From IMG/VR virus record IMGVR_UViG_3300036832_001188, positions 1 to 50,100 of that record: DNA of 50,100 nt. One strand, 5' to 3'. This stretch comes from a virus. Taxonomy: Duplodnaviria; Caudoviricetes. Shown piece after piece: positions 1-50,100 of this stretch. Position 1 is the first letter of the stretch. Each line of letters begins with the position of its first letter. The position numbers and the translations under genes were made by a program. The notes under the pieces were generated by a model. It ran no database searches. It was not told the origin of the DNA and was given only the letters and a program-made list of their open reading frames with translations.

Positions 1-127
1 CATATGTTTCATGGTGAGCCTCCGAGCTGCCGCTTCGGCAGCTAGTAACCTTCCACTACGACTGTCGCGATGCGACGGCCGCTGCTGTCGAGCAGGCGAA
101 ATTCGGCCCAATCGCTGCCGCCGTCGG
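1..127. repeat. 127-bp terminal direct repeat (copy 1); probable assembly overlap indicating a circular/complete genome
   Basis: Bases 1-127 are identical to 49974-50100; 127 is a common assembler k-mer length. Confidence 0.95.
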
Positions 128-263
128 TGGCGGACGAGCACCAGATTTCCATGGACTCGGCGCAACTGATTTCAGCTTCGTTAAAGCCGGGGCCAAAGGG
201 CCGCTTGGCGGCGGCTTCTGACGCAAGCTTGTCTTTCGGTACTTTTCGAGCTAGATAACTCAT
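42..263 (-). CDS. hypothetical early protein (73 aa)
   Basis: Start MSYLARK chosen for the AAGGA SD upstream of ATG at 263. Confidence 0.6.
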   Translation of the reverse strand: MSYLARKVPKDKLASEAAAKRPFGPGFNEAEISCAESMEIWCSSATDGGSDWAEFRLLDSSGRRIATVVVEGY

Positions 264-389
264 GGTTAGTGTCCTTGGTGGTTGGTGGGTGCTTCCTCGA
301 GCGCAACCTCCGGTGCGCTCTGGGAAACACTCAACTAGTTTCCAGTTACTCGGTCGGCTCAATTCCTTTCGAGATAGCGCGTCTTCGCG

Positions 390-1847
390 CTATTGGTTCT
401 CGACCCACTCCTGCACGTCGCGGACGCGACGATCGATCTGATGCAAAATGCCGTCCGCGGCACCGTTCTGCATCGCGCGGTGCACCACGTCAGCGAGACT
501 CTTCTCCAGCGGCGGAGCCTCGGCCTTGGGGCCGCGGTTGAGCAGGCTGATCTGGTGGGTCATGGACTTGGCGGCCTCCGACAGCGCCTCGGTTCCCAGC
601 TCAGTGACTTGCGTGCCCTGTAACTGGTGCGAGAGTTGGTGGAGCTTAGCGCGCTTGACAACCTCGGCGATGACCGCCGGGATATTGCCAGCGAGCTGCC
701 TGCCTACGGCCGAGAGATCGGTGTCCTTATCGATCGCGCGACCGCCGTAGAGTCGCAGCAGCTTCTCGACGGCTGCCGCGTCCGGCGGCGTGACGTTGAT
801 AACCGCATCCAAGCGGCCCGGCCGCAGCATCGCGTCGTTGATGGCCTCCATATTGTTGGTCGTGAGAACCACGATGATGTTGTTCCGCTTGGACTCGATT
901 CCGTCGACGATGTTGAGGATCTCGTCCATTTCGACTGAGCGATTGCCGCTCATCGATCTGTCGATGTCTTCGCAAAACACTACAGCCGCTGGAGACTGGT
1001 ACTGCTTGGCGAACTCAACGGCCTGACCTAGCTCGTTTGCCCGTTCGGCGTAGATGAATGTGATGCCGTTGTCCACTGCGATCTTGCTGGCGACCACCGC
1101 CGCTAGCGTCTTGCCACAGCCGTACGTTCCACCTAAGAGGATGCCCCGCTTGAGCTGAATGCCGTTGGCGATGCAATCCGTGGCCCTGCGGATAGGAGTG
1201 AAGAGGTTAGTCGTCACGTTGGTCATCAAATCAGCGCTGTAGACGAGCGAGGACTCGCTAATGCCGCTGGTGTCCATGAAGCTGACCTGCGGCATATCGA
1301 GCGGATCGCCGTCGTCGTCAAGGAATCGCAACTTAACGGCCTGTCCCTTGTAGATAGAGTGGTTGAGGATCTCCTGCCTAACCTCATCGTAGAGGCCGCG
1401 GACGTAATCCTCGGACTTGCGTTTGACGTTAGCGCCGAGCGAGAAGACCAGCCGGCCTTTGTTGTTACGCTGGCTGCCAGTTTGGATGAATCCCTCGATG
1501 ACTGGGAGAGTGAAGCGACCCCATGGGACTTGCTGGACGTGACCGGGGCCAGTTTCGACGCTGATCAGCTGGGGCGGAGTTTTGCCGAACATCCCGGGGA
1601 TGCCGACGGCATCGGCCCAGCCGAACCGCTTCTTCAAGACCCGTTGCAGAGCAACGGCACCATCCCACGGGAAAGTGTCGAAAGTGTCGTGGACAATAAC
1701 GTCCTCTTCTTCGAATGCCATCCGGCGGGTTAGCAGCTCGATTGCCTGCTTAATGGACATGGCGGATGGGACCGTGAGGGATTCGCCCGTCCGCAGGACG
1801 TCGGCTACTGCTACCCTCTTAACTGCTTTGTCGAGTGTGTTAGACAT
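390..1847 (-). CDS. AAA+ ATPase, classic clade (FtsH/CDC48/BCS1-like ATPase domain)
   Basis: Walker A GTYGCGKT, Walker B VVFCEDID, sensor LTTNN, second region of homology AMLRPGRLD; start MSNTLD follows the TCGGAGGCTC SD at 1856-1865. Confidence 0.9.
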   Translation of the reverse strand: MSNTLDKAVKRVAVADVLRTGESLTVPSAMSIKQAIELLTRRMAFEEEDVIVHDTFDTFPWDGAVALQRVLKKRFGWADAVGIPGMFGKTPPQLISVETGPGHVQQVPWGRFTLPVIEGFIQTGSQRNNKGRLVFSLGANVKRKSEDYVRGLYDEVRQEILNHSIYKGQAVKLRFLDDDGDPLDMPQVSFMDTSGISESSLVYSADLMTNVTTNLFTPIRRATDCIANGIQLKRGILLGGTYGCGKTLAAVVASKIAVDNGITFIYAERANELGQAVEFAKQYQSPAAVVFCEDIDRSMSGNRSVEMDEILNIVDGIESKRNNIIVVLTTNNMEAINDAMLRPGRLDAVINVTPPDAAAVEKLLRLYGGRAIDKDTDLSAVGRQLAGNIPAVIAEVVKRAKLHQLSHQLQGTQVTELGTEALSEAAKSMTHQISLLNRGPKAEAPPLEKSLADVVHRAMQNGAADGILHQIDRRVRDVQEWVENQ

Positions 1848-1871
1848 TTGACTTAGAGCCTCCGATTGTGT

Positions 1872-1935
1872 CAGCGGCGCACCGCCGCTGGATGTGTGAG
1901 AGCACATCAAAAGTGCCACTGGAGACAGTGGCACT
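1872..1935 (-). promoter_or_regulatory. three abutting stem-loops in the 5' leader of the AAA ATPase
   Basis: Perfect inverted repeats 1872-1879/1883-1890, 1891-1896/1903-1908 and 1912-1920/1927-1935. Confidence 0.6.
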
Positions 1936-1948
1936 GAGTTGTGCTCTG

Positions 1949-2365
1949 TTAGTTGAGCATTCCTCGGCGTTGGGACATGGCGGCGTCGGTCGCTGCTTTA
2001 ACGGCCTCGTCCATTCCGCGGAGACTTTCCGCGCCGTGGTCTTTCTCGAAGAGACCAGATACCATGGTATCGATCTTGTTCCAATCGCCCCTGAGCTTGA
2101 AGTAGAGGTCGAGGAACATCGCGGCCACGATCGCCGGCGGCGGCGTACCTTTCATGGCTTCTTCGTCGCGGGTGAGATGCTCGGAGATCTGAATCCAGGT
2201 GAGCAGTAGCATCCGCTCGACTGCTTTATGGTCGCCCCGCCGGTGGAGTTCGTGGGCCATTTTGGCCACGGCCACTGCGCCGTAGTGCGGGCAGTGTTTG
2301 CCTACCAGTTCTTTTAGATACTCTGCCATCTGTTCGAGATCGTTGTCTTTTGAATCGTTGTCCAT
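1949..2365 (-). CDS. hypothetical protein (138 aa)
   Basis: ORF with TCGGAGGCTC SD at 2368-2377. Confidence 0.8.
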   Translation of the reverse strand: MDNDSKDNDLEQMAEYLKELVGKHCPHYGAVAVAKMAHELHRRGDHKAVERMLLLTWIQISEHLTRDEEAMKGTPPPAIVAAMFLDLYFKLRGDWNKIDTMVSGLFEKDHGAESLRGMDEAVKAATDAAMSQRRGMLN

Positions 2366-2390
2366 TTGAGCCTCCGATTGTTCAATCTGA

Positions 2391-2501
2391 CTATTCGAAG
2401 AATCCGAGTAACATCAGGATACACATATAGACGACCAGAAGGCCGCCGGTGAACCTACTTGGCAGCAGAGCTGCTAGTAGGAATGGTATTAGCCAGTGCA
2501 C
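2391..2501 (-). CDS. small hydrophobic hypothetical protein (36 aa)
   Basis: GTG start after AGAGGAG; MHWLIPFLLAALL...LLGFFE. Confidence 0.45.
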   Translation of the reverse strand: MHWLIPFLLAALLPSRFTGGLLVVYMCILMLLGFFE

Positions 2502-2524
2502 ATCTTTGTTGCTCCTCTGTTTGG

Positions 2525-2677
2525 TTAGTCGTAGGGGTTGTGGCGGCGGATTCGCGCGAACGGTTGTCCGCTGAGGACAGGCCAGCAGTAGTAGCCTCGG
2601 CGGCACCAATCGCAGCCGCACAGCAGGGCCGCTATCCATCTGCGGATGCGGTAGCAGAAAACACTAATAGGCGACAT
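2525..2677 (-). CDS. small Cys/Arg-rich hypothetical protein (50 aa; below the ORF-track cutoff)
   Basis: MSPISVFCYRIRRWIAALLCGCDWCRRGYYCW...NPYD*, preceded by AGGAGGCTC. Confidence 0.6.
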   Translation of the reverse strand: MSPISVFCYRIRRWIAALLCGCDWCRRGYYCWPVLSGQPFARIRRHNPYD

Positions 2678-2821
2678 CGTAGAGCCTCCTGATTGTGGAA
2701 CCTAGCGGTTCGCACGAGGGCCACTACCCGTCCGTGGTTGTGGCCCAGATCGTAGTGAAGCCGGGCCTCCGCGATGGCTGCGTCCCGCAACCGCTCTGCG
2801 GTGAGCATCTCTGCGAATCGC

Positions 2822-3043
2822 CTATGCCGCGCTACTGACATTCGTTGGTGCGTCCCCGGCACGGAGTGCCGGCGGCTTGTCCTCACAGATAACGATATGG
2901 CCGCTGATTGACAATTGGCGCGAAGCACGCTTAGCGGCATTTATCGATTTGAACTGCTGCTGCAGAGCGCCGTTAGCGTGGTAGATGGACTGCTTGACTC
3001 GTACATGCGTTGCATGTGCGCGGTTGTGCTGGTTAGCTTTCAT
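2822..3043 (-). CDS. hypothetical protein (73 aa)
   Basis: ATGA overlap with the upstream ORF; GGAG SD. Confidence 0.55.
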   Translation of the reverse strand: MKANQHNRAHATHVRVKQSIYHANGALQQQFKSINAAKRASRQLSISGHIVICEDKPPALRAGDAPTNVSSAA

Positions 3044-3171
3044 GGTAAGACGCTCCGCGTCCACCAGCCCCGGGCGAGGTAGTGGAGTATGCGAACATGA
3101 TGGCAGAGACCCGCTAACTGGAGCAGGTAGCGGGAATCATATTTCGACGACGATACTAATGGGATCGTCAT
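3040..3171 (-). CDS. small hypothetical protein (43 aa)
   Basis: MTIPLVSSSKYDSRY...SVLP*; CGGAGGCTC SD at 3178-3186; stop overlaps the next start (ATGA). Confidence 0.6.
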   Translation of the reverse strand: MTIPLVSSSKYDSRYLLQLAGLCHHVRILHYLARGWWTRSVLP

Positions 3172-3355
3172 TTGTGGGAGCCTCCGGTTGAGTTGGAATG
3201 TAAGGGCGGCAGGACCAGTAGACTTTGGTCCTGTCGTCGTCGGCCGCTTCCTGGCGGCCGAGCGCGTCTGCGCGACACTCTTGCTGGCTATCGAACATAT
3301 CTTCTATGTAGGTCGTGCCAGCTAGAGTGTAGGTGAGAATCCAGGCGCTTAGCAT
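3137..3355 (-). CDS. hypothetical protein (72 aa)
   Basis: MLSAWILTYT...; start overlaps the stop of the upstream ORF. Confidence 0.55.
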   Translation of the reverse strand: MLSAWILTYTLAGTTYIEDMFDSQQECRADALGRQEAADDDRTKVYWSCRPYIPTQPEAPTNDDPISIVVEI

Positions 3356-3537
3356 AAGCCGACGGCGGCGTAGCAATCTTCGAGCCAATTGCCACGATCG
3401 CTGTCCTCAATGCGATGGGATGGGGTAACGGGCGATTCGACTAGATGGCCTGTGTATAACTCTAGGGAATAGCCGCTATTTGGTTGGATCTTCCGCGCTT
3501 TTCGCTTCCGCGTCTTCGCGGTCTGTTGCGTTGTCAT
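3349..3537 (-). CDS. hypothetical basic protein (62 aa)
   Basis: TCGGAGGCTC SD at 3541-3550. Confidence 0.65.
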   Translation of the reverse strand: MTTQQTAKTRKRKARKIQPNSGYSLELYTGHLVESPVTPSHRIEDSDRGNWLEDCYAAVGLC

Positions 3538-4096
3538 GATGAGCCTCCGATGAAGCGGCCGGGATGGCCGCTGATTTGAATTCTGCGGGACGTGCAGTGA
3601 GATAATCCGCTACTGCATCTTTGCTTTCTGTAGATGATAGTGCTAGAAACTTTTCTAGCTCTTTTTGCTGTATTTCAAGGTCGCGTGCGCGATTCATTGC
3701 TTCTAGAACTTCCAGCGACGGCGCGTCCTCTGGTGAAGGAGTCCAGCCGGGCTGCATAAAATCTGGCGGCTTGCCATCTGGCATCTGATTGGGGTGCAGC
3801 GGGCCTGCGAATTGTGTCCAATTTTCGCGGCGGACTATGCGGCCAATTTGGCCGACGCTCATTCCGTATTCGCGGGCGAGCTGGCCTTGGGTAGCGCCGT
3901 TAGCGTAACTCTCACGGATTGCGGCAACTTGCGAGGCGGACAGCTTAGCTGACTTTAGATGGCCCTTGTGGAATTTGCTACTAACGTACTTGCCGCGCCG
4001 TGAAATGGTCATGGGGTCTGTTACTCCATTAAGCAATTGTTCTGTTGGCGTCATTTCCGCGGGCCTGAGCTTGGGCCTGAGTGGGAAGCGTATCAT
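3476..4096 (-). CDS. helix-turn-helix DNA-binding protein (start uncertain)
   Basis: AKLSASQVAAIRESYANGATQGQLAREYGMSVGQIGRIVRRENW is an HTH of the kind found C-terminally on phage HNH endonucleases. Confidence 0.75.
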   Translation of the reverse strand: MIRFPLRPKLRPAEMTPTEQLLNGVTDPMTISRRGKYVSSKFHKGHLKSAKLSASQVAAIRESYANGATQGQLAREYGMSVGQIGRIVRRENWTQFAGPLHPNQMPDGKPPDFMQPGWTPSPEDAPSLEVLEAMNRARDLEIQQKELEKFLALSSTESKDAVADYLTARPAEFKSAAIPAASSEAHHDNATDREDAEAKSAEDPTK

Positions 4097-4170
4097 GCTT
4101 CATGACATTTGGCAAGCCTAGTGGGTGATTGCTATAAATTGCTGTAGGATTAGGTAGTTGCGTGTAAAAG

Positions 4171-4335
4171 TCATCTTCCTGCTCTTCCTGCTTAATGGCA
4201 CAAGGTATCCGTAAATCTGTGGCGCTAGGTTCTTATGTATTATTTTAAAAAAAAATATTAATAAAAACATAAACTTAAAGAAACCCACGAATCCGCGCGT
4301 TCGCGGATGCCTTGTGCCATTAGGCAGGAGGATGA
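4171..4335. repeat. long imperfect inverted repeat around an A/T-rich core (candidate origin or packaging site)
   Basis: 4187-4211 vs 4304-4328 pair at 23/25 positions; core TATTATTTTAAAAAAAAATATTAATAAAAA in an otherwise GC-rich genome. Confidence 0.75.
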
Positions 4336-4370
4336 TTTAGCTATTTCCATTGTAATTCAACAACTTACGT

Positions 4371-4485
4371 GAATTTCCCCATTAGGTGAGAAGAGGATTA
4401 GATATCGAATTTCCACTATTAGCATCCTCGCTAATTGCGAATTTCCGCTAATAGCAACCTAGCTAATAGCCCCTGGACGCTAATC
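4371..4485 (+). repeat. degenerate ~16-bp-period repeat (GAATTTCCRCTAWTAGC-like)
   Basis: GAATTTCC at 4371, 4407 and 4439; CTAWT at 4416, 4431, 4448, 4463 and 4480. Confidence 0.6.
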
Positions 4486-4495
4486 TCGAGCGCGC

Positions 4496-4524
4496 AAAGG
4501 AACGCGGGGATTATTCATCCCCGC
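4496..4524 (-). terminator. putative intrinsic terminator
   Basis: GCGGGGAT-GAATA-ATCCCCGC followed by GTTCCTTT on the minus strand. Confidence 0.5.
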
Positions 4525-4529
4525 TAACC

Positions 4530-4586
4530 TTATCTGAGCCAAAGAATAGCGCAAACAACGAGCATGATCGCGAATACCAGTCCCAT
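4530..4586 (-). CDS. 18-aa hydrophobic peptide MGLVFAIMLVVCAILWLR
   Basis: Perfect TCGGAGGCTC SD at 4589-4598; flanked by hairpins. Confidence 0.6.
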   Translation of the reverse strand: MGLVFAIMLVVCAILWLR

Positions 4587-4600
4587 GTGAGCCTCCGATT

Positions 4601-4629
4601 AAAAGATCGGAGGGCCGCGAGCGCCCTCC
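4601..4629 (-). terminator. putative intrinsic terminator or processing hairpin
   Basis: GGAGGGC-GCTCGCG-GCCCTCC then GATCTTTT on the minus strand. Confidence 0.5.
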
Positions 4630-4651
4630 TAGTTAACTAGCCGTCTGTCAG

Positions 4652-5218
4652 TTAGGCGGACTTGAGAGTAGGAACATCAGCGGGCATCAGGCCAGCTAAT
4701 TCCTTGTCCAGCGCGCCGAGATCCACGTCCTTGGTTTTCTCTTTCTGCATCTGCTTAACTATCTGGGCGATATCGGGCTTCTGCAAATAGGCAATCCGCG
4801 CCTCCGGGGTCCACTTCTCAACAATCGCGCGGAGCTTATCGATGTCAGCCTTGGGTGACTTGACGTGCAGCGCCGCGACTAGCAGCGCCACATTGGAGCC
4901 GCTGCGACCCTTGCTAGTGTCCCATGTACCCGTTCGCAGAGCAGCGAACCATTCAAGCATGGCCGCCCACTTCTTCTCCATTGAGACATCAGCGCCGAGA
5001 TTAGTCTGCTGCTTCGCCTTTGCCTTGATACCCTCAAGCATGGCCGGGAGCCGCATGCTAGCTGGCATGTCCTTATTAGCATCAAAGCGAATATCCTTAC
5101 CCGGTACAAATGTACCGTCATCGCCCTTTGTGTTGTCCCGCAGCCGTAGCCGCAGGCTGCCTGCTTCAACGTCGATGTCGTCCACTATCGTAAGAGCACG
5201 TTTCTTTTCAGTCGCCAT
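4652..5218 (-). CDS. hypothetical early protein (188 aa), distant paralog of 44354-44965
   Basis: Start MATEKK after TCGGAGGCTA; C-terminal half aligns by eye with the 44354 protein. Confidence 0.8.
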   Translation of the reverse strand: MATEKKRALTIVDDIDVEAGSLRLRLRDNTKGDDGTFVPGKDIRFDANKDMPASMRLPAMLEGIKAKAKQQTNLGADVSMEKKWAAMLEWFAALRTGTWDTSKGRSGSNVALLVAALHVKSPKADIDKLRAIVEKWTPEARIAYLQKPDIAQIVKQMQKEKTKDVDLGALDKELAGLMPADVPTLKSA

Positions 5219-5286
5219 ATAGCCTCCGATTGGTGTCATGATTGGCACCGCTAAAGCCTCTCCGCGAGCGAGAGGCTAGCGCGCTG

Positions 5287-5484
5287 TCAACCAGTTAAGA
5301 GGGTTGCGAGAGTCGCGTCGCCGTCATGCGTCGCGGGCAGGTCTGCGAGCTTCGCGTACGCTGCGCGAGTCTTGTCTGCGAAAATCGCCAGTCCGCAACG
5401 ATCAAGCTGCGCCGCGTAGGCGTTTAACGCGGTCATGATCGTAACTAGCTCGTCGGTCGTAAGAGCAGGGCGATAACTGTACAT
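5287..5484 (-). CDS. hypothetical protein (65 aa), first gene of the leftward early unit
   Basis: Start MYSYRP after CGGAGGCTC at 5487-5495. Confidence 0.7.
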   Translation of the reverse strand: MYSYRPALTTDELVTIMTALNAYAAQLDRCGLAIFADKTRAAYAKLADLPATHDGDATLATLLTG

Positions 5485-5524
5485 GTGAGCCTCCGGTTCC
5501 TGAGGATGAATGTCTGCGCAGGTA

Positions 5525-5552
5525 ATTCTACTCGCCTGCCCACGATTAGCAA
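5525..5552 (-). promoter_or_regulatory. putative sigma70-type early promoter
   Basis: TTGCTA-16 nt-TAGAAT on the minus strand, ~40 nt upstream of the first leftward gene. Confidence 0.5.
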
Positions 5553-5709
5553 GCGCCGTCAAGCAGAACCAGCAAATATATATATGTGAGCTAGTGGCTA
5601 GTAGTGGCACGCTTATTGACTGGCATGCTAGTTGCATGAGCGCCGCTCAAGCGGCGCTGCATACTAGCTGGCGCTTGTCAACTACTATAATGCTAATAGA
5701 ATCAATGAC

Positions 5710-6525
5710 TTGCGAGAGGGGTGGAGGGGAAAATTGCTGCGGTGCATCATCGCGCGCGGTGCAGTCTCGCATAGTCTGGCACCCGGAATAACCTGCGCAC
5801 ACAATTCGCCTAGCAATGCACCAGAAATACCCTCGGCTGGCTATTTACTAGCGCCCGCCGCGGGCGTAAGGTTAGCCCCCAATCACACCGCCGCTAGTAC
5901 AGCGGTAGATACAAGAACACAACCTGTTGCGGCTAAGACGCCGCAAGCTGCTGATTGGGCGGGCAAATCCCTGGACGCCGACGGCCATCCTGTTGATGAA
6001 TCCAAGCCGCTGGCGCGCGGCCTAAACTATTCCCACGAGGCGATGGTCACGATGATCATCTCCTCGCCCGGCATCTCCCAAAACGAGATAGCGGACCGAC
6101 TCGGCTACTCGGCGAGTTGGGTCTCTACTGTTATCGCGACCGATGCCTTTCAGGCGAAGCTAGCGGAGAAGCGCGAGGAGATCGTGGATCCGATCATGCG
6201 CGCCTCCGCCGAGGAGCAGGCCCGCGGCCTCTACTTCCGCTCGATGGAGATCCTCAGGGAGAAGCTTCGGGCTCAGCCCGAACAGATACCCGATCAATTG
6301 GCCCTCCAGACCTTTTCCCTCAGCGCGCGAGCGCTGGGCTACGGCGCTCGAGAGCAGCCGCCGGCGGCCGTCCAAGTCAACGTCGAACAACACCTCAATG
6401 TCCTCGGTGAAAACTTAACCCAGTTGCTTAGACGGAAGTCAGCGCAGCTGCAGGAGACTATAGATGGCGAGGTCGAAAGGATCGGGCCGAGCGACGATAC
6501 CCCACGCGAGCAAGCATCTGGCTAG
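5710..6525 (+). CDS. HTH protein, possible terminase small subunit (true start probably downstream of 5710)
   Basis: PGISQNEIADRLGYSASWVSTVI HTH followed by helical segments; first gene of the late unit. Confidence 0.6.
   Translation: MREGWRGKLLRCIIARGAVSHSLAPGITCAHNSPSNAPEIPSAGYLLAPAAGVRLAPNHTAASTAVDTRTQPVAAKTPQAADWAGKSLDADGHPVDESKPLARGLNYSHEAMVTMIISSPGISQNEIADRLGYSASWVSTVIATDAFQAKLAEKREEIVDPIMRASAEEQARGLYFRSMEILREKLRAQPEQIPDQLALQTFSLSARALGYGAREQPPAAVQVNVEQHLNVLGENLTQLLRRKSAQLQETIDGEVERIGPSDDTPREQASG
5786..5807. promoter_or_regulatory. palindromic operator-like site GAAT-N4-TGCGCA-N4-ATTC
   Basis: Related copies at 5508-5528 and 44107-44121. Confidence 0.5.
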
Positions 6526-6643
6526 CTTCCTCCGCGGCGGACCACGCTACCCCCAGTTCAGTCCCGGGTTCCAAGTGGAGGACCAGAAGGTCCCCACCGC
6601 TAGCGATCCCATCCGCCAACACAAGAAGTTCGCCGGTGGTTAA
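6464..6643 (+). CDS. small basic hypothetical protein (59 aa)
   Basis: AGGAG SD, MARSKGSGRATIPH...KKFAGG*. Confidence 0.55.
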   Translation: MARSKGSGRATIPHASKHLASFLRGGPRYPQFSPGFQVEDQKVPTASDPIRQHKKFAGG

Positions 6644-6693
6644 GCCGGCCGACCGTCTTCGGTCGGGGGCGCAGCTCGGTTAGGGAGATATAG

Positions 6694-7281
6694 ATGAGAA
6701 GCCCGGTCTACTCGAATGCGCTAGCGGCCGCGGGGACCGCGACATGGGGCACCTCCGGTGCCTTTATCCTGCCGGTCAGCTACATCCAACCGACCTTCGG
6801 CGTTGCGCTCGGCGGCATCCTCAGCGAGGACGCCAGCGGTATCACCTACACGTACACGGTCACCTACGATGACTGTAGCTCCGATTCCCTCGTTCCGATC
6901 ACCGCGTCGCAGACCACCACCGCTATCACGGTCACGGACCCCGCGCTACCCCTGAAGGGGGGCGTGGTAGCCGCCGACGTGGTGCGAATCATCGGCCTAA
7001 AGGCCAATGTGGATGGCTGGTACGTCGTAGCAACCACGCCGTCGACCACCACTTATACGGTCACATCGACGGTCTCCCAGACAGTCGCCTCGACGCCCTG
7101 CTACCACCAATATTTCAGGTTGTTCGCCACCCCGGCGGCTATCACCGGCGCTTCGACCCGTATCGCCGCTACCATCTACTATGGAAACGTCGGCCCGGTT
7201 ACAGGCGTTTGTTTGAAGGCGGGCGCGCGCGCCGCCGGCTCCCTCACTGGTGTCGTGGTGCAGGGCGTCGGCTCGGGCTAA
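6694..7281 (+). CDS. putative virion structural protein
   Basis: Thr/Val/Gly-rich, beta-strand composition; GGGAG SD; inserted FCCH-like beta module (DVVRIIG...VDGWYVV). Confidence 0.65.
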   Translation: MRSPVYSNALAAAGTATWGTSGAFILPVSYIQPTFGVALGGILSEDASGITYTYTVTYDDCSSDSLVPITASQTTTAITVTDPALPLKGGVVAADVVRIIGLKANVDGWYVVATTPSTTTYTVTSTVSQTVASTPCYHQYFRLFATPAAITGASTRIAATIYYGNVGPVTGVCLKAGARAAGSLTGVVVQGVGSG

Positions 7282-7299
7282 CTAACAGAGGATAAGCAA

Positions 7300-7473
7300 A
7301 TGACCGACTACACGATTCCCTGCGAAACGGGCGTGATGGCGCATCGCGGTATTGGTATAGGAGGCGCTAGAAATGAGCAGCCGAGTCCTCCGCAACCTCC
7401 AGCAGATGTTCCGCAACCTCCGCCAAGCGAGCCGCCAAGTCAGCCAACTGAGCCGGATACTGAGAAGGAGTAA
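7300..7473 (+). CDS. Pro-rich small hypothetical protein (57 aa)
   Basis: GAGGA SD; MTDYTIPCETG...QPSPPQPPADVPQPPPSEPP...EKE*. Confidence 0.5.
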   Translation: MTDYTIPCETGVMAHRGIGIGGARNEQPSPPQPPADVPQPPPSEPPSQPTEPDTEKE

Positions 7474-7480
7474 GAGAGTC

Positions 7481-7924
7481 GTGGCAACATTTTTCAAGTT
7501 CAACAATGTGGCGGCGCTCCCCTGGAATGGGGGATGTAACCTTCAAGTAGGGCAGGATGCCTTGAAGGTGATGCTCACCAATACAGCGCCAGCCGCTAGC
7601 AACGCGGCCTACGCGGACGTGTCGGGCGGTGAGCTGCCCACCGGAGGTGGCTATACCGTCGGCGGCGCTACCGTTACCACCACCGCGAGTGGCCAAACGG
7701 CGGGCCTTTGGGTCTTTAAAGGTACCGCTGCGTCGCCGACGTGGTCCGCTACCGCCTCGCTACCCGCCTTCCGCTACGTCATCCTCTACGACACCACTCC
7801 TACAACCCCCACCAACAAGCCCCTGTTAGGTTGGTGGGACTACGGGAGCGTGGTGAACATGAACAGCGGAGATACCTTCACTGTTCAGTTCGATAGCGTT
7901 AATGGCATATTGCAGATGAGCTAG
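7481..7924 (+). CDS. putative tail/fibre-associated virion protein
   Basis: GTG start after AAGGAG; LKVMLTN...GGYTVGG...FRYVILYD...LLGWWDYG pattern typical of small phage tail proteins. Confidence 0.7.
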   Translation: MATFFKFNNVAALPWNGGCNLQVGQDALKVMLTNTAPAASNAAYADVSGGELPTGGGYTVGGATVTTTASGQTAGLWVFKGTAASPTWSATASLPAFRYVILYDTTPTTPTNKPLLGWWDYGSVVNMNSGDTFTVQFDSVNGILQMS

Positions 7925-7928
7925 ACCC

Positions 7929-10900
7929 GTGCCGCTCGGGATTAGGATAGCGTTCCCGGGAACCAGCGGGACCGCCCGAACACTCTCGGCGCTGGGCGCG
8001 ACCTACCACACGGTGGGCGGCAGCACCACCCTCACAAAGACGGGGGCGGGCACTATCGCGTATCAGATGACTGCCGCCCGCGGCAGCTACGCACTGTCAG
8101 GCATAGGGACCACCTTTAACCACACTACCAGCACGCCGGCGAGCGCGCCGCAGGCGATGTGGCTCAGCACCGTCACCTCTAACTCTGTTGAGGTGGGCTG
8201 GTGGCCGCCGATCGACGGCAGTGTCCCTGACAGCTACAACGCCTACCGCGCCGATCTGGGGGATGGTAGCCCGATCGCCACCGGGATAGTCCCCCGGGCT
8301 TACGATACGACTGTCCCGAGTGTCGCCTTCCTGTTCAACAATGCCACTGGCCTTTCCTCTTCGACCTCTTACACCTTCTATGTGAGAGGGGTAGTGGGTG
8401 GCGTACCGGGAGCCGCCGGTCCCAATCTAACCGTCACGACATTGGCTGCGACCGGCACCACACCGCCCACCAAGGTGATCGATCCGGCTACCTACATCCC
8501 TATCTACAATCCCCCAACGGGGGGCACAACGTGGACCGCCACCCAGAATAGCGCCGCCGCTAACAGTGGCACCGCCGGTACTGGCACGGGGACCGGCGGC
8601 AGCGTTGGCTGTTCGTTTAAGTGGGCTCTTGATCATGCAGCGCCCGGCGACAAGATTACCTTGACCGCCGGCCTGACCTACACCAGCAACACCGCCAACG
8701 CTGCTTTCATCGTTAACACCGCTAACCTGTGGATTAATAGCAGCATCGAGCCGATCCCCTATTCGTACGTAATCGATGTCAGCTATGTAACGTACACGGC
8801 TACCGGCGCGAACATCGCCGCCGGCGCAACTGGCTGTACCTTGAACGCTCCGTTCCGAGGCCGTTCGGGCTGGTACATGGTCGTCTTTGCCTCGGGCAAT
8901 CCCTCGGGGATTGAATCCCGCTCAGCGCTCTTCGTCACTGATTCCGCCAACGTAGTGTGGAATGTTGGGCTGCAGGCGAACTGCACCACTAAGCTCCTCG
9001 CCAACACTACTTGCAACTGCCCGACACCCTACGATGCGGGGATTCCGATCGGCCCCAGCAACACCGTTATTTCTAGCCCGATCATGCCGACGGTCCAGTT
9101 TACCTCGGCGAACGGCCCGAACGGTGGCTACGGGATATCTATCAACGGCGCTAACACGCGATTAGTGGGGATTTGCGTTCAGCCCGCGCCGGGCTTGTTA
9201 GGGCCCAGCCCTACATTCGATCGCGCCAACACCTACACTTGCATCGTTATCAACGGCTCGGCTGATGGGTCGGTGGTGGACCGCTGCGTGGCGGGGAGAG
9301 ACCTGACTGCCAGCAACCGCTCGTGGTTCTACCGCGCGATAGCGTGCGGCGCTGATAATGCTGTTGTGAGCCAGTGTTACCTGTTCGGGATAGATAGCGG
9401 GCCCGCCGGCACCGACACTCAGGCGATGAATTTAACTGCTGGTGGTCCGCTCTGCATGCAGAACTGCTACATGGAGGCAACGGGCGAGCAACATATCAGC
9501 GGCGGCTTCTTTATTCCTCAGTCGAGCATGCCGCACGATGAAACCATCCGGTTCTGCTGGACCCACAAGCCCACAGTGTGGCAGCAGATCACCACCGTTG
9601 ACCAATACGGCGCTAACGCGAGCATCTCTCGGAAGGTAAAGAACCATCTCGAGCAGAAGTGCATCTATGGGTGGAGTTGGCACGATAACTTGATGCAGAA
9701 CGATGCGTTCCTGTATGCGTCTTTTGGGCAACAGGGCCGGGCGATGCCGATCACGCCGCGCGACCAGATCAGCTCGAGAGCGCCGCGGGTCATAACCACT
9801 CTGCCTTGGTCAAGCGTTAACGGCGGCACGGTCACGTGCACCCTCCAGTACAACCACAACGTCGCCGTCGGCGATAAGTTCTCAACAACCATCTTTGGCT
9901 GCGCTAATACTGTTTATAACGGCACGTTTGTCGTTACAACGATAGCGGCCAACCAGTTCACCTATCTACTGCCGCTGGGATCAGCGCCGGCTCCGCCGGG
10001 CGGCTCTCCGCAATACCTTCTGCCCCCACAGAGTTGTGGGATGTGGCAGAACATCTTCGACGGCGACATCTACAACAATCAGGCGTATGGGGTGCTTAGC
10101 CTCGGCTACATCTCCACCAACATCGACTACAACCAGATTCTGTGTACCGCGCGTGAGCGCTGGCACAACAATCTCTGCTGGTGTAACCCGGCTTTCACGG
10201 ACGATAGGAGTGGTTCAAGCGGGAATAATCGGGGCATTTGGATCACTGGCCGCAACCCAGATACCGAGTTCAGTAATAACACCATAATCATAGCGCCGCC
10301 GAGCTTCGGGTATTCGCTCGGTTTCCCGCGCGGCTTCGAGATCCTCCAGGGTAACGCTACCACCAATATCCTGAACGATCGTTGGATAGTGACTAACAAC
10401 ATAATGGATGCGAACCCGGGTATCATTATCGATACCCCGAGCGGCACGCTACCGCCGCACTTCGGGGCGACCGGCGGCGTAGCGGTCCAGTTCAGCTTCG
10501 AGTCGAATCTGGTCTGGGACAAGAACCTATTTATCAAGGATACGTCGTCGGGTGCGAACGCCTTCCCGGCGACGACCTACAATCCAGTTGACTATAACTT
10601 GGTGGGGTTCAAGAACTTCGTCAGCAACACAACGATGCCGGGCTCGCCGGAAGATTATAACGTCGTAACTGGGACGTATGCGACAGCGGGTACGGATGGC
10701 AGATCGCTCGGCTCCTTCTTCCAGATAATGCGGTATCCGCGGCTGGCAGCGAATCTGATCGGGCTGCTTGATATCGCTTCGCTCGGTTCAAAGTGGAATG
10801 GAATACACATTGGGGTAGTCGCCTTCTACCCCGGCTTTTCCGCTGGTGGCAAGACCGCTGCCCAGCAAATAGCCGCCGTGCGAGCACTTAACCTGAGGGT

Positions 10901-11945
10901 TGTGTTGACCGGCTACACGATAGCGGAAGAAATCACGAACGTTAACGCTAACCCTGGTAATGCTTACAATCCGCTGTGGAACACCATTACCGCTAACAAT
11001 TGGTTCGCTAGGACGACCTATCCCAGCGGCGCAGTGGTGCCCAGCAACTCGGGTGGAGCCGCTGGCACTGAGATCAACACCACGTTGTACTCGAATGTGG
11101 TGAGTGGGCAGAATTACCTTCAGTACCGCGCGAACTTCGATTTGACCTATAACCCACTGGACGTGGGGCAGCTGGACGGCATCTACACGGATGATGTGTT
11201 CTGGAAGCCGAGGGTGGATGCGGACTGGAACCAGAATGGCACCGTCGAGCTGCAGACGGATCCCGTCGTCCAGCAGCGGTATCGGGATGGCTACGTTTCG
11301 CTGATAAGTACGAAGCGGTCAGTGCAGCCGTATGGTCAGCTGCAGTGGGGCAACATCGCTGACTGGGGTGCCAACGGCACCACCACGGCGACGATGATAG
11401 CCGCCACCCAAGGCTATCAGGGCATGTTGGATGGCGGCTTCATGGAAGCCATCATCGGGCAGACTTTTTCGATAGAAACCTACGCTGGCTGGGCTCCGAT
11501 GATGGCGTATTATCAGTTCTGTCATCAGATGGTGCGCCGACCGGAGCAGCTCATATTCTCCCAGGACGGCACTATCACCGACTACCAATCGATGCGCTAC
11601 GGGCTGTGCTCGTGCCTGTTGGGCGACGCCGCGTATGTGCATTCGAACGGTAGTAACTATAACGACATAGTGCTCTACGATGAGTTTGGGTTCAGTCTAG
11701 GAAGGGCGAGAGTACCGGCGTTCCCCGCCAAGTACTACGCGCAAGGGCCGAGCGGCGTCTACCGACGAGACTTCGAGAACGGGATCATCCTGGTGAATCC
11801 GAAGGGCAATGGCTCCCAGACCGTCACCCTCGAGACCACCTACCATAAATTCACCGGTACTCAGGCTCCGGGTATCAACAACGGCGCAGCCGTTACGTCC
11901 GTGACATTGGCGGACCGGGACGGGCTGTTCCTGTCGAGGACATGA
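7929..11945 (+). CDS. large tail fibre/spike: FN3 domain + beta-helix + C-terminal putative glycoside hydrolase (GHL15-like)
   Basis: FN3 signature (VGWWPP...SYNAYR...GLSSSTSYTFYVRG); Asn-rich beta-helix ladder; C-terminal LDGIYTDD and GVYRRDFENGIILVNP motifs. Confidence 0.8.
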   Translation: MPLGIRIAFPGTSGTARTLSALGATYHTVGGSTTLTKTGAGTIAYQMTAARGSYALSGIGTTFNHTTSTPASAPQAMWLSTVTSNSVEVGWWPPIDGSVPDSYNAYRADLGDGSPIATGIVPRAYDTTVPSVAFLFNNATGLSSSTSYTFYVRGVVGGVPGAAGPNLTVTTLAATGTTPPTKVIDPATYIPIYNPPTGGTTWTATQNSAAANSGTAGTGTGTGGSVGCSFKWALDHAAPGDKITLTAGLTYTSNTANAAFIVNTANLWINSSIEPIPYSYVIDVSYVTYTATGANIAAGATGCTLNAPFRGRSGWYMVVFASGNPSGIESRSALFVTDSANVVWNVGLQANCTTKLLANTTCNCPTPYDAGIPIGPSNTVISSPIMPTVQFTSANGPNGGYGISINGANTRLVGICVQPAPGLLGPSPTFDRANTYTCIVINGSADGSVVDRCVAGRDLTASNRSWFYRAIACGADNAVVSQCYLFGIDSGPAGTDTQAMNLTAGGPLCMQNCYMEATGEQHISGGFFIPQSSMPHDETIRFCWTHKPTVWQQITTVDQYGANASISRKVKNHLEQKCIYGWSWHDNLMQNDAFLYASFGQQGRAMPITPRDQISSRAPRVITTLPWSSVNGGTVTCTLQYNHNVAVGDKFSTTIFGCANTVYNGTFVVTTIAANQFTYLLPLGSAPAPPGGSPQYLLPPQSCGMWQNIFDGDIYNNQAYGVLSLGYISTNIDYNQILCTARERWHNNLCWCNPAFTDDRSGSSGNNRGIWITGRNPDTEFSNNTIIIAPPSFGYSLGFPRGFEILQGNATTNILNDRWIVTNNIMDANPGIIIDTPSGTLPPHFGATGGVAVQFSFESNLVWDKNLFIKDTSSGANAFPATTYNPVDYNLVGFKNFVSNTTMPGSPEDYNVVTGTYATAGTDGRSLGSFFQIMRYPRLAANLIGLLDIASLGSKWNGIHIGVVAFYPGFSAGGKTAAQQIAAVRALNLRVVLTGYTIAEEITNVNANPGNAYNPLWNTITANNWFARTTYPSGAVVPSNSGGAAGTEINTTLYSNVVSGQNYLQYRANFDLTYNPLDVGQLDGIYTDDVFWKPRVDADWNQNGTVELQTDPVVQQRYRDGYVSLISTKRSVQPYGQLQWGNIADWGANGTTTATMIAATQGYQGMLDGGFMEAIIGQTFSIETYAGWAPMMAYYQFCHQMVRRPEQLIFSQDGTITDYQSMRYGLCSCLLGDAAYVHSNGSNYNDIVLYDEFGFSLGRARVPAFPAKYYAQGPSGVYRRDFENGIILVNPKGNGSQTVTLETTYHKFTGTQAPGINNGAAVTSVTLADRDGLFLSRT

Positions 11946-11948
11946 TTA

Positions 11949-12785
11949 ATGGCTATCACTGACCTAAATGGTGTGTTGGCTGGGTTCCAGCCGATACAGA
12001 TGTTCGTTAAGAGTGCCACCCCTACGTTAGTTGTGGGGAGGCCGCAGAGCCTATGGGCACTAGGCGGTATACCCGGCGCAGGCAGCTACAACAACACTAC
12101 GCTTGCCGGCGCTAACTATAGCTCTTCGAGCGCGATGGTGCCGGGCCAGATCCCGCATACGGATCCTGCCGGCGGCGTTAATTCGTATCTGGCTCGGTTC
12201 CAGTGTCAGACGCAGGCCGCTGCGCTTAATCAGGGCGGCGTGATAATGCTCTGTGACCGTATCTGGGACAATCAGCTCACGATCAACAACACGACCTCTT
12301 TGACGATCAATACGTCCGCATGGCCCTCTCGAGACAACTCCGGTACAGCGAACGGCGATGGTATCTACGCGGGCATAGAGGTTAGCGTGGCGACCTCATC
12401 GACGGCGGCTGTCTTGACCAACTACACGTACACCAACTCAGCGGGTACGGGGTCGAGGACTGGGAATTTCGTGGACGCGCCCACGGCGGTCTCTGCGACC
12501 GCGGGCCAGTTCTACCGGCTGAGCCTTGCCGGCGGCGACACCGGCATAAAATCGATTCAATCGATTCAGTTCACCACCGCCTGGACTACCGGCACCGTGA
12601 ACATGGTCGCCTACCGGATACTCGCCGTGTTGGAAGACTCACTGTTTACCTCGCCCAATGCGGTGGATCCGGTGACGAGTGGATTCCCCCTGCTCTTCAA
12701 TGGTGTGGTGCCCTTCCTGATCTATATCCCGAACGCCACCGGCGCGCTGTCTACTATCGGCCACTACATGGAATCCCAAGGGTAA
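11949..12785 (+). CDS. putative virion protein, paralog 1 of a tandem triplet
   Basis: MAIT...CDRIWDN...WPSRD...ESQG shared with the next two genes. Confidence 0.75.
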   Translation: MAITDLNGVLAGFQPIQMFVKSATPTLVVGRPQSLWALGGIPGAGSYNNTTLAGANYSSSSAMVPGQIPHTDPAGGVNSYLARFQCQTQAAALNQGGVIMLCDRIWDNQLTINNTTSLTINTSAWPSRDNSGTANGDGIYAGIEVSVATSSTAAVLTNYTYTNSAGTGSRTGNFVDAPTAVSATAGQFYRLSLAGGDTGIKSIQSIQFTTAWTTGTVNMVAYRILAVLEDSLFTSPNAVDPVTSGFPLLFNGVVPFLIYIPNATGALSTIGHYMESQG

Positions 12786-12789
12786 AGAT

Positions 12790-13599
12790 ATGGCGATCAC
12801 GACACTCAACAGCGCGATAGCGGGGCTACAGCAGCCGCAGATAATTTGTAAGGCGGCAACGACTGGAACGCATGTGAACGGTCGGCCCTGGAGTTTGTGG
12901 GGGATTGCGGGGCAGCCGGCGGCCGGCTCCTACAACACCGGCATCAACGGCGGCACCTACACCGCCCCCGTGACTGGACAGATTCCGCACTATGATCCAG
13001 CTAGCGGCAATTCCTATCTGGCTAGGTTTCAGATCGCCCTCTCGCAGAACGTCGGCACTTTTATGCTCTGCGACCGCATCTGGGACAACCAAGTTGCGGT
13101 CAACAACACGACCTCACAGTCGATCTCGACTTCTGTTTGGCCGGCCCGGGATGTAGCGGGCGGCACCAATGGGGATGGGATACTGATAGCGATCGAGACG
13201 AGCGCCGCGACCTCGGCGACGGCGGCGGTGCTCACCAACTATACGTATACGAATCAGTCGGGCACGGGATCGCGGACAGGTAATTTCATCGATGTGCCGA
13301 CGGCGGCGGCGACAACCATCGGGGCGTTCTTCCGGCTGAGCCTGCAGGGCACCGACACGGGCGTGCGGTCTATCCAGAGTATTCAGTTCACCACGGCCTG
13401 GACCACTGGGACCATCAACATGGTGGCTTATCGGGTGCTCGCGATGCTCGACTCGGCGGTGCAGACCTCCAACGCGATAGATGTGATCACTGCGGGGTTC
13501 CCGCAGATCTTCAACGGCACGGTTCCTTTCTTGGTATTCGTTCCCGCGGGCACCACGACCGTATCGGCTTATGGTCACTATATAGAGACGCAAGGGTAA
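12790..13599 (+). CDS. putative virion protein, paralog 2 of a tandem triplet
   Basis: MAIT...CDRIWDN...WPARD...ETQG. Confidence 0.75.
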   Translation: MAITTLNSAIAGLQQPQIICKAATTGTHVNGRPWSLWGIAGQPAAGSYNTGINGGTYTAPVTGQIPHYDPASGNSYLARFQIALSQNVGTFMLCDRIWDNQVAVNNTTSQSISTSVWPARDVAGGTNGDGILIAIETSAATSATAAVLTNYTYTNQSGTGSRTGNFIDVPTAAATTIGAFFRLSLQGTDTGVRSIQSIQFTTAWTTGTINMVAYRVLAMLDSAVQTSNAIDVITAGFPQIFNGTVPFLVFVPAGTTTVSAYGHYIETQG

Positions 13600-13603
13600 C
13601 TAA

Positions 13604-14398
13604 ATGGCCATTACTACACTTGATGGGGTGCTGGCAGGGGCGATACCGCCGAGGTACTTCACGAAGGCGGCTACCGGTGCTGCTCGTTTGCAGTCGTCTT
13701 GGGCGCAGACGGGCCTGCCGGCGGCCGGCGTACCTAGCGGCTCCATAAATGGCGCTACCTACACCGCGCCGATTCAAGGGCAGCTGCCGCATACAGATCC
13801 TGGCAGTGGAAACTCTTACCTATCGCGGGCCACTTTCACCCACCTCTCAGGCACGACTGGCGGCTGGGCGATGCTGTGCGATCGGATCTGGGATAACGGC
13901 GGCATCGATGTCACGATAACGACAGCGCAAACCATCAGCACTTCGGTTTGGCCTGCGAGGGATGCCGTCGGCGGAACGACGGGTGTTGGGGTGCTGCTAG
14001 CGGTGGAGGTTTCAGTGGCGACCGGCGCGGGTACGCCAACGCTGACTGTTAGCTACACCAACTCGGCGGGAACCGCCGGGCGAACTGGATCTAACATAGG
14101 AGCCACCGCGGCTACCCTAGCACTAGGCAACACATTTTTGATTAGTTTGCAGGCCGGGGACTTGGGGGTGCGGTCGGTGCAGTCGATCACCCTCTCGGCG
14201 ACTTGGACGACCGGAACTATCAACCTTGTGGCGTTCCGGCCGCTCGCGGGTCTGCTCCTCGGGGTGAACTCTGGGTCGGTCGATTGCATCACGGGAGGGT
14301 TCGCTCGCCTCTACAACGGAGTGGTGCCGTATTGGCTGTATCAGCTGAATACGGCCTCAAGCTTTGCTACTGGAACATACGTTGAGTCTCAAGGATAA
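13604..14398 (+). CDS. putative virion protein, paralog 3 of a tandem triplet
   Basis: MAIT...CDRIWDN...WPARD...ESQG. Confidence 0.75.
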   Translation: MAITTLDGVLAGAIPPRYFTKAATGAARLQSSWAQTGLPAAGVPSGSINGATYTAPIQGQLPHTDPGSGNSYLSRATFTHLSGTTGGWAMLCDRIWDNGGIDVTITTAQTISTSVWPARDAVGGTTGVGVLLAVEVSVATGAGTPTLTVSYTNSAGTAGRTGSNIGATAATLALGNTFLISLQAGDLGVRSVQSITLSATWTTGTINLVAFRPLAGLLLGVNSGSVDCITGGFARLYNGVVPYWLYQLNTASSFATGTYVESQG

Positions 14399-15334
14399 AT
14401 GGCCTCATTTGGACAAGGGCTGCTCGGTGGTAGTGCGTGGCTTTACCGCGCTCGCACCCAGACGGTCTATCCGAGGGTTGATAGTGGAGAGAGGTCTGCC
14501 GCCGGCTCCACAGTGTGGGTTAGTTGGTGGCTCACTCCATGGCAGACCCCCCAGCAGCAGGTCTTCGATCAAGGGCGGCTCATCCGCTCTACTTGGCTCA
14601 CCAATCCAACCGGCTACCCGAGAAGCTGGCCACTCGTCTCCCGCACGACCGCAAGTCGTGGCGCTGCTGTCTGGAACAAATGGTGGTTCAACACTCCATA
14701 TACAGCGCCGCCGCGCGCTACTGTCTACACGTTTATCGCGGGCGGGGCGATCTATGGCTATGCCGGCGGCGCGGCCCTGCTCGGCGGCCTTATCAACTAT
14801 CAACTGTTGGCGCAGCCCGGCAGCTATAACTTCGCCGGCGCTAGCTCGATGGTTGATGTACAACTGGATGCCGATGCCCTCACCTACACTTTCGCGGGCG
14901 TCGACACGATCAGCCTCAATCCGCTGCCACCGCTTATCGCCGAGGGTGGCTATTACAGCTATGCGGACGGCGGCGGTAGTCAGCTATTCTTTGGTCACTA
15001 TATTCCGGTGCCGCCGGACTGGCAGAGCCGGGTTGTCCTAAGTGCCAAGAAAGCGGGGGAAAGCTTAGTGATACCGATGGACTTTATGGGCCGCTTGGGG
15101 GCTGGTGAGATCATCAAGAATGTTGCGACATCCTGTTCGGTCTATTCGGGAACTGATCCTAATCCCGGGGCGATGTTGGTTGGGGTGCCGGCGATCGGCG
15201 GCTCTATCGTTGAGCAACTGGTCAGGGGCGGAGTTGAGGGAGTGATCTACAAGCTGATGTATACCGTTACGACAGACACGCCGCAGTCGGTGCAGCTGGC
15301 TGGCTACCTAGCTGTCGAGCCGGATCTGCCATGA
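14399..15334 (+). CDS. putative virion protein with C-terminal fibre-tail adaptor-like domain
   Basis: C-terminal KKAGESLVIPMDF...GGVEGVIYKLMYTVTT pattern; coupled to TerL by ATGA. Confidence 0.6.
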   Translation: MASFGQGLLGGSAWLYRARTQTVYPRVDSGERSAAGSTVWVSWWLTPWQTPQQQVFDQGRLIRSTWLTNPTGYPRSWPLVSRTTASRGAAVWNKWWFNTPYTAPPRATVYTFIAGGAIYGYAGGAALLGGLINYQLLAQPGSYNFAGASSMVDVQLDADALTYTFAGVDTISLNPLPPLIAEGGYYSYADGGGSQLFFGHYIPVPPDWQSRVVLSAKKAGESLVIPMDFMGRLGAGEIIKNVATSCSVYSGTDPNPGAMLVGVPAIGGSIVEQLVRGGVEGVIYKLMYTVTTDTPQSVQLAGYLAVEPDLP

Positions 15335-16788
15335 AGCTAACAGCGCAGCTGGTTGAGTCGCTGTCGGGGGTCTATTTGAGCCCCCGGTACGACCAACCGC
15401 GCCCGACGCCTGACTTCCACCGGGAGTGCTGGCGGCGCTACTGCTCGGATGCACTAGCGGCGGCGACCGCCGCTCCGCGAAATCACGCCAAATCTACTGC
15501 GCTGACGCACGATTTTTGCCTCGCAGAAGTGCTGTTCCGCGATGAAAACTACGTGATCATCGTGTCCTCGAGCGAGGAGATGGCGGCTGAGCATTTGGGC
15601 GACATTACCACCGAGTTAACCGAAAATGACGACCTGATCCGCGACTTTAAGATCAAGGAATTCCTCAAGCGGACCGGCACGGACGTGATTGTTGAGTGCA
15701 CCGATGGGTACCAATTCAGGATTCTGGCCCGTGGGGCTGAGCAGAAGATCCGCGGCCGCAAATGGCGCGGCAAACGGCCCGGCTTAATCATCGTGGACGA
15801 TCTCGAAGACGACGAGCAGGTCGAGAATCGCGATCGGCGCAAAAAACTGCGCAAATGGTTCTTTCGGGCCTGCAAGCAGGCGCTCCGCGACTCGGGAAAG
15901 ATCAGGGTGCACGGTACCATCCTCCACAAAGACGCTCTGCTGAATCATTTAATGCACAACGTCGCGTGGTCGTCCCGTTGCTACAAGGCTAGCCGCGGTT
16001 ACAGCGATTTTTCGGGTCTGTTATGGCCCGAGAAGTTCTCCGAGTCGCGTTTGCGCGCGATTAGACAGGAATTCATCGAAGAGGGCGACTCCGCGGGCTA
16101 TTCCCAAGAGTATTTGAACGATCCGCGCGACGATGAGAACGCCTATCTATTACTCGAGCAATTCCTCCCGCTCCGCGAGGAAGATCTCGACCAATATCGC
16201 CTCCTGGCGGTTGGTTGTGACTTCGCGGTGAGCAAAAAAGACGCGGCGAACCGCACCAGCTTCACCATCGGCGGGAAAACCATCGATAACTTCATCGATG
16301 TGATGGATCAGCGGGTTGGCCGCTGGGACTCCAAGGAATGGGTCGATGTCATCTTCGAAATAGAGGAGAGATGGCACCCGGCGCACTGGTTCGTTGAAGA
16401 CGGAGTGATCTGGAAGGCCGTTTATCCAATCATCCGCGATGAGATGCGCGAGCGCAATATATTCCTCGATTTCGTGCCGACTCTACCCGTCAAGGACAAG
16501 GCGACCCGAGGCCAGCCGTTTAGAAAGAGAATGAAGGCCGGCGGTTGCCGCTTTAATAAGCGAACATCGTGGTACGACGAGTATGAGGAAGAGCTGCTCG
16601 ATTTTTCCGCCACTGCGGAAGCGACACTGGATGACCAGTTCGATTCAACGGTTACTCTCGAGCGGGGGTTGGATGATGTCATCCTCGAGGATGGCGATGA
16701 GCGAACCGCCGAGGAGGAAGCCTTCGAGGCTGAGGCGATGATGTTGAAGTCGGGCGGCGACGGCCGCTGCCCAGTTACAGGATATTGA
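15331..16788 (+). CDS. terL: terminase large subunit
   Basis: Walker A APRNHAKST, Walker B IIVDDLEDD, motif C VHGT, nuclease GCDFA and DDQFD. Confidence 0.95.
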   Translation: MKLTAQLVESLSGVYLSPRYDQPRPTPDFHRECWRRYCSDALAAATAAPRNHAKSTALTHDFCLAEVLFRDENYVIIVSSSEEMAAEHLGDITTELTENDDLIRDFKIKEFLKRTGTDVIVECTDGYQFRILARGAEQKIRGRKWRGKRPGLIIVDDLEDDEQVENRDRRKKLRKWFFRACKQALRDSGKIRVHGTILHKDALLNHLMHNVAWSSRCYKASRGYSDFSGLLWPEKFSESRLRAIRQEFIEEGDSAGYSQEYLNDPRDDENAYLLLEQFLPLREEDLDQYRLLAVGCDFAVSKKDAANRTSFTIGGKTIDNFIDVMDQRVGRWDSKEWVDVIFEIEERWHPAHWFVEDGVIWKAVYPIIRDEMRERNIFLDFVPTLPVKDKATRGQPFRKRMKAGGCRFNKRTSWYDEYEEELLDFSATAEATLDDQFDSTVTLERGLDDVILEDGDERTAEEEAFEAEAMMLKSGGDGRCPVTGY

Positions 16789-18920
16789 TAGTGTTAGAAC
16801 TCGAGAAAAATATAAAGTTTGACCGAGAGGTTATCTTTGAGCCGAACCTGTGCGATCGGTTCAGCGAGAGGGATCGCGGAGCGATAGCTAACGCGGTGTG
16901 GATGGGCTATGCCCGCGACAAAGCGTCGCGCAAACAGTGGGAGGATCGAAATGATGCGGCGATGAACCTCGCGATGCAGGTCTCCGAGCCCAAGAATTTC
17001 CCATGGCCCGGGTGCTCGAACGTGGTCTTTCCCCTTGTGACCATTGCTGCCCTACAGTTCAGCGCCCGGGCCTACGCCAACATGATCCAGGGCACCCAAG
17101 TGGTTAGGTACCGGGTGATTGGGAAAGAGAGCCCGGTGGTGCGCGAGCGAGCCATGCGGATCGGCAAACATATGAGCTGGCAGCTCCTCGAAGAGGATGA
17201 GTCCTGGGAAGAACAACATGATCGGCTACTGATTAACCTTTCCATCGTTGGTACCAACTTCGTCAAGTCATACTATAGCCCCTCGAAAGGCTATCCGATT
17301 AGCGAACTCGTGTTGGCGAAGGATTTGGTGATTCACTACTATGCGAAGTCGGTGGAGACCGCACAGCGCAAGACGCATCGGATTCCACTCGATCGGAATG
17401 AGATCTATGAGAGGGCGGCGAGCGGCGTCTTTTGCGATGTGCGGAAGGAAGAGTGGTTCGATCAGGCCCCTTCATCCCGCCCTGATCTGAACGACATCCG
17501 CACCGATAAGCGACTGGGAATGACGCCGCCGCCGCCCGACGACTACACGCCGCATTATTTCCTCGAACAGCACACGCTGTTGGATCTTGATGGCGACGGC
17601 TATGCCGAGCCCTACATTGCTACGATCGAGGAACAGAGTCATAAGTTGTGCCGGTTGGTGGCGCGCGTGGGTGATGAGAGCGCCGTCGAGCGGCGCGACA
17701 ACAAGATCCTGCGGATCAAACCCACGGAGTACTTCACCAAGTATTCGTTCATTCCCTCGCCGGACGGCGGCATCTACGACTTGGGGTTCGGTGTGTTCCT
17801 CGGTCCAATCAATGCTGCGGTCGACGCTGGCATTAACCAGCTGATCGACTTTGGGACGATGCAGAACAGCAACGGCGGATTCCTCGGTCGAGGAGCGAAG
17901 ATTCGCGGCGGCGTCTACACCTTTAAGCCGAATGAGTGGAAGCGTGTTGATTCGACCGGCGATGATCTCCGCAAGAACATCGTGCCCTACCCCGAGCGGC
18001 AATCGAACGACGTGATGTTCAAGCTGTTGGGGCTTTTAATTGAGTATTCGAATCGGATAGCGGGCACCGTGGATGCCACGGTGGGCGAGAACCCCGGCCA
18101 AAACACTCCCGCTTCCACGTATCAGGGAATGACCGAACAGGGCATGCAGATCTTCTCGATGACCTTCAAGCGGTTCTGGCGCTCTATGAAGGAAGAGCTT
18201 AAGCGCCGCTATGACCTCAATCGGGAGTATATGCCGGTCGGGCAGAAGAACTTCGGCCCGGGCGATGACTTTATTAGACGCGAGGACTACACGGGGAACC
18301 CGGACCAGATAGCGCCCGTGGCCAACCCCCGTATCACCTCGACGGTGATGCGGGTCAATCAGGCGATCATCGTTAAACAGGCGTCGGCGGCGACACCCGG
18401 CTACGATATCGCTGAGGTGGAGAAATCGTTCCTCGAGAGTATCGAGATCGAGGGCATTGAGAGGGTATATCCGGGACCGGGGAAAGTCCCCCCAGAGCAC
18501 ACCATGCCCAACCCCAAAGCTATGGTCGAGCAGATGAAGCTCCAAGCCAAACAGCTCGACATTAGATCCAAGCAGCTCGAGTGGGCTAATCGGCTAATGG
18601 AAGAGAGGAGAGTCAATGATGCGAAAATCCGCCTTATGGAAGCCCAGGCTCTCAAAGCAGCGAGTGAAGCGAATGCGGCCGATGCGGCCCAAAAAATTGA
18701 AGCCTTCAATCAGCTAATCGAGATGCACAAATCATACGGCGAACAGATGCAGGCAAACATCAAGGCACTGTTGGGAGGGGGAAGTGGAGAGGATTCTAAC
18801 GGAGGAGGAGTTCGCGACATGGAGGACTCATCCTCACAACGAGATGATTCGTCGGTATCTCTCAAAGTACCGGGCGGCTCAAATGTCAGCGTGGGCAACG
18901 GGAGCGTTCCAAAGCAATGA
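16785..18920 (+). CDS. portal protein
   Basis: 711 aa directly after TerL; FPWPGCSNVVFP and GFGVFLGPINAAVDAGINQLIDFGT motifs; C-terminal coiled coil as in P22-like portals. Confidence 0.9.
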   Translation: MIVLELEKNIKFDREVIFEPNLCDRFSERDRGAIANAVWMGYARDKASRKQWEDRNDAAMNLAMQVSEPKNFPWPGCSNVVFPLVTIAALQFSARAYANMIQGTQVVRYRVIGKESPVVRERAMRIGKHMSWQLLEEDESWEEQHDRLLINLSIVGTNFVKSYYSPSKGYPISELVLAKDLVIHYYAKSVETAQRKTHRIPLDRNEIYERAASGVFCDVRKEEWFDQAPSSRPDLNDIRTDKRLGMTPPPPDDYTPHYFLEQHTLLDLDGDGYAEPYIATIEEQSHKLCRLVARVGDESAVERRDNKILRIKPTEYFTKYSFIPSPDGGIYDLGFGVFLGPINAAVDAGINQLIDFGTMQNSNGGFLGRGAKIRGGVYTFKPNEWKRVDSTGDDLRKNIVPYPERQSNDVMFKLLGLLIEYSNRIAGTVDATVGENPGQNTPASTYQGMTEQGMQIFSMTFKRFWRSMKEELKRRYDLNREYMPVGQKNFGPGDDFIRREDYTGNPDQIAPVANPRITSTVMRVNQAIIVKQASAATPGYDIAEVEKSFLESIEIEGIERVYPGPGKVPPEHTMPNPKAMVEQMKLQAKQLDIRSKQLEWANRLMEERRVNDAKIRLMEAQALKAASEANAADAAQKIEAFNQLIEMHKSYGEQMQANIKALLGGGSGEDSNGGGVRDMEDSSSQRDDSSVSLKVPGGSNVSVGNGSVPKQ

Positions 18921-19038
18921 GCCGATTGAAACGCATTCCGCCAATTTACAAGCGCTGGGACAAATGAAGTTCATTAACGATTTCTTAGAACTAACCTACG
19001 AGGAATATGCAGAGGCGATGCAAGATGCCGACGGGTAA
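18784..19038 (+). CDS. hypothetical protein (84 aa)
   Basis: GTG start with GGAGG SD; overlaps the portal 3' end. Confidence 0.6.
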   Translation: MERILTEEEFATWRTHPHNEMIRRYLSKYRAAQMSAWATGAFQSNEPIETHSANLQALGQMKFINDFLELTYEEYAEAMQDADG

Positions 19039-19381
19039 AGATACGTCTAGGTTGGTAGCTGAAGAAGTTTTGGGCAAGCCGTTGCCCTTGGGTGCTGTAG
19101 TGCATCATGTAGACGGTAATCCGCGCAATAACGACGCAGACAATTTGGTTATTTGCCCGAGTCAAGAATACCATTTGCTACTTCATCTCCGTGAAAGAGC
19201 TTTAGGTGCTTGCGGTAACGTTAGTTACAGATTTTGTCGTTACTGCAAGAAGTGGGATGACACAATTAACATGGTGGTGTATTACCAAAGGACAAGTAAG
19301 ACTGGAAGGCACCACCATAGAGAATGCTTTAATGAGTATCAGCGAAGGAAATATCGTGATGGAAAACAAGAGTGGACTTAA
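19025..19381 (+). CDS. HNH endonuclease (free-standing)
   Basis: VVHHVDGNPRNNDADNL...H motif plus CRYC...HREC; visibly lower GC than its flanks. Confidence 0.85.
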   Translation: MPTGKDTSRLVAEEVLGKPLPLGAVVHHVDGNPRNNDADNLVICPSQEYHLLLHLRERALGACGNVSYRFCRYCKKWDDTINMVVYYQRTSKTGRHHHRECFNEYQRRKYRDGKQEWT

Positions 19382-19739
19382 AGCTGTTGGTCGAGCAGTG
19401 CTATGCAAGCCGTACAGCCCTGAGATTGATAAGTCGCCGATTGCTGTGCCCGATGCTGTGAAGGCCCGTGAGTTCATGGCGGAGATGAGAGCAGTGGTCG
19501 TACAAGTAGGTCAATTTTGCTGGCCCGATGAGCCCGCGCGGGCGAAGCCCGGGGATAAGGTGCTGATCAGTAAGTTCTGCGGTGCGATCGTCAAAGGCAC
19601 CGCGGACGGTGAACTCTACCGGCTGTGTAACGATAACGATATCTTTTGCCAGATCGAGACGGGTGAGATGGATGATGTGCTGGTGAAGGATCCGCTGGTA
19701 GCGCAGAAACAGGCGTCCAAGGTAACGATAGCGAGGTAA
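19359..19739 (+). CDS. groES: GroES-like co-chaperonin
   Basis: LKAVGRAVL...IAVP...AVVVQVG...KPGDKVLISKFCG...YRLCNDNDIF matches the cpn10 pattern. Confidence 0.8.
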   Translation: MENKSGLKAVGRAVLCKPYSPEIDKSPIAVPDAVKAREFMAEMRAVVVQVGQFCWPDEPARAKPGDKVLISKFCGAIVKGTADGELYRLCNDNDIFCQIETGEMDDVLVKDPLVAQKQASKVTIAR

Positions 19740-19744
19740 CGAAT

Positions 19745-20671
19745 ATGGCTGATGAGGAACAAGTTGAGGCACCGGCGGAGCCGGTGAATGAGTTTGAGGA
19801 GCGGGCCCGCAAGACGGGATGGTCGCCGCTCGAGGACTTTCCGGGAAAGCCCGAGAAGTGGATGGATGCGAAAACGTGGGTCGAGCGAGGGGAGACGTTT
19901 ATTCCGTTTCTGCGGCAGTCGAACCAGACCCTGAAAGGGGAGGTGGCGACGCTGCAGCAACAGTTAATGGAGGAGCGGCGGCTGAACCAGATGCGCGATA
20001 AGGCGCTAGCGGAGCTTCAGGAGAACGCCGCCGAGCAGCGGGTGCAGGACACCACTGAGGCGCGAGAGGGGCTTGTGGAGCAGATCGTAGCGGCTCACGA
20101 GGCTAATGACCTGCGCCTCGAGTTGAAGCTACGGGACGACCTAGCTGAGTTGAACGAGCGGTTGCGCGAGGCGAAGCGGAAGCCAGCTGTACAGCCGACC
20201 CCCTCGGGGTCGGAGGCGCAGCTCCCGCCAGCGATCCAGACCGCCATGGAGAAGTTCACCGCCGATAACCCATGGTTTAAGGACGACCAGATGATGGCCG
20301 CCGCCGCCGTTGCGGCGATGGATGTGCTGAACAAATCGGGTAAGGCCGCAGCGATGACCCCCGAACAGAAATTCGACTACGTGGCTACCGAAGTGCGGAA
20401 GAGGTTTGGAATGAACGATAACCCCCGACGGAATGCTGCCCCGCGCGTTGAGGGTAGCCGGATGGATGGCAGCGGCGCTGGTAGCAATGGTCGAGCATTC
20501 GAGGATCTGCCGGCCGAGGCGAAGCGGCAGTGCGACCAACTCGCCAAGCGCTTCGTGGGCAAGACCGATGCCGGCGGCGCAGTCAAATACAAGACCATCG
20601 CCGATTATCGTGCCCGCTACGCCTCTGACTATTTCGATGAGTCGTGGGGCAAAAAGGTTCTAACACAGTAG
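19745..20671 (+). CDS. capsid scaffolding protein (putative)
   Basis: Charged coiled coil with an NPWF motif, located between portal and capsid. Confidence 0.75.
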   Translation: MADEEQVEAPAEPVNEFEERARKTGWSPLEDFPGKPEKWMDAKTWVERGETFIPFLRQSNQTLKGEVATLQQQLMEERRLNQMRDKALAELQENAAEQRVQDTTEAREGLVEQIVAAHEANDLRLELKLRDDLAELNERLREAKRKPAVQPTPSGSEAQLPPAIQTAMEKFTADNPWFKDDQMMAAAAVAAMDVLNKSGKAAAMTPEQKFDYVATEVRKRFGMNDNPRRNAAPRVEGSRMDGSGAGSNGRAFEDLPAEAKRQCDQLAKRFVGKTDAGGAVKYKTIADYRARYASDYFDESWGKKVLTQ

Positions 20672-20680
20672 GAAACAGTC

Positions 20681-21247
20681 ATGGCCGAAGCAAAATTGGA
20701 TGTTGGGAAGGGGGCGGTCCCTGCGATGGTGAGTAATCCTGCCCAGGATCAGAGCGCGTCGCAGACGCGCCGCCCACCTCGTGTACCCATGAGCGAGATC
20801 CGCCAGCGCCTACAGGTGCCCGAGATCCCCGGCTGGCGTCTCTACTGGTTCAAAGATGAGAACATTCCCGCGGCTGTGGACGCCTACTATGAACCCGTCA
20901 AACGCAACGAAATATCTACTAATCCTATCGGTATTGGCCAGAGCGCTTGCGATAGCGGCAACACTGATCTTGGGACTAATGTTAGCATTATCGCTGGACA
21001 AAACGCCGCTGGCCAGCCTGTTAGATTAAACTTGATGAAGCTGAAGATGGAGTACTTCCAAGAGGACCAGAAGGCGCTCGAGCGGCGCAATTCGATGATC
21101 CTCGAAGCCATCTTCGGTGAAGAGGCAAAGATGTTCGATAAGGAAGGGAACTTGCGCGATAAAGACAACTTGGCTTATCGCAAAACGGCCCTGTTCAACC
21201 GCCCGGTGCGGAAAGTAAAGCGACTAACCAGGAAAATCGGGGAATGA
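20681..21247 (+). CDS. conserved head-module hypothetical protein
   Basis: LQVPEIPGWRLYW motif; lies between scaffold and capsid genes. Confidence 0.65.
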   Translation: MAEAKLDVGKGAVPAMVSNPAQDQSASQTRRPPRVPMSEIRQRLQVPEIPGWRLYWFKDENIPAAVDAYYEPVKRNEISTNPIGIGQSACDSGNTDLGTNVSIIAGQNAAGQPVRLNLMKLKMEYFQEDQKALERRNSMILEAIFGEEAKMFDKEGNLRDKDNLAYRKTALFNRPVRKVKRLTRKIGE

Positions 21248-21272
21248 TCCTTTTTTATTCTAGGAGATCTAA

Positions 21273-21947
21273 ATGGCTAATGTGAGCAAAATCGCTGGCC
21301 TATCTCCGGTCGGATACCTCGGCGGTGCAAAGTACGACGGGAAGGGCCGGATTTATGCTATTCCCTCAACAGATAGCACTAACAACTATTTTGTTGGGGA
21401 TTTGGTTTCGTTGGTGGGTGGTGGCTCGGCGGGTGGCTCGACGGTAACGGGTATTCCGTACGTGTCGCTGACCGCGGCGGGAGCCGCAGCTGTTGGGGTG
21501 ATTATGGCAGTGGGCACAAAACCCGGAGTGGTTGCTGTTGCCGGCGGCCCGTACATCAACCCGCAGGATCTATCGAAGGTGTACGCGCCGATCACCAAAG
21601 CGCAGGACTACTATTGTCTGGTTGCGGATGATCCGAACGTTATCTTCGAGATTCAGGAGGGCGGTGCGGGGACGAACCTGACTGCCAGTACAGCGTTGGG
21701 GCGGAATGCCAACATCCTGTTGGGGGCGTCTGCGACCGCGTCGACGGTAACAACGTTCGTGTCAGGCACCACGCTGACGGACACGGCAGCGCCGACGACC
21801 ACCGCAACGCTGAACCTGAAAATCATTGCGTTCGCGCAGCGGCCGGACAATCTGTTCTACACCACCCCCTCGACGGGCGGCGCAGGCCAAAAGTGGTGGG
21901 TGCTGATCAACAACCACAACTATCGCGCTGGCATCGCAGCCCTCTGA
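21273..21947 (+). CDS. capsid decoration/minor head protein (putative)
   Basis: Ala/Gly/Thr-rich, FVGDLV and VADDPNVIFEIQ motifs, directly before the capsid gene; AGGAG SD. Confidence 0.7.
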   Translation: MANVSKIAGLSPVGYLGGAKYDGKGRIYAIPSTDSTNNYFVGDLVSLVGGGSAGGSTVTGIPYVSLTAAGAAAVGVIMAVGTKPGVVAVAGGPYINPQDLSKVYAPITKAQDYYCLVADDPNVIFEIQEGGAGTNLTASTALGRNANILLGASATASTVTTFVSGTTLTDTAAPTTTATLNLKIIAFAQRPDNLFYTTPSTGGAGQKWWVLINNHNYRAGIAAL

Positions 21948-21961
21948 TTAGGAGTACATAA

Positions 21962-22885
21962 ATGGCAATTGGCGGCACAATCACCACTGGTAGTCACCCG
22001 AAAGCACTATGGCCGGGTGTCCACGCATTTTGGGGGCAGGTATACGACGAGCATCCCATCGAATACACCGATCTCTACGAGGAGATGGATAGTGGGATGG
22101 CCTACGAGCAAGACGCCCAGGTTACTGGGTTCGGGCTAGCTAACATCAAACCCGAAGGTGGAGAGGTAACGTACGATAGTGAAATCCAGGGCTTCATCCA
22201 GACGTACACGCACATAGCCTATTCGCTGGGCTATATCGTTACGTTTGAGGAGCTGCGGGATAACCTCTATGAGAAGGTTGCGATGAATCGGGCCGAGGCG
22301 AATGCGTTCTCGATCACACAGACCCTCGAGAACCTCGCGGCCGCGGTCTATAACGATGCGTTCACTGGAAATGTGTTCCTGAACGCCAATGGGCAGTCGT
22401 TGTGCTCAACGGCGAACCCGAACGCTACCGGCGGCACCTACAGCAATGCGCTCTCGCCGGCGGCAGACCTGATGGAGGCTAGCCTCGAAGACATTTGTAT
22501 TCAGGCAATGGGCCTCCAGACCGACAGAGGGCTGTTTGTGTCGATCCTGCCGCAATCACTGCACATCGCTCGCCAGGAATGGTTCAACGCGAACCGCATC
22601 CTGAAGAGTGTGTTGCAGCCGGGGACGGCAATGAACGACATCAACGTTCTCAAGGCGACGAACGCTTTCCCGAAGGGCATCAAGTTAAATCACTATTTCA
22701 CGAATGCGCATGCGTGGTTCGTCCGAACCAATTGCAAGCATGGGATGCAGATGTTCTGGAGGGACCGGCCGATCTTCGACCAGGATAATGACTTCGGGAC
22801 GAAGAATGCGCTGGCTAGCACGTACTTCCGGGTATCGTTCGGCGATACGGATCCGCGTGGCATCTTGGGGTCGAATGGTCCGTAA
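21962..22885 (+). CDS. major capsid protein (HK97 fold, Mu gpT-like)
   Basis: 307 aa; KALWPG...GFG...KPEGG...YSLGYIVTFE...DNLY...DPRGILGS pattern; AGGAG SD. Confidence 0.9.
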   Translation: MAIGGTITTGSHPKALWPGVHAFWGQVYDEHPIEYTDLYEEMDSGMAYEQDAQVTGFGLANIKPEGGEVTYDSEIQGFIQTYTHIAYSLGYIVTFEELRDNLYEKVAMNRAEANAFSITQTLENLAAAVYNDAFTGNVFLNANGQSLCSTANPNATGGTYSNALSPAADLMEASLEDICIQAMGLQTDRGLFVSILPQSLHIARQEWFNANRILKSVLQPGTAMNDINVLKATNAFPKGIKLNHYFTNAHAWFVRTNCKHGMQMFWRDRPIFDQDNDFGTKNALASTYFRVSFGDTDPRGILGSNGP

Positions 22886-22915
22886 TGATTAGAGATCTCT
22901 ATCGCGCACGTTAGT

Positions 22916-22932
22916 GCGGCCCTTTGGGCCGC
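22916..22932 (+). promoter_or_regulatory. GC-rich hairpin after the capsid gene (mRNA stabiliser or attenuator)
   Basis: GCGGCCC-TTT-GGGCCGC; no U-tract; abuts the next SD. Confidence 0.45.
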
Positions 22933-22944
22933 GAGGAGATTTGA

Positions 22945-23751
22945 ATGGCAGCACCTTCACCGCGGCCGGTTCGGTTCACGTCCGGCGTATCGACGGATCC
23001 GGTTTTCGGGCCCTTGGCCTCGTATGGGCAACCGAATCCGTTCATGTACCACGCGGCCTTCGATGACTTTGATTGGACCCAGTCGGTCACGAGCAGATAC
23101 ACAGTAACAGCTAACACGAATGGCGCGGCGGCACTCGCCGCCGCGGATGGCGGAACGGTCGTTCTGACGACCAACTCGTCAACGCCGCTGACCACCGACA
23201 TTGTGTCGATGCAGATGCCCATTGCTTCCTTTACATTCACGGCAGGCAAGAAGTCATTCTTTTTGGTGAGGTTGAAGACTAGCTCAGCGGCGAACGCGGC
23301 GTTCATCGTTGGGTTGATCCAGACCACCACCACGCCCTTTACAGTTACAGACGGATTGTATTTCTCGAAAGCTACGGGTGGGACCGCCCTCACTATCAAG
23401 TTGGCGGCGAGCAGCACCATCACCACGTTCACGATCCCAACCTCCGCGTACACGCTGGCCGACAACACCTATATTGATATGGGGTTCGAGGTTAATAGGA
23501 ATCAGGATATCGTGGCGTTCGTGGGGTCGCAGCTGGTGGGATGGTTGCCGCAGAGTGGTAGCGGCTCGGTAGATCCGGTGTCGGGAGTTAGCTTGCTGCC
23601 GGCGCTCGGACCGTGTTTGATTAACTCGCAGGGCAGCAACGCCCTGACGTGGCCGTCGGCAACCCTCAACCCCACGATCGCTGTTCAATCAGGCACCGCC
23701 TCTAGTAAGACAATGACCGTCGATTTCGCGATGGCGGCAAAGGAACGGTAA
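22945..23751 (+). CDS. putative virion structural protein
   Basis: PVRFTSGVS...FDDFD...MTVDFAMAAKER, beta-rich. Confidence 0.7.
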   Translation: MAAPSPRPVRFTSGVSTDPVFGPLASYGQPNPFMYHAAFDDFDWTQSVTSRYTVTANTNGAAALAAADGGTVVLTTNSSTPLTTDIVSMQMPIASFTFTAGKKSFFLVRLKTSSAANAAFIVGLIQTTTTPFTVTDGLYFSKATGGTALTIKLAASSTITTFTIPTSAYTLADNTYIDMGFEVNRNQDIVAFVGSQLVGWLPQSGSGSVDPVSGVSLLPALGPCLINSQGSNALTWPSATLNPTIAVQSGTASSKTMTVDFAMAAKER

Positions 23752-24098
23752 TGACCCTGAAGGTATCCCGCGTCGCGGGGGGTATGCGGAACGTGACACT
23801 TCACTGTACTGGTTGCATTGAGCACGATTTACCGCTGACCCCCCTCGACACGGGTATCGTTGAGGGTATGAAACTCACATCCCTGATGTGGGTGATACAG
23901 GAAAAGATGGGGCTCTATTTGTGGTGGGACAAGGAGACATTGTTGATGCCGCTCGAGAGCCGCAACTCCGTGCGGTTCGACACGGGTATATCTGCGCCGT
24001 ACGGCTGGGACGGCAAGATGTATCTGTCTAGCTATCTGTGCAACACCCCACCCAGCCCGATGAAGGCATTCCTCCTGGTACTCGATTTTGACAGGTAG
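23751..24098 (+). CDS. hypothetical virion-module protein
   Basis: TAATG coupling to the upstream gene. Confidence 0.65.
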   Translation: MTLKVSRVAGGMRNVTLHCTGCIEHDLPLTPLDTGIVEGMKLTSLMWVIQEKMGLYLWWDKETLLMPLESRNSVRFDTGISAPYGWDGKMYLSSYLCNTPPSPMKAFLLVLDFDR

Positions 24099-24104
24099 GT
24101 ATTT

Positions 24105-24311
24105 ATGAAGACACGCGAAAAGATCGAAGAGTTGGAGCGGCGGATTCGCGAGTTGGAAGCGCGACCACTAGCTGTTCATCACCATCACTATCATTCGCAG
24201 CCGTACTATTACCCGCAGCCGATAGTTCAGCCTTATCCGTACTATCAAGCACCGCTTTGGTACACGACATCCACGCCCACCAGCACTGCGATGACTGTTA
24301 CCTCTAACTAG
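24105..24311 (+). CDS. small His/Tyr/Pro/Gln-rich protein (68 aa)
   Basis: Short coiled coil then HHHHYHSQPYYYPQP; fills the gap between flanking genes. Confidence 0.6.
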   Translation: MKTREKIEELERRIRELEARPLAVHHHHYHSQPYYYPQPIVQPYPYYQAPLWYTTSTPTSTAMTVTSN

Positions 24312-24320
24312 GGGACTAGG

Positions 24321-25070
24321 ATGGCCGTTGCGAGCGAGGTACCGGAGCCGCAAACCTGCTTGCAGATCATGCAGGATGCGTACTTTGATGCGGGGCTGAT
24401 CGGCGAGGGCGACTCGTTGAATAGTGAGCAGCAGGCGTCGGCGCGCCGGCGGCTCAACAAACTAGTCAACTATCTCCAGACCAAGGGGATGAAGCTGTTC
24501 GCGCAGACCGACTACGCCCTGTCCGCGCCTATTCTACAGGTGGGGGTCGGCGGACAGGGCAACCCATATACGTTCGGCCCCGGCGGCAAAATCAACATGG
24601 CAAAGCCCCGGCGGATCACTGAGGCTTACTATGTGGATGGTGTTAGTCAGACGCGCCGGCCGATCATCGAGATCTCGAGGAACGAGTGGAATTCGCTCTC
24701 TACGACCACCAATCAGGGGACGATCACTTCGTTCTATGTGGATAAGCAGCTGTTGACGCTCGATCTGTATCTGTGGTTGGTACCGGATGCACTCGCCGCG
24801 AGCGGCGTGTTACATGTGATTCTTGATCAGCAGATCGGCAACTTCGCCATGGTGACCGATACGATGGCGTTTCCGCCCGAGTGGTCATTGGCGCTCGAGT
24901 GGGGCTTAGCGAATCAGCTGGCAACGGGACAGCCGGACTCGGTTGTGCAGCGGTGCGCGGGGATGGCGGCGTTCTACCAATCGGAACTTGAGGATTGGGA
25001 TGTGGAGGATGCGGATACGTCGTTCCAGCCAGACCCGCTAGGGTTGTTTGCGGGGCGGAGGTTCTTGTAA
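24321..25070 (+). CDS. head-tail adaptor (P22 gp4-like)
   Basis: DAGLIGEG...RRLN...FPPEWSLALEWGLANQLA pattern; position before the nozzle gene. Confidence 0.75.
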   Translation: MAVASEVPEPQTCLQIMQDAYFDAGLIGEGDSLNSEQQASARRRLNKLVNYLQTKGMKLFAQTDYALSAPILQVGVGGQGNPYTFGPGGKINMAKPRRITEAYYVDGVSQTRRPIIEISRNEWNSLSTTTNQGTITSFYVDKQLLTLDLYLWLVPDALAASGVLHVILDQQIGNFAMVTDTMAFPPEWSLALEWGLANQLATGQPDSVVQRCAGMAAFYQSELEDWDVEDADTSFQPDPLGLFAGRRFL

Positions 25071-26579
25071 ATGGCCGAAGGCCAAGGCCAGCGACATGGT
25101 TGGACGCCGGCGCAGGATACGCCGCGGCGCTGGCCACTCATTGCGCCTCTCCAGGCCCGCAGTCCCAGCCTCCCGCTAACTAAAGATGCCCGGCTAATCA
25201 ACGCCTACGCCGAGTTTGATGCGACGGATGGCGAGTACTGGATCTACAAGCGCTTGGGCTTGGGGCCGTCGCCGATAGCGGGCGTTTCGCCGGCGGCTGG
25301 CCTCAACCTCTACACCGAGCCCGGCACGGGCGTGTTGTTCGCGATATTCGGCCCCGAGGCTTATTGCAATGCGGGTCCGGGGACGCCGCTGGGTACGCTC
25401 GGCCCTGTGGATGGGACCGCCCCCTATTTCTTCGAGACCATCAACCCCGATCCGCTGGGGCATCGGGCGGTCGTGATGGGAAACGGCAAAGCGGCCTATG
25501 TGCTCTCGTATACGAGCGGGCCGTTCGGCCGGCAGTCGTTCTTACAGATAACCGATCCCGACTTCCCAACCTCGTTCGTGCCCGGCTTCGTCTATCTGGA
25601 CGGCACTCTCTACGTGATGGACCAAGATGGCAACATTTTTGGGTCTGATATTAATCAGCCCGCCTCGTGGGATGGGCTCAATAAGATTGAAGCGGACTCG
25701 AATGCCGACTTGGGCGTGGCGCTGATCAAACAGCTCAACTATGTTATTGCACTGAAGCAGTACAGCACCCAGGTTTTCTATGATGCGGAACAGCCGGTTG
25801 GATCGCCGCTCGGTCCTGTACAGGATGCACAGATCCCTTTGGGATGCCTAGCCGCTAATTCGGTCCAGTCGATCGACAACACCGTGCTGTGGCTCACCTC
25901 CAACGAGACGGCTAGCCCGCAGATAGTACAGCTGGATAATCTGACGCCCGCGATCGTGTCGTCGCCGGCAGTTGAGCGGATCCTCGATGATATCTCTTGG
26001 ACCGATCCTCTCAATGAGGTCCGCTCATGGGTGCTGAAGCACGGCGGTCATCGTTTCTACGGCTTGAATCTCATCAGCAATAACATCACCCTCGTCTACG
26101 ATATCGATCAGCGCCTCTGGTACATCTGGTCGGATTATCAGGGGAACTTCTGGCCGATTGTTAGTTTGGCGTTCCAGCCGCCCTTCATGGGGAGTCCCGG
26201 GCTACATATCGCCCAGCACAGCAGCAATGGCGCTCTCTACCTGTTGGATGGGGACTACGAGTTCCCCAACGATGACGGGAAGCTGTTTCCCGTTGATATC
26301 TATACGCCTAACTTCGATGCGGGGGTTGACAGACGGAAATTGCTGAATCAGATGCGGTTTAATGCGGACCAGAAGGTTGGGAGTGTGCTGCAGGTTAGGT
26401 ATTCGGATGATGATTTCCAGTCGTGGTCGAACTTTCGGTCGCTCAGTCTGGGGGTGAAGAGGCCGATTCTCTCGAGCTGCGGGACGTTCTATCGGCGAGC
26501 CTACCACTTTAGGCATCAGTGTAATACGGCGTATCGGATCAAAACGGTGGATCTGCAGATGGCACTAGGCAGTCTTTAA
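25071..26579 (+). CDS. tail nozzle / packaged-DNA stabilisation protein (P22 gp10-like)
   Basis: 502 aa, beta-propeller-like; YLDGTLYV, GHRFY, TLVYD...W and RYSDD motifs. Confidence 0.8.
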   Translation: MAEGQGQRHGWTPAQDTPRRWPLIAPLQARSPSLPLTKDARLINAYAEFDATDGEYWIYKRLGLGPSPIAGVSPAAGLNLYTEPGTGVLFAIFGPEAYCNAGPGTPLGTLGPVDGTAPYFFETINPDPLGHRAVVMGNGKAAYVLSYTSGPFGRQSFLQITDPDFPTSFVPGFVYLDGTLYVMDQDGNIFGSDINQPASWDGLNKIEADSNADLGVALIKQLNYVIALKQYSTQVFYDAEQPVGSPLGPVQDAQIPLGCLAANSVQSIDNTVLWLTSNETASPQIVQLDNLTPAIVSSPAVERILDDISWTDPLNEVRSWVLKHGGHRFYGLNLISNNITLVYDIDQRLWYIWSDYQGNFWPIVSLAFQPPFMGSPGLHIAQHSSNGALYLLDGDYEFPNDDGKLFPVDIYTPNFDAGVDRRKLLNQMRFNADQKVGSVLQVRYSDDDFQSWSNFRSLSLGVKRPILSSCGTFYRRAYHFRHQCNTAYRIKTVDLQMALGSL

Positions 26580-27002
26580 ATGAGCACTATTAGCAAAGAT
26601 TTTATAGAGAGCAACAGTAAAAAGGTTGCTAACGGTTGTTGGCTTTGGCTAGGAACTTGCGATCCGTACGCTCGGTACGGTGGTAAACGGAATCGTCTCG
26701 CAATACATCGAGAGTCGTATATCTTGCACAAGGGTCCTGTACCTGAAGGGTCCTTTGTTTGTCACCATTGCGACACTCCGGCGTGTATCAACCCAGAGCA
26801 TCTATTTATTGGTACGAACTCCGATAACATACGAGACTGTGTTAGAAAAGGAAGACACAACACCACAAAACTTAATGCCAAGAAAGTGGAGGCGATCCGA
26901 AAATTGTTCGCGAAAGACTATTCTCGGGCTGCTATAGCTAGACTCTTTGATGTAACCCACCAGAATGTCTGTTCTATAGTCAACATGGAGACTTGGCTCT
27001 AG
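26580..27002 (+). CDS. HNH endonuclease with C-terminal HTH (free-standing)
   Basis: CWLWLG...VCHHCDTPACINPEHLFIGTNSDNIRD; lower GC than its flanks. Confidence 0.9.
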   Translation: MSTISKDFIESNSKKVANGCWLWLGTCDPYARYGGKRNRLAIHRESYILHKGPVPEGSFVCHHCDTPACINPEHLFIGTNSDNIRDCVRKGRHNTTKLNAKKVEAIRKLFAKDYSRAAIARLFDVTHQNVCSIVNMETWL

Positions 27003-27217
27003 TGGCGACGCTAACGCCAGTACCTCCCGTTGGGGCCAATGTGCTGAACGGAAAAGTGTTCGAGCGAGTGTGGTCTGGCTGGTTCCGCAACCTCTACAAC
27101 GTGCTAGCGCCCGGCCTCACCACCACGATCTCGCTAGCGAAGCTAACCGGCGGCGGAGCCAATGGCTCTATCAGCATCGAGAACGGCATCGTGACTAGCT
27201 ACACAGCACCCACATGA
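26993..27217 (+). CDS. small tail-associated hypothetical protein
   Basis: TTG start with GGAG SD; VWSGWF motif. Confidence 0.6.
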   Translation: MALVATLTPVPPVGANVLNGKVFERVWSGWFRNLYNVLAPGLTTTISLAKLTGGGANGSISIENGIVTSYTAPT

Positions 27218-27717
27218 CCAGCAAGCGGTTCTTCATCTATAGCTTGCCGCGCAGCGGTAGCTCGTGGCTGTCGGTGTTTTTCAGTCAGCCGGGAAGCTAC
27301 TGCTACCACGAACCATTGGCGGATGGGGGATGGCAATATCTATTTGATCGGATGGCCGCAAGGCCAGAGCCCTGTGTGGGTGCTATCGATACCTGTGCGT
27401 ATCAGGCCGGCTCGAACATCTTCGCGATTGAACCTTCGGTTCAGACGTTTGTGTTGATTCGGAACAAGTCCAATATCGGAGATTCGCTGCGCCGCCGCGG
27501 CTGGTTTTTCAATTTCGCCACCGAGAACGATAAGTTCGAGACTGTAACTAGGGGCCTCCCAGCCATCTTCTATGATCGCTTATTCGATGTTGACTACCTC
27601 GAGGAACTGTGGGGGAAGGTGGTTGGGACGCCGTTTGACAGGGAGCGGGCGCTCTATCTGACCGAGATGAATGTCCAGCGGATGTTCACCATCGTGAAGC
27701 AGAGAGCACTCGGGTGA
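27214..27717 (+). CDS. sulfotransferase-fold (P-loop) protein
   Basis: 5'-PSB-like SLPRSGSSWL, HEP, and 3'-PB-like IRNxxxxxxS. Confidence 0.7.
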   Translation: MTSKRFFIYSLPRSGSSWLSVFFSQPGSYCYHEPLADGGWQYLFDRMAARPEPCVGAIDTCAYQAGSNIFAIEPSVQTFVLIRNKSNIGDSLRRRGWFFNFATENDKFETVTRGLPAIFYDRLFDVDYLEELWGKVVGTPFDRERALYLTEMNVQRMFTIVKQRALG

Positions 27718-28274
27718 GCCACATTGGACGACTACCACTTCGCTTTAACACAGATGCGCTGTGTCGGGAGTTGGATTTCCATCCCGAGATCTGGAATGAG
27801 ATCCCCTATCGGACCCGTTTCCCGGAAAGTCCGCATCGCGAGGTGGATGATGTTTGGGTCCGCTACAATGCGCTGGAAAACTACACTGGCGATGGAGCTG
27901 CCTTCAACGCTCCGCATACTTCCGTGTGGTACCCGGTCGTGGACAAGCTGCCCAGTGCGCGGCTACTCGCGCTCGAGCTTTATCAGAGATTGGAGGGCGA
28001 GAGACTGGGCGGCGTTCTTATCACGCGGATCCCACCGTATAAACAAGTGTATCCGCATGTGGATCCGGGGTGGCACGCGCGGTTCTACGAGAAGTTTGTG
28101 ATCCAGCTGAGAGGGAATGGCTTACAGGCGTTTTGCTTCGAGGGCGAGGAACTATCTGTCCAGAGCGGCGAGTGCTATTGGTTTGATAACTCGGTGCCTC
28201 ACTGGGTGACGAATGAGAGCTATAGCGATCGGATTAGCTTGATTGTTTGTATAAGGAGACCGCAGTGCCACTAG
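27714..28274 (+). CDS. aspartyl/asparaginyl beta-hydroxylase-like 2OG-Fe(II) oxygenase
   Basis: HVD...GECYWFDNSVPHWVTN...DRISL (HxD...H iron triad, RxS 2OG motif). Confidence 0.85.
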   Translation: MSHIGRLPLRFNTDALCRELDFHPEIWNEIPYRTRFPESPHREVDDVWVRYNALENYTGDGAAFNAPHTSVWYPVVDKLPSARLLALELYQRLEGERLGGVLITRIPPYKQVYPHVDPGWHARFYEKFVIQLRGNGLQAFCFEGEELSVQSGECYWFDNSVPHWVTNESYSDRISLIVCIRRPQCH

Positions 28275-28900
28275 GTATTATTGGGGGCGTTATTGGTGGT
28301 ATAGCGACCGGGACGCTCGCGGGCGCGGCGAGCGGGGCGGTGATTGGGAGTGTTGCCGCCGGCGCAATCGGGGGTATTGGTGGGCATGGCGGCGGCGGCT
28401 CGGCTTCTGGTGAACAGCAAACGATATTCGCTGAGCAGCAAAACTATGAACAGCAGCTCGAGAAGTTGATCGCTGATCCGAGTTCGGTGACGAAGCTGCC
28501 CGGGTACGAGTTCCAGCTGGGGCAGGGTACGACGGCGGTCGCCCGGCAGATGGCGGGTAGCGGATATCTAGGATCGGGGAATGAGGCGGCGGCGCTCACC
28601 CAATACGGTCAGGGGTTGGCCCAAAATTTCTACACCACGCAAGCTAACTTGTTGGCGCAGCTCGCTGGGATCACAGCGCCGAGCAGCCCCGCGCAGCTGG
28701 GCGCGGTAGCCACACAACAGCAGTCGAACCAGTGGCAGCAGATGTTCGCGGCGATGGGAGGACTTGGGACACTGGCAGGCCATTTCGGGTCGGCTGGCGG
28801 GATGCCGCCCGGGTCGACGGCTCCACCAACGACACCTGCGCCTGCTCCGGGTGGTGGCGGCGGTGGGGGCGGCGGCGTCTTTGGCGGCGGCGCAGGGTAA
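28265..28900 (+). CDS. DNA ejection/pilot protein (P22 gp7-like)
   Basis: Gly/Ala-rich hydrophobic N-terminus; PGYEFQLGQG...GYLGSG...LTQYGQGLA motif; GTG start after AAGGAG. Confidence 0.75.
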   Translation: MPLGIIGGVIGGIATGTLAGAASGAVIGSVAAGAIGGIGGHGGGGSASGEQQTIFAEQQNYEQQLEKLIADPSSVTKLPGYEFQLGQGTTAVARQMAGSGYLGSGNEAAALTQYGQGLAQNFYTTQANLLAQLAGITAPSSPAQLGAVATQQQSNQWQQMFAAMGGLGTLAGHFGSAGGMPPGSTAPPTTPAPAPGGGGGGGGGVFGGGAG

Positions 28901-28914
28901 GTTAGGAGTTAGCT

Positions 28915-30438
28915 ATGGCATTCGGCGGCGGCGGCGGAATGGGAATGGCGGCGCTTGGCGGTCTCGCCAGCGGCTACGTAGAGGGTCAGCAGGAGGGAAT
29001 GCACGAGCAGATGCAAGCGCTCGCGATCGGCGAGGGCAAGCAGAAAATGGAAATGACCCGGATGGATATCGACCGCCGTAAGCAACTGCTGGAGGCCCAG
29101 AAGTCCATCGCCGGCAAGATGCAGAGCATGAACACCGCGCTGGCGACCGACCCCCAAGGGTTAGCGACCCAACTCGCCCAGCGGTCGATGGTAGCCGCCG
29201 ATACGTACATGGATAAGGGCTTCCCCGAGGAAGCTATGGTTCAGTACAAAGAGGGCGTGACGCTGCTGACCAACGCCGCGAAGATGCAGGAAGTGCTCAG
29301 CGCTGAGCAGGACCGCAACTCTACGATGGTCGCTAATGTAGCAGATGATGTTATCGGCGCGTATAGCAAAGGGGGTCAGCAGGCGGGACAACGCGCCCAG
29401 GATAAAGCGATGATGACCCTACGTGAGCTGCACCCGAACGCTAAATTCCAGATCCAACCGGGCGAACCGTTCGATCCGCAGAAATGGGCCATGATTAAAG
29501 ACCACGCCACCGATGCGAAAGAAAAGGCGACTATTGCTAGGGATAAAGCCACCGAGGTGAAAGACTATGCGGAGGCTCGAGAGCACAGCGCCAAGGCTAA
29601 GAAAGACGAATACGATTTGCAAGAGGAGAAGAAGCTGGAGACTAGCATTGATAAAGAGGGTGGGGATTCGGGGAGTGTTGTCGGCCGTGTGGAAAGCGGA
29701 ATGATACAGGCGGGTTCGCCGTTTGGTCAGGTGGTTCCAGGATGGGGAACCGCTGCGGTGAAGGAGCGTAGGCTCAGAGTCGCGCAAGCCGCTCAAGACA
29801 TGAAGAGGGAACATCCTGACTGGTCGCCGGAACGAATAGGAGCAGAGCTTTCCAAGCGGCAGAGTACGTACGCGGCCGAACGAAGCGGTGAGATGGCGAA
29901 ACAACGAACCGTGCAGACACGCGCCGGCGCTATTGAATCCTCCATCAACGCTATGTTGGTACCCGGCGTCGGTTCTATTCCATTGTATGAAGCAGCGGCA
30001 CAAGAGACCGACTTCTCGCGGCTCAAGCCGGCGAAGACCGGGGAGCAGTGGTACATGGACAATGTCTCCGACCCAAAGCTTACTAACTATATGCTGAAAG
30101 CGAACGCGCTGGCGATGGAGTACGCGGTAGTGATGGCACGCGGCGGTAAAGGTGGAACAACCGATCGTGAGCACGCGCTCGATATGATCGCTAAAACCAA
30201 GACGCCCGAACAGGCTATGACTGTGGGCAATTCGCTTATTCAAGAGGCGCGAGCGCAGCTACTCGGCACGAAAAAGACGCTCAAGGGGACCACGGAGGAA
30301 GAGTTGACAGGTGAGGGATCACGAAACAATCCGTTTACGGTTACAAGTGACGAAGATTTCACCGATATCCCGCCGGGGTCGTACTTTATTGATCCTGCCG
30401 GTCAAACAAGACGGAAGCCCGGCGGCGAGGGTAGGTAA
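28915..30438 (+). CDS. internal virion / ejection protein (putative)
   Basis: Helical Ala/Gln/Lys-rich, follows the pilot protein; AGGAG SD. Confidence 0.65.
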   Translation: MAFGGGGGMGMAALGGLASGYVEGQQEGMHEQMQALAIGEGKQKMEMTRMDIDRRKQLLEAQKSIAGKMQSMNTALATDPQGLATQLAQRSMVAADTYMDKGFPEEAMVQYKEGVTLLTNAAKMQEVLSAEQDRNSTMVANVADDVIGAYSKGGQQAGQRAQDKAMMTLRELHPNAKFQIQPGEPFDPQKWAMIKDHATDAKEKATIARDKATEVKDYAEAREHSAKAKKDEYDLQEEKKLETSIDKEGGDSGSVVGRVESGMIQAGSPFGQVVPGWGTAAVKERRLRVAQAAQDMKREHPDWSPERIGAELSKRQSTYAAERSGEMAKQRTVQTRAGAIESSINAMLVPGVGSIPLYEAAAQETDFSRLKPAKTGEQWYMDNVSDPKLTNYMLKANALAMEYAVVMARGGKGGTTDREHALDMIAKTKTPEQAMTVGNSLIQEARAQLLGTKKTLKGTTEEELTGEGSRNNPFTVTSDEDFTDIPPGSYFIDPAGQTRRKPGGEGR

Positions 30439-31869
30439 ATGGGATGGCAAGACGCACCACTAGTGGATTTGTCACAGCCGAGCGACGAGAAGAAACCAGC
30501 TGCAGGTGGAAAGCCGGCGGCGCGCAAGCCTAACTGGATGGCAGCACCTCTTATAGGGGCTGGTGGTGCGCCGAAGCCGCCCAGCTATGGAGAGAGGGTA
30601 GAGGCTGCTGGCAAAAAGATGGATCGGCAGATCGGCACCGGTGTTAGCGGCGTCCTGAAGGGAGCCGTTGCGACCGCCGAGGTGGCGGAAGAGATACTCA
30701 CTACTCCGCTCGCCGATATCGCCGGCGCTGCGACCAGTGTTGTCACCCAGGATCCCAAGAAGGGCACTACGGTTAAGGGGTGGATTCAAACACATCCAGC
30801 CACCTCGTATGGGCAGGCAACCTCCAACTACTTGGCGACGATCGCTGAGCCGCTATCCAAGATGCTAGGGGTACCTAAAGAGAAACTGGAGAAATCGGGG
30901 CACCCGATCCTGGCCCAAGTGTACGAGGCGGCGGTTGATCTCGCTAGTGTGGAGACGGTCGGTACGGCGGTGAAGGGTGCAAAGCGCATCGGCACAGCCG
31001 CCACTAAAGCCATGCCGGTCACGTCGGCGCAGAAGCTCAGCAAGTTAGCCGGAAAGGGCGAGCAGTTTCGGGATACCGTTAGGTCGATACAAGCTGACGC
31101 TCAACAGGCCGAAGCTGATATGCAGAAGTTCGCGCCGGTCAAAGACCCCAGGACGGGCAAGTTTACTAGGCAGGGACCGGCGTTCGTCGCCGCCCAAGCC
31201 AAGGCGGAAGCTACCAAGGTCGCCGCCGATGCGATCAGCGACAGGAATCTCTACGGCAAAATGTTCAGCGAGAATGTCGCCGACATCGATAGTGTTAAGG
31301 AATCGATGGGGCGATTGGGTTCGCACGCGCCTATTTTCGTGGACGAGACGATCCGCCAGATGGGCGAAACAACCATGGGCGACTTCAGCGCGGTACAGTT
31401 CGTGCGCAAGTACAAAAGCATGCCGATTGAAACCAAGCGGACGGTGTTCGCCGGCGTCAAGGGCGACCAGTACATGCGCGATATGAATGCGCTGGTGGCG
31501 GATATCGAGCACATCAACGGGATGGCTAAGAGGGGGAAGATAAACATGCCGCCGGGCCTTCACCACTTAGACTTTACTCGTACGGATATTATTGTTGCTT
31601 CGTTGGTTGCGGCGGGCGGAGTGAAGTTGGGCGTCCCGCACATGCTCGCCTTCGGTGTTGGTTTATATATGGGGAAGCCGATCGAGCGGCTGTTTAAGGA
31701 TCCGCGGACGATACATATCCTGCGGAACACCGCCGACACGACGCTCGCCACGGCGGGCGAGACCGGCCGCCTAGCGTTCGGGATGAGCATCATGGCGGAT
31801 GATCGTGGCGAGGACAAATCGGCAGTGCCCGAGCCCTACGATAAGCGCCATGGCATCGTGCAGAGATGA
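30439..31869 (+). CDS. internal virion / ejection protein (putative)
   Basis: MGWQDAPLV N-terminus, helical, third gene of the ejection cluster. Confidence 0.65.
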   Translation: MGWQDAPLVDLSQPSDEKKPAAGGKPAARKPNWMAAPLIGAGGAPKPPSYGERVEAAGKKMDRQIGTGVSGVLKGAVATAEVAEEILTTPLADIAGAATSVVTQDPKKGTTVKGWIQTHPATSYGQATSNYLATIAEPLSKMLGVPKEKLEKSGHPILAQVYEAAVDLASVETVGTAVKGAKRIGTAATKAMPVTSAQKLSKLAGKGEQFRDTVRSIQADAQQAEADMQKFAPVKDPRTGKFTRQGPAFVAAQAKAEATKVAADAISDRNLYGKMFSENVADIDSVKESMGRLGSHAPIFVDETIRQMGETTMGDFSAVQFVRKYKSMPIETKRTVFAGVKGDQYMRDMNALVADIEHINGMAKRGKINMPPGLHHLDFTRTDIIVASLVAAGGVKLGVPHMLAFGVGLYMGKPIERLFKDPRTIHILRNTADTTLATAGETGRLAFGMSIMADDRGEDKSAVPEPYDKRHGIVQR

Positions 31870-33173
31870 AACTGTTCGTGATGGACAACGACGGCGACGG
31901 CGTGGGGATAGATCTAGCACTTCGTGCTAAGTCCGCCGATCACTCCGTGAGGTATTGGACCCCGCCGAAGAGCGGCCCGTACGGCGAGGGTCTACTCGTC
32001 AAGGTCGAAGAGTGGGAGCCGCTGATGGACTGGGCCGACCTGATCGTCCTAACAGGGAATGCTAAGTATGGTGGACCACTCACAAAGTACTTCGGGGAAG
32101 GATACCCAATCTTTGGAACGAACGCTCGAGCCGCCGAACTCGAGTTGGACAGAGAAGTTGGTCAGCGCACTCTTGATGATTGCGGTGTGGATACTCTTGC
32201 TTACCACGGGGTGGATGATATCGATAGTGCTATTTCTCTCGTTACGCGAACTGGTGAGGCTTATGCGATAAAGCCTTGGGGGGGAGAGGCCGATAAGGCG
32301 ATGACTTGCGTCGCGCGCGATGCCGACGAGGCGATCTTCATGTTGGAGCGGTGGAAATCGATGGGCCTTAAGGGCAAGTTGATGCTCCAAGAAAAGGTCG
32401 AGGGGATAGAGGTTGGGATCAGCGGGTTCTTCGGCCCCGGCGGCTGGTCTGTAGCGCTCGAAGAGAGCTTCGAGCACAAGAAGTTCATGAACGATGAACT
32501 AGGCTGCAACACCGGCGAAATGGGCACGGTGATCCGGCATGTCAGCAAGAGCAAACTGTTTGATGAGATCCTCGAACCCCTCACTGAGTACCTGCACGAG
32601 ATCAACTATATCGGGGACTGCAATGTCAATTGTATCGTGGACGCCGCTGGCAAGCCCTGGCCGCTCGAGTTCACCATGCGCCTCGGCTGGCCAGACTTCT
32701 GCATTCGCCAATCTCTAATCGACGGAGATCCTGTCGAGTGGATGGCCGATTTAGTTCATGGTACCGATTCGTTGGAAGTGTTTCCTGATGTCGCCGTAGG
32801 CGTCCTCATCGCCCACGGCGACTTCCCTACAGGGCACGATCCAGAAGGAACATGGGCCGGTTTCCCCATTGATGGCGTAACGGCTGAGACTCGACCCCAC
32901 TTGCACTTCCAACAGGTAATGAAGGGGATTGTGCCCGTCCTGACGGACGGCCGCGTCCGTCAGGTTAGCCGGCTGCTGACAGCTGGAAGCTATGTGATGA
33001 TTGTTAGTGGGACGGGGGAGACGATTAGCGCCGCGCGGAAGGCTGCGTACGAGACAGCGTGGGAAATCAAGATGCCCTCGAATGTGATGTTCCGCACGGA
33101 TATTGGGGCGTGGCTCGAGGACGAGCTGCCGCAGCTGCAGAAGCACGGTTACTGTAAGGGACTGGAGTACTGA
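31866..33173 (+). CDS. PurD (GAR synthetase)-like ATP-grasp ligase, divergent
   Basis: IFG...AELE, IKPWG, EKVEGIE, EHKK...GCNTGEMG and LEFTMRLGWP; lacks the PurD N-terminal GxGGRE loop. Confidence 0.8.
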   Translation: MKLFVMDNDGDGVGIDLALRAKSADHSVRYWTPPKSGPYGEGLLVKVEEWEPLMDWADLIVLTGNAKYGGPLTKYFGEGYPIFGTNARAAELELDREVGQRTLDDCGVDTLAYHGVDDIDSAISLVTRTGEAYAIKPWGGEADKAMTCVARDADEAIFMLERWKSMGLKGKLMLQEKVEGIEVGISGFFGPGGWSVALEESFEHKKFMNDELGCNTGEMGTVIRHVSKSKLFDEILEPLTEYLHEINYIGDCNVNCIVDAAGKPWPLEFTMRLGWPDFCIRQSLIDGDPVEWMADLVHGTDSLEVFPDVAVGVLIAHGDFPTGHDPEGTWAGFPIDGVTAETRPHLHFQQVMKGIVPVLTDGRVRQVSRLLTAGSYVMIVSGTGETISAARKAAYETAWEIKMPSNVMFRTDIGAWLEDELPQLQKHGYCKGLEY

Positions 33174-33174
33174 G

Positions 33175-33501
33175 GTGGGCTGGCCGATCAGGGGGCGGGC
33201 GGACTACCTGAAGTTGGGGAGTTGGAATGCCGCCTGCTCGATGTGTGGGCGGAAGCGGAAAGCGGATGAGATGGTCCGCAACTGGCAGGGATTGTATCGG
33301 TGTCCTGAACACGACGAGCCGCGGCAGCCGCAAGACTTTGCGCGCGGCGTGAAAGAGGACATGGGCGTGCCGTGGTCCCAGAACCCTGCGCCCGCTTTCG
33401 TTTATCTCTGCTCAGTCAACACACAATCCGCCGTGGCGGGTGTTGGAGCGGCGGGCTGCATGGTAGTGGGTAACCCAATTTGGGACCCGTACGGAGTTTA
33501 A
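33175..33501 (+). CDS. conserved CxxC-containing phage protein
   Basis: WNAACSMCG...RCPEHDEPRQPQDF; GTG start after GGAG. Confidence 0.65.
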   Translation: MGWPIRGRADYLKLGSWNAACSMCGRKRKADEMVRNWQGLYRCPEHDEPRQPQDFARGVKEDMGVPWSQNPAPAFVYLCSVNTQSAVAGVGAAGCMVVGNPIWDPYGV

Positions 33502-33502
33502 G

Positions 33503-35284
33503 ATGACTACGTTTGTCGAGAAGCAGAGTGTGGTGCACGCGGACTGGCTAAATGGGGTTGATGGCCTAGCTAATACACCCGTGTTCGAGGGAGCGCAGAC
33601 CAAGCCGGATGCGCGAACAGCGCTCTATTCGGATGCGCCGCTCGAGATCTTAAATGGGGGGACGGCGGCGCGGGATGCCGGCGCGGCGCTCTCGAATCTG
33701 GGAGGATTCCCCTCTGCTAACTTCACCCGAGTGAACATCGGCTCGACGCTGTTCCCCCAAACAGCGGATGAGTTCGCTGCTTCCATCACTCCAGTCAACT
33801 ACTACTATCCTCCAGGGCAGTTCGAACGGTATGGGGCGATAGGGAATAACACAGTGGATGACTCGGCGGCAGTGCTGACTGCGATCATGAGTGGAGCGCT
33901 AGTCACCGGTATTGCGGGGAATACCTATTATTGCGGAACGGGCACGATCAACGTGACGGTGTCCTTCACTGCTAGCCTATATGGTGTGGCGCTGCGTACC
34001 GCGGTCGCGGGAGCGACCTTTCTGAATATCACTGCTAGCAACGTTACGATCCGCGGTGTTGAGATCTATGGGCGCGGCAACTCGGCTTACACTTCCCTGG
34101 AGCGGCTGGTGGTCTGGAGCGGCACCGCGGACGCCATTAGTCCGCCGGTCTATGTGACCGATCTGCGGCTCACCGACTGCTACATCCACGACTCTGGCGA
34201 GCGGGCGATCTATAGCGAGTACGGCCAGCGGGCGACGATCACCAACTGTCGGTTCAAGAACCTCGGCTACGCCGGGATCACCACCCTTTCGGGTGTCGAC
34301 TGGGAGATTCTCGGCGGAATCATCGATACGATTTCTCCAGGTACGTCCGGCAATGCCTACGGGGTTTCCTTCACCCGCAACCCGACACTCAGCGACAACC
34401 TGACGCTCATCCCGCGCAGTAAGAACTGCAAGGTGATCGGGATGACCGTCCTGAACAACACCATCTGGACGGCACTCGATACGCACGGCGGTGAGGAATG
34501 TCACTTCATCAGTAACATCGTCCAGAACTGCAAGATGGGCGTGACGATCGGGTCGTGCCCGGGAGTCTCTACCAACCCACTGTTCGGTCCCAAGAACTGC
34601 AAATCGATTGGGAACAACGTCCTGAACACGACGCCGATCTCCGGTAACTTCGGTATAGGTATCAATGGCGCGATCGTCGTGACGGGTACGCTAGTCGATG
34701 CCGCTGATGGCTGCTGCTCGGTTGGCGACAAGGTGCTGGGGTGCGGGGTGACGGCCAATCCGAACAGTGCCGGATTCCAGTTCAGCGCGACGACTGGGCT
34801 CATCGTCTCGGGCTCGCACGCCATCGCCTGCTTCCCACATGGGTTCATCTTCTACCACGACAACTACGGGTTCACAGCGACGGGGCTCGTCGCGGTCGAC
34901 CCCTATGATAGTACGGTCACCAATTGCGCCGGCATCTACCTGCCGTCCGACTACAACACCGGCGCGATCAGCGGCTGTTCGTTCCGCCGGGTGAACGCGG
35001 GACTCGGCACGACCGTAGGCCGGTGGGCAATCGCTGGGGTAAACGTCGCCAACTCCGCGTTCGCGATCGGCGCGAACTACAGCACGATGACGGGGTATGT
35101 GTCGGGTATCCCGGGCTTCACCGTGACCCCGCTCACGGATAGCAGCGGCGGCACACCAAGCAACACCATCGCTGCGGTTCCGGGCAGCTACACACAGGCT
35201 ACCTTGGCGAATCAGCTGGCCTCGCTAGCTTCAGCGATCAACACGATCGAGACGACACTCAGAACGGCAGGACTCATGCAATAG
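33503..35284 (+). CDS. tailspike with right-handed beta-helix (pectin-lyase-like depolymerase)
   Basis: ADWLNGVD attachment N-terminus, YGAIGNNTVDDSAA entry motif, Asn/Cys beta-helix ladder, LRTAGL C-terminal trimer motif. Confidence 0.85.
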   Translation: MTTFVEKQSVVHADWLNGVDGLANTPVFEGAQTKPDARTALYSDAPLEILNGGTAARDAGAALSNLGGFPSANFTRVNIGSTLFPQTADEFAASITPVNYYYPPGQFERYGAIGNNTVDDSAAVLTAIMSGALVTGIAGNTYYCGTGTINVTVSFTASLYGVALRTAVAGATFLNITASNVTIRGVEIYGRGNSAYTSLERLVVWSGTADAISPPVYVTDLRLTDCYIHDSGERAIYSEYGQRATITNCRFKNLGYAGITTLSGVDWEILGGIIDTISPGTSGNAYGVSFTRNPTLSDNLTLIPRSKNCKVIGMTVLNNTIWTALDTHGGEECHFISNIVQNCKMGVTIGSCPGVSTNPLFGPKNCKSIGNNVLNTTPISGNFGIGINGAIVVTGTLVDAADGCCSVGDKVLGCGVTANPNSAGFQFSATTGLIVSGSHAIACFPHGFIFYHDNYGFTATGLVAVDPYDSTVTNCAGIYLPSDYNTGAISGCSFRRVNAGLGTTVGRWAIAGVNVANSAFAIGANYSTMTGYVSGIPGFTVTPLTDSSGGTPSNTIAAVPGSYTQATLANQLASLASAINTIETTLRTAGLMQ

Positions 35285-35307
35285 TGTAAGGGACTACGCG
35301 AGGTGAA

Positions 35308-35616
35308 ATGGCAGATGAAGCATCAAGTAGTGGGATCGTAGAATGGTTAGCGGTTATCGTCCCTACATTGTTGGGACTAGGAGCGGCTATGTGGCAGCTA
35401 GGAAAGCGGCTATTTGCCAGCGTCACGCGCGAGGAACTGCGCGATACGCTGGAAGAGTGGCAGAGTCAGAGGATCGATATGCACAACGAGAATAAAAAGA
35501 CCCTGACCGACCTGGGGGGAGAACTTCACGAGCTGAGCAGGAAGGTCGCTCGGCTCGAGGGGTCTTTATCGGGTCGCTACCAGCGGCCCGATCAACAGCG
35601 GGACCGGGATAGATGA
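35308..35616 (+). CDS. single-TM coiled-coil membrane protein of the lysis module
   Basis: TM WLAVIVPTLLGLGAAMW followed by a coiled coil; ATGA-coupled to the endolysin. Confidence 0.6.
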   Translation: MADEASSSGIVEWLAVIVPTLLGLGAAMWQLGKRLFASVTREELRDTLEEWQSQRIDMHNENKKTLTDLGGELHELSRKVARLEGSLSGRYQRPDQQRDRDR

Positions 35617-36017
35617 GCCGATCGCTCGATGACCTGCGCCCCGAGATCCGCCCGATGGTGGATAAATTCCTTGCGGCAGTGCAGGCGGCAGGGATCGATT
35701 TGCTCGTAACGTGCACGCTCCGGTCGTTCGCGGAGCAGACGGCGCTATACGCGCAGGGACGCACCGCCCCCGGCTACATCGTCACTAAGGCGAAAGCGGG
35801 GGAGTCGGCGCATAACTTCGGCCTAGCGGTCGATGTTGTGCCGATCGTCAACGGCAAACCGGAGTGGGTGGGATCGGACCCGATCTGGGAACAAGTGGGT
35901 GAAATGGGCGAGCAGGCTGGACTCGAGTGGTATGGCGCTGTTGGGCAGCCGTTCCCGGAACTGCCGCACTTCCAACACCGGGAGTGGCGGCTGATTGCAC
36001 AACAACTGGAAGCATGA
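35613..36017 (+). CDS. endolysin, peptidase M15 family (L-Ala-D-Glu peptidase-like)
   Basis: RSFAEQTALYAQGRT, SAHNFGLAVD (SxH-x6-D), ELPHFQ. Confidence 0.92.
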   Translation: MSRSLDDLRPEIRPMVDKFLAAVQAAGIDLLVTCTLRSFAEQTALYAQGRTAPGYIVTKAKAGESAHNFGLAVDVVPIVNGKPEWVGSDPIWEQVGEMGEQAGLEWYGAVGQPFPELPHFQHREWRLIAQQLEA

Positions 36018-36541
36018 CAGTGAATATCGGCAAACAAGCTCTTGCGATCCTCACGACAGTCGCTCCCACAATTGCCACGGCGCTTGGCGGGCCGGTGGCG
36101 GGCCTTGCTGTGCAGAAGCTGGAGCAGTTCTTTGGGGTGAAAGGTGACGCGGAACTCGACGCCGCGGTCGCCGGCGCTACGCCCGATCAGATGCTTGCGT
36201 TGAAGAAGCTCGATAACGATTTCAAAGTGCAGATGGCGCAGATCGGCTTTCAGGAGGATCAGCTGGTCTATGGTGATATCGCTTCTGCGCGGCAGCGGGA
36301 GGTAGCCGTAAAGGATTGGATTCCCGCCGCCCTAGCTATCGGCATCACCGTCGGGTTCTTCGGCATTCTCGCCTTTATGCTGGTCTATGGGGTCAGGAAG
36401 GAAGCCGGCGGGGATGCCCTACTAGTGCTGCTAGGCTCGCTCGGAACTGCCTGGACGGCAGTAGTGAGCTATTACTTTGGCAGCTCGCTCGGTGCCCGCA
36501 AGAGCGCGGAGGCGCTGGCGACGATCGCCAAGCAACCCTAA
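36014..36541 (+). CDS. holin (3-TM type, putative)
   Basis: APTIATALGGP N-terminus, DIASARQRE, two TM segments, YYFGSS; ATGA overlap with the endolysin. Confidence 0.75.
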   Translation: MTVNIGKQALAILTTVAPTIATALGGPVAGLAVQKLEQFFGVKGDAELDAAVAGATPDQMLALKKLDNDFKVQMAQIGFQEDQLVYGDIASARQREVAVKDWIPAALAIGITVGFFGILAFMLVYGVRKEAGGDALLVLLGSLGTAWTAVVSYYFGSSLGARKSAEALATIAKQP

Positions 36542-36786
36542 TGCGGCTGGCGGCGTGCGCGCTGTTGGTGGGATGTTGCTCTGTAATACACGTTACACAA
36601 CCGGAGAGTAGAAAATATGGCTATCCTTCCATTCCTTCTTCAATTGATAGCTCTGGTCTGCTTAATCTTTGCTACTTTTGGGTTATTCCCGAACAGCAAG
36701 GTGGCGTGGGGCTGGGCGGGAATGTTCCTATGGCTGTTGTCGCTGATGGTATCGGTGATTCAACTGCACCCTGCACAGTAGAGTAA
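36541..36786 (+). CDS. possible lipoprotein (o-spanin-like), 81 aa
   Basis: TAATG coupling to the holin; MRLAACALLVG-C lipobox-like N-terminus. Confidence 0.4.
   Translation: MRLAACALLVGCCSVIHVTQPESRKYGYPSIPSSIDSSGLLNLCYFWVIPEQQGGVGLGGNVPMAVVADGIGDSTAPCTVE
36617..36781 (+). CDS. two-TM small membrane protein (54 aa)
   Basis: GGAG SD; MAILPFLLQLIALVCLIFATFGLF...AWGWAGMFLWLLSLMVSVI. Confidence 0.6.
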   Translation: MAILPFLLQLIALVCLIFATFGLFPNSKVAWGWAGMFLWLLSLMVSVIQLHPAQ

Positions 36787-36791
36787 GGTAG

Positions 36792-37232
36792 ATGAGCGAC
36801 TTTAAGATAAGCTTTCAGGTCGCAGGTACGATTGTCGTTGAGGAGATTAAGAGAGCGCCGCCGGCAGCGCCGGGAGTGCGCGTACAATTCATTAAGGAGG
36901 GTAACGTGTCTAGTAATCTTGTTACGATCACCCCGCCGACCACCCGCACGGATGGGTCGGCGCTGGCCCTGACGGACATCCAATCGATCCAGTTATCGAA
37001 GGCCGTTGATAGTGGGGCGGCATCGGTAGTCCAGACCTTTCCGGCCCCCATCACCGGCGATGTGACCTTTACGGACAGCACGCCGGATATGGGATCTACA
37101 GATAACTATAGTGCTATCGTCACCGATACTCACGGAAACGTGAGCCCGGCGGGGACAGCTTCGGTGGTAGTTCCGCCCAGTCAACTCGCTCCGCCTGCTG
37201 CTCCTACCCTTACCGCGGTATTCCAACCGTGA
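36792..37232 (+). CDS. FN3/Ig-like virion-associated protein
   Basis: PPTTRTDGSAL...FTD...YSAIVTDTHGNVS...PPAAPTL. Confidence 0.6.
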   Translation: MSDFKISFQVAGTIVVEEIKRAPPAAPGVRVQFIKEGNVSSNLVTITPPTTRTDGSALALTDIQSIQLSKAVDSGAASVVQTFPAPITGDVTFTDSTPDMGSTDNYSAIVTDTHGNVSPAGTASVVVPPSQLAPPAAPTLTAVFQP

Positions 37233-37295
37233 TCCCGGGTGGACCCAGAAAGTAGTGATGGCTAGCTATGTGCTATGTCCGATGCGCGGTAGATA

Positions 37296-38492
37296 CTAGT
37301 GGGTTGTGTGTCCGAGCTTCGCGCGAAGGCAGTTGCCGCCGACCGGCTCCATGAGGCCGGCGGCAATCGCCCCCTTCACAACCGCGTCGAATTGGCGGAA
37401 GTCCGGGAACGCTGAATGGACGTGCTGGTAGGCTTCCGAGTATGTTACGAGGCCGTGCCGGTGCACATACCTAACGAAGCGCTCCGTCTGGATGCTAACC
37501 TCTGTCCGGCCGATCCGCGCAAATACCTTTTGCATATCCCGCTCGAGGTCCGTTACCATATTAACTGCCGTTTTAAGGTCGTCTACCTCTATCACTAGGT
37601 CATCCTTGCGCGAAGCGCAGAGGATCATGGCTGTCTTGTGGACGTGGGTCTGTTTGCGAGCGAGATACCCAGCAAAACGATCGTCGTCGAGTTCATCGGG
37701 CTTGTTGCTCCAGTGGGCGGCGTACCATCGCTTTCCCCATTCGGTCGCGTCAGCCGATAACGTGTACGTACCCAATAGAGATTCGTGGATATATTGGAGA
37801 TCTGCCACCAGCCGGCGTCCGGTGTCAGCGAACCCTGGGGGTATGTCGAGAATTGGATATGCGACAAGCTTATCTTTAGTATCCGCGTATACGAACAGAC
37901 ATCGGGAAGTGAAGCCGCCGCCAATCACGTACTCGGGGAAGTTGCCCGCAATCCAAGCGGGCGTCGTGCAAGCAACAATATTAATCCACGGATTCTCCAC
38001 GACATCGGCGCCGTTCCCTTTGGTTAGTTTGTGAAAGATCCCCTGTTTGCCGTCCCAGAGGCTAACCAGGAGATCGACCATGTCCCGGTCGTTGGGATTG
38101 ATCAGGTTGCCGAATTCCCCAGACTCTAATGTCAATGCGGACTGAACAATCGGGTCCCCATTCAGCTCGAAGGACTCTCTCGATTTCGCGAAGTCGGTCA
38201 CTAATGCTTGCCATGTGACGGCGTCTGGGCCGAATTTCACTCCCTCGACCCTGCGCAGCAGGTTCATCGCGATGGAGGCTGTGGTGCTCTTGGATACGAC
38301 CCCCGGCGGGGCTACTAAAATTACATACATATTCGTGTGCCATCGATAATACCCTTGCTCGATCCAGACATGCCGTTGGAGAGCGCCGGCGAGCGCAGCT
38401 GCGCCGGACCAAAAATGCATGCGCCGCGGGGCCTCGCTATATGAGGCAAACTCCACGTACGCAGACAACCAGTCTGCGAATTCCCGGGCCAC
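37296..38492 (-). CDS. DUF3987-like P-loop NTPase (putative replicative helicase)
   Basis: NMYVILVAPPGVVSKST, ESGEFG, LWDG, GGFTSRCLFV; next to the DNA polymerase. Confidence 0.7.
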   Translation of the reverse strand: MAREFADWLSAYVEFASYSEAPRRMHFWSGAAALAGALQRHVWIEQGYYRWHTNMYVILVAPPGVVSKSTTASIAMNLLRRVEGVKFGPDAVTWQALVTDFAKSRESFELNGDPIVQSALTLESGEFGNLINPNDRDMVDLLVSLWDGKQGIFHKLTKGNGADVVENPWINIVACTTPAWIAGNFPEYVIGGGFTSRCLFVYADTKDKLVAYPILDIPPGFADTGRRLVADLQYIHESLLGTYTLSADATEWGKRWYAAHWSNKPDELDDDRFAGYLARKQTHVHKTAMILCASRKDDLVIEVDDLKTAVNMVTDLERDMQKVFARIGRTEVSIQTERFVRYVHRHGLVTYSEAYQHVHSAFPDFRQFDAVVKGAIAAGLMEPVGGNCLRAKLGHTTH

Positions 38493-38498
38493 TGATTA

Positions 38499-41015
38499 CT
38501 ATGCGCAATGGCCCCATGAACGCTCGCTTGTTTTGATAGAAACGGGTATCACGAGAGGGTCATCGTAGGGGATTGTCACTTTAGCTACTTCCTTTAACTG
38601 GTCGAGGGGGCCGCGGAACTGTCCACAGATGCTATCGTGCAACTGTAAGAGCACCTGGACATCGGGCAGCCGCTCATAAATATTCAGCCAGATCCGATTA
38701 ATCACTATCGAGACTGTGGACTGGGGGATCCAGGCGATAGCTTCGGGGAGGATACTGTCAGGTCGATCGAATATAATCCATCGGTAGCCAAATTTGTTCT
38801 CAATGAATCTGCGAGAGGTGATTTGAGCCGCAACTCTATTGTGCCATCTAAGGATTCCAGGGTGAGCACCAAACCACCTTTGCTGCGATAGATCGATTTC
38901 ATGAACAGTCCGGCCGCAGTGTGCCGCCATTGTGCGAGCCTTCCCCCCATAGTTGGTGCCGTGGACAAAGACCTTGGCGTATTGTCGGTCGTGTTTTCTA
39001 GACTCATAGTGTCCCTCGTAACGCGGGTGGTGTTTAACTAGTTCGTCGAGCGGCGGCGGCTCCTTTCCCACTAGCGCATAGGTGTTGAGTAGATGTATAT
39101 CCACTCCCATCCGCATAGCTGATTTAAGCAGCTCGTCTTCAGCTTCCCAACAAACGACGAAGAGATCGGCACGCTCGAGATCCAAATCAAACCAAGTGCT
39201 ATTAGCATCGGGAATGAAAATCTCCCTGATATTGGGAAACTGATAAGGATCCCCGAGACAGCTGAGCGTTCCGCGAGCAGCCGCTTTTCCGATTGATTTA
39301 GATTGCTCAGAAGGAATTGTCTGAAGGTTTGTACCTGATCCAAAGGCGTCCTGAGAGCTGGAGAGACGGTAAGTTTTTGGTGCAGATTTTCCACTCTCGG
39401 ATCCTCCGATGTTGTAGGAGCAGCGCATGCGGCTGTCGGCCGAGAGCGGGCGGCACAGAAAGTTAGAGAGGAACTTGTTGAGGGTGCGAATATCGCAGAC
39501 CGCGTTGACTAGGGGCCGGACCAGCGGCTGGATTTTGGCGAGCCGTTGGAGCGCCTCATCGTTGAGGGTCGGCTTCGCCGGTTGATTCTTGACCGCTCGA
39601 GTCATCTGCACTGGCAGTTTAAGATCCTCATAGAATAGGCAGTGCATCTGCTTCGGCGATTCGGGATTGATGGGATGTCCAAGGACATCAATTAGGAATT
39701 GTTCCCTCTGCGCAACTGCTTCCTGAACCTCCAGTATAAGTTCCGCACGACGCTTCGTATCGATCTTGACCCCCCGGAGCATGGCCTGTAGAACCGGCCA
39801 GAACATACGCTGTTGCGCTTGGTGAATAGCAGAGAGGCCAAGAATGTTGGCGGTCTTAGTGATTTCGCGCGACACTTCATACGTGTATACGCAGTCTTCG
39901 CAGTTATAGTGCCAAAGCTGATCCTCAGCGAGGGACGCTTCCCATGTCTTCGATTCCTCTTTCCAATATACATAGTAATCGCAATACATCGAGGCTATGA
40001 AGGCGAGACCCTTGGGGATATCGCTGAAGATGGAGTGCTGGCCGATCATCGTGTCGTGGACGACACGAGGCACGAAGTGCCAATGTTTCCAGGTGTATTG
40101 GGAATCGTAGAGGAGATTCTGTCCGATTACTCGGACTTGCGGGTGGGTGAGCAGTCCTTGTAATCGAAAAACAATGTCGGCCTCTTGGTCGACAGTCCAA
40201 TAACCTTCAGTCCGTTCGATGCACATGAACGGGATACAGATAGCATCGCGGAGCGACCAAGCGAGTCCAGCGCACGCGATATGTCCCGCTCGAGTTTCGA
40301 GATCGAAGCTGAGGTCGAGTCCTCCTCGATGCATAGCTCGAATGAATAGCTGATCCAGAGTTTGTATGGTTCGCTCATAGCTAGGTCTTATTTGAAAGTT
40401 CCATTGGGGGTCGGGGTACTGCGCCGCGCGGTATCGGGCCGCTCGTCGGAGATCTGCCACAACAATCGCTCTCTGTTTCCATTCACGTAGGACGCTAGCA
40501 GGATGGATGGTGGGCAGTACTTGCGTCCGCGGACTAAAGGTTCCATTAGTATGCAGTAGACTGCCGCGCCACTTGGTAATCCCCGATAGTCCGGCCAGTG
40601 CCCATAGGGGAGTATTTCCCAGCGCAATGATAATGTTGGGGCGGACTTGTGCAATCTCGGTTTGTAGAAGGTCAAGACCCTCCAGAACCTCGCGTGTGCA
40701 CCAGCGTCCCGCATGTTCCGTATGGGCCGCTGTGCGGTGCTTTTTGGACTTGGCGAAGAATGCGCTGATGTCATTGTTGGGTGGCCTAATCTTGCAGACG
40801 TTAGTGATATAACATTCTGTCCGCAGAATGCCCGCTTCCTTGAGCATCCTGTCTAATTCGTAGCCGGAAGGGCCGACGAAGGGGCGGCCGAGGCGTTCCT
40901 CGTCAGCGCCCGGCGCTTCCCCGCAGATCAATATCCGCGCGCTTAGCGGACCCTCACCTTTTACCACTACCCCACTCCAGCGCCGAAGGCGCTCCGTGGC
41001 GGGGGCCGCTTCCAT
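38499..41015 (-). CDS. polA: family A DNA polymerase with N-terminal uracil-DNA glycosylase (family 4-like) and 3'-5' exonuclease domains (start may be GTG at 40967)
   Basis: UDG motifs GEAPG...RPFVGPSG, TNVCKIRPP, IHPA; exonuclease FDLET, QNLLYD, YNCED; polymerase RLSS...NLQTIP, DLERADL, RQYAKVFVHGTNYG, LQLHDS. Confidence 0.93.
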   Translation of the reverse strand: MEAAPATERLRRWSGVVVKGEGPLSARILICGEAPGADEERLGRPFVGPSGYELDRMLKEAGILRTECYITNVCKIRPPNNDISAFFAKSKKHRTAAHTEHAGRWCTREVLEGLDLLQTEIAQVRPNIIIALGNTPLWALAGLSGITKWRGSLLHTNGTFSPRTQVLPTIHPASVLREWKQRAIVVADLRRAARYRAAQYPDPQWNFQIRPSYERTIQTLDQLFIRAMHRGGLDLSFDLETRAGHIACAGLAWSLRDAICIPFMCIERTEGYWTVDQEADIVFRLQGLLTHPQVRVIGQNLLYDSQYTWKHWHFVPRVVHDTMIGQHSIFSDIPKGLAFIASMYCDYYVYWKEESKTWEASLAEDQLWHYNCEDCVYTYEVSREITKTANILGLSAIHQAQQRMFWPVLQAMLRGVKIDTKRRAELILEVQEAVAQREQFLIDVLGHPINPESPKQMHCLFYEDLKLPVQMTRAVKNQPAKPTLNDEALQRLAKIQPLVRPLVNAVCDIRTLNKFLSNFLCRPLSADSRMRCSYNIGGSESGKSAPKTYRLSSSQDAFGSGTNLQTIPSEQSKSIGKAAARGTLSCLGDPYQFPNIREIFIPDANSTWFDLDLERADLFVVCWEAEDELLKSAMRMGVDIHLLNTYALVGKEPPPLDELVKHHPRYEGHYESRKHDRQYAKVFVHGTNYGGKARTMAAHCGRTVHEIDLSQQRWFGAHPGILRWHNRVAAQITSRRFIENKFGYRWIIFDRPDSILPEAIAWIPQSTVSIVINRIWLNIYERLPDVQVLLQLHDSICGQFRGPLDQLKEVAKVTIPYDDPLVIPVSIKTSERSWGHCA

Positions 41016-41033
41016 GCAGCCCCTACCGCTTAA

Positions 41034-41189
41034 CTAGTCTGCTGGACTTGCTTCTTCGTCTTCCAGCCGGTCCAGTTCTATCTGAACCTCTTGGATCAGT
41101 TCTTCTAATAGCTCGTAGTCGAGTTCTTCGGGGAGTAGCTCGAGGCGATCGGCGTAGGCACGGAGCGCTACTACCAATTGCTCGCGCAC
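41034..41189 (-). CDS. small highly acidic protein (51 aa)
   Basis: MREQLVVALRAYADRLELLPEELDYELLEELIQEVQIELDRLEDEEASPAD; fills the gap between flanking genes. Confidence 0.6.
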   Translation of the reverse strand: MREQLVVALRAYADRLELLPEELDYELLEELIQEVQIELDRLEDEEASPAD

Positions 41190-41193
41190 AGTC

Positions 41194-41670
41194 CTAGACC
41201 TTGGCGACTGAGCGAATGCGATCCTGCAATATACCAGAGCCCTTGGGGTATTCTTCGTGTCTGATTTTAACGCGGATGGTGCGGCCGACCACGGACATGG
41301 GACTCCAGGCTTGGCCCTTGGCGTTGGTGCCGGTCGCCTCCCGGAGCGCGGTCATCTGGCTGTTCCGCCCCGCGGACCAGTCCATGGCTCCGCCATCGGT
41401 GAGATCGATGCCCATCGAATGGTTGATGGTCACCGTGTCCTGGCCGATCCGCTTGTGTTCAGCGGGATTGCTGGTCAGATCGATAGCGAGCGGATAATCG
41501 ATAAACGTATAGAGCTTGCTGGGATCTTCCTTGCCGGCGTGCTGGCGCGGGGGCCTCGGCTCGCCCACGATAGCGATGTAATCGTAGTCGGTGGAGAGGG
41601 GCGGGCGGCGCTGTCCCGCTTCGGTGGTCGTGGCATTCAGGAATTCATTGGGATCGAATATGCTGGTCAT
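41194..41670 (-). CDS. putative ssDNA-binding protein (DUF669-like OB fold)
   Basis: Follows the exonuclease and Sak4-like ATPase; LREATG...VVGRTIRVKIRHEEY pattern. Confidence 0.6.
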   Translation of the reverse strand: MTSIFDPNEFLNATTTEAGQRRPPLSTDYDYIAIVGEPRPPRQHAGKEDPSKLYTFIDYPLAIDLTSNPAEHKRIGQDTVTINHSMGIDLTDGGAMDWSAGRNSQMTALREATGTNAKGQAWSPMSVVGRTIRVKIRHEEYPKGSGILQDRIRSVAKV

Positions 41671-41683
41671 TGCTAGTACTCCA

Positions 41684-42559
41684 TCAGGATTTGACTGTGG
41701 GCGAGAAGCGGCCTCCGCGGGAGGTCCACTTATCTAGGATCTGGCTGAAGCTGGGAACTATTCCTTCGGCTAGAACTAGATTTCTGGTTTTGAGGTCTGC
41801 GAGCGCATTCGCCGTAGACCACGAGAATTTAGTCCCCTCCCGTACAGAGAGGATAACGTCGCTAAACATTGGAGGAATCTTAGGGGCGAGCGCTCGACCC
41901 AAGGTTGAGACGGTGATTTTAACGCCGCCGAAAACCTGATCGATCTCCCGCTCAACGTGCGCTGTAAGCACAAAGTGGCACTTGCAACCATCGGCTAGCT
42001 GTCTAATCAGGTTTTCGATTTGCGTCTGCGCAATCCCCCAGTCAGCTTGTGACCTAACAGGCTTGCCACCGACAACAAGCGAGAGAGCGATTGGATTAAT
42101 TCCTGTGAGGCTATCCACTGCCAGGAGGTGGTCCGGCCCCCATTTATCAATTGGACCAAAACGGCGTCCCGTTCGGTCGTCAGGGAAATCAGCCAGTGCT
42201 CGTAGAAGGCCGATGAATTGATTGTGACGAGATCGATTGGGATCTGAAGTCTTGTGGAGACTCTCCTGAGTTTGGCGATTAATAGCTTCTGCTGTCGCGG
42301 CGAGAGTTGTGAAATCAGTAGAACCGCGCTCAAGGGTATGCCAGTGGACGGTCTCGGGAATAGGTTCGCCTCGATCGCTCCAATATCCGAGGAAAGACTC
42401 GAGTCCACTCTCGGTAAAGAGGACGAAGGTTTCGAGGCCGGGACGGGGGATGGTGCCGAGGGCATGGGTTTTGCCAGAGCCGGTGGGTCCTTCAAGTAAT
42501 ACATTCACGCCGGCTAGGAGCGAGGGCTGTTCGAGTGGGATCGGCTGGCTGTTCATCAT
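41684..42559 (-). CDS. Sak4/AAA_24-like recombination ATPase
   Basis: GPTGSGKT, LAVDSLT, FVLTAHVE, FSDVI. Confidence 0.8.
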   Translation of the reverse strand: MMNSQPIPLEQPSLLAGVNVLLEGPTGSGKTHALGTIPRPGLETFVLFTESGLESFLGYWSDRGEPIPETVHWHTLERGSTDFTTLAATAEAINRQTQESLHKTSDPNRSRHNQFIGLLRALADFPDDRTGRRFGPIDKWGPDHLLAVDSLTGINPIALSLVVGGKPVRSQADWGIAQTQIENLIRQLADGCKCHFVLTAHVEREIDQVFGGVKITVSTLGRALAPKIPPMFSDVILSVREGTKFSWSTANALADLKTRNLVLAEGIVPSFSQILDKWTSRGGRFSPTVKS

Positions 42560-43478
42560 CTACCTCGAGGATTGTTTCTGTTCGAGTGACTGGATCCCAA
42601 TGGCGGCGCTCGAAGTAGCTCTCGAGCCATGGCCGCTCATCTTGCGACTGGCAGACAGTCGCAAAGCCACACCCCCCATAGCTAGTACAGGATTCATCTA
42701 GGTTGTACTTGTATCGTCCGGTTCTCCACCAGCCGATCGCTTCTGCGATCCATTCGAGGAGTTCGCCGTACCAGCGATCCACCATCCAATCTGGTCGGTA
42801 GCTAATGGCTTCGATGGTCTCGTACTTGGTTTTGAGGATGGAAACTCCCCGAACCACCACGCCCGCAGCGCGGATACCATACTGTCGGCAGCCCCAGCAA
42901 TATCCTGTGAACTGGGATCGGAGATCCCATTTGCGTCCCCAAGTACTTCCAAGGTAGCTAGTTGTCTTCTCGTCAAACACAAAGGTATCTCCAGCGTATT
43001 GGAGAATCGCATCCAGTCGTCCGCAATATAGTATGGGATGACCTGTAACTGGATGGTCAATCGAAAGGGGATGCGCAAAGCTGAATTCGATCGCGCGTTT
43101 GCCGCCCGGAAGAGTGATTGGGTAAGCGGTGTTATGAGAGAGGGGATAGTTGGAAAAATAGAACTCGAGAGCACCGGCGGTTCTGATAGCGGACTTGCCG
43201 CTGTCGGGGGGACACTGGAAGTCACCGTAGTGGGTGAGGAGCGCCCGCGCGCCCATCGCGATCGAGTCCTCTGCAGAATGTCCGTCCACGTAAAAGGCAT
43301 TTCTGGTTACCTCGAGGCCGCGGGCGAACGCACCCCCAGCGATTAGATGCACGTTCAACTCTTTAGCTTTCCACTGGTCGACGTAGATTTTCTTGAAGAG
43401 CTGCGGACACTGCTTCAGGGTCGCAACCATCGAGCTATCGAATACCTCTGGGAAATAGTTGACTAGAGAACTTGGCAT
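42492..43478 (-). CDS. PD-(D/E)xK exonuclease, Cas4/AddB-like with four Cys
   Basis: N-terminal CP, GRLDA...DEKT, QFTGY, C-terminal C-x5-C-x5-C. Confidence 0.85.
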   Translation of the reverse strand: MPSSLVNYFPEVFDSSMVATLKQCPQLFKKIYVDQWKAKELNVHLIAGGAFARGLEVTRNAFYVDGHSAEDSIAMGARALLTHYGDFQCPPDSGKSAIRTAGALEFYFSNYPLSHNTAYPITLPGGKRAIEFSFAHPLSIDHPVTGHPILYCGRLDAILQYAGDTFVFDEKTTSYLGSTWGRKWDLRSQFTGYCWGCRQYGIRAAGVVVRGVSILKTKYETIEAISYRPDWMVDRWYGELLEWIAEAIGWWRTGRYKYNLDESCTSYGGCGFATVCQSQDERPWLESYFERRHWDPVTRTETILEVDDEQPADPTRTALAPSRRECIT

Positions 43479-43567
43479 AACAGATAAACGAGAATAGAGG
43501 CGGTGAGGCCGATGAGGCCGGTTATAACTATCAAGGCTAGGATCTGCTCAACGCTTCTTAAGGCCAT
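43463..43567 (-). CDS. small single-TM peptide (34 aa)
   Basis: MALRSVEQILALIVITGLIGLTASILVYLLCQVL bridges the gap between genes; weak SD. Confidence 0.35.
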   Translation of the reverse strand: MALRSVEQILALIVITGLIGLTASILVYLLCQVL

Positions 43568-43748
43568 CGAGCAGAGCGTCTACGTCAACGGGCTTTTTGG
43601 TTCGCTTCGCGGAGCGAATGCTGGCCTGCTGGCGCTCCTCGCGGAGGAGCCGCATCGATTCCTTTACGTCCTCTAGGGTTAGGGTTCCGTTTGCCTCCTT
43701 TAGTTGGAGCTGAGAGATTCGGTCTTGGGTCTCTGGGCTGTAAAGCAC
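43548..43748 (-). CDS. hypothetical protein (66 aa)
   Basis: GTG start after GAGGA; helical, ends VDVDALLDGL. Confidence 0.65.
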   Translation of the reverse strand: MLYSPETQDRISQLQLKEANGTLTLEDVKESMRLLREERQQASIRSAKRTKKPVDVDALLDGLKKR

Positions 43749-43917
43749 GGAAGTGATCCTCGATTAGTTGAATAAAAAACCGCTGATAGGCAGAGTGGGG
43801 TATACGGCCTTCGGCGGCGCTCCACAGATGCAAGCTAATCCTTGCCCAGACCTTGCGCGGCAGCGCAATGTTGAGCGCTACGCTGGGCTCAATATTGGGT
43901 TTACGGCCGCGGGTCAC
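43585..43917 (-). CDS. ribbon-helix-helix-like DNA-binding protein (putative)
   Basis: RGRKP...VALNIALPRKVWARISLHL strand-helix pattern; GTGA coupling. Confidence 0.5.
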   Translation of the reverse strand: MTRGRKPNIEPSVALNIALPRKVWARISLHLWSAAEGRIPHSAYQRFFIQLIEDHFRALQPRDPRPNLSAPTKGGKRNPNPRGRKGIDAAPPRGAPAGQHSLREANQKAR

Positions 43918-44009
43918 TTGGGTAGCTCGAACATTCGGATTCGTCGTTCTCGTTTATGCAGACTTCGTCTACGATTGTATATTTCTGCGCCGCTCGGCGG
44001 GCGCGGCAT
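43914..44009 (-). CDS. small Arg-rich peptide (31 aa)
   Basis: MPRPPSGAEIYNRRRSLHKRERRIRMFELPK; stop overlaps the next GTG. Confidence 0.4.
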   Translation of the reverse strand: MPRPPSGAEIYNRRRSLHKRERRIRMFELPK

Positions 44010-44106
44010 TGGCACCACCACCAGTAGGGCCGTTTCCACCAGACTGGACGGGGATCGATTAGCTCGAAATTTATCAGGGGGGCCTTTGGCGGCGGCGGCG
44101 CGCCGG

Positions 44107-44172
44107 GAATTATGTGCGCAGATTGATCGATTTATGTGCGTAGAGTGTGCGCCTCGCCGAAGGCGAGGTCAA
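44107..44172 (-). promoter_or_regulatory. putative promoter/operator of the replication operon
   Basis: TTGACC-17 nt-CACACT; perfect palindrome CCTCGCC-GAA-GGCGAGG at 44152-44168; TTATGTGCG direct repeats at 44110 and 44132. Confidence 0.5.
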
Positions 44173-44239
44173 GACGTGCGTCACACTTCTAGCGAATTTC
44201 TATGCATAGGGCCGGCCCCGGAGGCCGGCGGTCCCCCGT

Positions 44240-44266
44240 AAACACAAACGGCCCCTCACGGGGCCG
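44240..44266 (-). terminator. intrinsic terminator ending the early region
   Basis: CGGCCCC-GTGA-GGGGCCG then TTTGTGTTT on the minus strand. Confidence 0.75.
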
Positions 44267-44353
44267 CTGTGCGCCCGCCGTCGGAGGCTCATTTCCTCGG
44301 CGGACTTCACCGCGCGCTAGGACACCAGCGCGGGTGCATTTGGATTGCGGCCG
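44240..44353 (-). ncRNA. candidate 3'-UTR-derived small RNA with an anti-SD seed loop
   Basis: Three stem-loops; the middle loop holds UGAGCCUCCGA, complementary to the early-gene SD box; G-U wobbles work only on the minus strand. Confidence 0.5.
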
Positions 44354-44965
44354 TCAGGCCGCGGGAGCCTCCTTGAACCGGGAGAGTAGGCTATCGGTAT
44401 CGACCGGCGTTGCACGCTCCTGTTCCAGCCGCTCGATGATTGGGCGGATGCGCTTGTCTTGGGCGAGAGCTTTGCGGTCGATGCCAGACATGGCCTTGAG
44501 GCCGGCGCGGATGTCCTCGAGCGAATTTCCAGTGAACTCCACGAGGGCCAGAGCGAGCACACCAGCGGTCTTGCTGGCAGCCTGACCGTTGCCCCGGGCC
44601 ACGGCCCATTGGCCGGCAGAGAGCCTCTCGTGCAGCTTGTCCGTGGCCTCGGGCCACTTCGCTACGGTGTCCGCCGATTCGTTGGCAAGTGCCGCGCCGT
44701 ACTTGGTTAGTGCGCCCTGCGATACGAACTGATTGGCTAGATCTGGGTTCAGCGGGTAGGTGCGGGTGGCACCGCTGCGGAAGTCTAATCGCACCGCAAT
44801 ATCGCTGATGGAAGCGGCCGCTAGGGTGGTGGCGTCGACCCCATCGAGCGGCTGTCCACCCACCAATATCTCCTTAACGAGGTTCGTCCTCGAACCCGCG
44901 AACTTGACCATTCGGCCATCGGCCATCCTGACTGTTTCTACGACTGGTTTCTTTGCCTTGGGCAC
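44354..44965 (-). CDS. hypothetical protein (203 aa), distant paralog of 4652-5218
   Basis: GTG start after AAGGAG. Confidence 0.8.
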   Translation of the reverse strand: MPKAKKPVVETVRMADGRMVKFAGSRTNLVKEILVGGQPLDGVDATTLAAASISDIAVRLDFRSGATRTYPLNPDLANQFVSQGALTKYGAALANESADTVAKWPEATDKLHERLSAGQWAVARGNGQAASKTAGVLALALVEFTGNSLEDIRAGLKAMSGIDRKALAQDKRIRPIIERLEQERATPVDTDSLLSRFKEAPAA

Positions 44966-44975
44966 GTCTGTCTCC

Positions 44976-45464
44976 TTAACGGTAGTGTGCGAATTTTCGC
45001 TTAACGACAGCGAATAATAGCACCCCAAAAGCTAGTAGGGGGAAGGTGGAAGGTTCGGGGACAGAGAAACTAGCGGGGGTGATGTGGAGGGAGTGGAGAT
45101 CGGCGTAGCCGATCGCGGTCGAGGAGAGTTGCTCGCCGCCTATCCAGAAGCCGCCCCGTTGGTAGTGGCCGCCTTTCCAGAGGGAAACGTTGTAGCAGCC
45201 TGGACAATGGATCGATTCGAGGCCGCCGCGCATGCTATCGATCGCCCCTACGTGGCAGATGTTCTGCGGACCAGCCCCTTGGGGGACCGCGCCCATCGGC
45301 ATTATGCTAATGCAGGTGTTGTTAGAGGGATCGAGTTCGAGGGCCCACGCCGGGCCACTGAGGATCATATTGATCCCCTCTACCGTGTAGGTTCCGCCGG
45401 TGGAACCGCCGTCGTAGCTCACCAGCTGCATAGGACCGCCGGTGAGGATGATGGTGTCGATCAT
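44976..45464 (-). CDS. PEP-CTERM sorting-signal protein
   Basis: C-terminal VPEPST + TM (FPLLAFGVLLFAVV) + KRK; GAGGAG SD. Confidence 0.8.
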   Translation of the reverse strand: MIDTIILTGGPMQLVSYDGGSTGGTYTVEGINMILSGPAWALELDPSNNTCISIMPMGAVPQGAGPQNICHVGAIDSMRGGLESIHCPGCYNVSLWKGGHYQRGGFWIGGEQLSSTAIGYADLHSLHITPASFSVPEPSTFPLLAFGVLLFAVVKRKFAHYR

Positions 45465-45688
45465 GGTTGTCTCCTCTCAGTTGTTCCGTTGTCACATATC
45501 GGGCAGTGGAGCCATATGTTTCCATCCTTGAGTATGGTGCTGATCAAGGTGTGTCCCGGCTTACCGCATGTTCTCTCGATTACTGATCTCACGGGATGTG
45601 GTAACGAGTCGCAGCCCGGGGCGCGACGCATATCCTGTGGCCCTTCGGCGGGCCGCAGGGCTTCGCGACGGGCAGTCATCGCACCCAC
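45461..45688 (-). CDS. small Cys-rich (Zn-ribbon-like) hypothetical protein
   Basis: CGKPGH...HCPIC; ATGA coupling (start possibly 45679). Confidence 0.55.
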   Translation of the reverse strand: MGAMTARREALRPAEGPQDMRRAPGCDSLPHPVRSVIERTCGKPGHTLISTILKDGNIWLHCPICDNGTTERRQP

Positions 45689-45858
45689 CCTCCCTTTTCT
45701 GGCCGGTAGGTGTAGCTGTACCCCCTGCGCCGCGCATCACATTTGCATCCATGACCGTCCCAAGAATCCGTACCCGCCTTGCGCCATCCGCATACTTGGC
45801 AGAACGGGTGGAATGGCTGTGGCTTGTCCTTGGTCACAACGATTTTCACGGTGCTCAC
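45676..45858 (-). CDS. small CxxC hypothetical protein (60 aa)
   Basis: FCQVCGW...CKC; GTGA coupling. Confidence 0.55.
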   Translation of the reverse strand: MSTVKIVVTKDKPQPFHPFCQVCGWRKAGTDSWDGHGCKCDARRRGYSYTYRPEKGGWVR

Positions 45859-46322
45859 GTCTTCTTCTCCTCGGCGGGGCGCATGGCTTCGCGAGCGCGT
45901 AGCAACGCTGGTCCGATGGTTACGCTGACTTGAAGCGCTGCATCTTCAGTCGTTTGCGGCACACGCATGTGCTCAACAGCAGCGACCAGCCCCGCCAGCG
46001 CCGCCCGCAGCCGCTCGTTTTCACCTTGATACTCCCCAAGCCGTGCAGCTTGTTGCATCCAGCCTTGTAGCTCTAGCGTCAGCCGCTCGTTTTCTGTAGA
46101 CAGTTTAGAGCAGATCGTTACGTGCCGCCCAATGTCGTGGGTCAGCTGCTCGTTGTCCTTTTTCAATCCAGTAACAGCCGCCCGCATCAGTTCTGTGTCA
46201 ACGATATTCTGCTGTAGGCGGGTTAGCCGCTCGATCTCATCGGCGGCATCCATCAGCAATTGCTGCCCGGTAATATCGTCGCCGGTATCCCAGTCGCGCA
46301 GCCGATTGACTAGATCGCTCAC
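45855..46322 (-). CDS. coiled-coil hypothetical protein (Ead/Ea22-like)
   Basis: DLVNRLR...DAADEIERL...ENERL repeats. Confidence 0.7.
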   Translation of the reverse strand: MSDLVNRLRDWDTGDDITGQQLLMDAADEIERLTRLQQNIVDTELMRAAVTGLKKDNEQLTHDIGRHVTICSKLSTENERLTLELQGWMQQAARLGEYQGENERLRAALAGLVAAVEHMRVPQTTEDAALQVSVTIGPALLRAREAMRPAEEKKT

Positions 46323-47257
46323 AGCCCCCCCTGTCCGGTCTTGAGAGCGCCAAGGCTTTCATCGCCTAACTGCTCGCCACCGAAGTCAGCCTCGTTGAGT
46401 CCCGGCGAGCCGAGCAGGTCAATGGCGTTTATCTGCTGAATGAGCAAGTCGGTGTCGAACGTCGCGGTGAATGCAACGCCATCGATCACTGGGCCGATGG
46501 CATCGCCGATTGCCCGCTGGAGTGTCGGGTCGTAGGTCTGAATGAGATTACTCATTACGGTTCCAACTACATAGCCGCCACCGAACCAGATCACCCCCTC
46601 CGGAATCAACGTGCGGACCAGCAACCCGAGGCCCTGCGCGGCATCACCCGTTGCAGCAGTACATTCCGCCCAGGCCTGCATGAGAGTGGTCTGTGGAGGC
46701 CAGCCTCCAATGGTGGGTACGATCTTCTGGATGCGCTTGCGTCCGCCCGGGATCGAGGTCGCATAGATCGACTGGTTGTACATCAGGTTTACCGTTGTCA
46801 GCCGATTGATAGCGGCATGCGAGGCGACACCCAAGAGATTTCCAAACAGGATATAGCAGGAATACCCGCCGGGACTCTTCTGGAAGACCACACAGAATTC
46901 GTAAAACTGAAAACTGCTCATCGACCAGAAATATTTATATAGCTCTGCGGAGCCGCCATGGGTACGCTTAGCAACCAAGTAACGCATCATCGTGGGAACG
47001 AAGTTTTGATTGATCTGTGCCGCGGTTGCGCCGACGACCGGCGAGGCTTCTACACGCCCGATAACTGCCGCCAGAGCGACAAGACCAAAAGCCCAGTACC
47101 GAGCCACCAGCAGGCTTTTCGCCAGCCGCTTCGACTGTGGAGATGCTTCACCGCTTCGGTGATCGGCATCCGGTAATAGCGCCAGTTGTGCGGGTCGAAG
47201 CTTAGCGTTAACAAAACGCCGGATAGCATTGTGAGAACTTGGGTTGTGTTCATTCAT
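46319..47257 (-). CDS. hypothetical secreted or membrane-active protein (start uncertain)
   Basis: Signal-peptide-like segment YWAFGLVALAAVIGRVEA-S; Gly-rich hydrophobic helices near the C-terminus. Confidence 0.6.
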   Translation of the reverse strand: MNEHNPSSHNAIRRFVNAKLRPAQLALLPDADHRSGEASPQSKRLAKSLLVARYWAFGLVALAAVIGRVEASPVVGATAAQINQNFVPTMMRYLVAKRTHGGSAELYKYFWSMSSFQFYEFCVVFQKSPGGYSCYILFGNLLGVASHAAINRLTTVNLMYNQSIYATSIPGGRKRIQKIVPTIGGWPPQTTLMQAWAECTAATGDAAQGLGLLVRTLIPEGVIWFGGGYVVGTVMSNLIQTYDPTLQRAIGDAIGPVIDGVAFTATFDTDLLIQQINAIDLLGSPGLNEADFGGEQLGDESLGALKTGQGGL

Positions 47258-47357
47258 CTTCCTCTCCGTAGTTGTCTGATTCGAAGGTGTCGTTGAATCC
47301 GAACGACGATGTTTCATCGTCGTCGGCATCGGCGTCCTCGCCGATCCAGTCGATCAT
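47250..47357 (-). CDS. very acidic peptide (35 aa)
   Basis: MIDWIGEDADADDDETSSFGFNDTFESDNYGEEDE; ATGA-coupled to the upstream gene. Confidence 0.55.
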   Translation of the reverse strand: MIDWIGEDADADDDETSSFGFNDTFESDNYGEEDE

Positions 47358-47668
47358 TCGCTCGACTGCAGCCAGTGAATGGCTTCTTCGTGCATTTCGA
47401 GGGCCTCGGCCCAAGTGCTGCAGCGGGTCTGGTAGTCGAGGGCGGTGCTGCCCGGCCCGAAAATCATTGTCTCGAATAGAATTGGGGGGCCATCGAACCA
47501 CTGATGGTCTATTCCTAGGAAGACGGTGGAGACTAGGTGGTCGCCAACTAGGGATTTGGCGACGTGACGATCGGCGGACTCGAACCACTGGCCCCACTCC
47601 ACAATATCGTCCGTTGGAATGGCGATATGGTCCTTGAGGATGTACCTGCCTGCCATATTCGATTTCAT
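47354..47668 (-). CDS. conserved phage hypothetical protein (104 aa)
   Basis: VSTVFLGIDHQW...PILFETMIFG; TAATG coupling. Confidence 0.75.
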   Translation of the reverse strand: MKSNMAGRYILKDHIAIPTDDIVEWGQWFESADRHVAKSLVGDHLVSTVFLGIDHQWFDGPPILFETMIFGPGSTALDYQTRCSTWAEALEMHEEAIHWLQSSE

Positions 47669-47856
47669 TAGCGGCCCCGCAGGATAGTTTGGATGCTGGA
47701 CAGCAGGGTTGTGTGCTGGTGAAGCACCTGGACAGTTTCCTCGAGCGCCACGGCGATTTGATGGGTGTTCTTGATACCAGCTTCCATGGCGGTGGCGAGC
47801 CGGATTAGGTTGGATTCGAGATCCTCGAGCTTGGTGGCGAATGCGAGGTATTCCAT
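47668..47856 (-). CDS. hypothetical coiled-coil protein (62 aa)
   Basis: MEYLAFATKLEDLES...; GGAGG SD and TAATG coupling. Confidence 0.65.
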   Translation of the reverse strand: MEYLAFATKLEDLESNLIRLATAMEAGIKNTHQIAVALEETVQVLHQHTTLLSSIQTILRGR

Positions 47857-48056
47857 TAGCGGCCCTCCGTTAGTGCGGACCATTCTTCGTCGCTGGTGCC
47901 GCTGATGAGGAACTCTCTGTCGGCCGCCGACAGGTGTGGCATGACGTTCTGGATTAGCTCGCCCTGTTGCCAGCGGGCTAGCTGTTCGGGGGTGCAGTCG
48001 ATGTCGCGGGTGCGTGTGATGCCGGTGAGGGCGGATTTGCGGGTTACTCGAATCAT
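47856..48056 (-). CDS. conserved phage hypothetical protein (66 aa)
   Basis: RKSALTG...LIQNVMPHLSAADREFLISG; TCGGAGGCTC SD at 48061-48070. Confidence 0.75.
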   Translation of the reverse strand: MIRVTRKSALTGITRTRDIDCTPEQLARWQQGELIQNVMPHLSAADREFLISGTSDEEWSALTEGR

Positions 48057-48265
48057 GGTTGAGCCTCCGAGTATTTGGCGATGGCGGCGCGTGCGCGCGC
48101 ATTGGCGAGGGAGCCATAGTCTTTGTACTCGGCGATCTCGCGCAGCGCGGTCAACAGTTCGGCGTTGGCGGACTCGAGACCCTCGATGTAGTCGAGGGCC
48201 TCGTTAGCGAGTCTGCGGAGCATGATAACGTCGAGGGCGGCGAGGCCCCTATCTTTAGAGGTCAT
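48053..48265 (-). CDS. hypothetical protein (70 aa)
   Basis: ELLTALREI...ARAAIAK; coupled to neighbours. Confidence 0.65.
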   Translation of the reverse strand: MTSKDRGLAALDVIMLRRLANEALDYIEGLESANAELLTALREIAEYKDYGSLANARARAAIAKYSEAQP

Positions 48266-48449
48266 CGTTGGTGTGCTCCGCTACCTTTGTGACTAGTCCG
48301 TGAAGGGCGAGGCGCGCTGGCAGCACTACATTCCAGTTACAGTCGTTGCAGCAGCGGCCGTCATTGACGGGCTGCGCGTTATTGCCCCATTCGATGAAGG
48401 GTAGGAAACAGATCGAGCAGATTTTGGGTTGGTCTAGTTGGGTGGTCAT
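48255..48449 (-). CDS. small Zn-binding hypothetical protein (64 aa)
   Basis: CSIC...GNNAQPV..GRCCNDCN. Confidence 0.7.
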   Translation of the reverse strand: MTTQLDQPKICSICFLPFIEWGNNAQPVNDGRCCNDCNWNVVLPARLALHGLVTKVAEHTNDDL

Positions 48450-48928
48450 TTGGTGTCCTTGGCCTCGGTGGGCGTGAGTTTGCCGGCTCGCCAGCGACGG
48501 ATCATTGAGCCGCTGATTCGGAATTTGTCGGCGGTGGCTCTGTGGCCGTGCTCTTTGTAGTAGGAGAGGATCTCCTGTTTCATGGCGGGGGTGAACTTGC
48601 GGCGCGTGGTTTTGCGGGTCTGGGAGCCGGTTTCGATTCGACGGGCGTATTCGGCGGCGTAGTTGCGCTTGCTGTTGTCGTAGACGCGCTTGCTGTCAGC
48701 GTAAGAGCGGCGGCGGGCCGCTTTAAACTTGCCGCGGTTGGCGCGGTACCACTCGCGCGCCCAGCGGCGCTTGCGCTCGAGAGCCGATTCGCCGCTAGCT
48801 GGCGCGGTGCCGTTGGCGCGGCCTTGCGCGCCGCTGGTGATTAGGCGGACTGCCTCCAGGTAGAGGGTCTGCTGCAGGCCCTCGCCTAGCTTGGGAATGA
48901 TTTCGTTCCAGTCGATCTGTGATTTCAT
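48446..48928 (-). CDS. basic HTH DNA-binding protein
   Basis: RRKFTPAMKQEILSYYKEHGHRATADKFRISGSMIRRWR; AGGAGGCTC SD. Confidence 0.75.
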   Translation of the reverse strand: MKSQIDWNEIIPKLGEGLQQTLYLEAVRLITSGAQGRANGTAPASGESALERKRRWAREWYRANRGKFKAARRRSYADSKRVYDNSKRNYAAEYARRIETGSQTRKTTRRKFTPAMKQEILSYYKEHGHRATADKFRISGSMIRRWRAGKLTPTEAKDTK

Positions 48929-48937
48929 TTGAGCCTC

Positions 48938-49096
48938 CTAGACTCGCCATCCTTTTCGGCAGCGAAGATGCGATTTAAGATTATCTACAGTGTAATGGCG
49001 ACGTGTTGGATAGTAGCTGTAGTGGTAGCGGCCGGACCGCCAGCGGACATATTCTGCCCAAGCTGTGTTTAGGAAATCCCGCTTCCAATCCTGCAT
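48938..49096 (-). CDS. small basic/aromatic hypothetical protein (52 aa)
   Basis: MQDWKRDFLNTAWAEY...KGWRV*; CGGAGGCTC SD at 49102-49110. Confidence 0.6.
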   Translation of the reverse strand: MQDWKRDFLNTAWAEYVRWRSGRYHYSYYPTRRHYTVDNLKSHLRCRKGWRV

Positions 49097-49122
49097 GGTG
49101 TGAGCCTCCGTAACGCTCCGCG

Positions 49123-49578
49123 TTAGCTAGCGTGCTTAGTGAGAGAGCGGACGCCCTCAGTGTAGTGTTTGCGATTCTTCTTATATTGGTTGGTTTTGCG
49201 GCCCGGCTTCTTGGGAATTCGGGTCGTGCGGCCGAGTAGATTACCCGCATGTACCTTGTCGAGTTGGTATTTGCCGGGAGAGAAGCTGTGGGAGCGGTCG
49301 AACACGATGAGTTCCTTTTCGACGTGATCGGGGACTTGGTAGCGGTAGGCGGTGCGGCCTCTAATCAAATAGGCTCGCGATAGCGAGACGATTGCGCCGT
49401 CCCAGCGGCGCTCGGCGGCTTTGGCGATCGCACAGAGGTTAGCGGCTTTGCCGACGCCTGAGTCGCAGTCACGCTGCGTGACTGTGATGATCGTGCCGCG
49501 CTTGGCGTCCTCGACTTTGTTGACATCGGGATAGTACCTGCGCACGAAGCGAAGTGCTCCCGTTCCTACGTTACTCAT
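49123..49578 (-). CDS. hypothetical basic protein (151 aa)
   Basis: ORF with AGGA SD; ITVTQRDC...CAIAKA. Confidence 0.7.
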   Translation of the reverse strand: MSNVGTGALRFVRRYYPDVNKVEDAKRGTIITVTQRDCDSGVGKAANLCAIAKAAERRWDGAIVSLSRAYLIRGRTAYRYQVPDHVEKELIVFDRSHSFSPGKYQLDKVHAGNLLGRTTRIPKKPGRKTNQYKKNRKHYTEGVRSLTKHAS

Positions 49579-49603
49579 ACGATTGGTTCCTGTGTGACTT
49601 GGG

Positions 49604-49701
49604 GGAATTTCGGATTAGTGGGAATTTCGGTATAGCGGAATTTCCAAATAGCGGGAATTTCGATATAGCGGAATTTTGGTATAGCGGACCTGGACAATAG
49701 C
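49604..49701. repeat. tandem array of 16-17-bp units GGAATTTCGGTATAGC (5 copies plus 1 degenerate)
   Basis: Units start at 49604, 49621, 49637, 49654, 49670 and 49686. Confidence 0.9.
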
Positions 49702-49809
49702 GGGCGCTGGCCGCAGCGCCGCGCAGCGCGGACAGAGGCCGCCGGTGCCGTAGACTAGCGGGATGCGGGCGCCGCAGCGGGCGCACTGATGGTAGCGTTG
49801 CTGGGTCAC
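49615..49809 (-). CDS. Zn-ribbon hypothetical protein running into the repeat array
   Basis: CARC...CPRC; GTGA coupling. Confidence 0.5.
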   Translation of the reverse strand: MTQQRYHQCARCGARIPLVYGTGGLCPRCAALRPAPAIVQVRYTKIPLYRNSRYLEIPLYRNSH

Positions 49810-49985
49810 TCAGCGGATCTGTCTGGGTAATGGTGAATGCAAACGAACTGGTTGTCGTTGGAATAACCTAGTAGGTGGCCACCGGTGGCGTAACAGTAAC
49901 CGTCCGGTGCCACGTAACGGTAGACGAGCGGCACGAGCGCCGCGAACGATAGACCGATTACTATTCCGATGAGCATATGTTTCAT
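49806..49985 (-). CDS. small TM hypothetical protein (59 aa)
   Basis: Start MKHMLIGIVIG after TCGGAGGCTC (49989-49998 = 16-25). Confidence 0.65.
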   Translation of the reverse strand: MKHMLIGIVIGLSFAALVPLVYRYVAPDGYCYATGGHLLGYSNDNQFVCIHHYPDRSAE

Positions 49986-50100
49986 GGTGAGCCTCCGAGC
50001 TGCCGCTTCGGCAGCTAGTAACCTTCCACTACGACTGTCGCGATGCGACGGCCGCTGCTGTCGAGCAGGCGAAATTCGGCCCAATCGCTGCCGCCGTCGG
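49974..50100. repeat. 127-bp terminal direct repeat (copy 2)
   Basis: Identical to 1-127. Confidence 0.95.

What the first reader, a model, noticed from the sequence alone, without database searches (positions are those of the whole stretch)
44240..44374. Candidate phage sRNA whose loop is the exact antisense of the shared early-gene ribosome-binding box
Seen: after the last early gene (stop 44354) the minus strand reads hairpin 1 (CACCCGCGCUGG-UGUC-CUAGCGCGCGGUG, 44336-44308), hairpin 2 (stem GUCCGCCG/CGGCGGGC, 44305-44273, with a 17-nt loop AGGAAAUGAGCCUCCGA) and a GNRA-loop terminator with U-tract (44266-44240). Hairpins 1 and 2 each use a G-U pair that would be an A-C mismatch on the plus strand, which favours a minus-strand RNA. 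The loop 11-mer UGAGCCUCCGA is perfectly complementary to UCGGAGGCUCA, the SD box of the genes starting at 12/49985, 2365, 3537, 4586 and 48056, and matches 8-10 nt at seven more early starts. A sense copy (AAGGAGGCUC, 44374-44365) in the last codons of the upstream gene could sequester the seed until the RNA is processed. Established: bacterial sRNAs often display anti-SD seeds in loops and can derive from 3' UTRs. Inference: the distal end of the ~11-kb early region yields an RNA that shuts off translation of the proximal early genes, a built-in negative-feedback timer that I do not recognise as described.
Basis: partly seen in the sequence, partly recalled or inferred. Interest (0 to 1): 0.88.

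Follow-up and report, generated by a model that had tools for sequence, protein, structure and literature searches.

The report
Phage RNA hairpin mirroring ribosome-binding box
A soil phage and many of its relatives carry, at the end of an early operon, a conserved RNA hairpin whose loop is the exact mirror image of an unusual extended ribosome-binding box used by a subset of the phage's own genes, which points to an RNA switch that turns those genes' translation down.

Summary
On the minus strand, 44336-44240 folds into two hairpins plus an intrinsic terminator (z -5.1). The loop of hairpin 2 holds the only antisense copy of TCGGAGGCTCA. That box sits 1-3 nt before five ATGs, and 8-10 nt of it before seven more. 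It occurs only on minus-strand non-structural genes.

The window is a complete 50-kb soil viral contig. Of 19 related viral records, 12 keep a hairpin with loop (U)UGAG(C/U)CUC on the gene strand. So do three metagenome contigs and GenBank MW202489.1. There are 16 different stems. The 8-mer is about 20-fold enriched just after the same conserved gene (P 3e-11). Loop variants go with matching box variants (Fisher p 0.003).

My best reading (0.5) is an anti-box riboregulator at the 3' end of the early transcript that pairs with box-bearing start sites and blocks ribosome binding.

- No RNA data exist, so a discrete sRNA and the direction of the effect are inferred.
- Seven near-complete relatives have boxes but no loop.
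- In most relatives the hairpin lies just upstream of a box-bearing gene, so action in cis on read-through transcripts is a live rival.
- The proposed seed-sequestering sense copy is not supported.

Cluster K1 mycobacteriophages show a parallel: their single reversed SAS is also a hairpin loop.

The parts
44273..44305 (-). Hairpin 2, the anti-box hairpin: 8-bp stem GUCCGCCG/CGGCGGGC and 17-nt loop AGGAAAUGAGCCUCCGA
   Evidence: Homologous hairpins with different stems in relatives.
44281..44291 (-). Anti-box 11-mer UGAGCCUCCGA in the loop. It is the only antisense copy of the box in the genome.
   Evidence: exact match on the + strand at 44281-44291. AAUGAGCC unpaired with p >= 0.96.
44308..44336 (-). 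Hairpin 1. Its sequence is not conserved, but relatives of the G000 type also have a hairpin directly 5' of 'AAGUCC'.
   Evidence: Contexts.
44240..44268 (-). Intrinsic terminator: 9-pair stem, GUGA loop, U-rich tail
   Evidence: first minus-strand site in the terminator table for 36000-50100.
44354..45028 (-). Upstream gene, a conserved protein family of about 200 aa and unknown function. Its 3' UTR carries the element.
   Evidence: No Pfam, PHROG or PDB match.
44365..44374 (-). Box-like sense copy inside the last codons of the upstream gene. It is not supported as a functional partner.
49988..49998 (-). Exact box before ATG 49985 (the same sequence as 15-25 in the terminal repeat)
   Evidence: -22.5 kcal/mol.
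48060..48070 (-). Exact box before ATG 48056
   Evidence: -23.2.
4588..4598 (-). Exact box before ATG 4586, which opens an 18-codon hydrophobic mini-ORF
3540..3550 (-). Exact box before ATG 3537 (12-nt complementarity with the loop)
   Evidence: -22.9.
2367..2377 (-). Exact box before ATG 2365
   Evidence: -21.9.
49101..49111 (-). Box with 1 mismatch before ATG 49096
48930..48940 (-). Box with 1 mismatch before ATG 48928
5486..5496 (-). Box with 1 mismatch before ATG 5484, the first gene after the promoter-like site
1855..1865 (-). Box with 1 mismatch before ATG 1847
5219..5229 (-). Partial box (9 nt) before ATG 5218
3177..3187 (-). Partial box (9 nt) before ATG 3171
2681..2691 (-). Partial box (8 nt) before ATG 2677
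5525..5552 (-). Sigma-70-like promoter match (TTGCTA-16-TAGAAT), a candidate start of the minus-strand early unit
   Evidence: This is a consensus match only.

Best explanation
Hairpin 2 is a conserved regulatory RNA element, which I call an 'anti-box'. It is made as the 3'-terminal part of the minus-strand early transcript: the gene's 3' UTR, then hairpin 1, hairpin 2 and the terminator. A subset of the phage's non-structural genes carry an extended Shine-Dalgarno box, UCGGAGGCUCA, 1-3 nt before the ATG. The hairpin loop presents the exact complement. The open loop bases AAUGAGCC would first contact GGCUCA(U). Pairing would then spread over GGAGG to give a duplex of up to 11-12 bp, far stronger than the 5-bp GGAGG:CCUCC contact with 16S rRNA. 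The duplex would cover the ribosome-binding site, so translation of about 12 box-bearing open reading frames would fall as this RNA accumulates. What is shown: the structure, the complementarity, its conservation with covarying stems, the class-specific use of the box, and the loop/box co-variation. What is inferred: that the RNA is stable or processed, that pairing occurs in vivo, that it acts mainly between molecules, and that the effect is repression.
For: Fold: z -5.08. The box is strongly over-represented and lies only before starts on the minus strand; the single antisense copy is the loop. None of 30 crudely called plus-strand (structural) gene starts carries GGCTCA; they use plain AGGAG. 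So the extension is not a general host preference, and it does not match the canonical 16S tail (recalled sequence). Fifteen sites on the gene-sense strand have predicted duplex energy <= -20 kcal/mol with the loop, and 10 of them (9 unique) are box start sites. Conservation: 12 of 19 related records carry a hairpin with loop UGAG(C/U)CUC on the gene strand. Further copies are in L035, in 3 of 4 metagenome pattern hits and in MW202489.1. The sense-strand 8-mer TGAGCCTC occurs 11 times in the 28.6 kb just after the conserved gene and 14 times in the other 715 kb; 0.56 were expected, Poisson P 2.6e-11. Stems differ in every lineage: 3-5 pair types at positions 2-7, and the closing pair is G-C in 12 of 12. 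Co-variation: G000 has loop ..CCUCCGA and boxes UCGGAGG..; G006 has loop ..CCUCCAG and boxes UGGAGG... MW202489.1 has loop UUAGUCUCCG and a box CGGAGACUAA, a 10-nt complement against 5 nt for the common loop type. In genomes with loop GAGCCUC, GAGGCT:GACACT-type start sites count GAGGCT 51 against GAGACT 14; in genomes with loop AGUCUC the counts are 4 against 8 (Fisher p 0.0033). Loop accessibility.
Against: There are no expression data (one search lists no RNA holder, which is not evidence either way). Seven of 19 related records, each 92-100% complete, lack any such hairpin, yet have GAGGCT-type start sites (for example G010 with 7, G015 with 6, G016 with 5). The box can therefore function without the loop. 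Most co-variation signals are weak. The own loop beats the mean of the other loops in 10 of 11 genomes but ranks first in only 3. The Fisher counts are crude start-site calls and are not phylogenetically independent. In the MFE structure the CCU of the anti-SD core is paired with AGG inside the loop. The strand test is only moderate: the sense strand folds better in 10 of 15 hairpins. An RNA made once per transcript would have to outlast the mRNA to titrate several boxes.
Confidence: 0.5

Rival explanations
1. Cis insulator. The anti-box acts only within read-through transcripts. When transcription runs past the adjacent terminator, the upstream loop pairs with the box of the next gene, so that gene is translated only from its own promoter.
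For: The order hairpin, terminator, sigma-70-like promoter, box-bearing gene recurs in G006, G011, G012, G007/G014 and G008. In G009 and G020 a box gene follows within about 90-110 nt. In 7 of 12 independent lineages the first downstream start site has >= 8 nt of complementarity to the loop. About 0.7 such cases are expected from the genome-wide fractions; this figure is my arithmetic on the histograms. In G012 and MW202489.1 the adjacent gene is the best match in the genome.
Against: In this window no box-bearing gene follows. The next ORFs (starts 43917 or 43748) have no box, and all 12 matching sites lie upstream. In G006, G011, G009 and G020 the best matches (10-12 nt) are at other genes, not the adjacent one. 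Boxes may simply be common on the first gene after an untranslated gap.
Confidence: 0.17
2. The hairpin is a protein-binding or RNA-end element. It could be an antitermination site (nut/put-like) placed before the terminator, or a 3'-end stability or processing signal. On this reading its resemblance to the box complement has no pairing function.
For: The hairpin always lies immediately 5' of a terminator-like hairpin. A conserved loop on a covarying stem is also what a protein-recognised hairpin looks like. The conserved gene of unknown function and novel fold lies next to it in most loci.
Against: It does not explain 11-12 nt of exact complementarity to the phage's own box, the loop/box co-variation in G006 and MW202489.1, or the conservation of GCUCA in the boxes. 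The loops are 9-19 nt, unlike boxB pentaloops (recalled).
Confidence: 0.13
3. Pairing occurs, but the outcome is positive or is processing. The loop-box duplex could guide an endonuclease to cut between cistrons, or could protect or stabilise box-bearing mRNAs, rather than block ribosomes.
For: It rests on the same complementarity evidence. Several boxes are preceded by stable hairpins that look like processing or stability elements (terminator-like sites at 4629-4609 and 1935-1912).
Against: A duplex that covers GGAGG and ends 1-3 nt from the AUG is expected to exclude the 30S subunit (established for anti-RBS RNAs such as c4; review PMC12197685, passages read). An 11-bp duplex is short for RNase III (recalled).
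Confidence: 0.1
4. Chance match, or a DNA-level site: one reversed operator for a double-strand DNA-binding protein that recognises all boxes.
For: A DNA-binding protein would read the box in either orientation. Stoperator-like asymmetric sites exist in other phages (mentioned in PMC3203893).
Against: An exact antisense 11-mer is expected about 0.01 times per strand (own arithmetic). It recurs at the syntenic place with P 2.6e-11. Flanking inverted repeats that covary point to selection on a folded single strand. The fixed 1-3 nt distance of the boxes from ATG points to the RNA level.
Confidence: 0.03

Closest known systems
c4 antisense RNA of phages P1 and P7 (immI region)
   Same: A phage-encoded, structured RNA made from the same transcription unit as its target. 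Complementary sequences displayed in loops pair around a ribosome-binding site and block translation (review PMC12197685, passages; PMC8198154, passages).
   Different: c4 lies upstream of its single target operon (icd-ant), uses two loops and is released by RNase P (recalled). Here there is one loop, at the 3' end of an operon, complementary to a box shared by about 12 start sites. There is no sequence or Rfam relationship.
Start-associated sequences (SAS) of Cluster K mycobacteriophages
   Same: An asymmetric conserved motif that contains the SD core but extends beyond what 16S pairing explains. It lies a few nt before start codons, mostly ATG, of non-structural genes only, in one orientation. 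K1 phages also have exactly one reversed copy not at a gene start (PMC3203893, passages). I found that this reversed copy is the loop CCUCCUAUCC of a hairpin on the gene strand in Anaya and Adephagia.
   Different: The sequence differs (GGGATAGGAGCCC against TCGGAGGCTCA), and the phages and hosts are unrelated. The function of SAS is still described as unknown (PMC11373665 and PMC12699233, passages). Pixie (K3) has 17 or more forward SAS (15 exact) and no reversed copy.
3'UTR-derived base-pairing sRNAs of bacteria (e.g. CpxQ, SroC; recalled)
   Same: The seed-bearing hairpin plus the parent mRNA's own intrinsic terminator form the RNA. No separate promoter is needed, and none is found here.
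   Different: Those are host RNAs, usually dependent on Hfq or ProQ and released by RNase E. Here neither processing nor a chaperone is known, and the targets are the phage's own genes.
sRNAs with C-rich or anti-SD loops (S. aureus RNAIII and Rsa RNAs, alpha-proteobacterial anti-SD motif sRNAs; recalled)
   Same: A loop-displayed CCUCC-like motif pairs with the SD of several mRNAs.
   Different: Those exploit generic SD sequences. Here the complementarity extends over a phage-specific 'address' (GCUCA and UC flanks) that marks one class of genes.
T4 RegB endoribonuclease (recalled)
   Same: The same logic: a phage function that inactivates the SD (GGAG) of its own early mRNAs to shut them off.
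   Different: RegB is a protein nuclease that cleaves. Here an RNA would mask the site.

Membership tests
Any Rfam family (including C4 antisense RNA) | Covariance-model match | tested here: not met
   cmscan of 43000-45500, both strands, E <= 1: 0 matches.
P1/P7 c4-type anti-RBS RNA | Loop sequence complementary to the target ribosome-binding site | tested here: met
   11-12 nt of loop-box complementarity. Loop bases unpaired.
P1/P7 c4-type anti-RBS RNA | Encoded upstream of, and co-transcribed with, a single target operon; released by RNase P | tested here: not met
   The element lies at the 3' end of the unit, and its matching sites number about 12, upstream of it. Processing is not testable.
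3'UTR-derived sRNA | Lies between a stop codon and that mRNA's intrinsic terminator, with no promoter of its own | tested here: met
   Stop at 44354, terminator at 44268-44247, 0 promoter-like sites in 43500-45100.
3'UTR-derived sRNA | A discrete, stable RNA species accumulates | not testable with these tools
   No RNA run holds the sequence. The phage is uncultured.
Start-associated sequence (SAS)-like box | Conserved asymmetric motif with an SD core a few nt before start codons, in one orientation, on non-structural genes only | tested here: met
   12 minus-strand starts, and 0 of 30 plus-strand starts.
Start-associated sequence (SAS)-like box | Consensus GGGATAGGAGCCC of Cluster K | tested here: not met
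   The box is TCGGAGGCTCA. This is an analogue, not a member.
Lambda-type nut site (boxA/boxB) | Short hairpin with a 5-nt GNRA-like loop next to a boxA motif, plus an N-type protein | tested here: not met
   Loops are 9-19 nt. boxA and N homologues were not searched.
Intrinsic terminator (44268-44240) | G+C-rich stem followed by a U-rich tract | tested here: met
   9 pairs, 7 of them G-C, tail TGTGTTTACG after TT.

The most novel reading that the evidence does not exclude
A recurrent, convergently evolved phage design. A class of non-structural genes is tagged with an extended Shine-Dalgarno 'address' box. One hairpin RNA displaying the anti-address, made at a defined point of the transcription programme, switches the translation of the whole class. 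The same logic would explain the unexplained SAS motifs of Cluster K1 mycobacteriophages. Their single reversed SAS is a hairpin loop in the intergenic region (Adephagia genes 92-93) where late transcription is reported to begin. Late transcripts would thus carry the anti-SAS and shut off SAS-tagged early genes.
Probability: 0.25. Interest if true: 0.88.

Novelty: new variant of a known kind. Interest (0 to 1): 0.74.

Why it matters
If the pairing is functional, it gives a mechanism for a puzzle that has stood since 2011: why some phages keep ribosome-binding 'boxes' conserved far beyond what rRNA pairing needs. It would show that a phage can address a whole gene class with one short RNA, a compact, programmable translational switch. 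It also defines a new conserved RNA motif (16 lineages, no Rfam family) that can be searched for in viromes. Finally, it yields direct tests, both with reporters and in a cultivable system (Cluster K1 phages on M. smegmatis mc2 155), where RNA-seq data already exist.

Tried and rejected
Near-identical DNA in GenBank phages: none found.

Rfam: no match.

Close relatives of the 224-aa protein by single-sequence scan of IMG/VR: none. The alignment-based scan worked.

RNA expression: the look-up of sequencing runs listed one DNA run (a soil metagenome, possibly the source) and no RNA holder. Read laying was therefore not used. This is no evidence either way.

Function of the upstream protein: there are no Pfam or PHROG hits. 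PDB sequence hits are only weak ones to designed repeat proteins. The AlphaFold model has pLDDT 89 but no Foldseek match at E <= 0.001. The idea that it is a known RNA chaperone is therefore unsupported.

Seed sequestration by the sense copy at 44374-44365: rejected.

Extended pairing with 16S rRNA as the reason for the box: rejected on the recalled canonical 3' tail and because late genes lack the extension. The host is unknown, so its 16S could not be checked.

A covariance model and the count of structure pairs were not used. Stems were instead compared anchored at the closing pair in a script.

The pattern scan of IMG/VR for the G000-type hairpin returned only the two already known contigs. 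The metagenome scan returned 4 hits, one of which (L122, AT-rich) does not fold and is taken as chance.

The duplex scan at a threshold of -14 kcal/mol was uninformative, with more than 100 sites. I report only sites at <= -20.

Small ORFs after the terminator (43585-43917 and 43548-43748): no Pfam match.

Pope 2011 Fig. S3 and Tables S1-S6, and the 2025 Table S3, may list the reversed SAS positions that I derived myself.

Claim that this is not in print: searches found no paper describing an anti-SAS or anti-box RNA. This covers only the held open-access library.
Full report
WHAT THE WINDOW IS. The 50,100-base window is one complete viral contig from IMG/VR with a 127-bp direct terminal repeat and 57.4% G+C. 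The only sequencing run that holds it is a soil metagenome. A crude gene map with PHROG and Pfam hits gives three blocks. The first is a minus-strand block of small, mostly unknown genes running from about 5500 down through position 1 and the repeat to 44354. The second follows a gap of about 600 nt: minus-strand replication genes (exonuclease-like 42492-43478, UDG-PolA fusion 38499-41015, primase/DUF3987 37296-38492). The third is a plus-strand structural block (5710-36017). Calling the first block 'early' is an inference from this layout. A sigma-70-like match at 5552-5525 (minus) faces a divergent one at 5675-5702.

THE OBSERVATION. RNAfold of 44380-44230 on the minus strand returns hairpin 1 (44336-44308), hairpin 2 (44305-44273) and the terminator hairpin. 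The MFE is -87.4 kcal/mol, against a mean of -67.1 for shuffles (z -5.08; 0 of 200 shuffles as stable). The terminator scan reports the same site (9 pairs, 7 G-C). Each of hairpins 1 and 2 has one G.U pair.

The 11-mer TCGGAGGCTCA with up to 1 mismatch occurs 12 times against 0.94 expected. Seven matches are exact. Six of these are on the minus strand, two being the same repeat sequence. One is on the plus strand at 44281-44291, inside the loop. Every minus-strand copy ends 1-3 nt before an ATG. Seven more starts carry 8-10 nt of the box. One exact box (4588-4598) precedes only an 18-codon hydrophobic mini-ORF.

None of 30 crudely called plus-strand gene starts has the GGCTCA extension; they show ordinary AGGAG-type sites. 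The box is therefore a class mark, not the host's general taste. Its conserved flanks (UC before, CUCA after GGAGG) cannot pair with the canonical 16S 3' tail (recalled sequence; the host is unknown).

IS THE LOOP-BOX MATCH MEANINGFUL? Within this genome, 15 sites on the gene-sense strand reach <= -20 kcal/mol with the 17-nt loop. Ten of them (9 unique) are box-bearing start sites. Four of the other five lie antisense to late genes. In the ensemble the loop bases AAUGAGCC are unpaired (p >= 0.96), while CCU pairs with AGG at the top of the stem. The accessible part thus faces GGCUCA(U), exactly the extension of the box that rRNA pairing leaves unexplained.

RELATIVES. No near-identical phage is in GenBank. 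The polymerase finds 16 IMG/VR loci at 28-67% identity. The gene upstream of the element belongs to a family of about 200 aa. An alignment of four members (A1) found 40 IMG/VR loci.

Downstream of the homologue's stop codon many loci show a hairpin whose loop reads ..UUGAGCCUCC.., followed by a terminator-like hairpin. I fetched 19 whole records and oriented them on this gene. G004 and G005 had no homologue and were not fetched.

A scan for stems around GAG(C/U)CUC finds the element on the gene strand in 12 of 19 records. These are G000, G001, G006, G007, G008, G009, G011, G012, G013, G014, G019 and G020; G007 and G014 are near-duplicates here. In G006, G019 and G020 it lies 0.4-1.4 kb further downstream, after another gene. 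More copies are in L035, in 3 of 4 metagenome contigs found with a pattern for the G000-type 5' half (L121, L123, L124; L122 is a chance hit), and in GenBank record MW202489.1.

The sense-strand 8-mer TGAGCCTC occurs 11 times in the 28.6 kb lying from 5 nt before to 1.5 kb after the gene's stop, and 14 times in the remaining 715 kb. The expectation was 0.56, Poisson P 2.6e-11.

The stems are different in every lineage. Examples are GUCCGCCG/CGGCGGGC, GUCCACGG/CCGUGGGC, GUCCAGG/CCUGGGC, GUCCCGGAG/CUCCGGGGC, AAGCCUGCG/CGCAGGCUU, GAUCGCG/CGCGAUU and a 14-bp stem in G013. Anchored at the closing pair, positions 2-7 show 3-5 different standard pair types among 12 lineages, and the closing pair is always G-C.

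Fourteen of 119 stem pairs are G.U, and the sense strand folds better than its complement in 10 of 15 hairpins. That is moderate support for the strand. The stronger argument is that the element is always co-oriented with the genes and their terminators. This is the signature of a selected RNA hairpin with a functional loop.

CO-VARIATION OF LOOP AND BOX. Both partners are conserved, so the signal is limited, but it points the right way.
- G000 and G011 have loop ..CCUCCGA, and G000's boxes read UCGGAGG... G006 has ..CCUCCAG, and four of its nine boxes read UGGAGG.. (10-11 nt of complementarity).
- Two lineages with loop GAGUCUCC (G012, L035) have boxes GGAGACUC.
- MW202489.1 has loop UUAGUCUCCG and a start site CGGAGACUAA. 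That is a 10-nt complement, against 5 nt to the common loop. It also has two GGAGACU sites at the head of the block.
- Counting crude start sites, genomes with loop GAGCCUC have GAGGCT 51 against GAGACT 14. Those with AGUCUC have 4 against 8 (Fisher p 0.0033; near-duplicate G014 dropped; counts are not phylogenetically independent).
- A cross-matrix of box start sites against all loops is weaker. The own loop exceeds the mean of the others in 10 of 11 genomes but ranks first in only 3.

EVIDENCE AGAINST, AND THE CIS ALTERNATIVE. Seven of the 19 records (G002, G003, G010, G015, G016, G017, G018) have no such hairpin, although they are 92-100% complete by the figures shown. Some of them still have GAGGCT-type start sites (G010 7, G015 6, G016 5). 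The box therefore does not depend on the loop, and the loop is at most an added layer of control.

In most relatives the order is hairpin, terminator, sigma-70-like promoter, then a gene with a box 90-235 nt downstream. In 7 of 12 independent lineages that first start site has >= 8 nt of complementarity. About 0.7 such cases would be expected from each genome's overall fraction (my arithmetic).

This could mean the element silences the next gene on read-through transcripts. It could also simply reflect that first genes after an untranslated gap tend to carry boxes. In this window the rival does not apply directly. The ORFs after the terminator (starts 43917 or 43748) have no box, and all matching sites lie upstream. 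In G006, G011, G009 and G020 the best matches are also not the adjacent gene.

The summed pair probability is 0.09, and no relative keeps a full sense box within 150 nt upstream (0 of 10).

No RNA data exist. The existence of a discrete RNA of about 100 nt, its stability and the sign of the effect all remain inference.

THE NEIGHBOURING GENE. The protein family of about 200 aa (A4, 27 sequences) has no Pfam or PHROG family and no meaningful PDB sequence hit. Its confident AlphaFold model (pLDDT 89: an N-terminal beta domain and a helical C-terminal half) has no Foldseek match at E <= 0.001. Because the relatives were collected through this protein, its presence next to the hairpin is partly by construction. 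L121 and L123 show the hairpin in another context.

COMPARISON WITH WHAT IS KNOWN. The nearest mechanism in print is the c4 RNA of P1 and P7. It is a structured phage RNA whose loop sequences pair around a ribosome-binding site of the same transcription unit (passages of PMC12197685 and PMC8198154). The present element differs in position (3' end), in having one loop, and in facing a box shared by about 12 start sites. It has no Rfam match.

The boxes themselves behave like the start-associated sequences (SAS) of Cluster K mycobacteriophages. Those are a 13-bp asymmetric motif 3-7 nt before starts of non-structural genes, conserved beyond rRNA pairing. [quoted passage not shown] They noted that K1 phages have one site in the opposite orientation not at a gene start (PMC3203893, passages). 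Later papers still call the role unknown (PMC11373665 and PMC12699233, passages).

I looked at that reversed site. In Anaya it is the only reversed copy among 17 matches in the right 41 kb. On the gene strand it forms the 10-nt loop CCUCCUAUCC of a GCGCGG/CCGCGC hairpin between genes 96 and 97 (fold z -4.0).

The region is conserved in 138 Cluster K records. Of 11 aligned phages, 7 keep the loop CCUCCUAUCC, while DarthP, Amgine, Keshu and SirPhilip differ.

In Adephagia the hairpin lies between genes 92 and 93. That is the interval in which the Adephagia study places the start of late transcription (PMC11373665, passage). Pixie (K3) has 17 or more forward SAS (15 exact) and no reversed copy, so there too the pairing partner is not universal.

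I found no paper describing an anti-SAS or anti-box RNA (searches; open-access library only; supplements not seen).

VERDICT. The most likely function (0.5) is an anti-box riboregulator that masks the extended ribosome-binding box of a class of phage genes. In this genome it would act on the roughly 12 upstream sites from the 3' end of the same early transcription unit. A purely cis insulator role (0.17), a protein-binding or RNA-end role (0.13) and a pairing-but-not-repressing role (0.10) remain open. It is a new variant of a known kind (loop-displayed anti-RBS RNA). It is interesting because it offers a testable answer to what SAS-type boxes are for.

Noticed in passing
L108:39871-39883 (Anaya JF704106) and L125:2183-2195 (Adephagia JF704105): The single reversed start-associated sequence of Cluster K1 mycobacteriophages forms the 10-nt loop CCUCCUAUCC of a hairpin on the gene strand. 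In Adephagia it lies in the gene 92-93 interval, where late transcription is reported to begin. Seven of 11 aligned Cluster K phages keep the loop. Pixie (K3) has none.
   Followed up: partly
L042:3585-3645 (= G002, just after the stop of the 224-aa homologue): Where relatives carry the anti-box hairpin, this phage has about 10 tandem copies of GGCTGA. Read in sense, these are repeats of GAGGCUGA, one base away from the box GAGGCUCA. A tRNA-like stretch follows about 350 nt later.
   Followed up: no
window 4533-4586 (-), with flanking hairpins 4629-4609 and 4524-4504: An exact box precedes an 18-codon hydrophobic mini-ORF (MGLVFAIMLVVCAILWLR) bracketed by two terminator-like hairpins. The 3' arm of the upstream hairpin (CCCUCCGAUC) is itself complementary to the box that follows 10 nt later, so it is a local anti-SD.
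   Followed up: partly
window 44354-45028 (-) and alignment A4: The conserved gene next to the element encodes a protein of about 200 aa with a confident predicted fold (pLDDT 89) that matches no Pfam or PHROG family and no PDB structure.
   Followed up: partly
window 44976-45464 (-): A phage ORF with a C-terminal PEP-CTERM sorting motif (Pfam E 3e-5). This hints at a Gram-negative host with an exosortase system.
   Followed up: no
window 44100-44230 (-): After the terminator come a further G+C-rich hairpin containing GCCUCC (GGCCGGCCUCCGGGGCCGGCC) and two direct copies of GCACATAA 16 nt apart. No sigma-70-like promoter was found in the 600-nt gap.
   Followed up: no
L065 about 3618-3660 (G010); L063 about 2640-2670: Loop-less relatives often still show a hairpin with a plain anti-SD loop after the same gene: CACCUCC in G010 and CCGACCUCC in L063/L064.
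   Followed up: no
L128 (MW202489.1) 39992-40171: A 59-codon ORF in this environmental phage record is annotated 'class D beta-lactamase OXA-58'. At that length it is probably an annotation artefact.
   Followed up: no
window 1-127 and 49974-50100: A 127-bp direct terminal repeat duplicates the first box and start codon (12 / 49985), so counts of boxes must treat these as one.
   Followed up: yes
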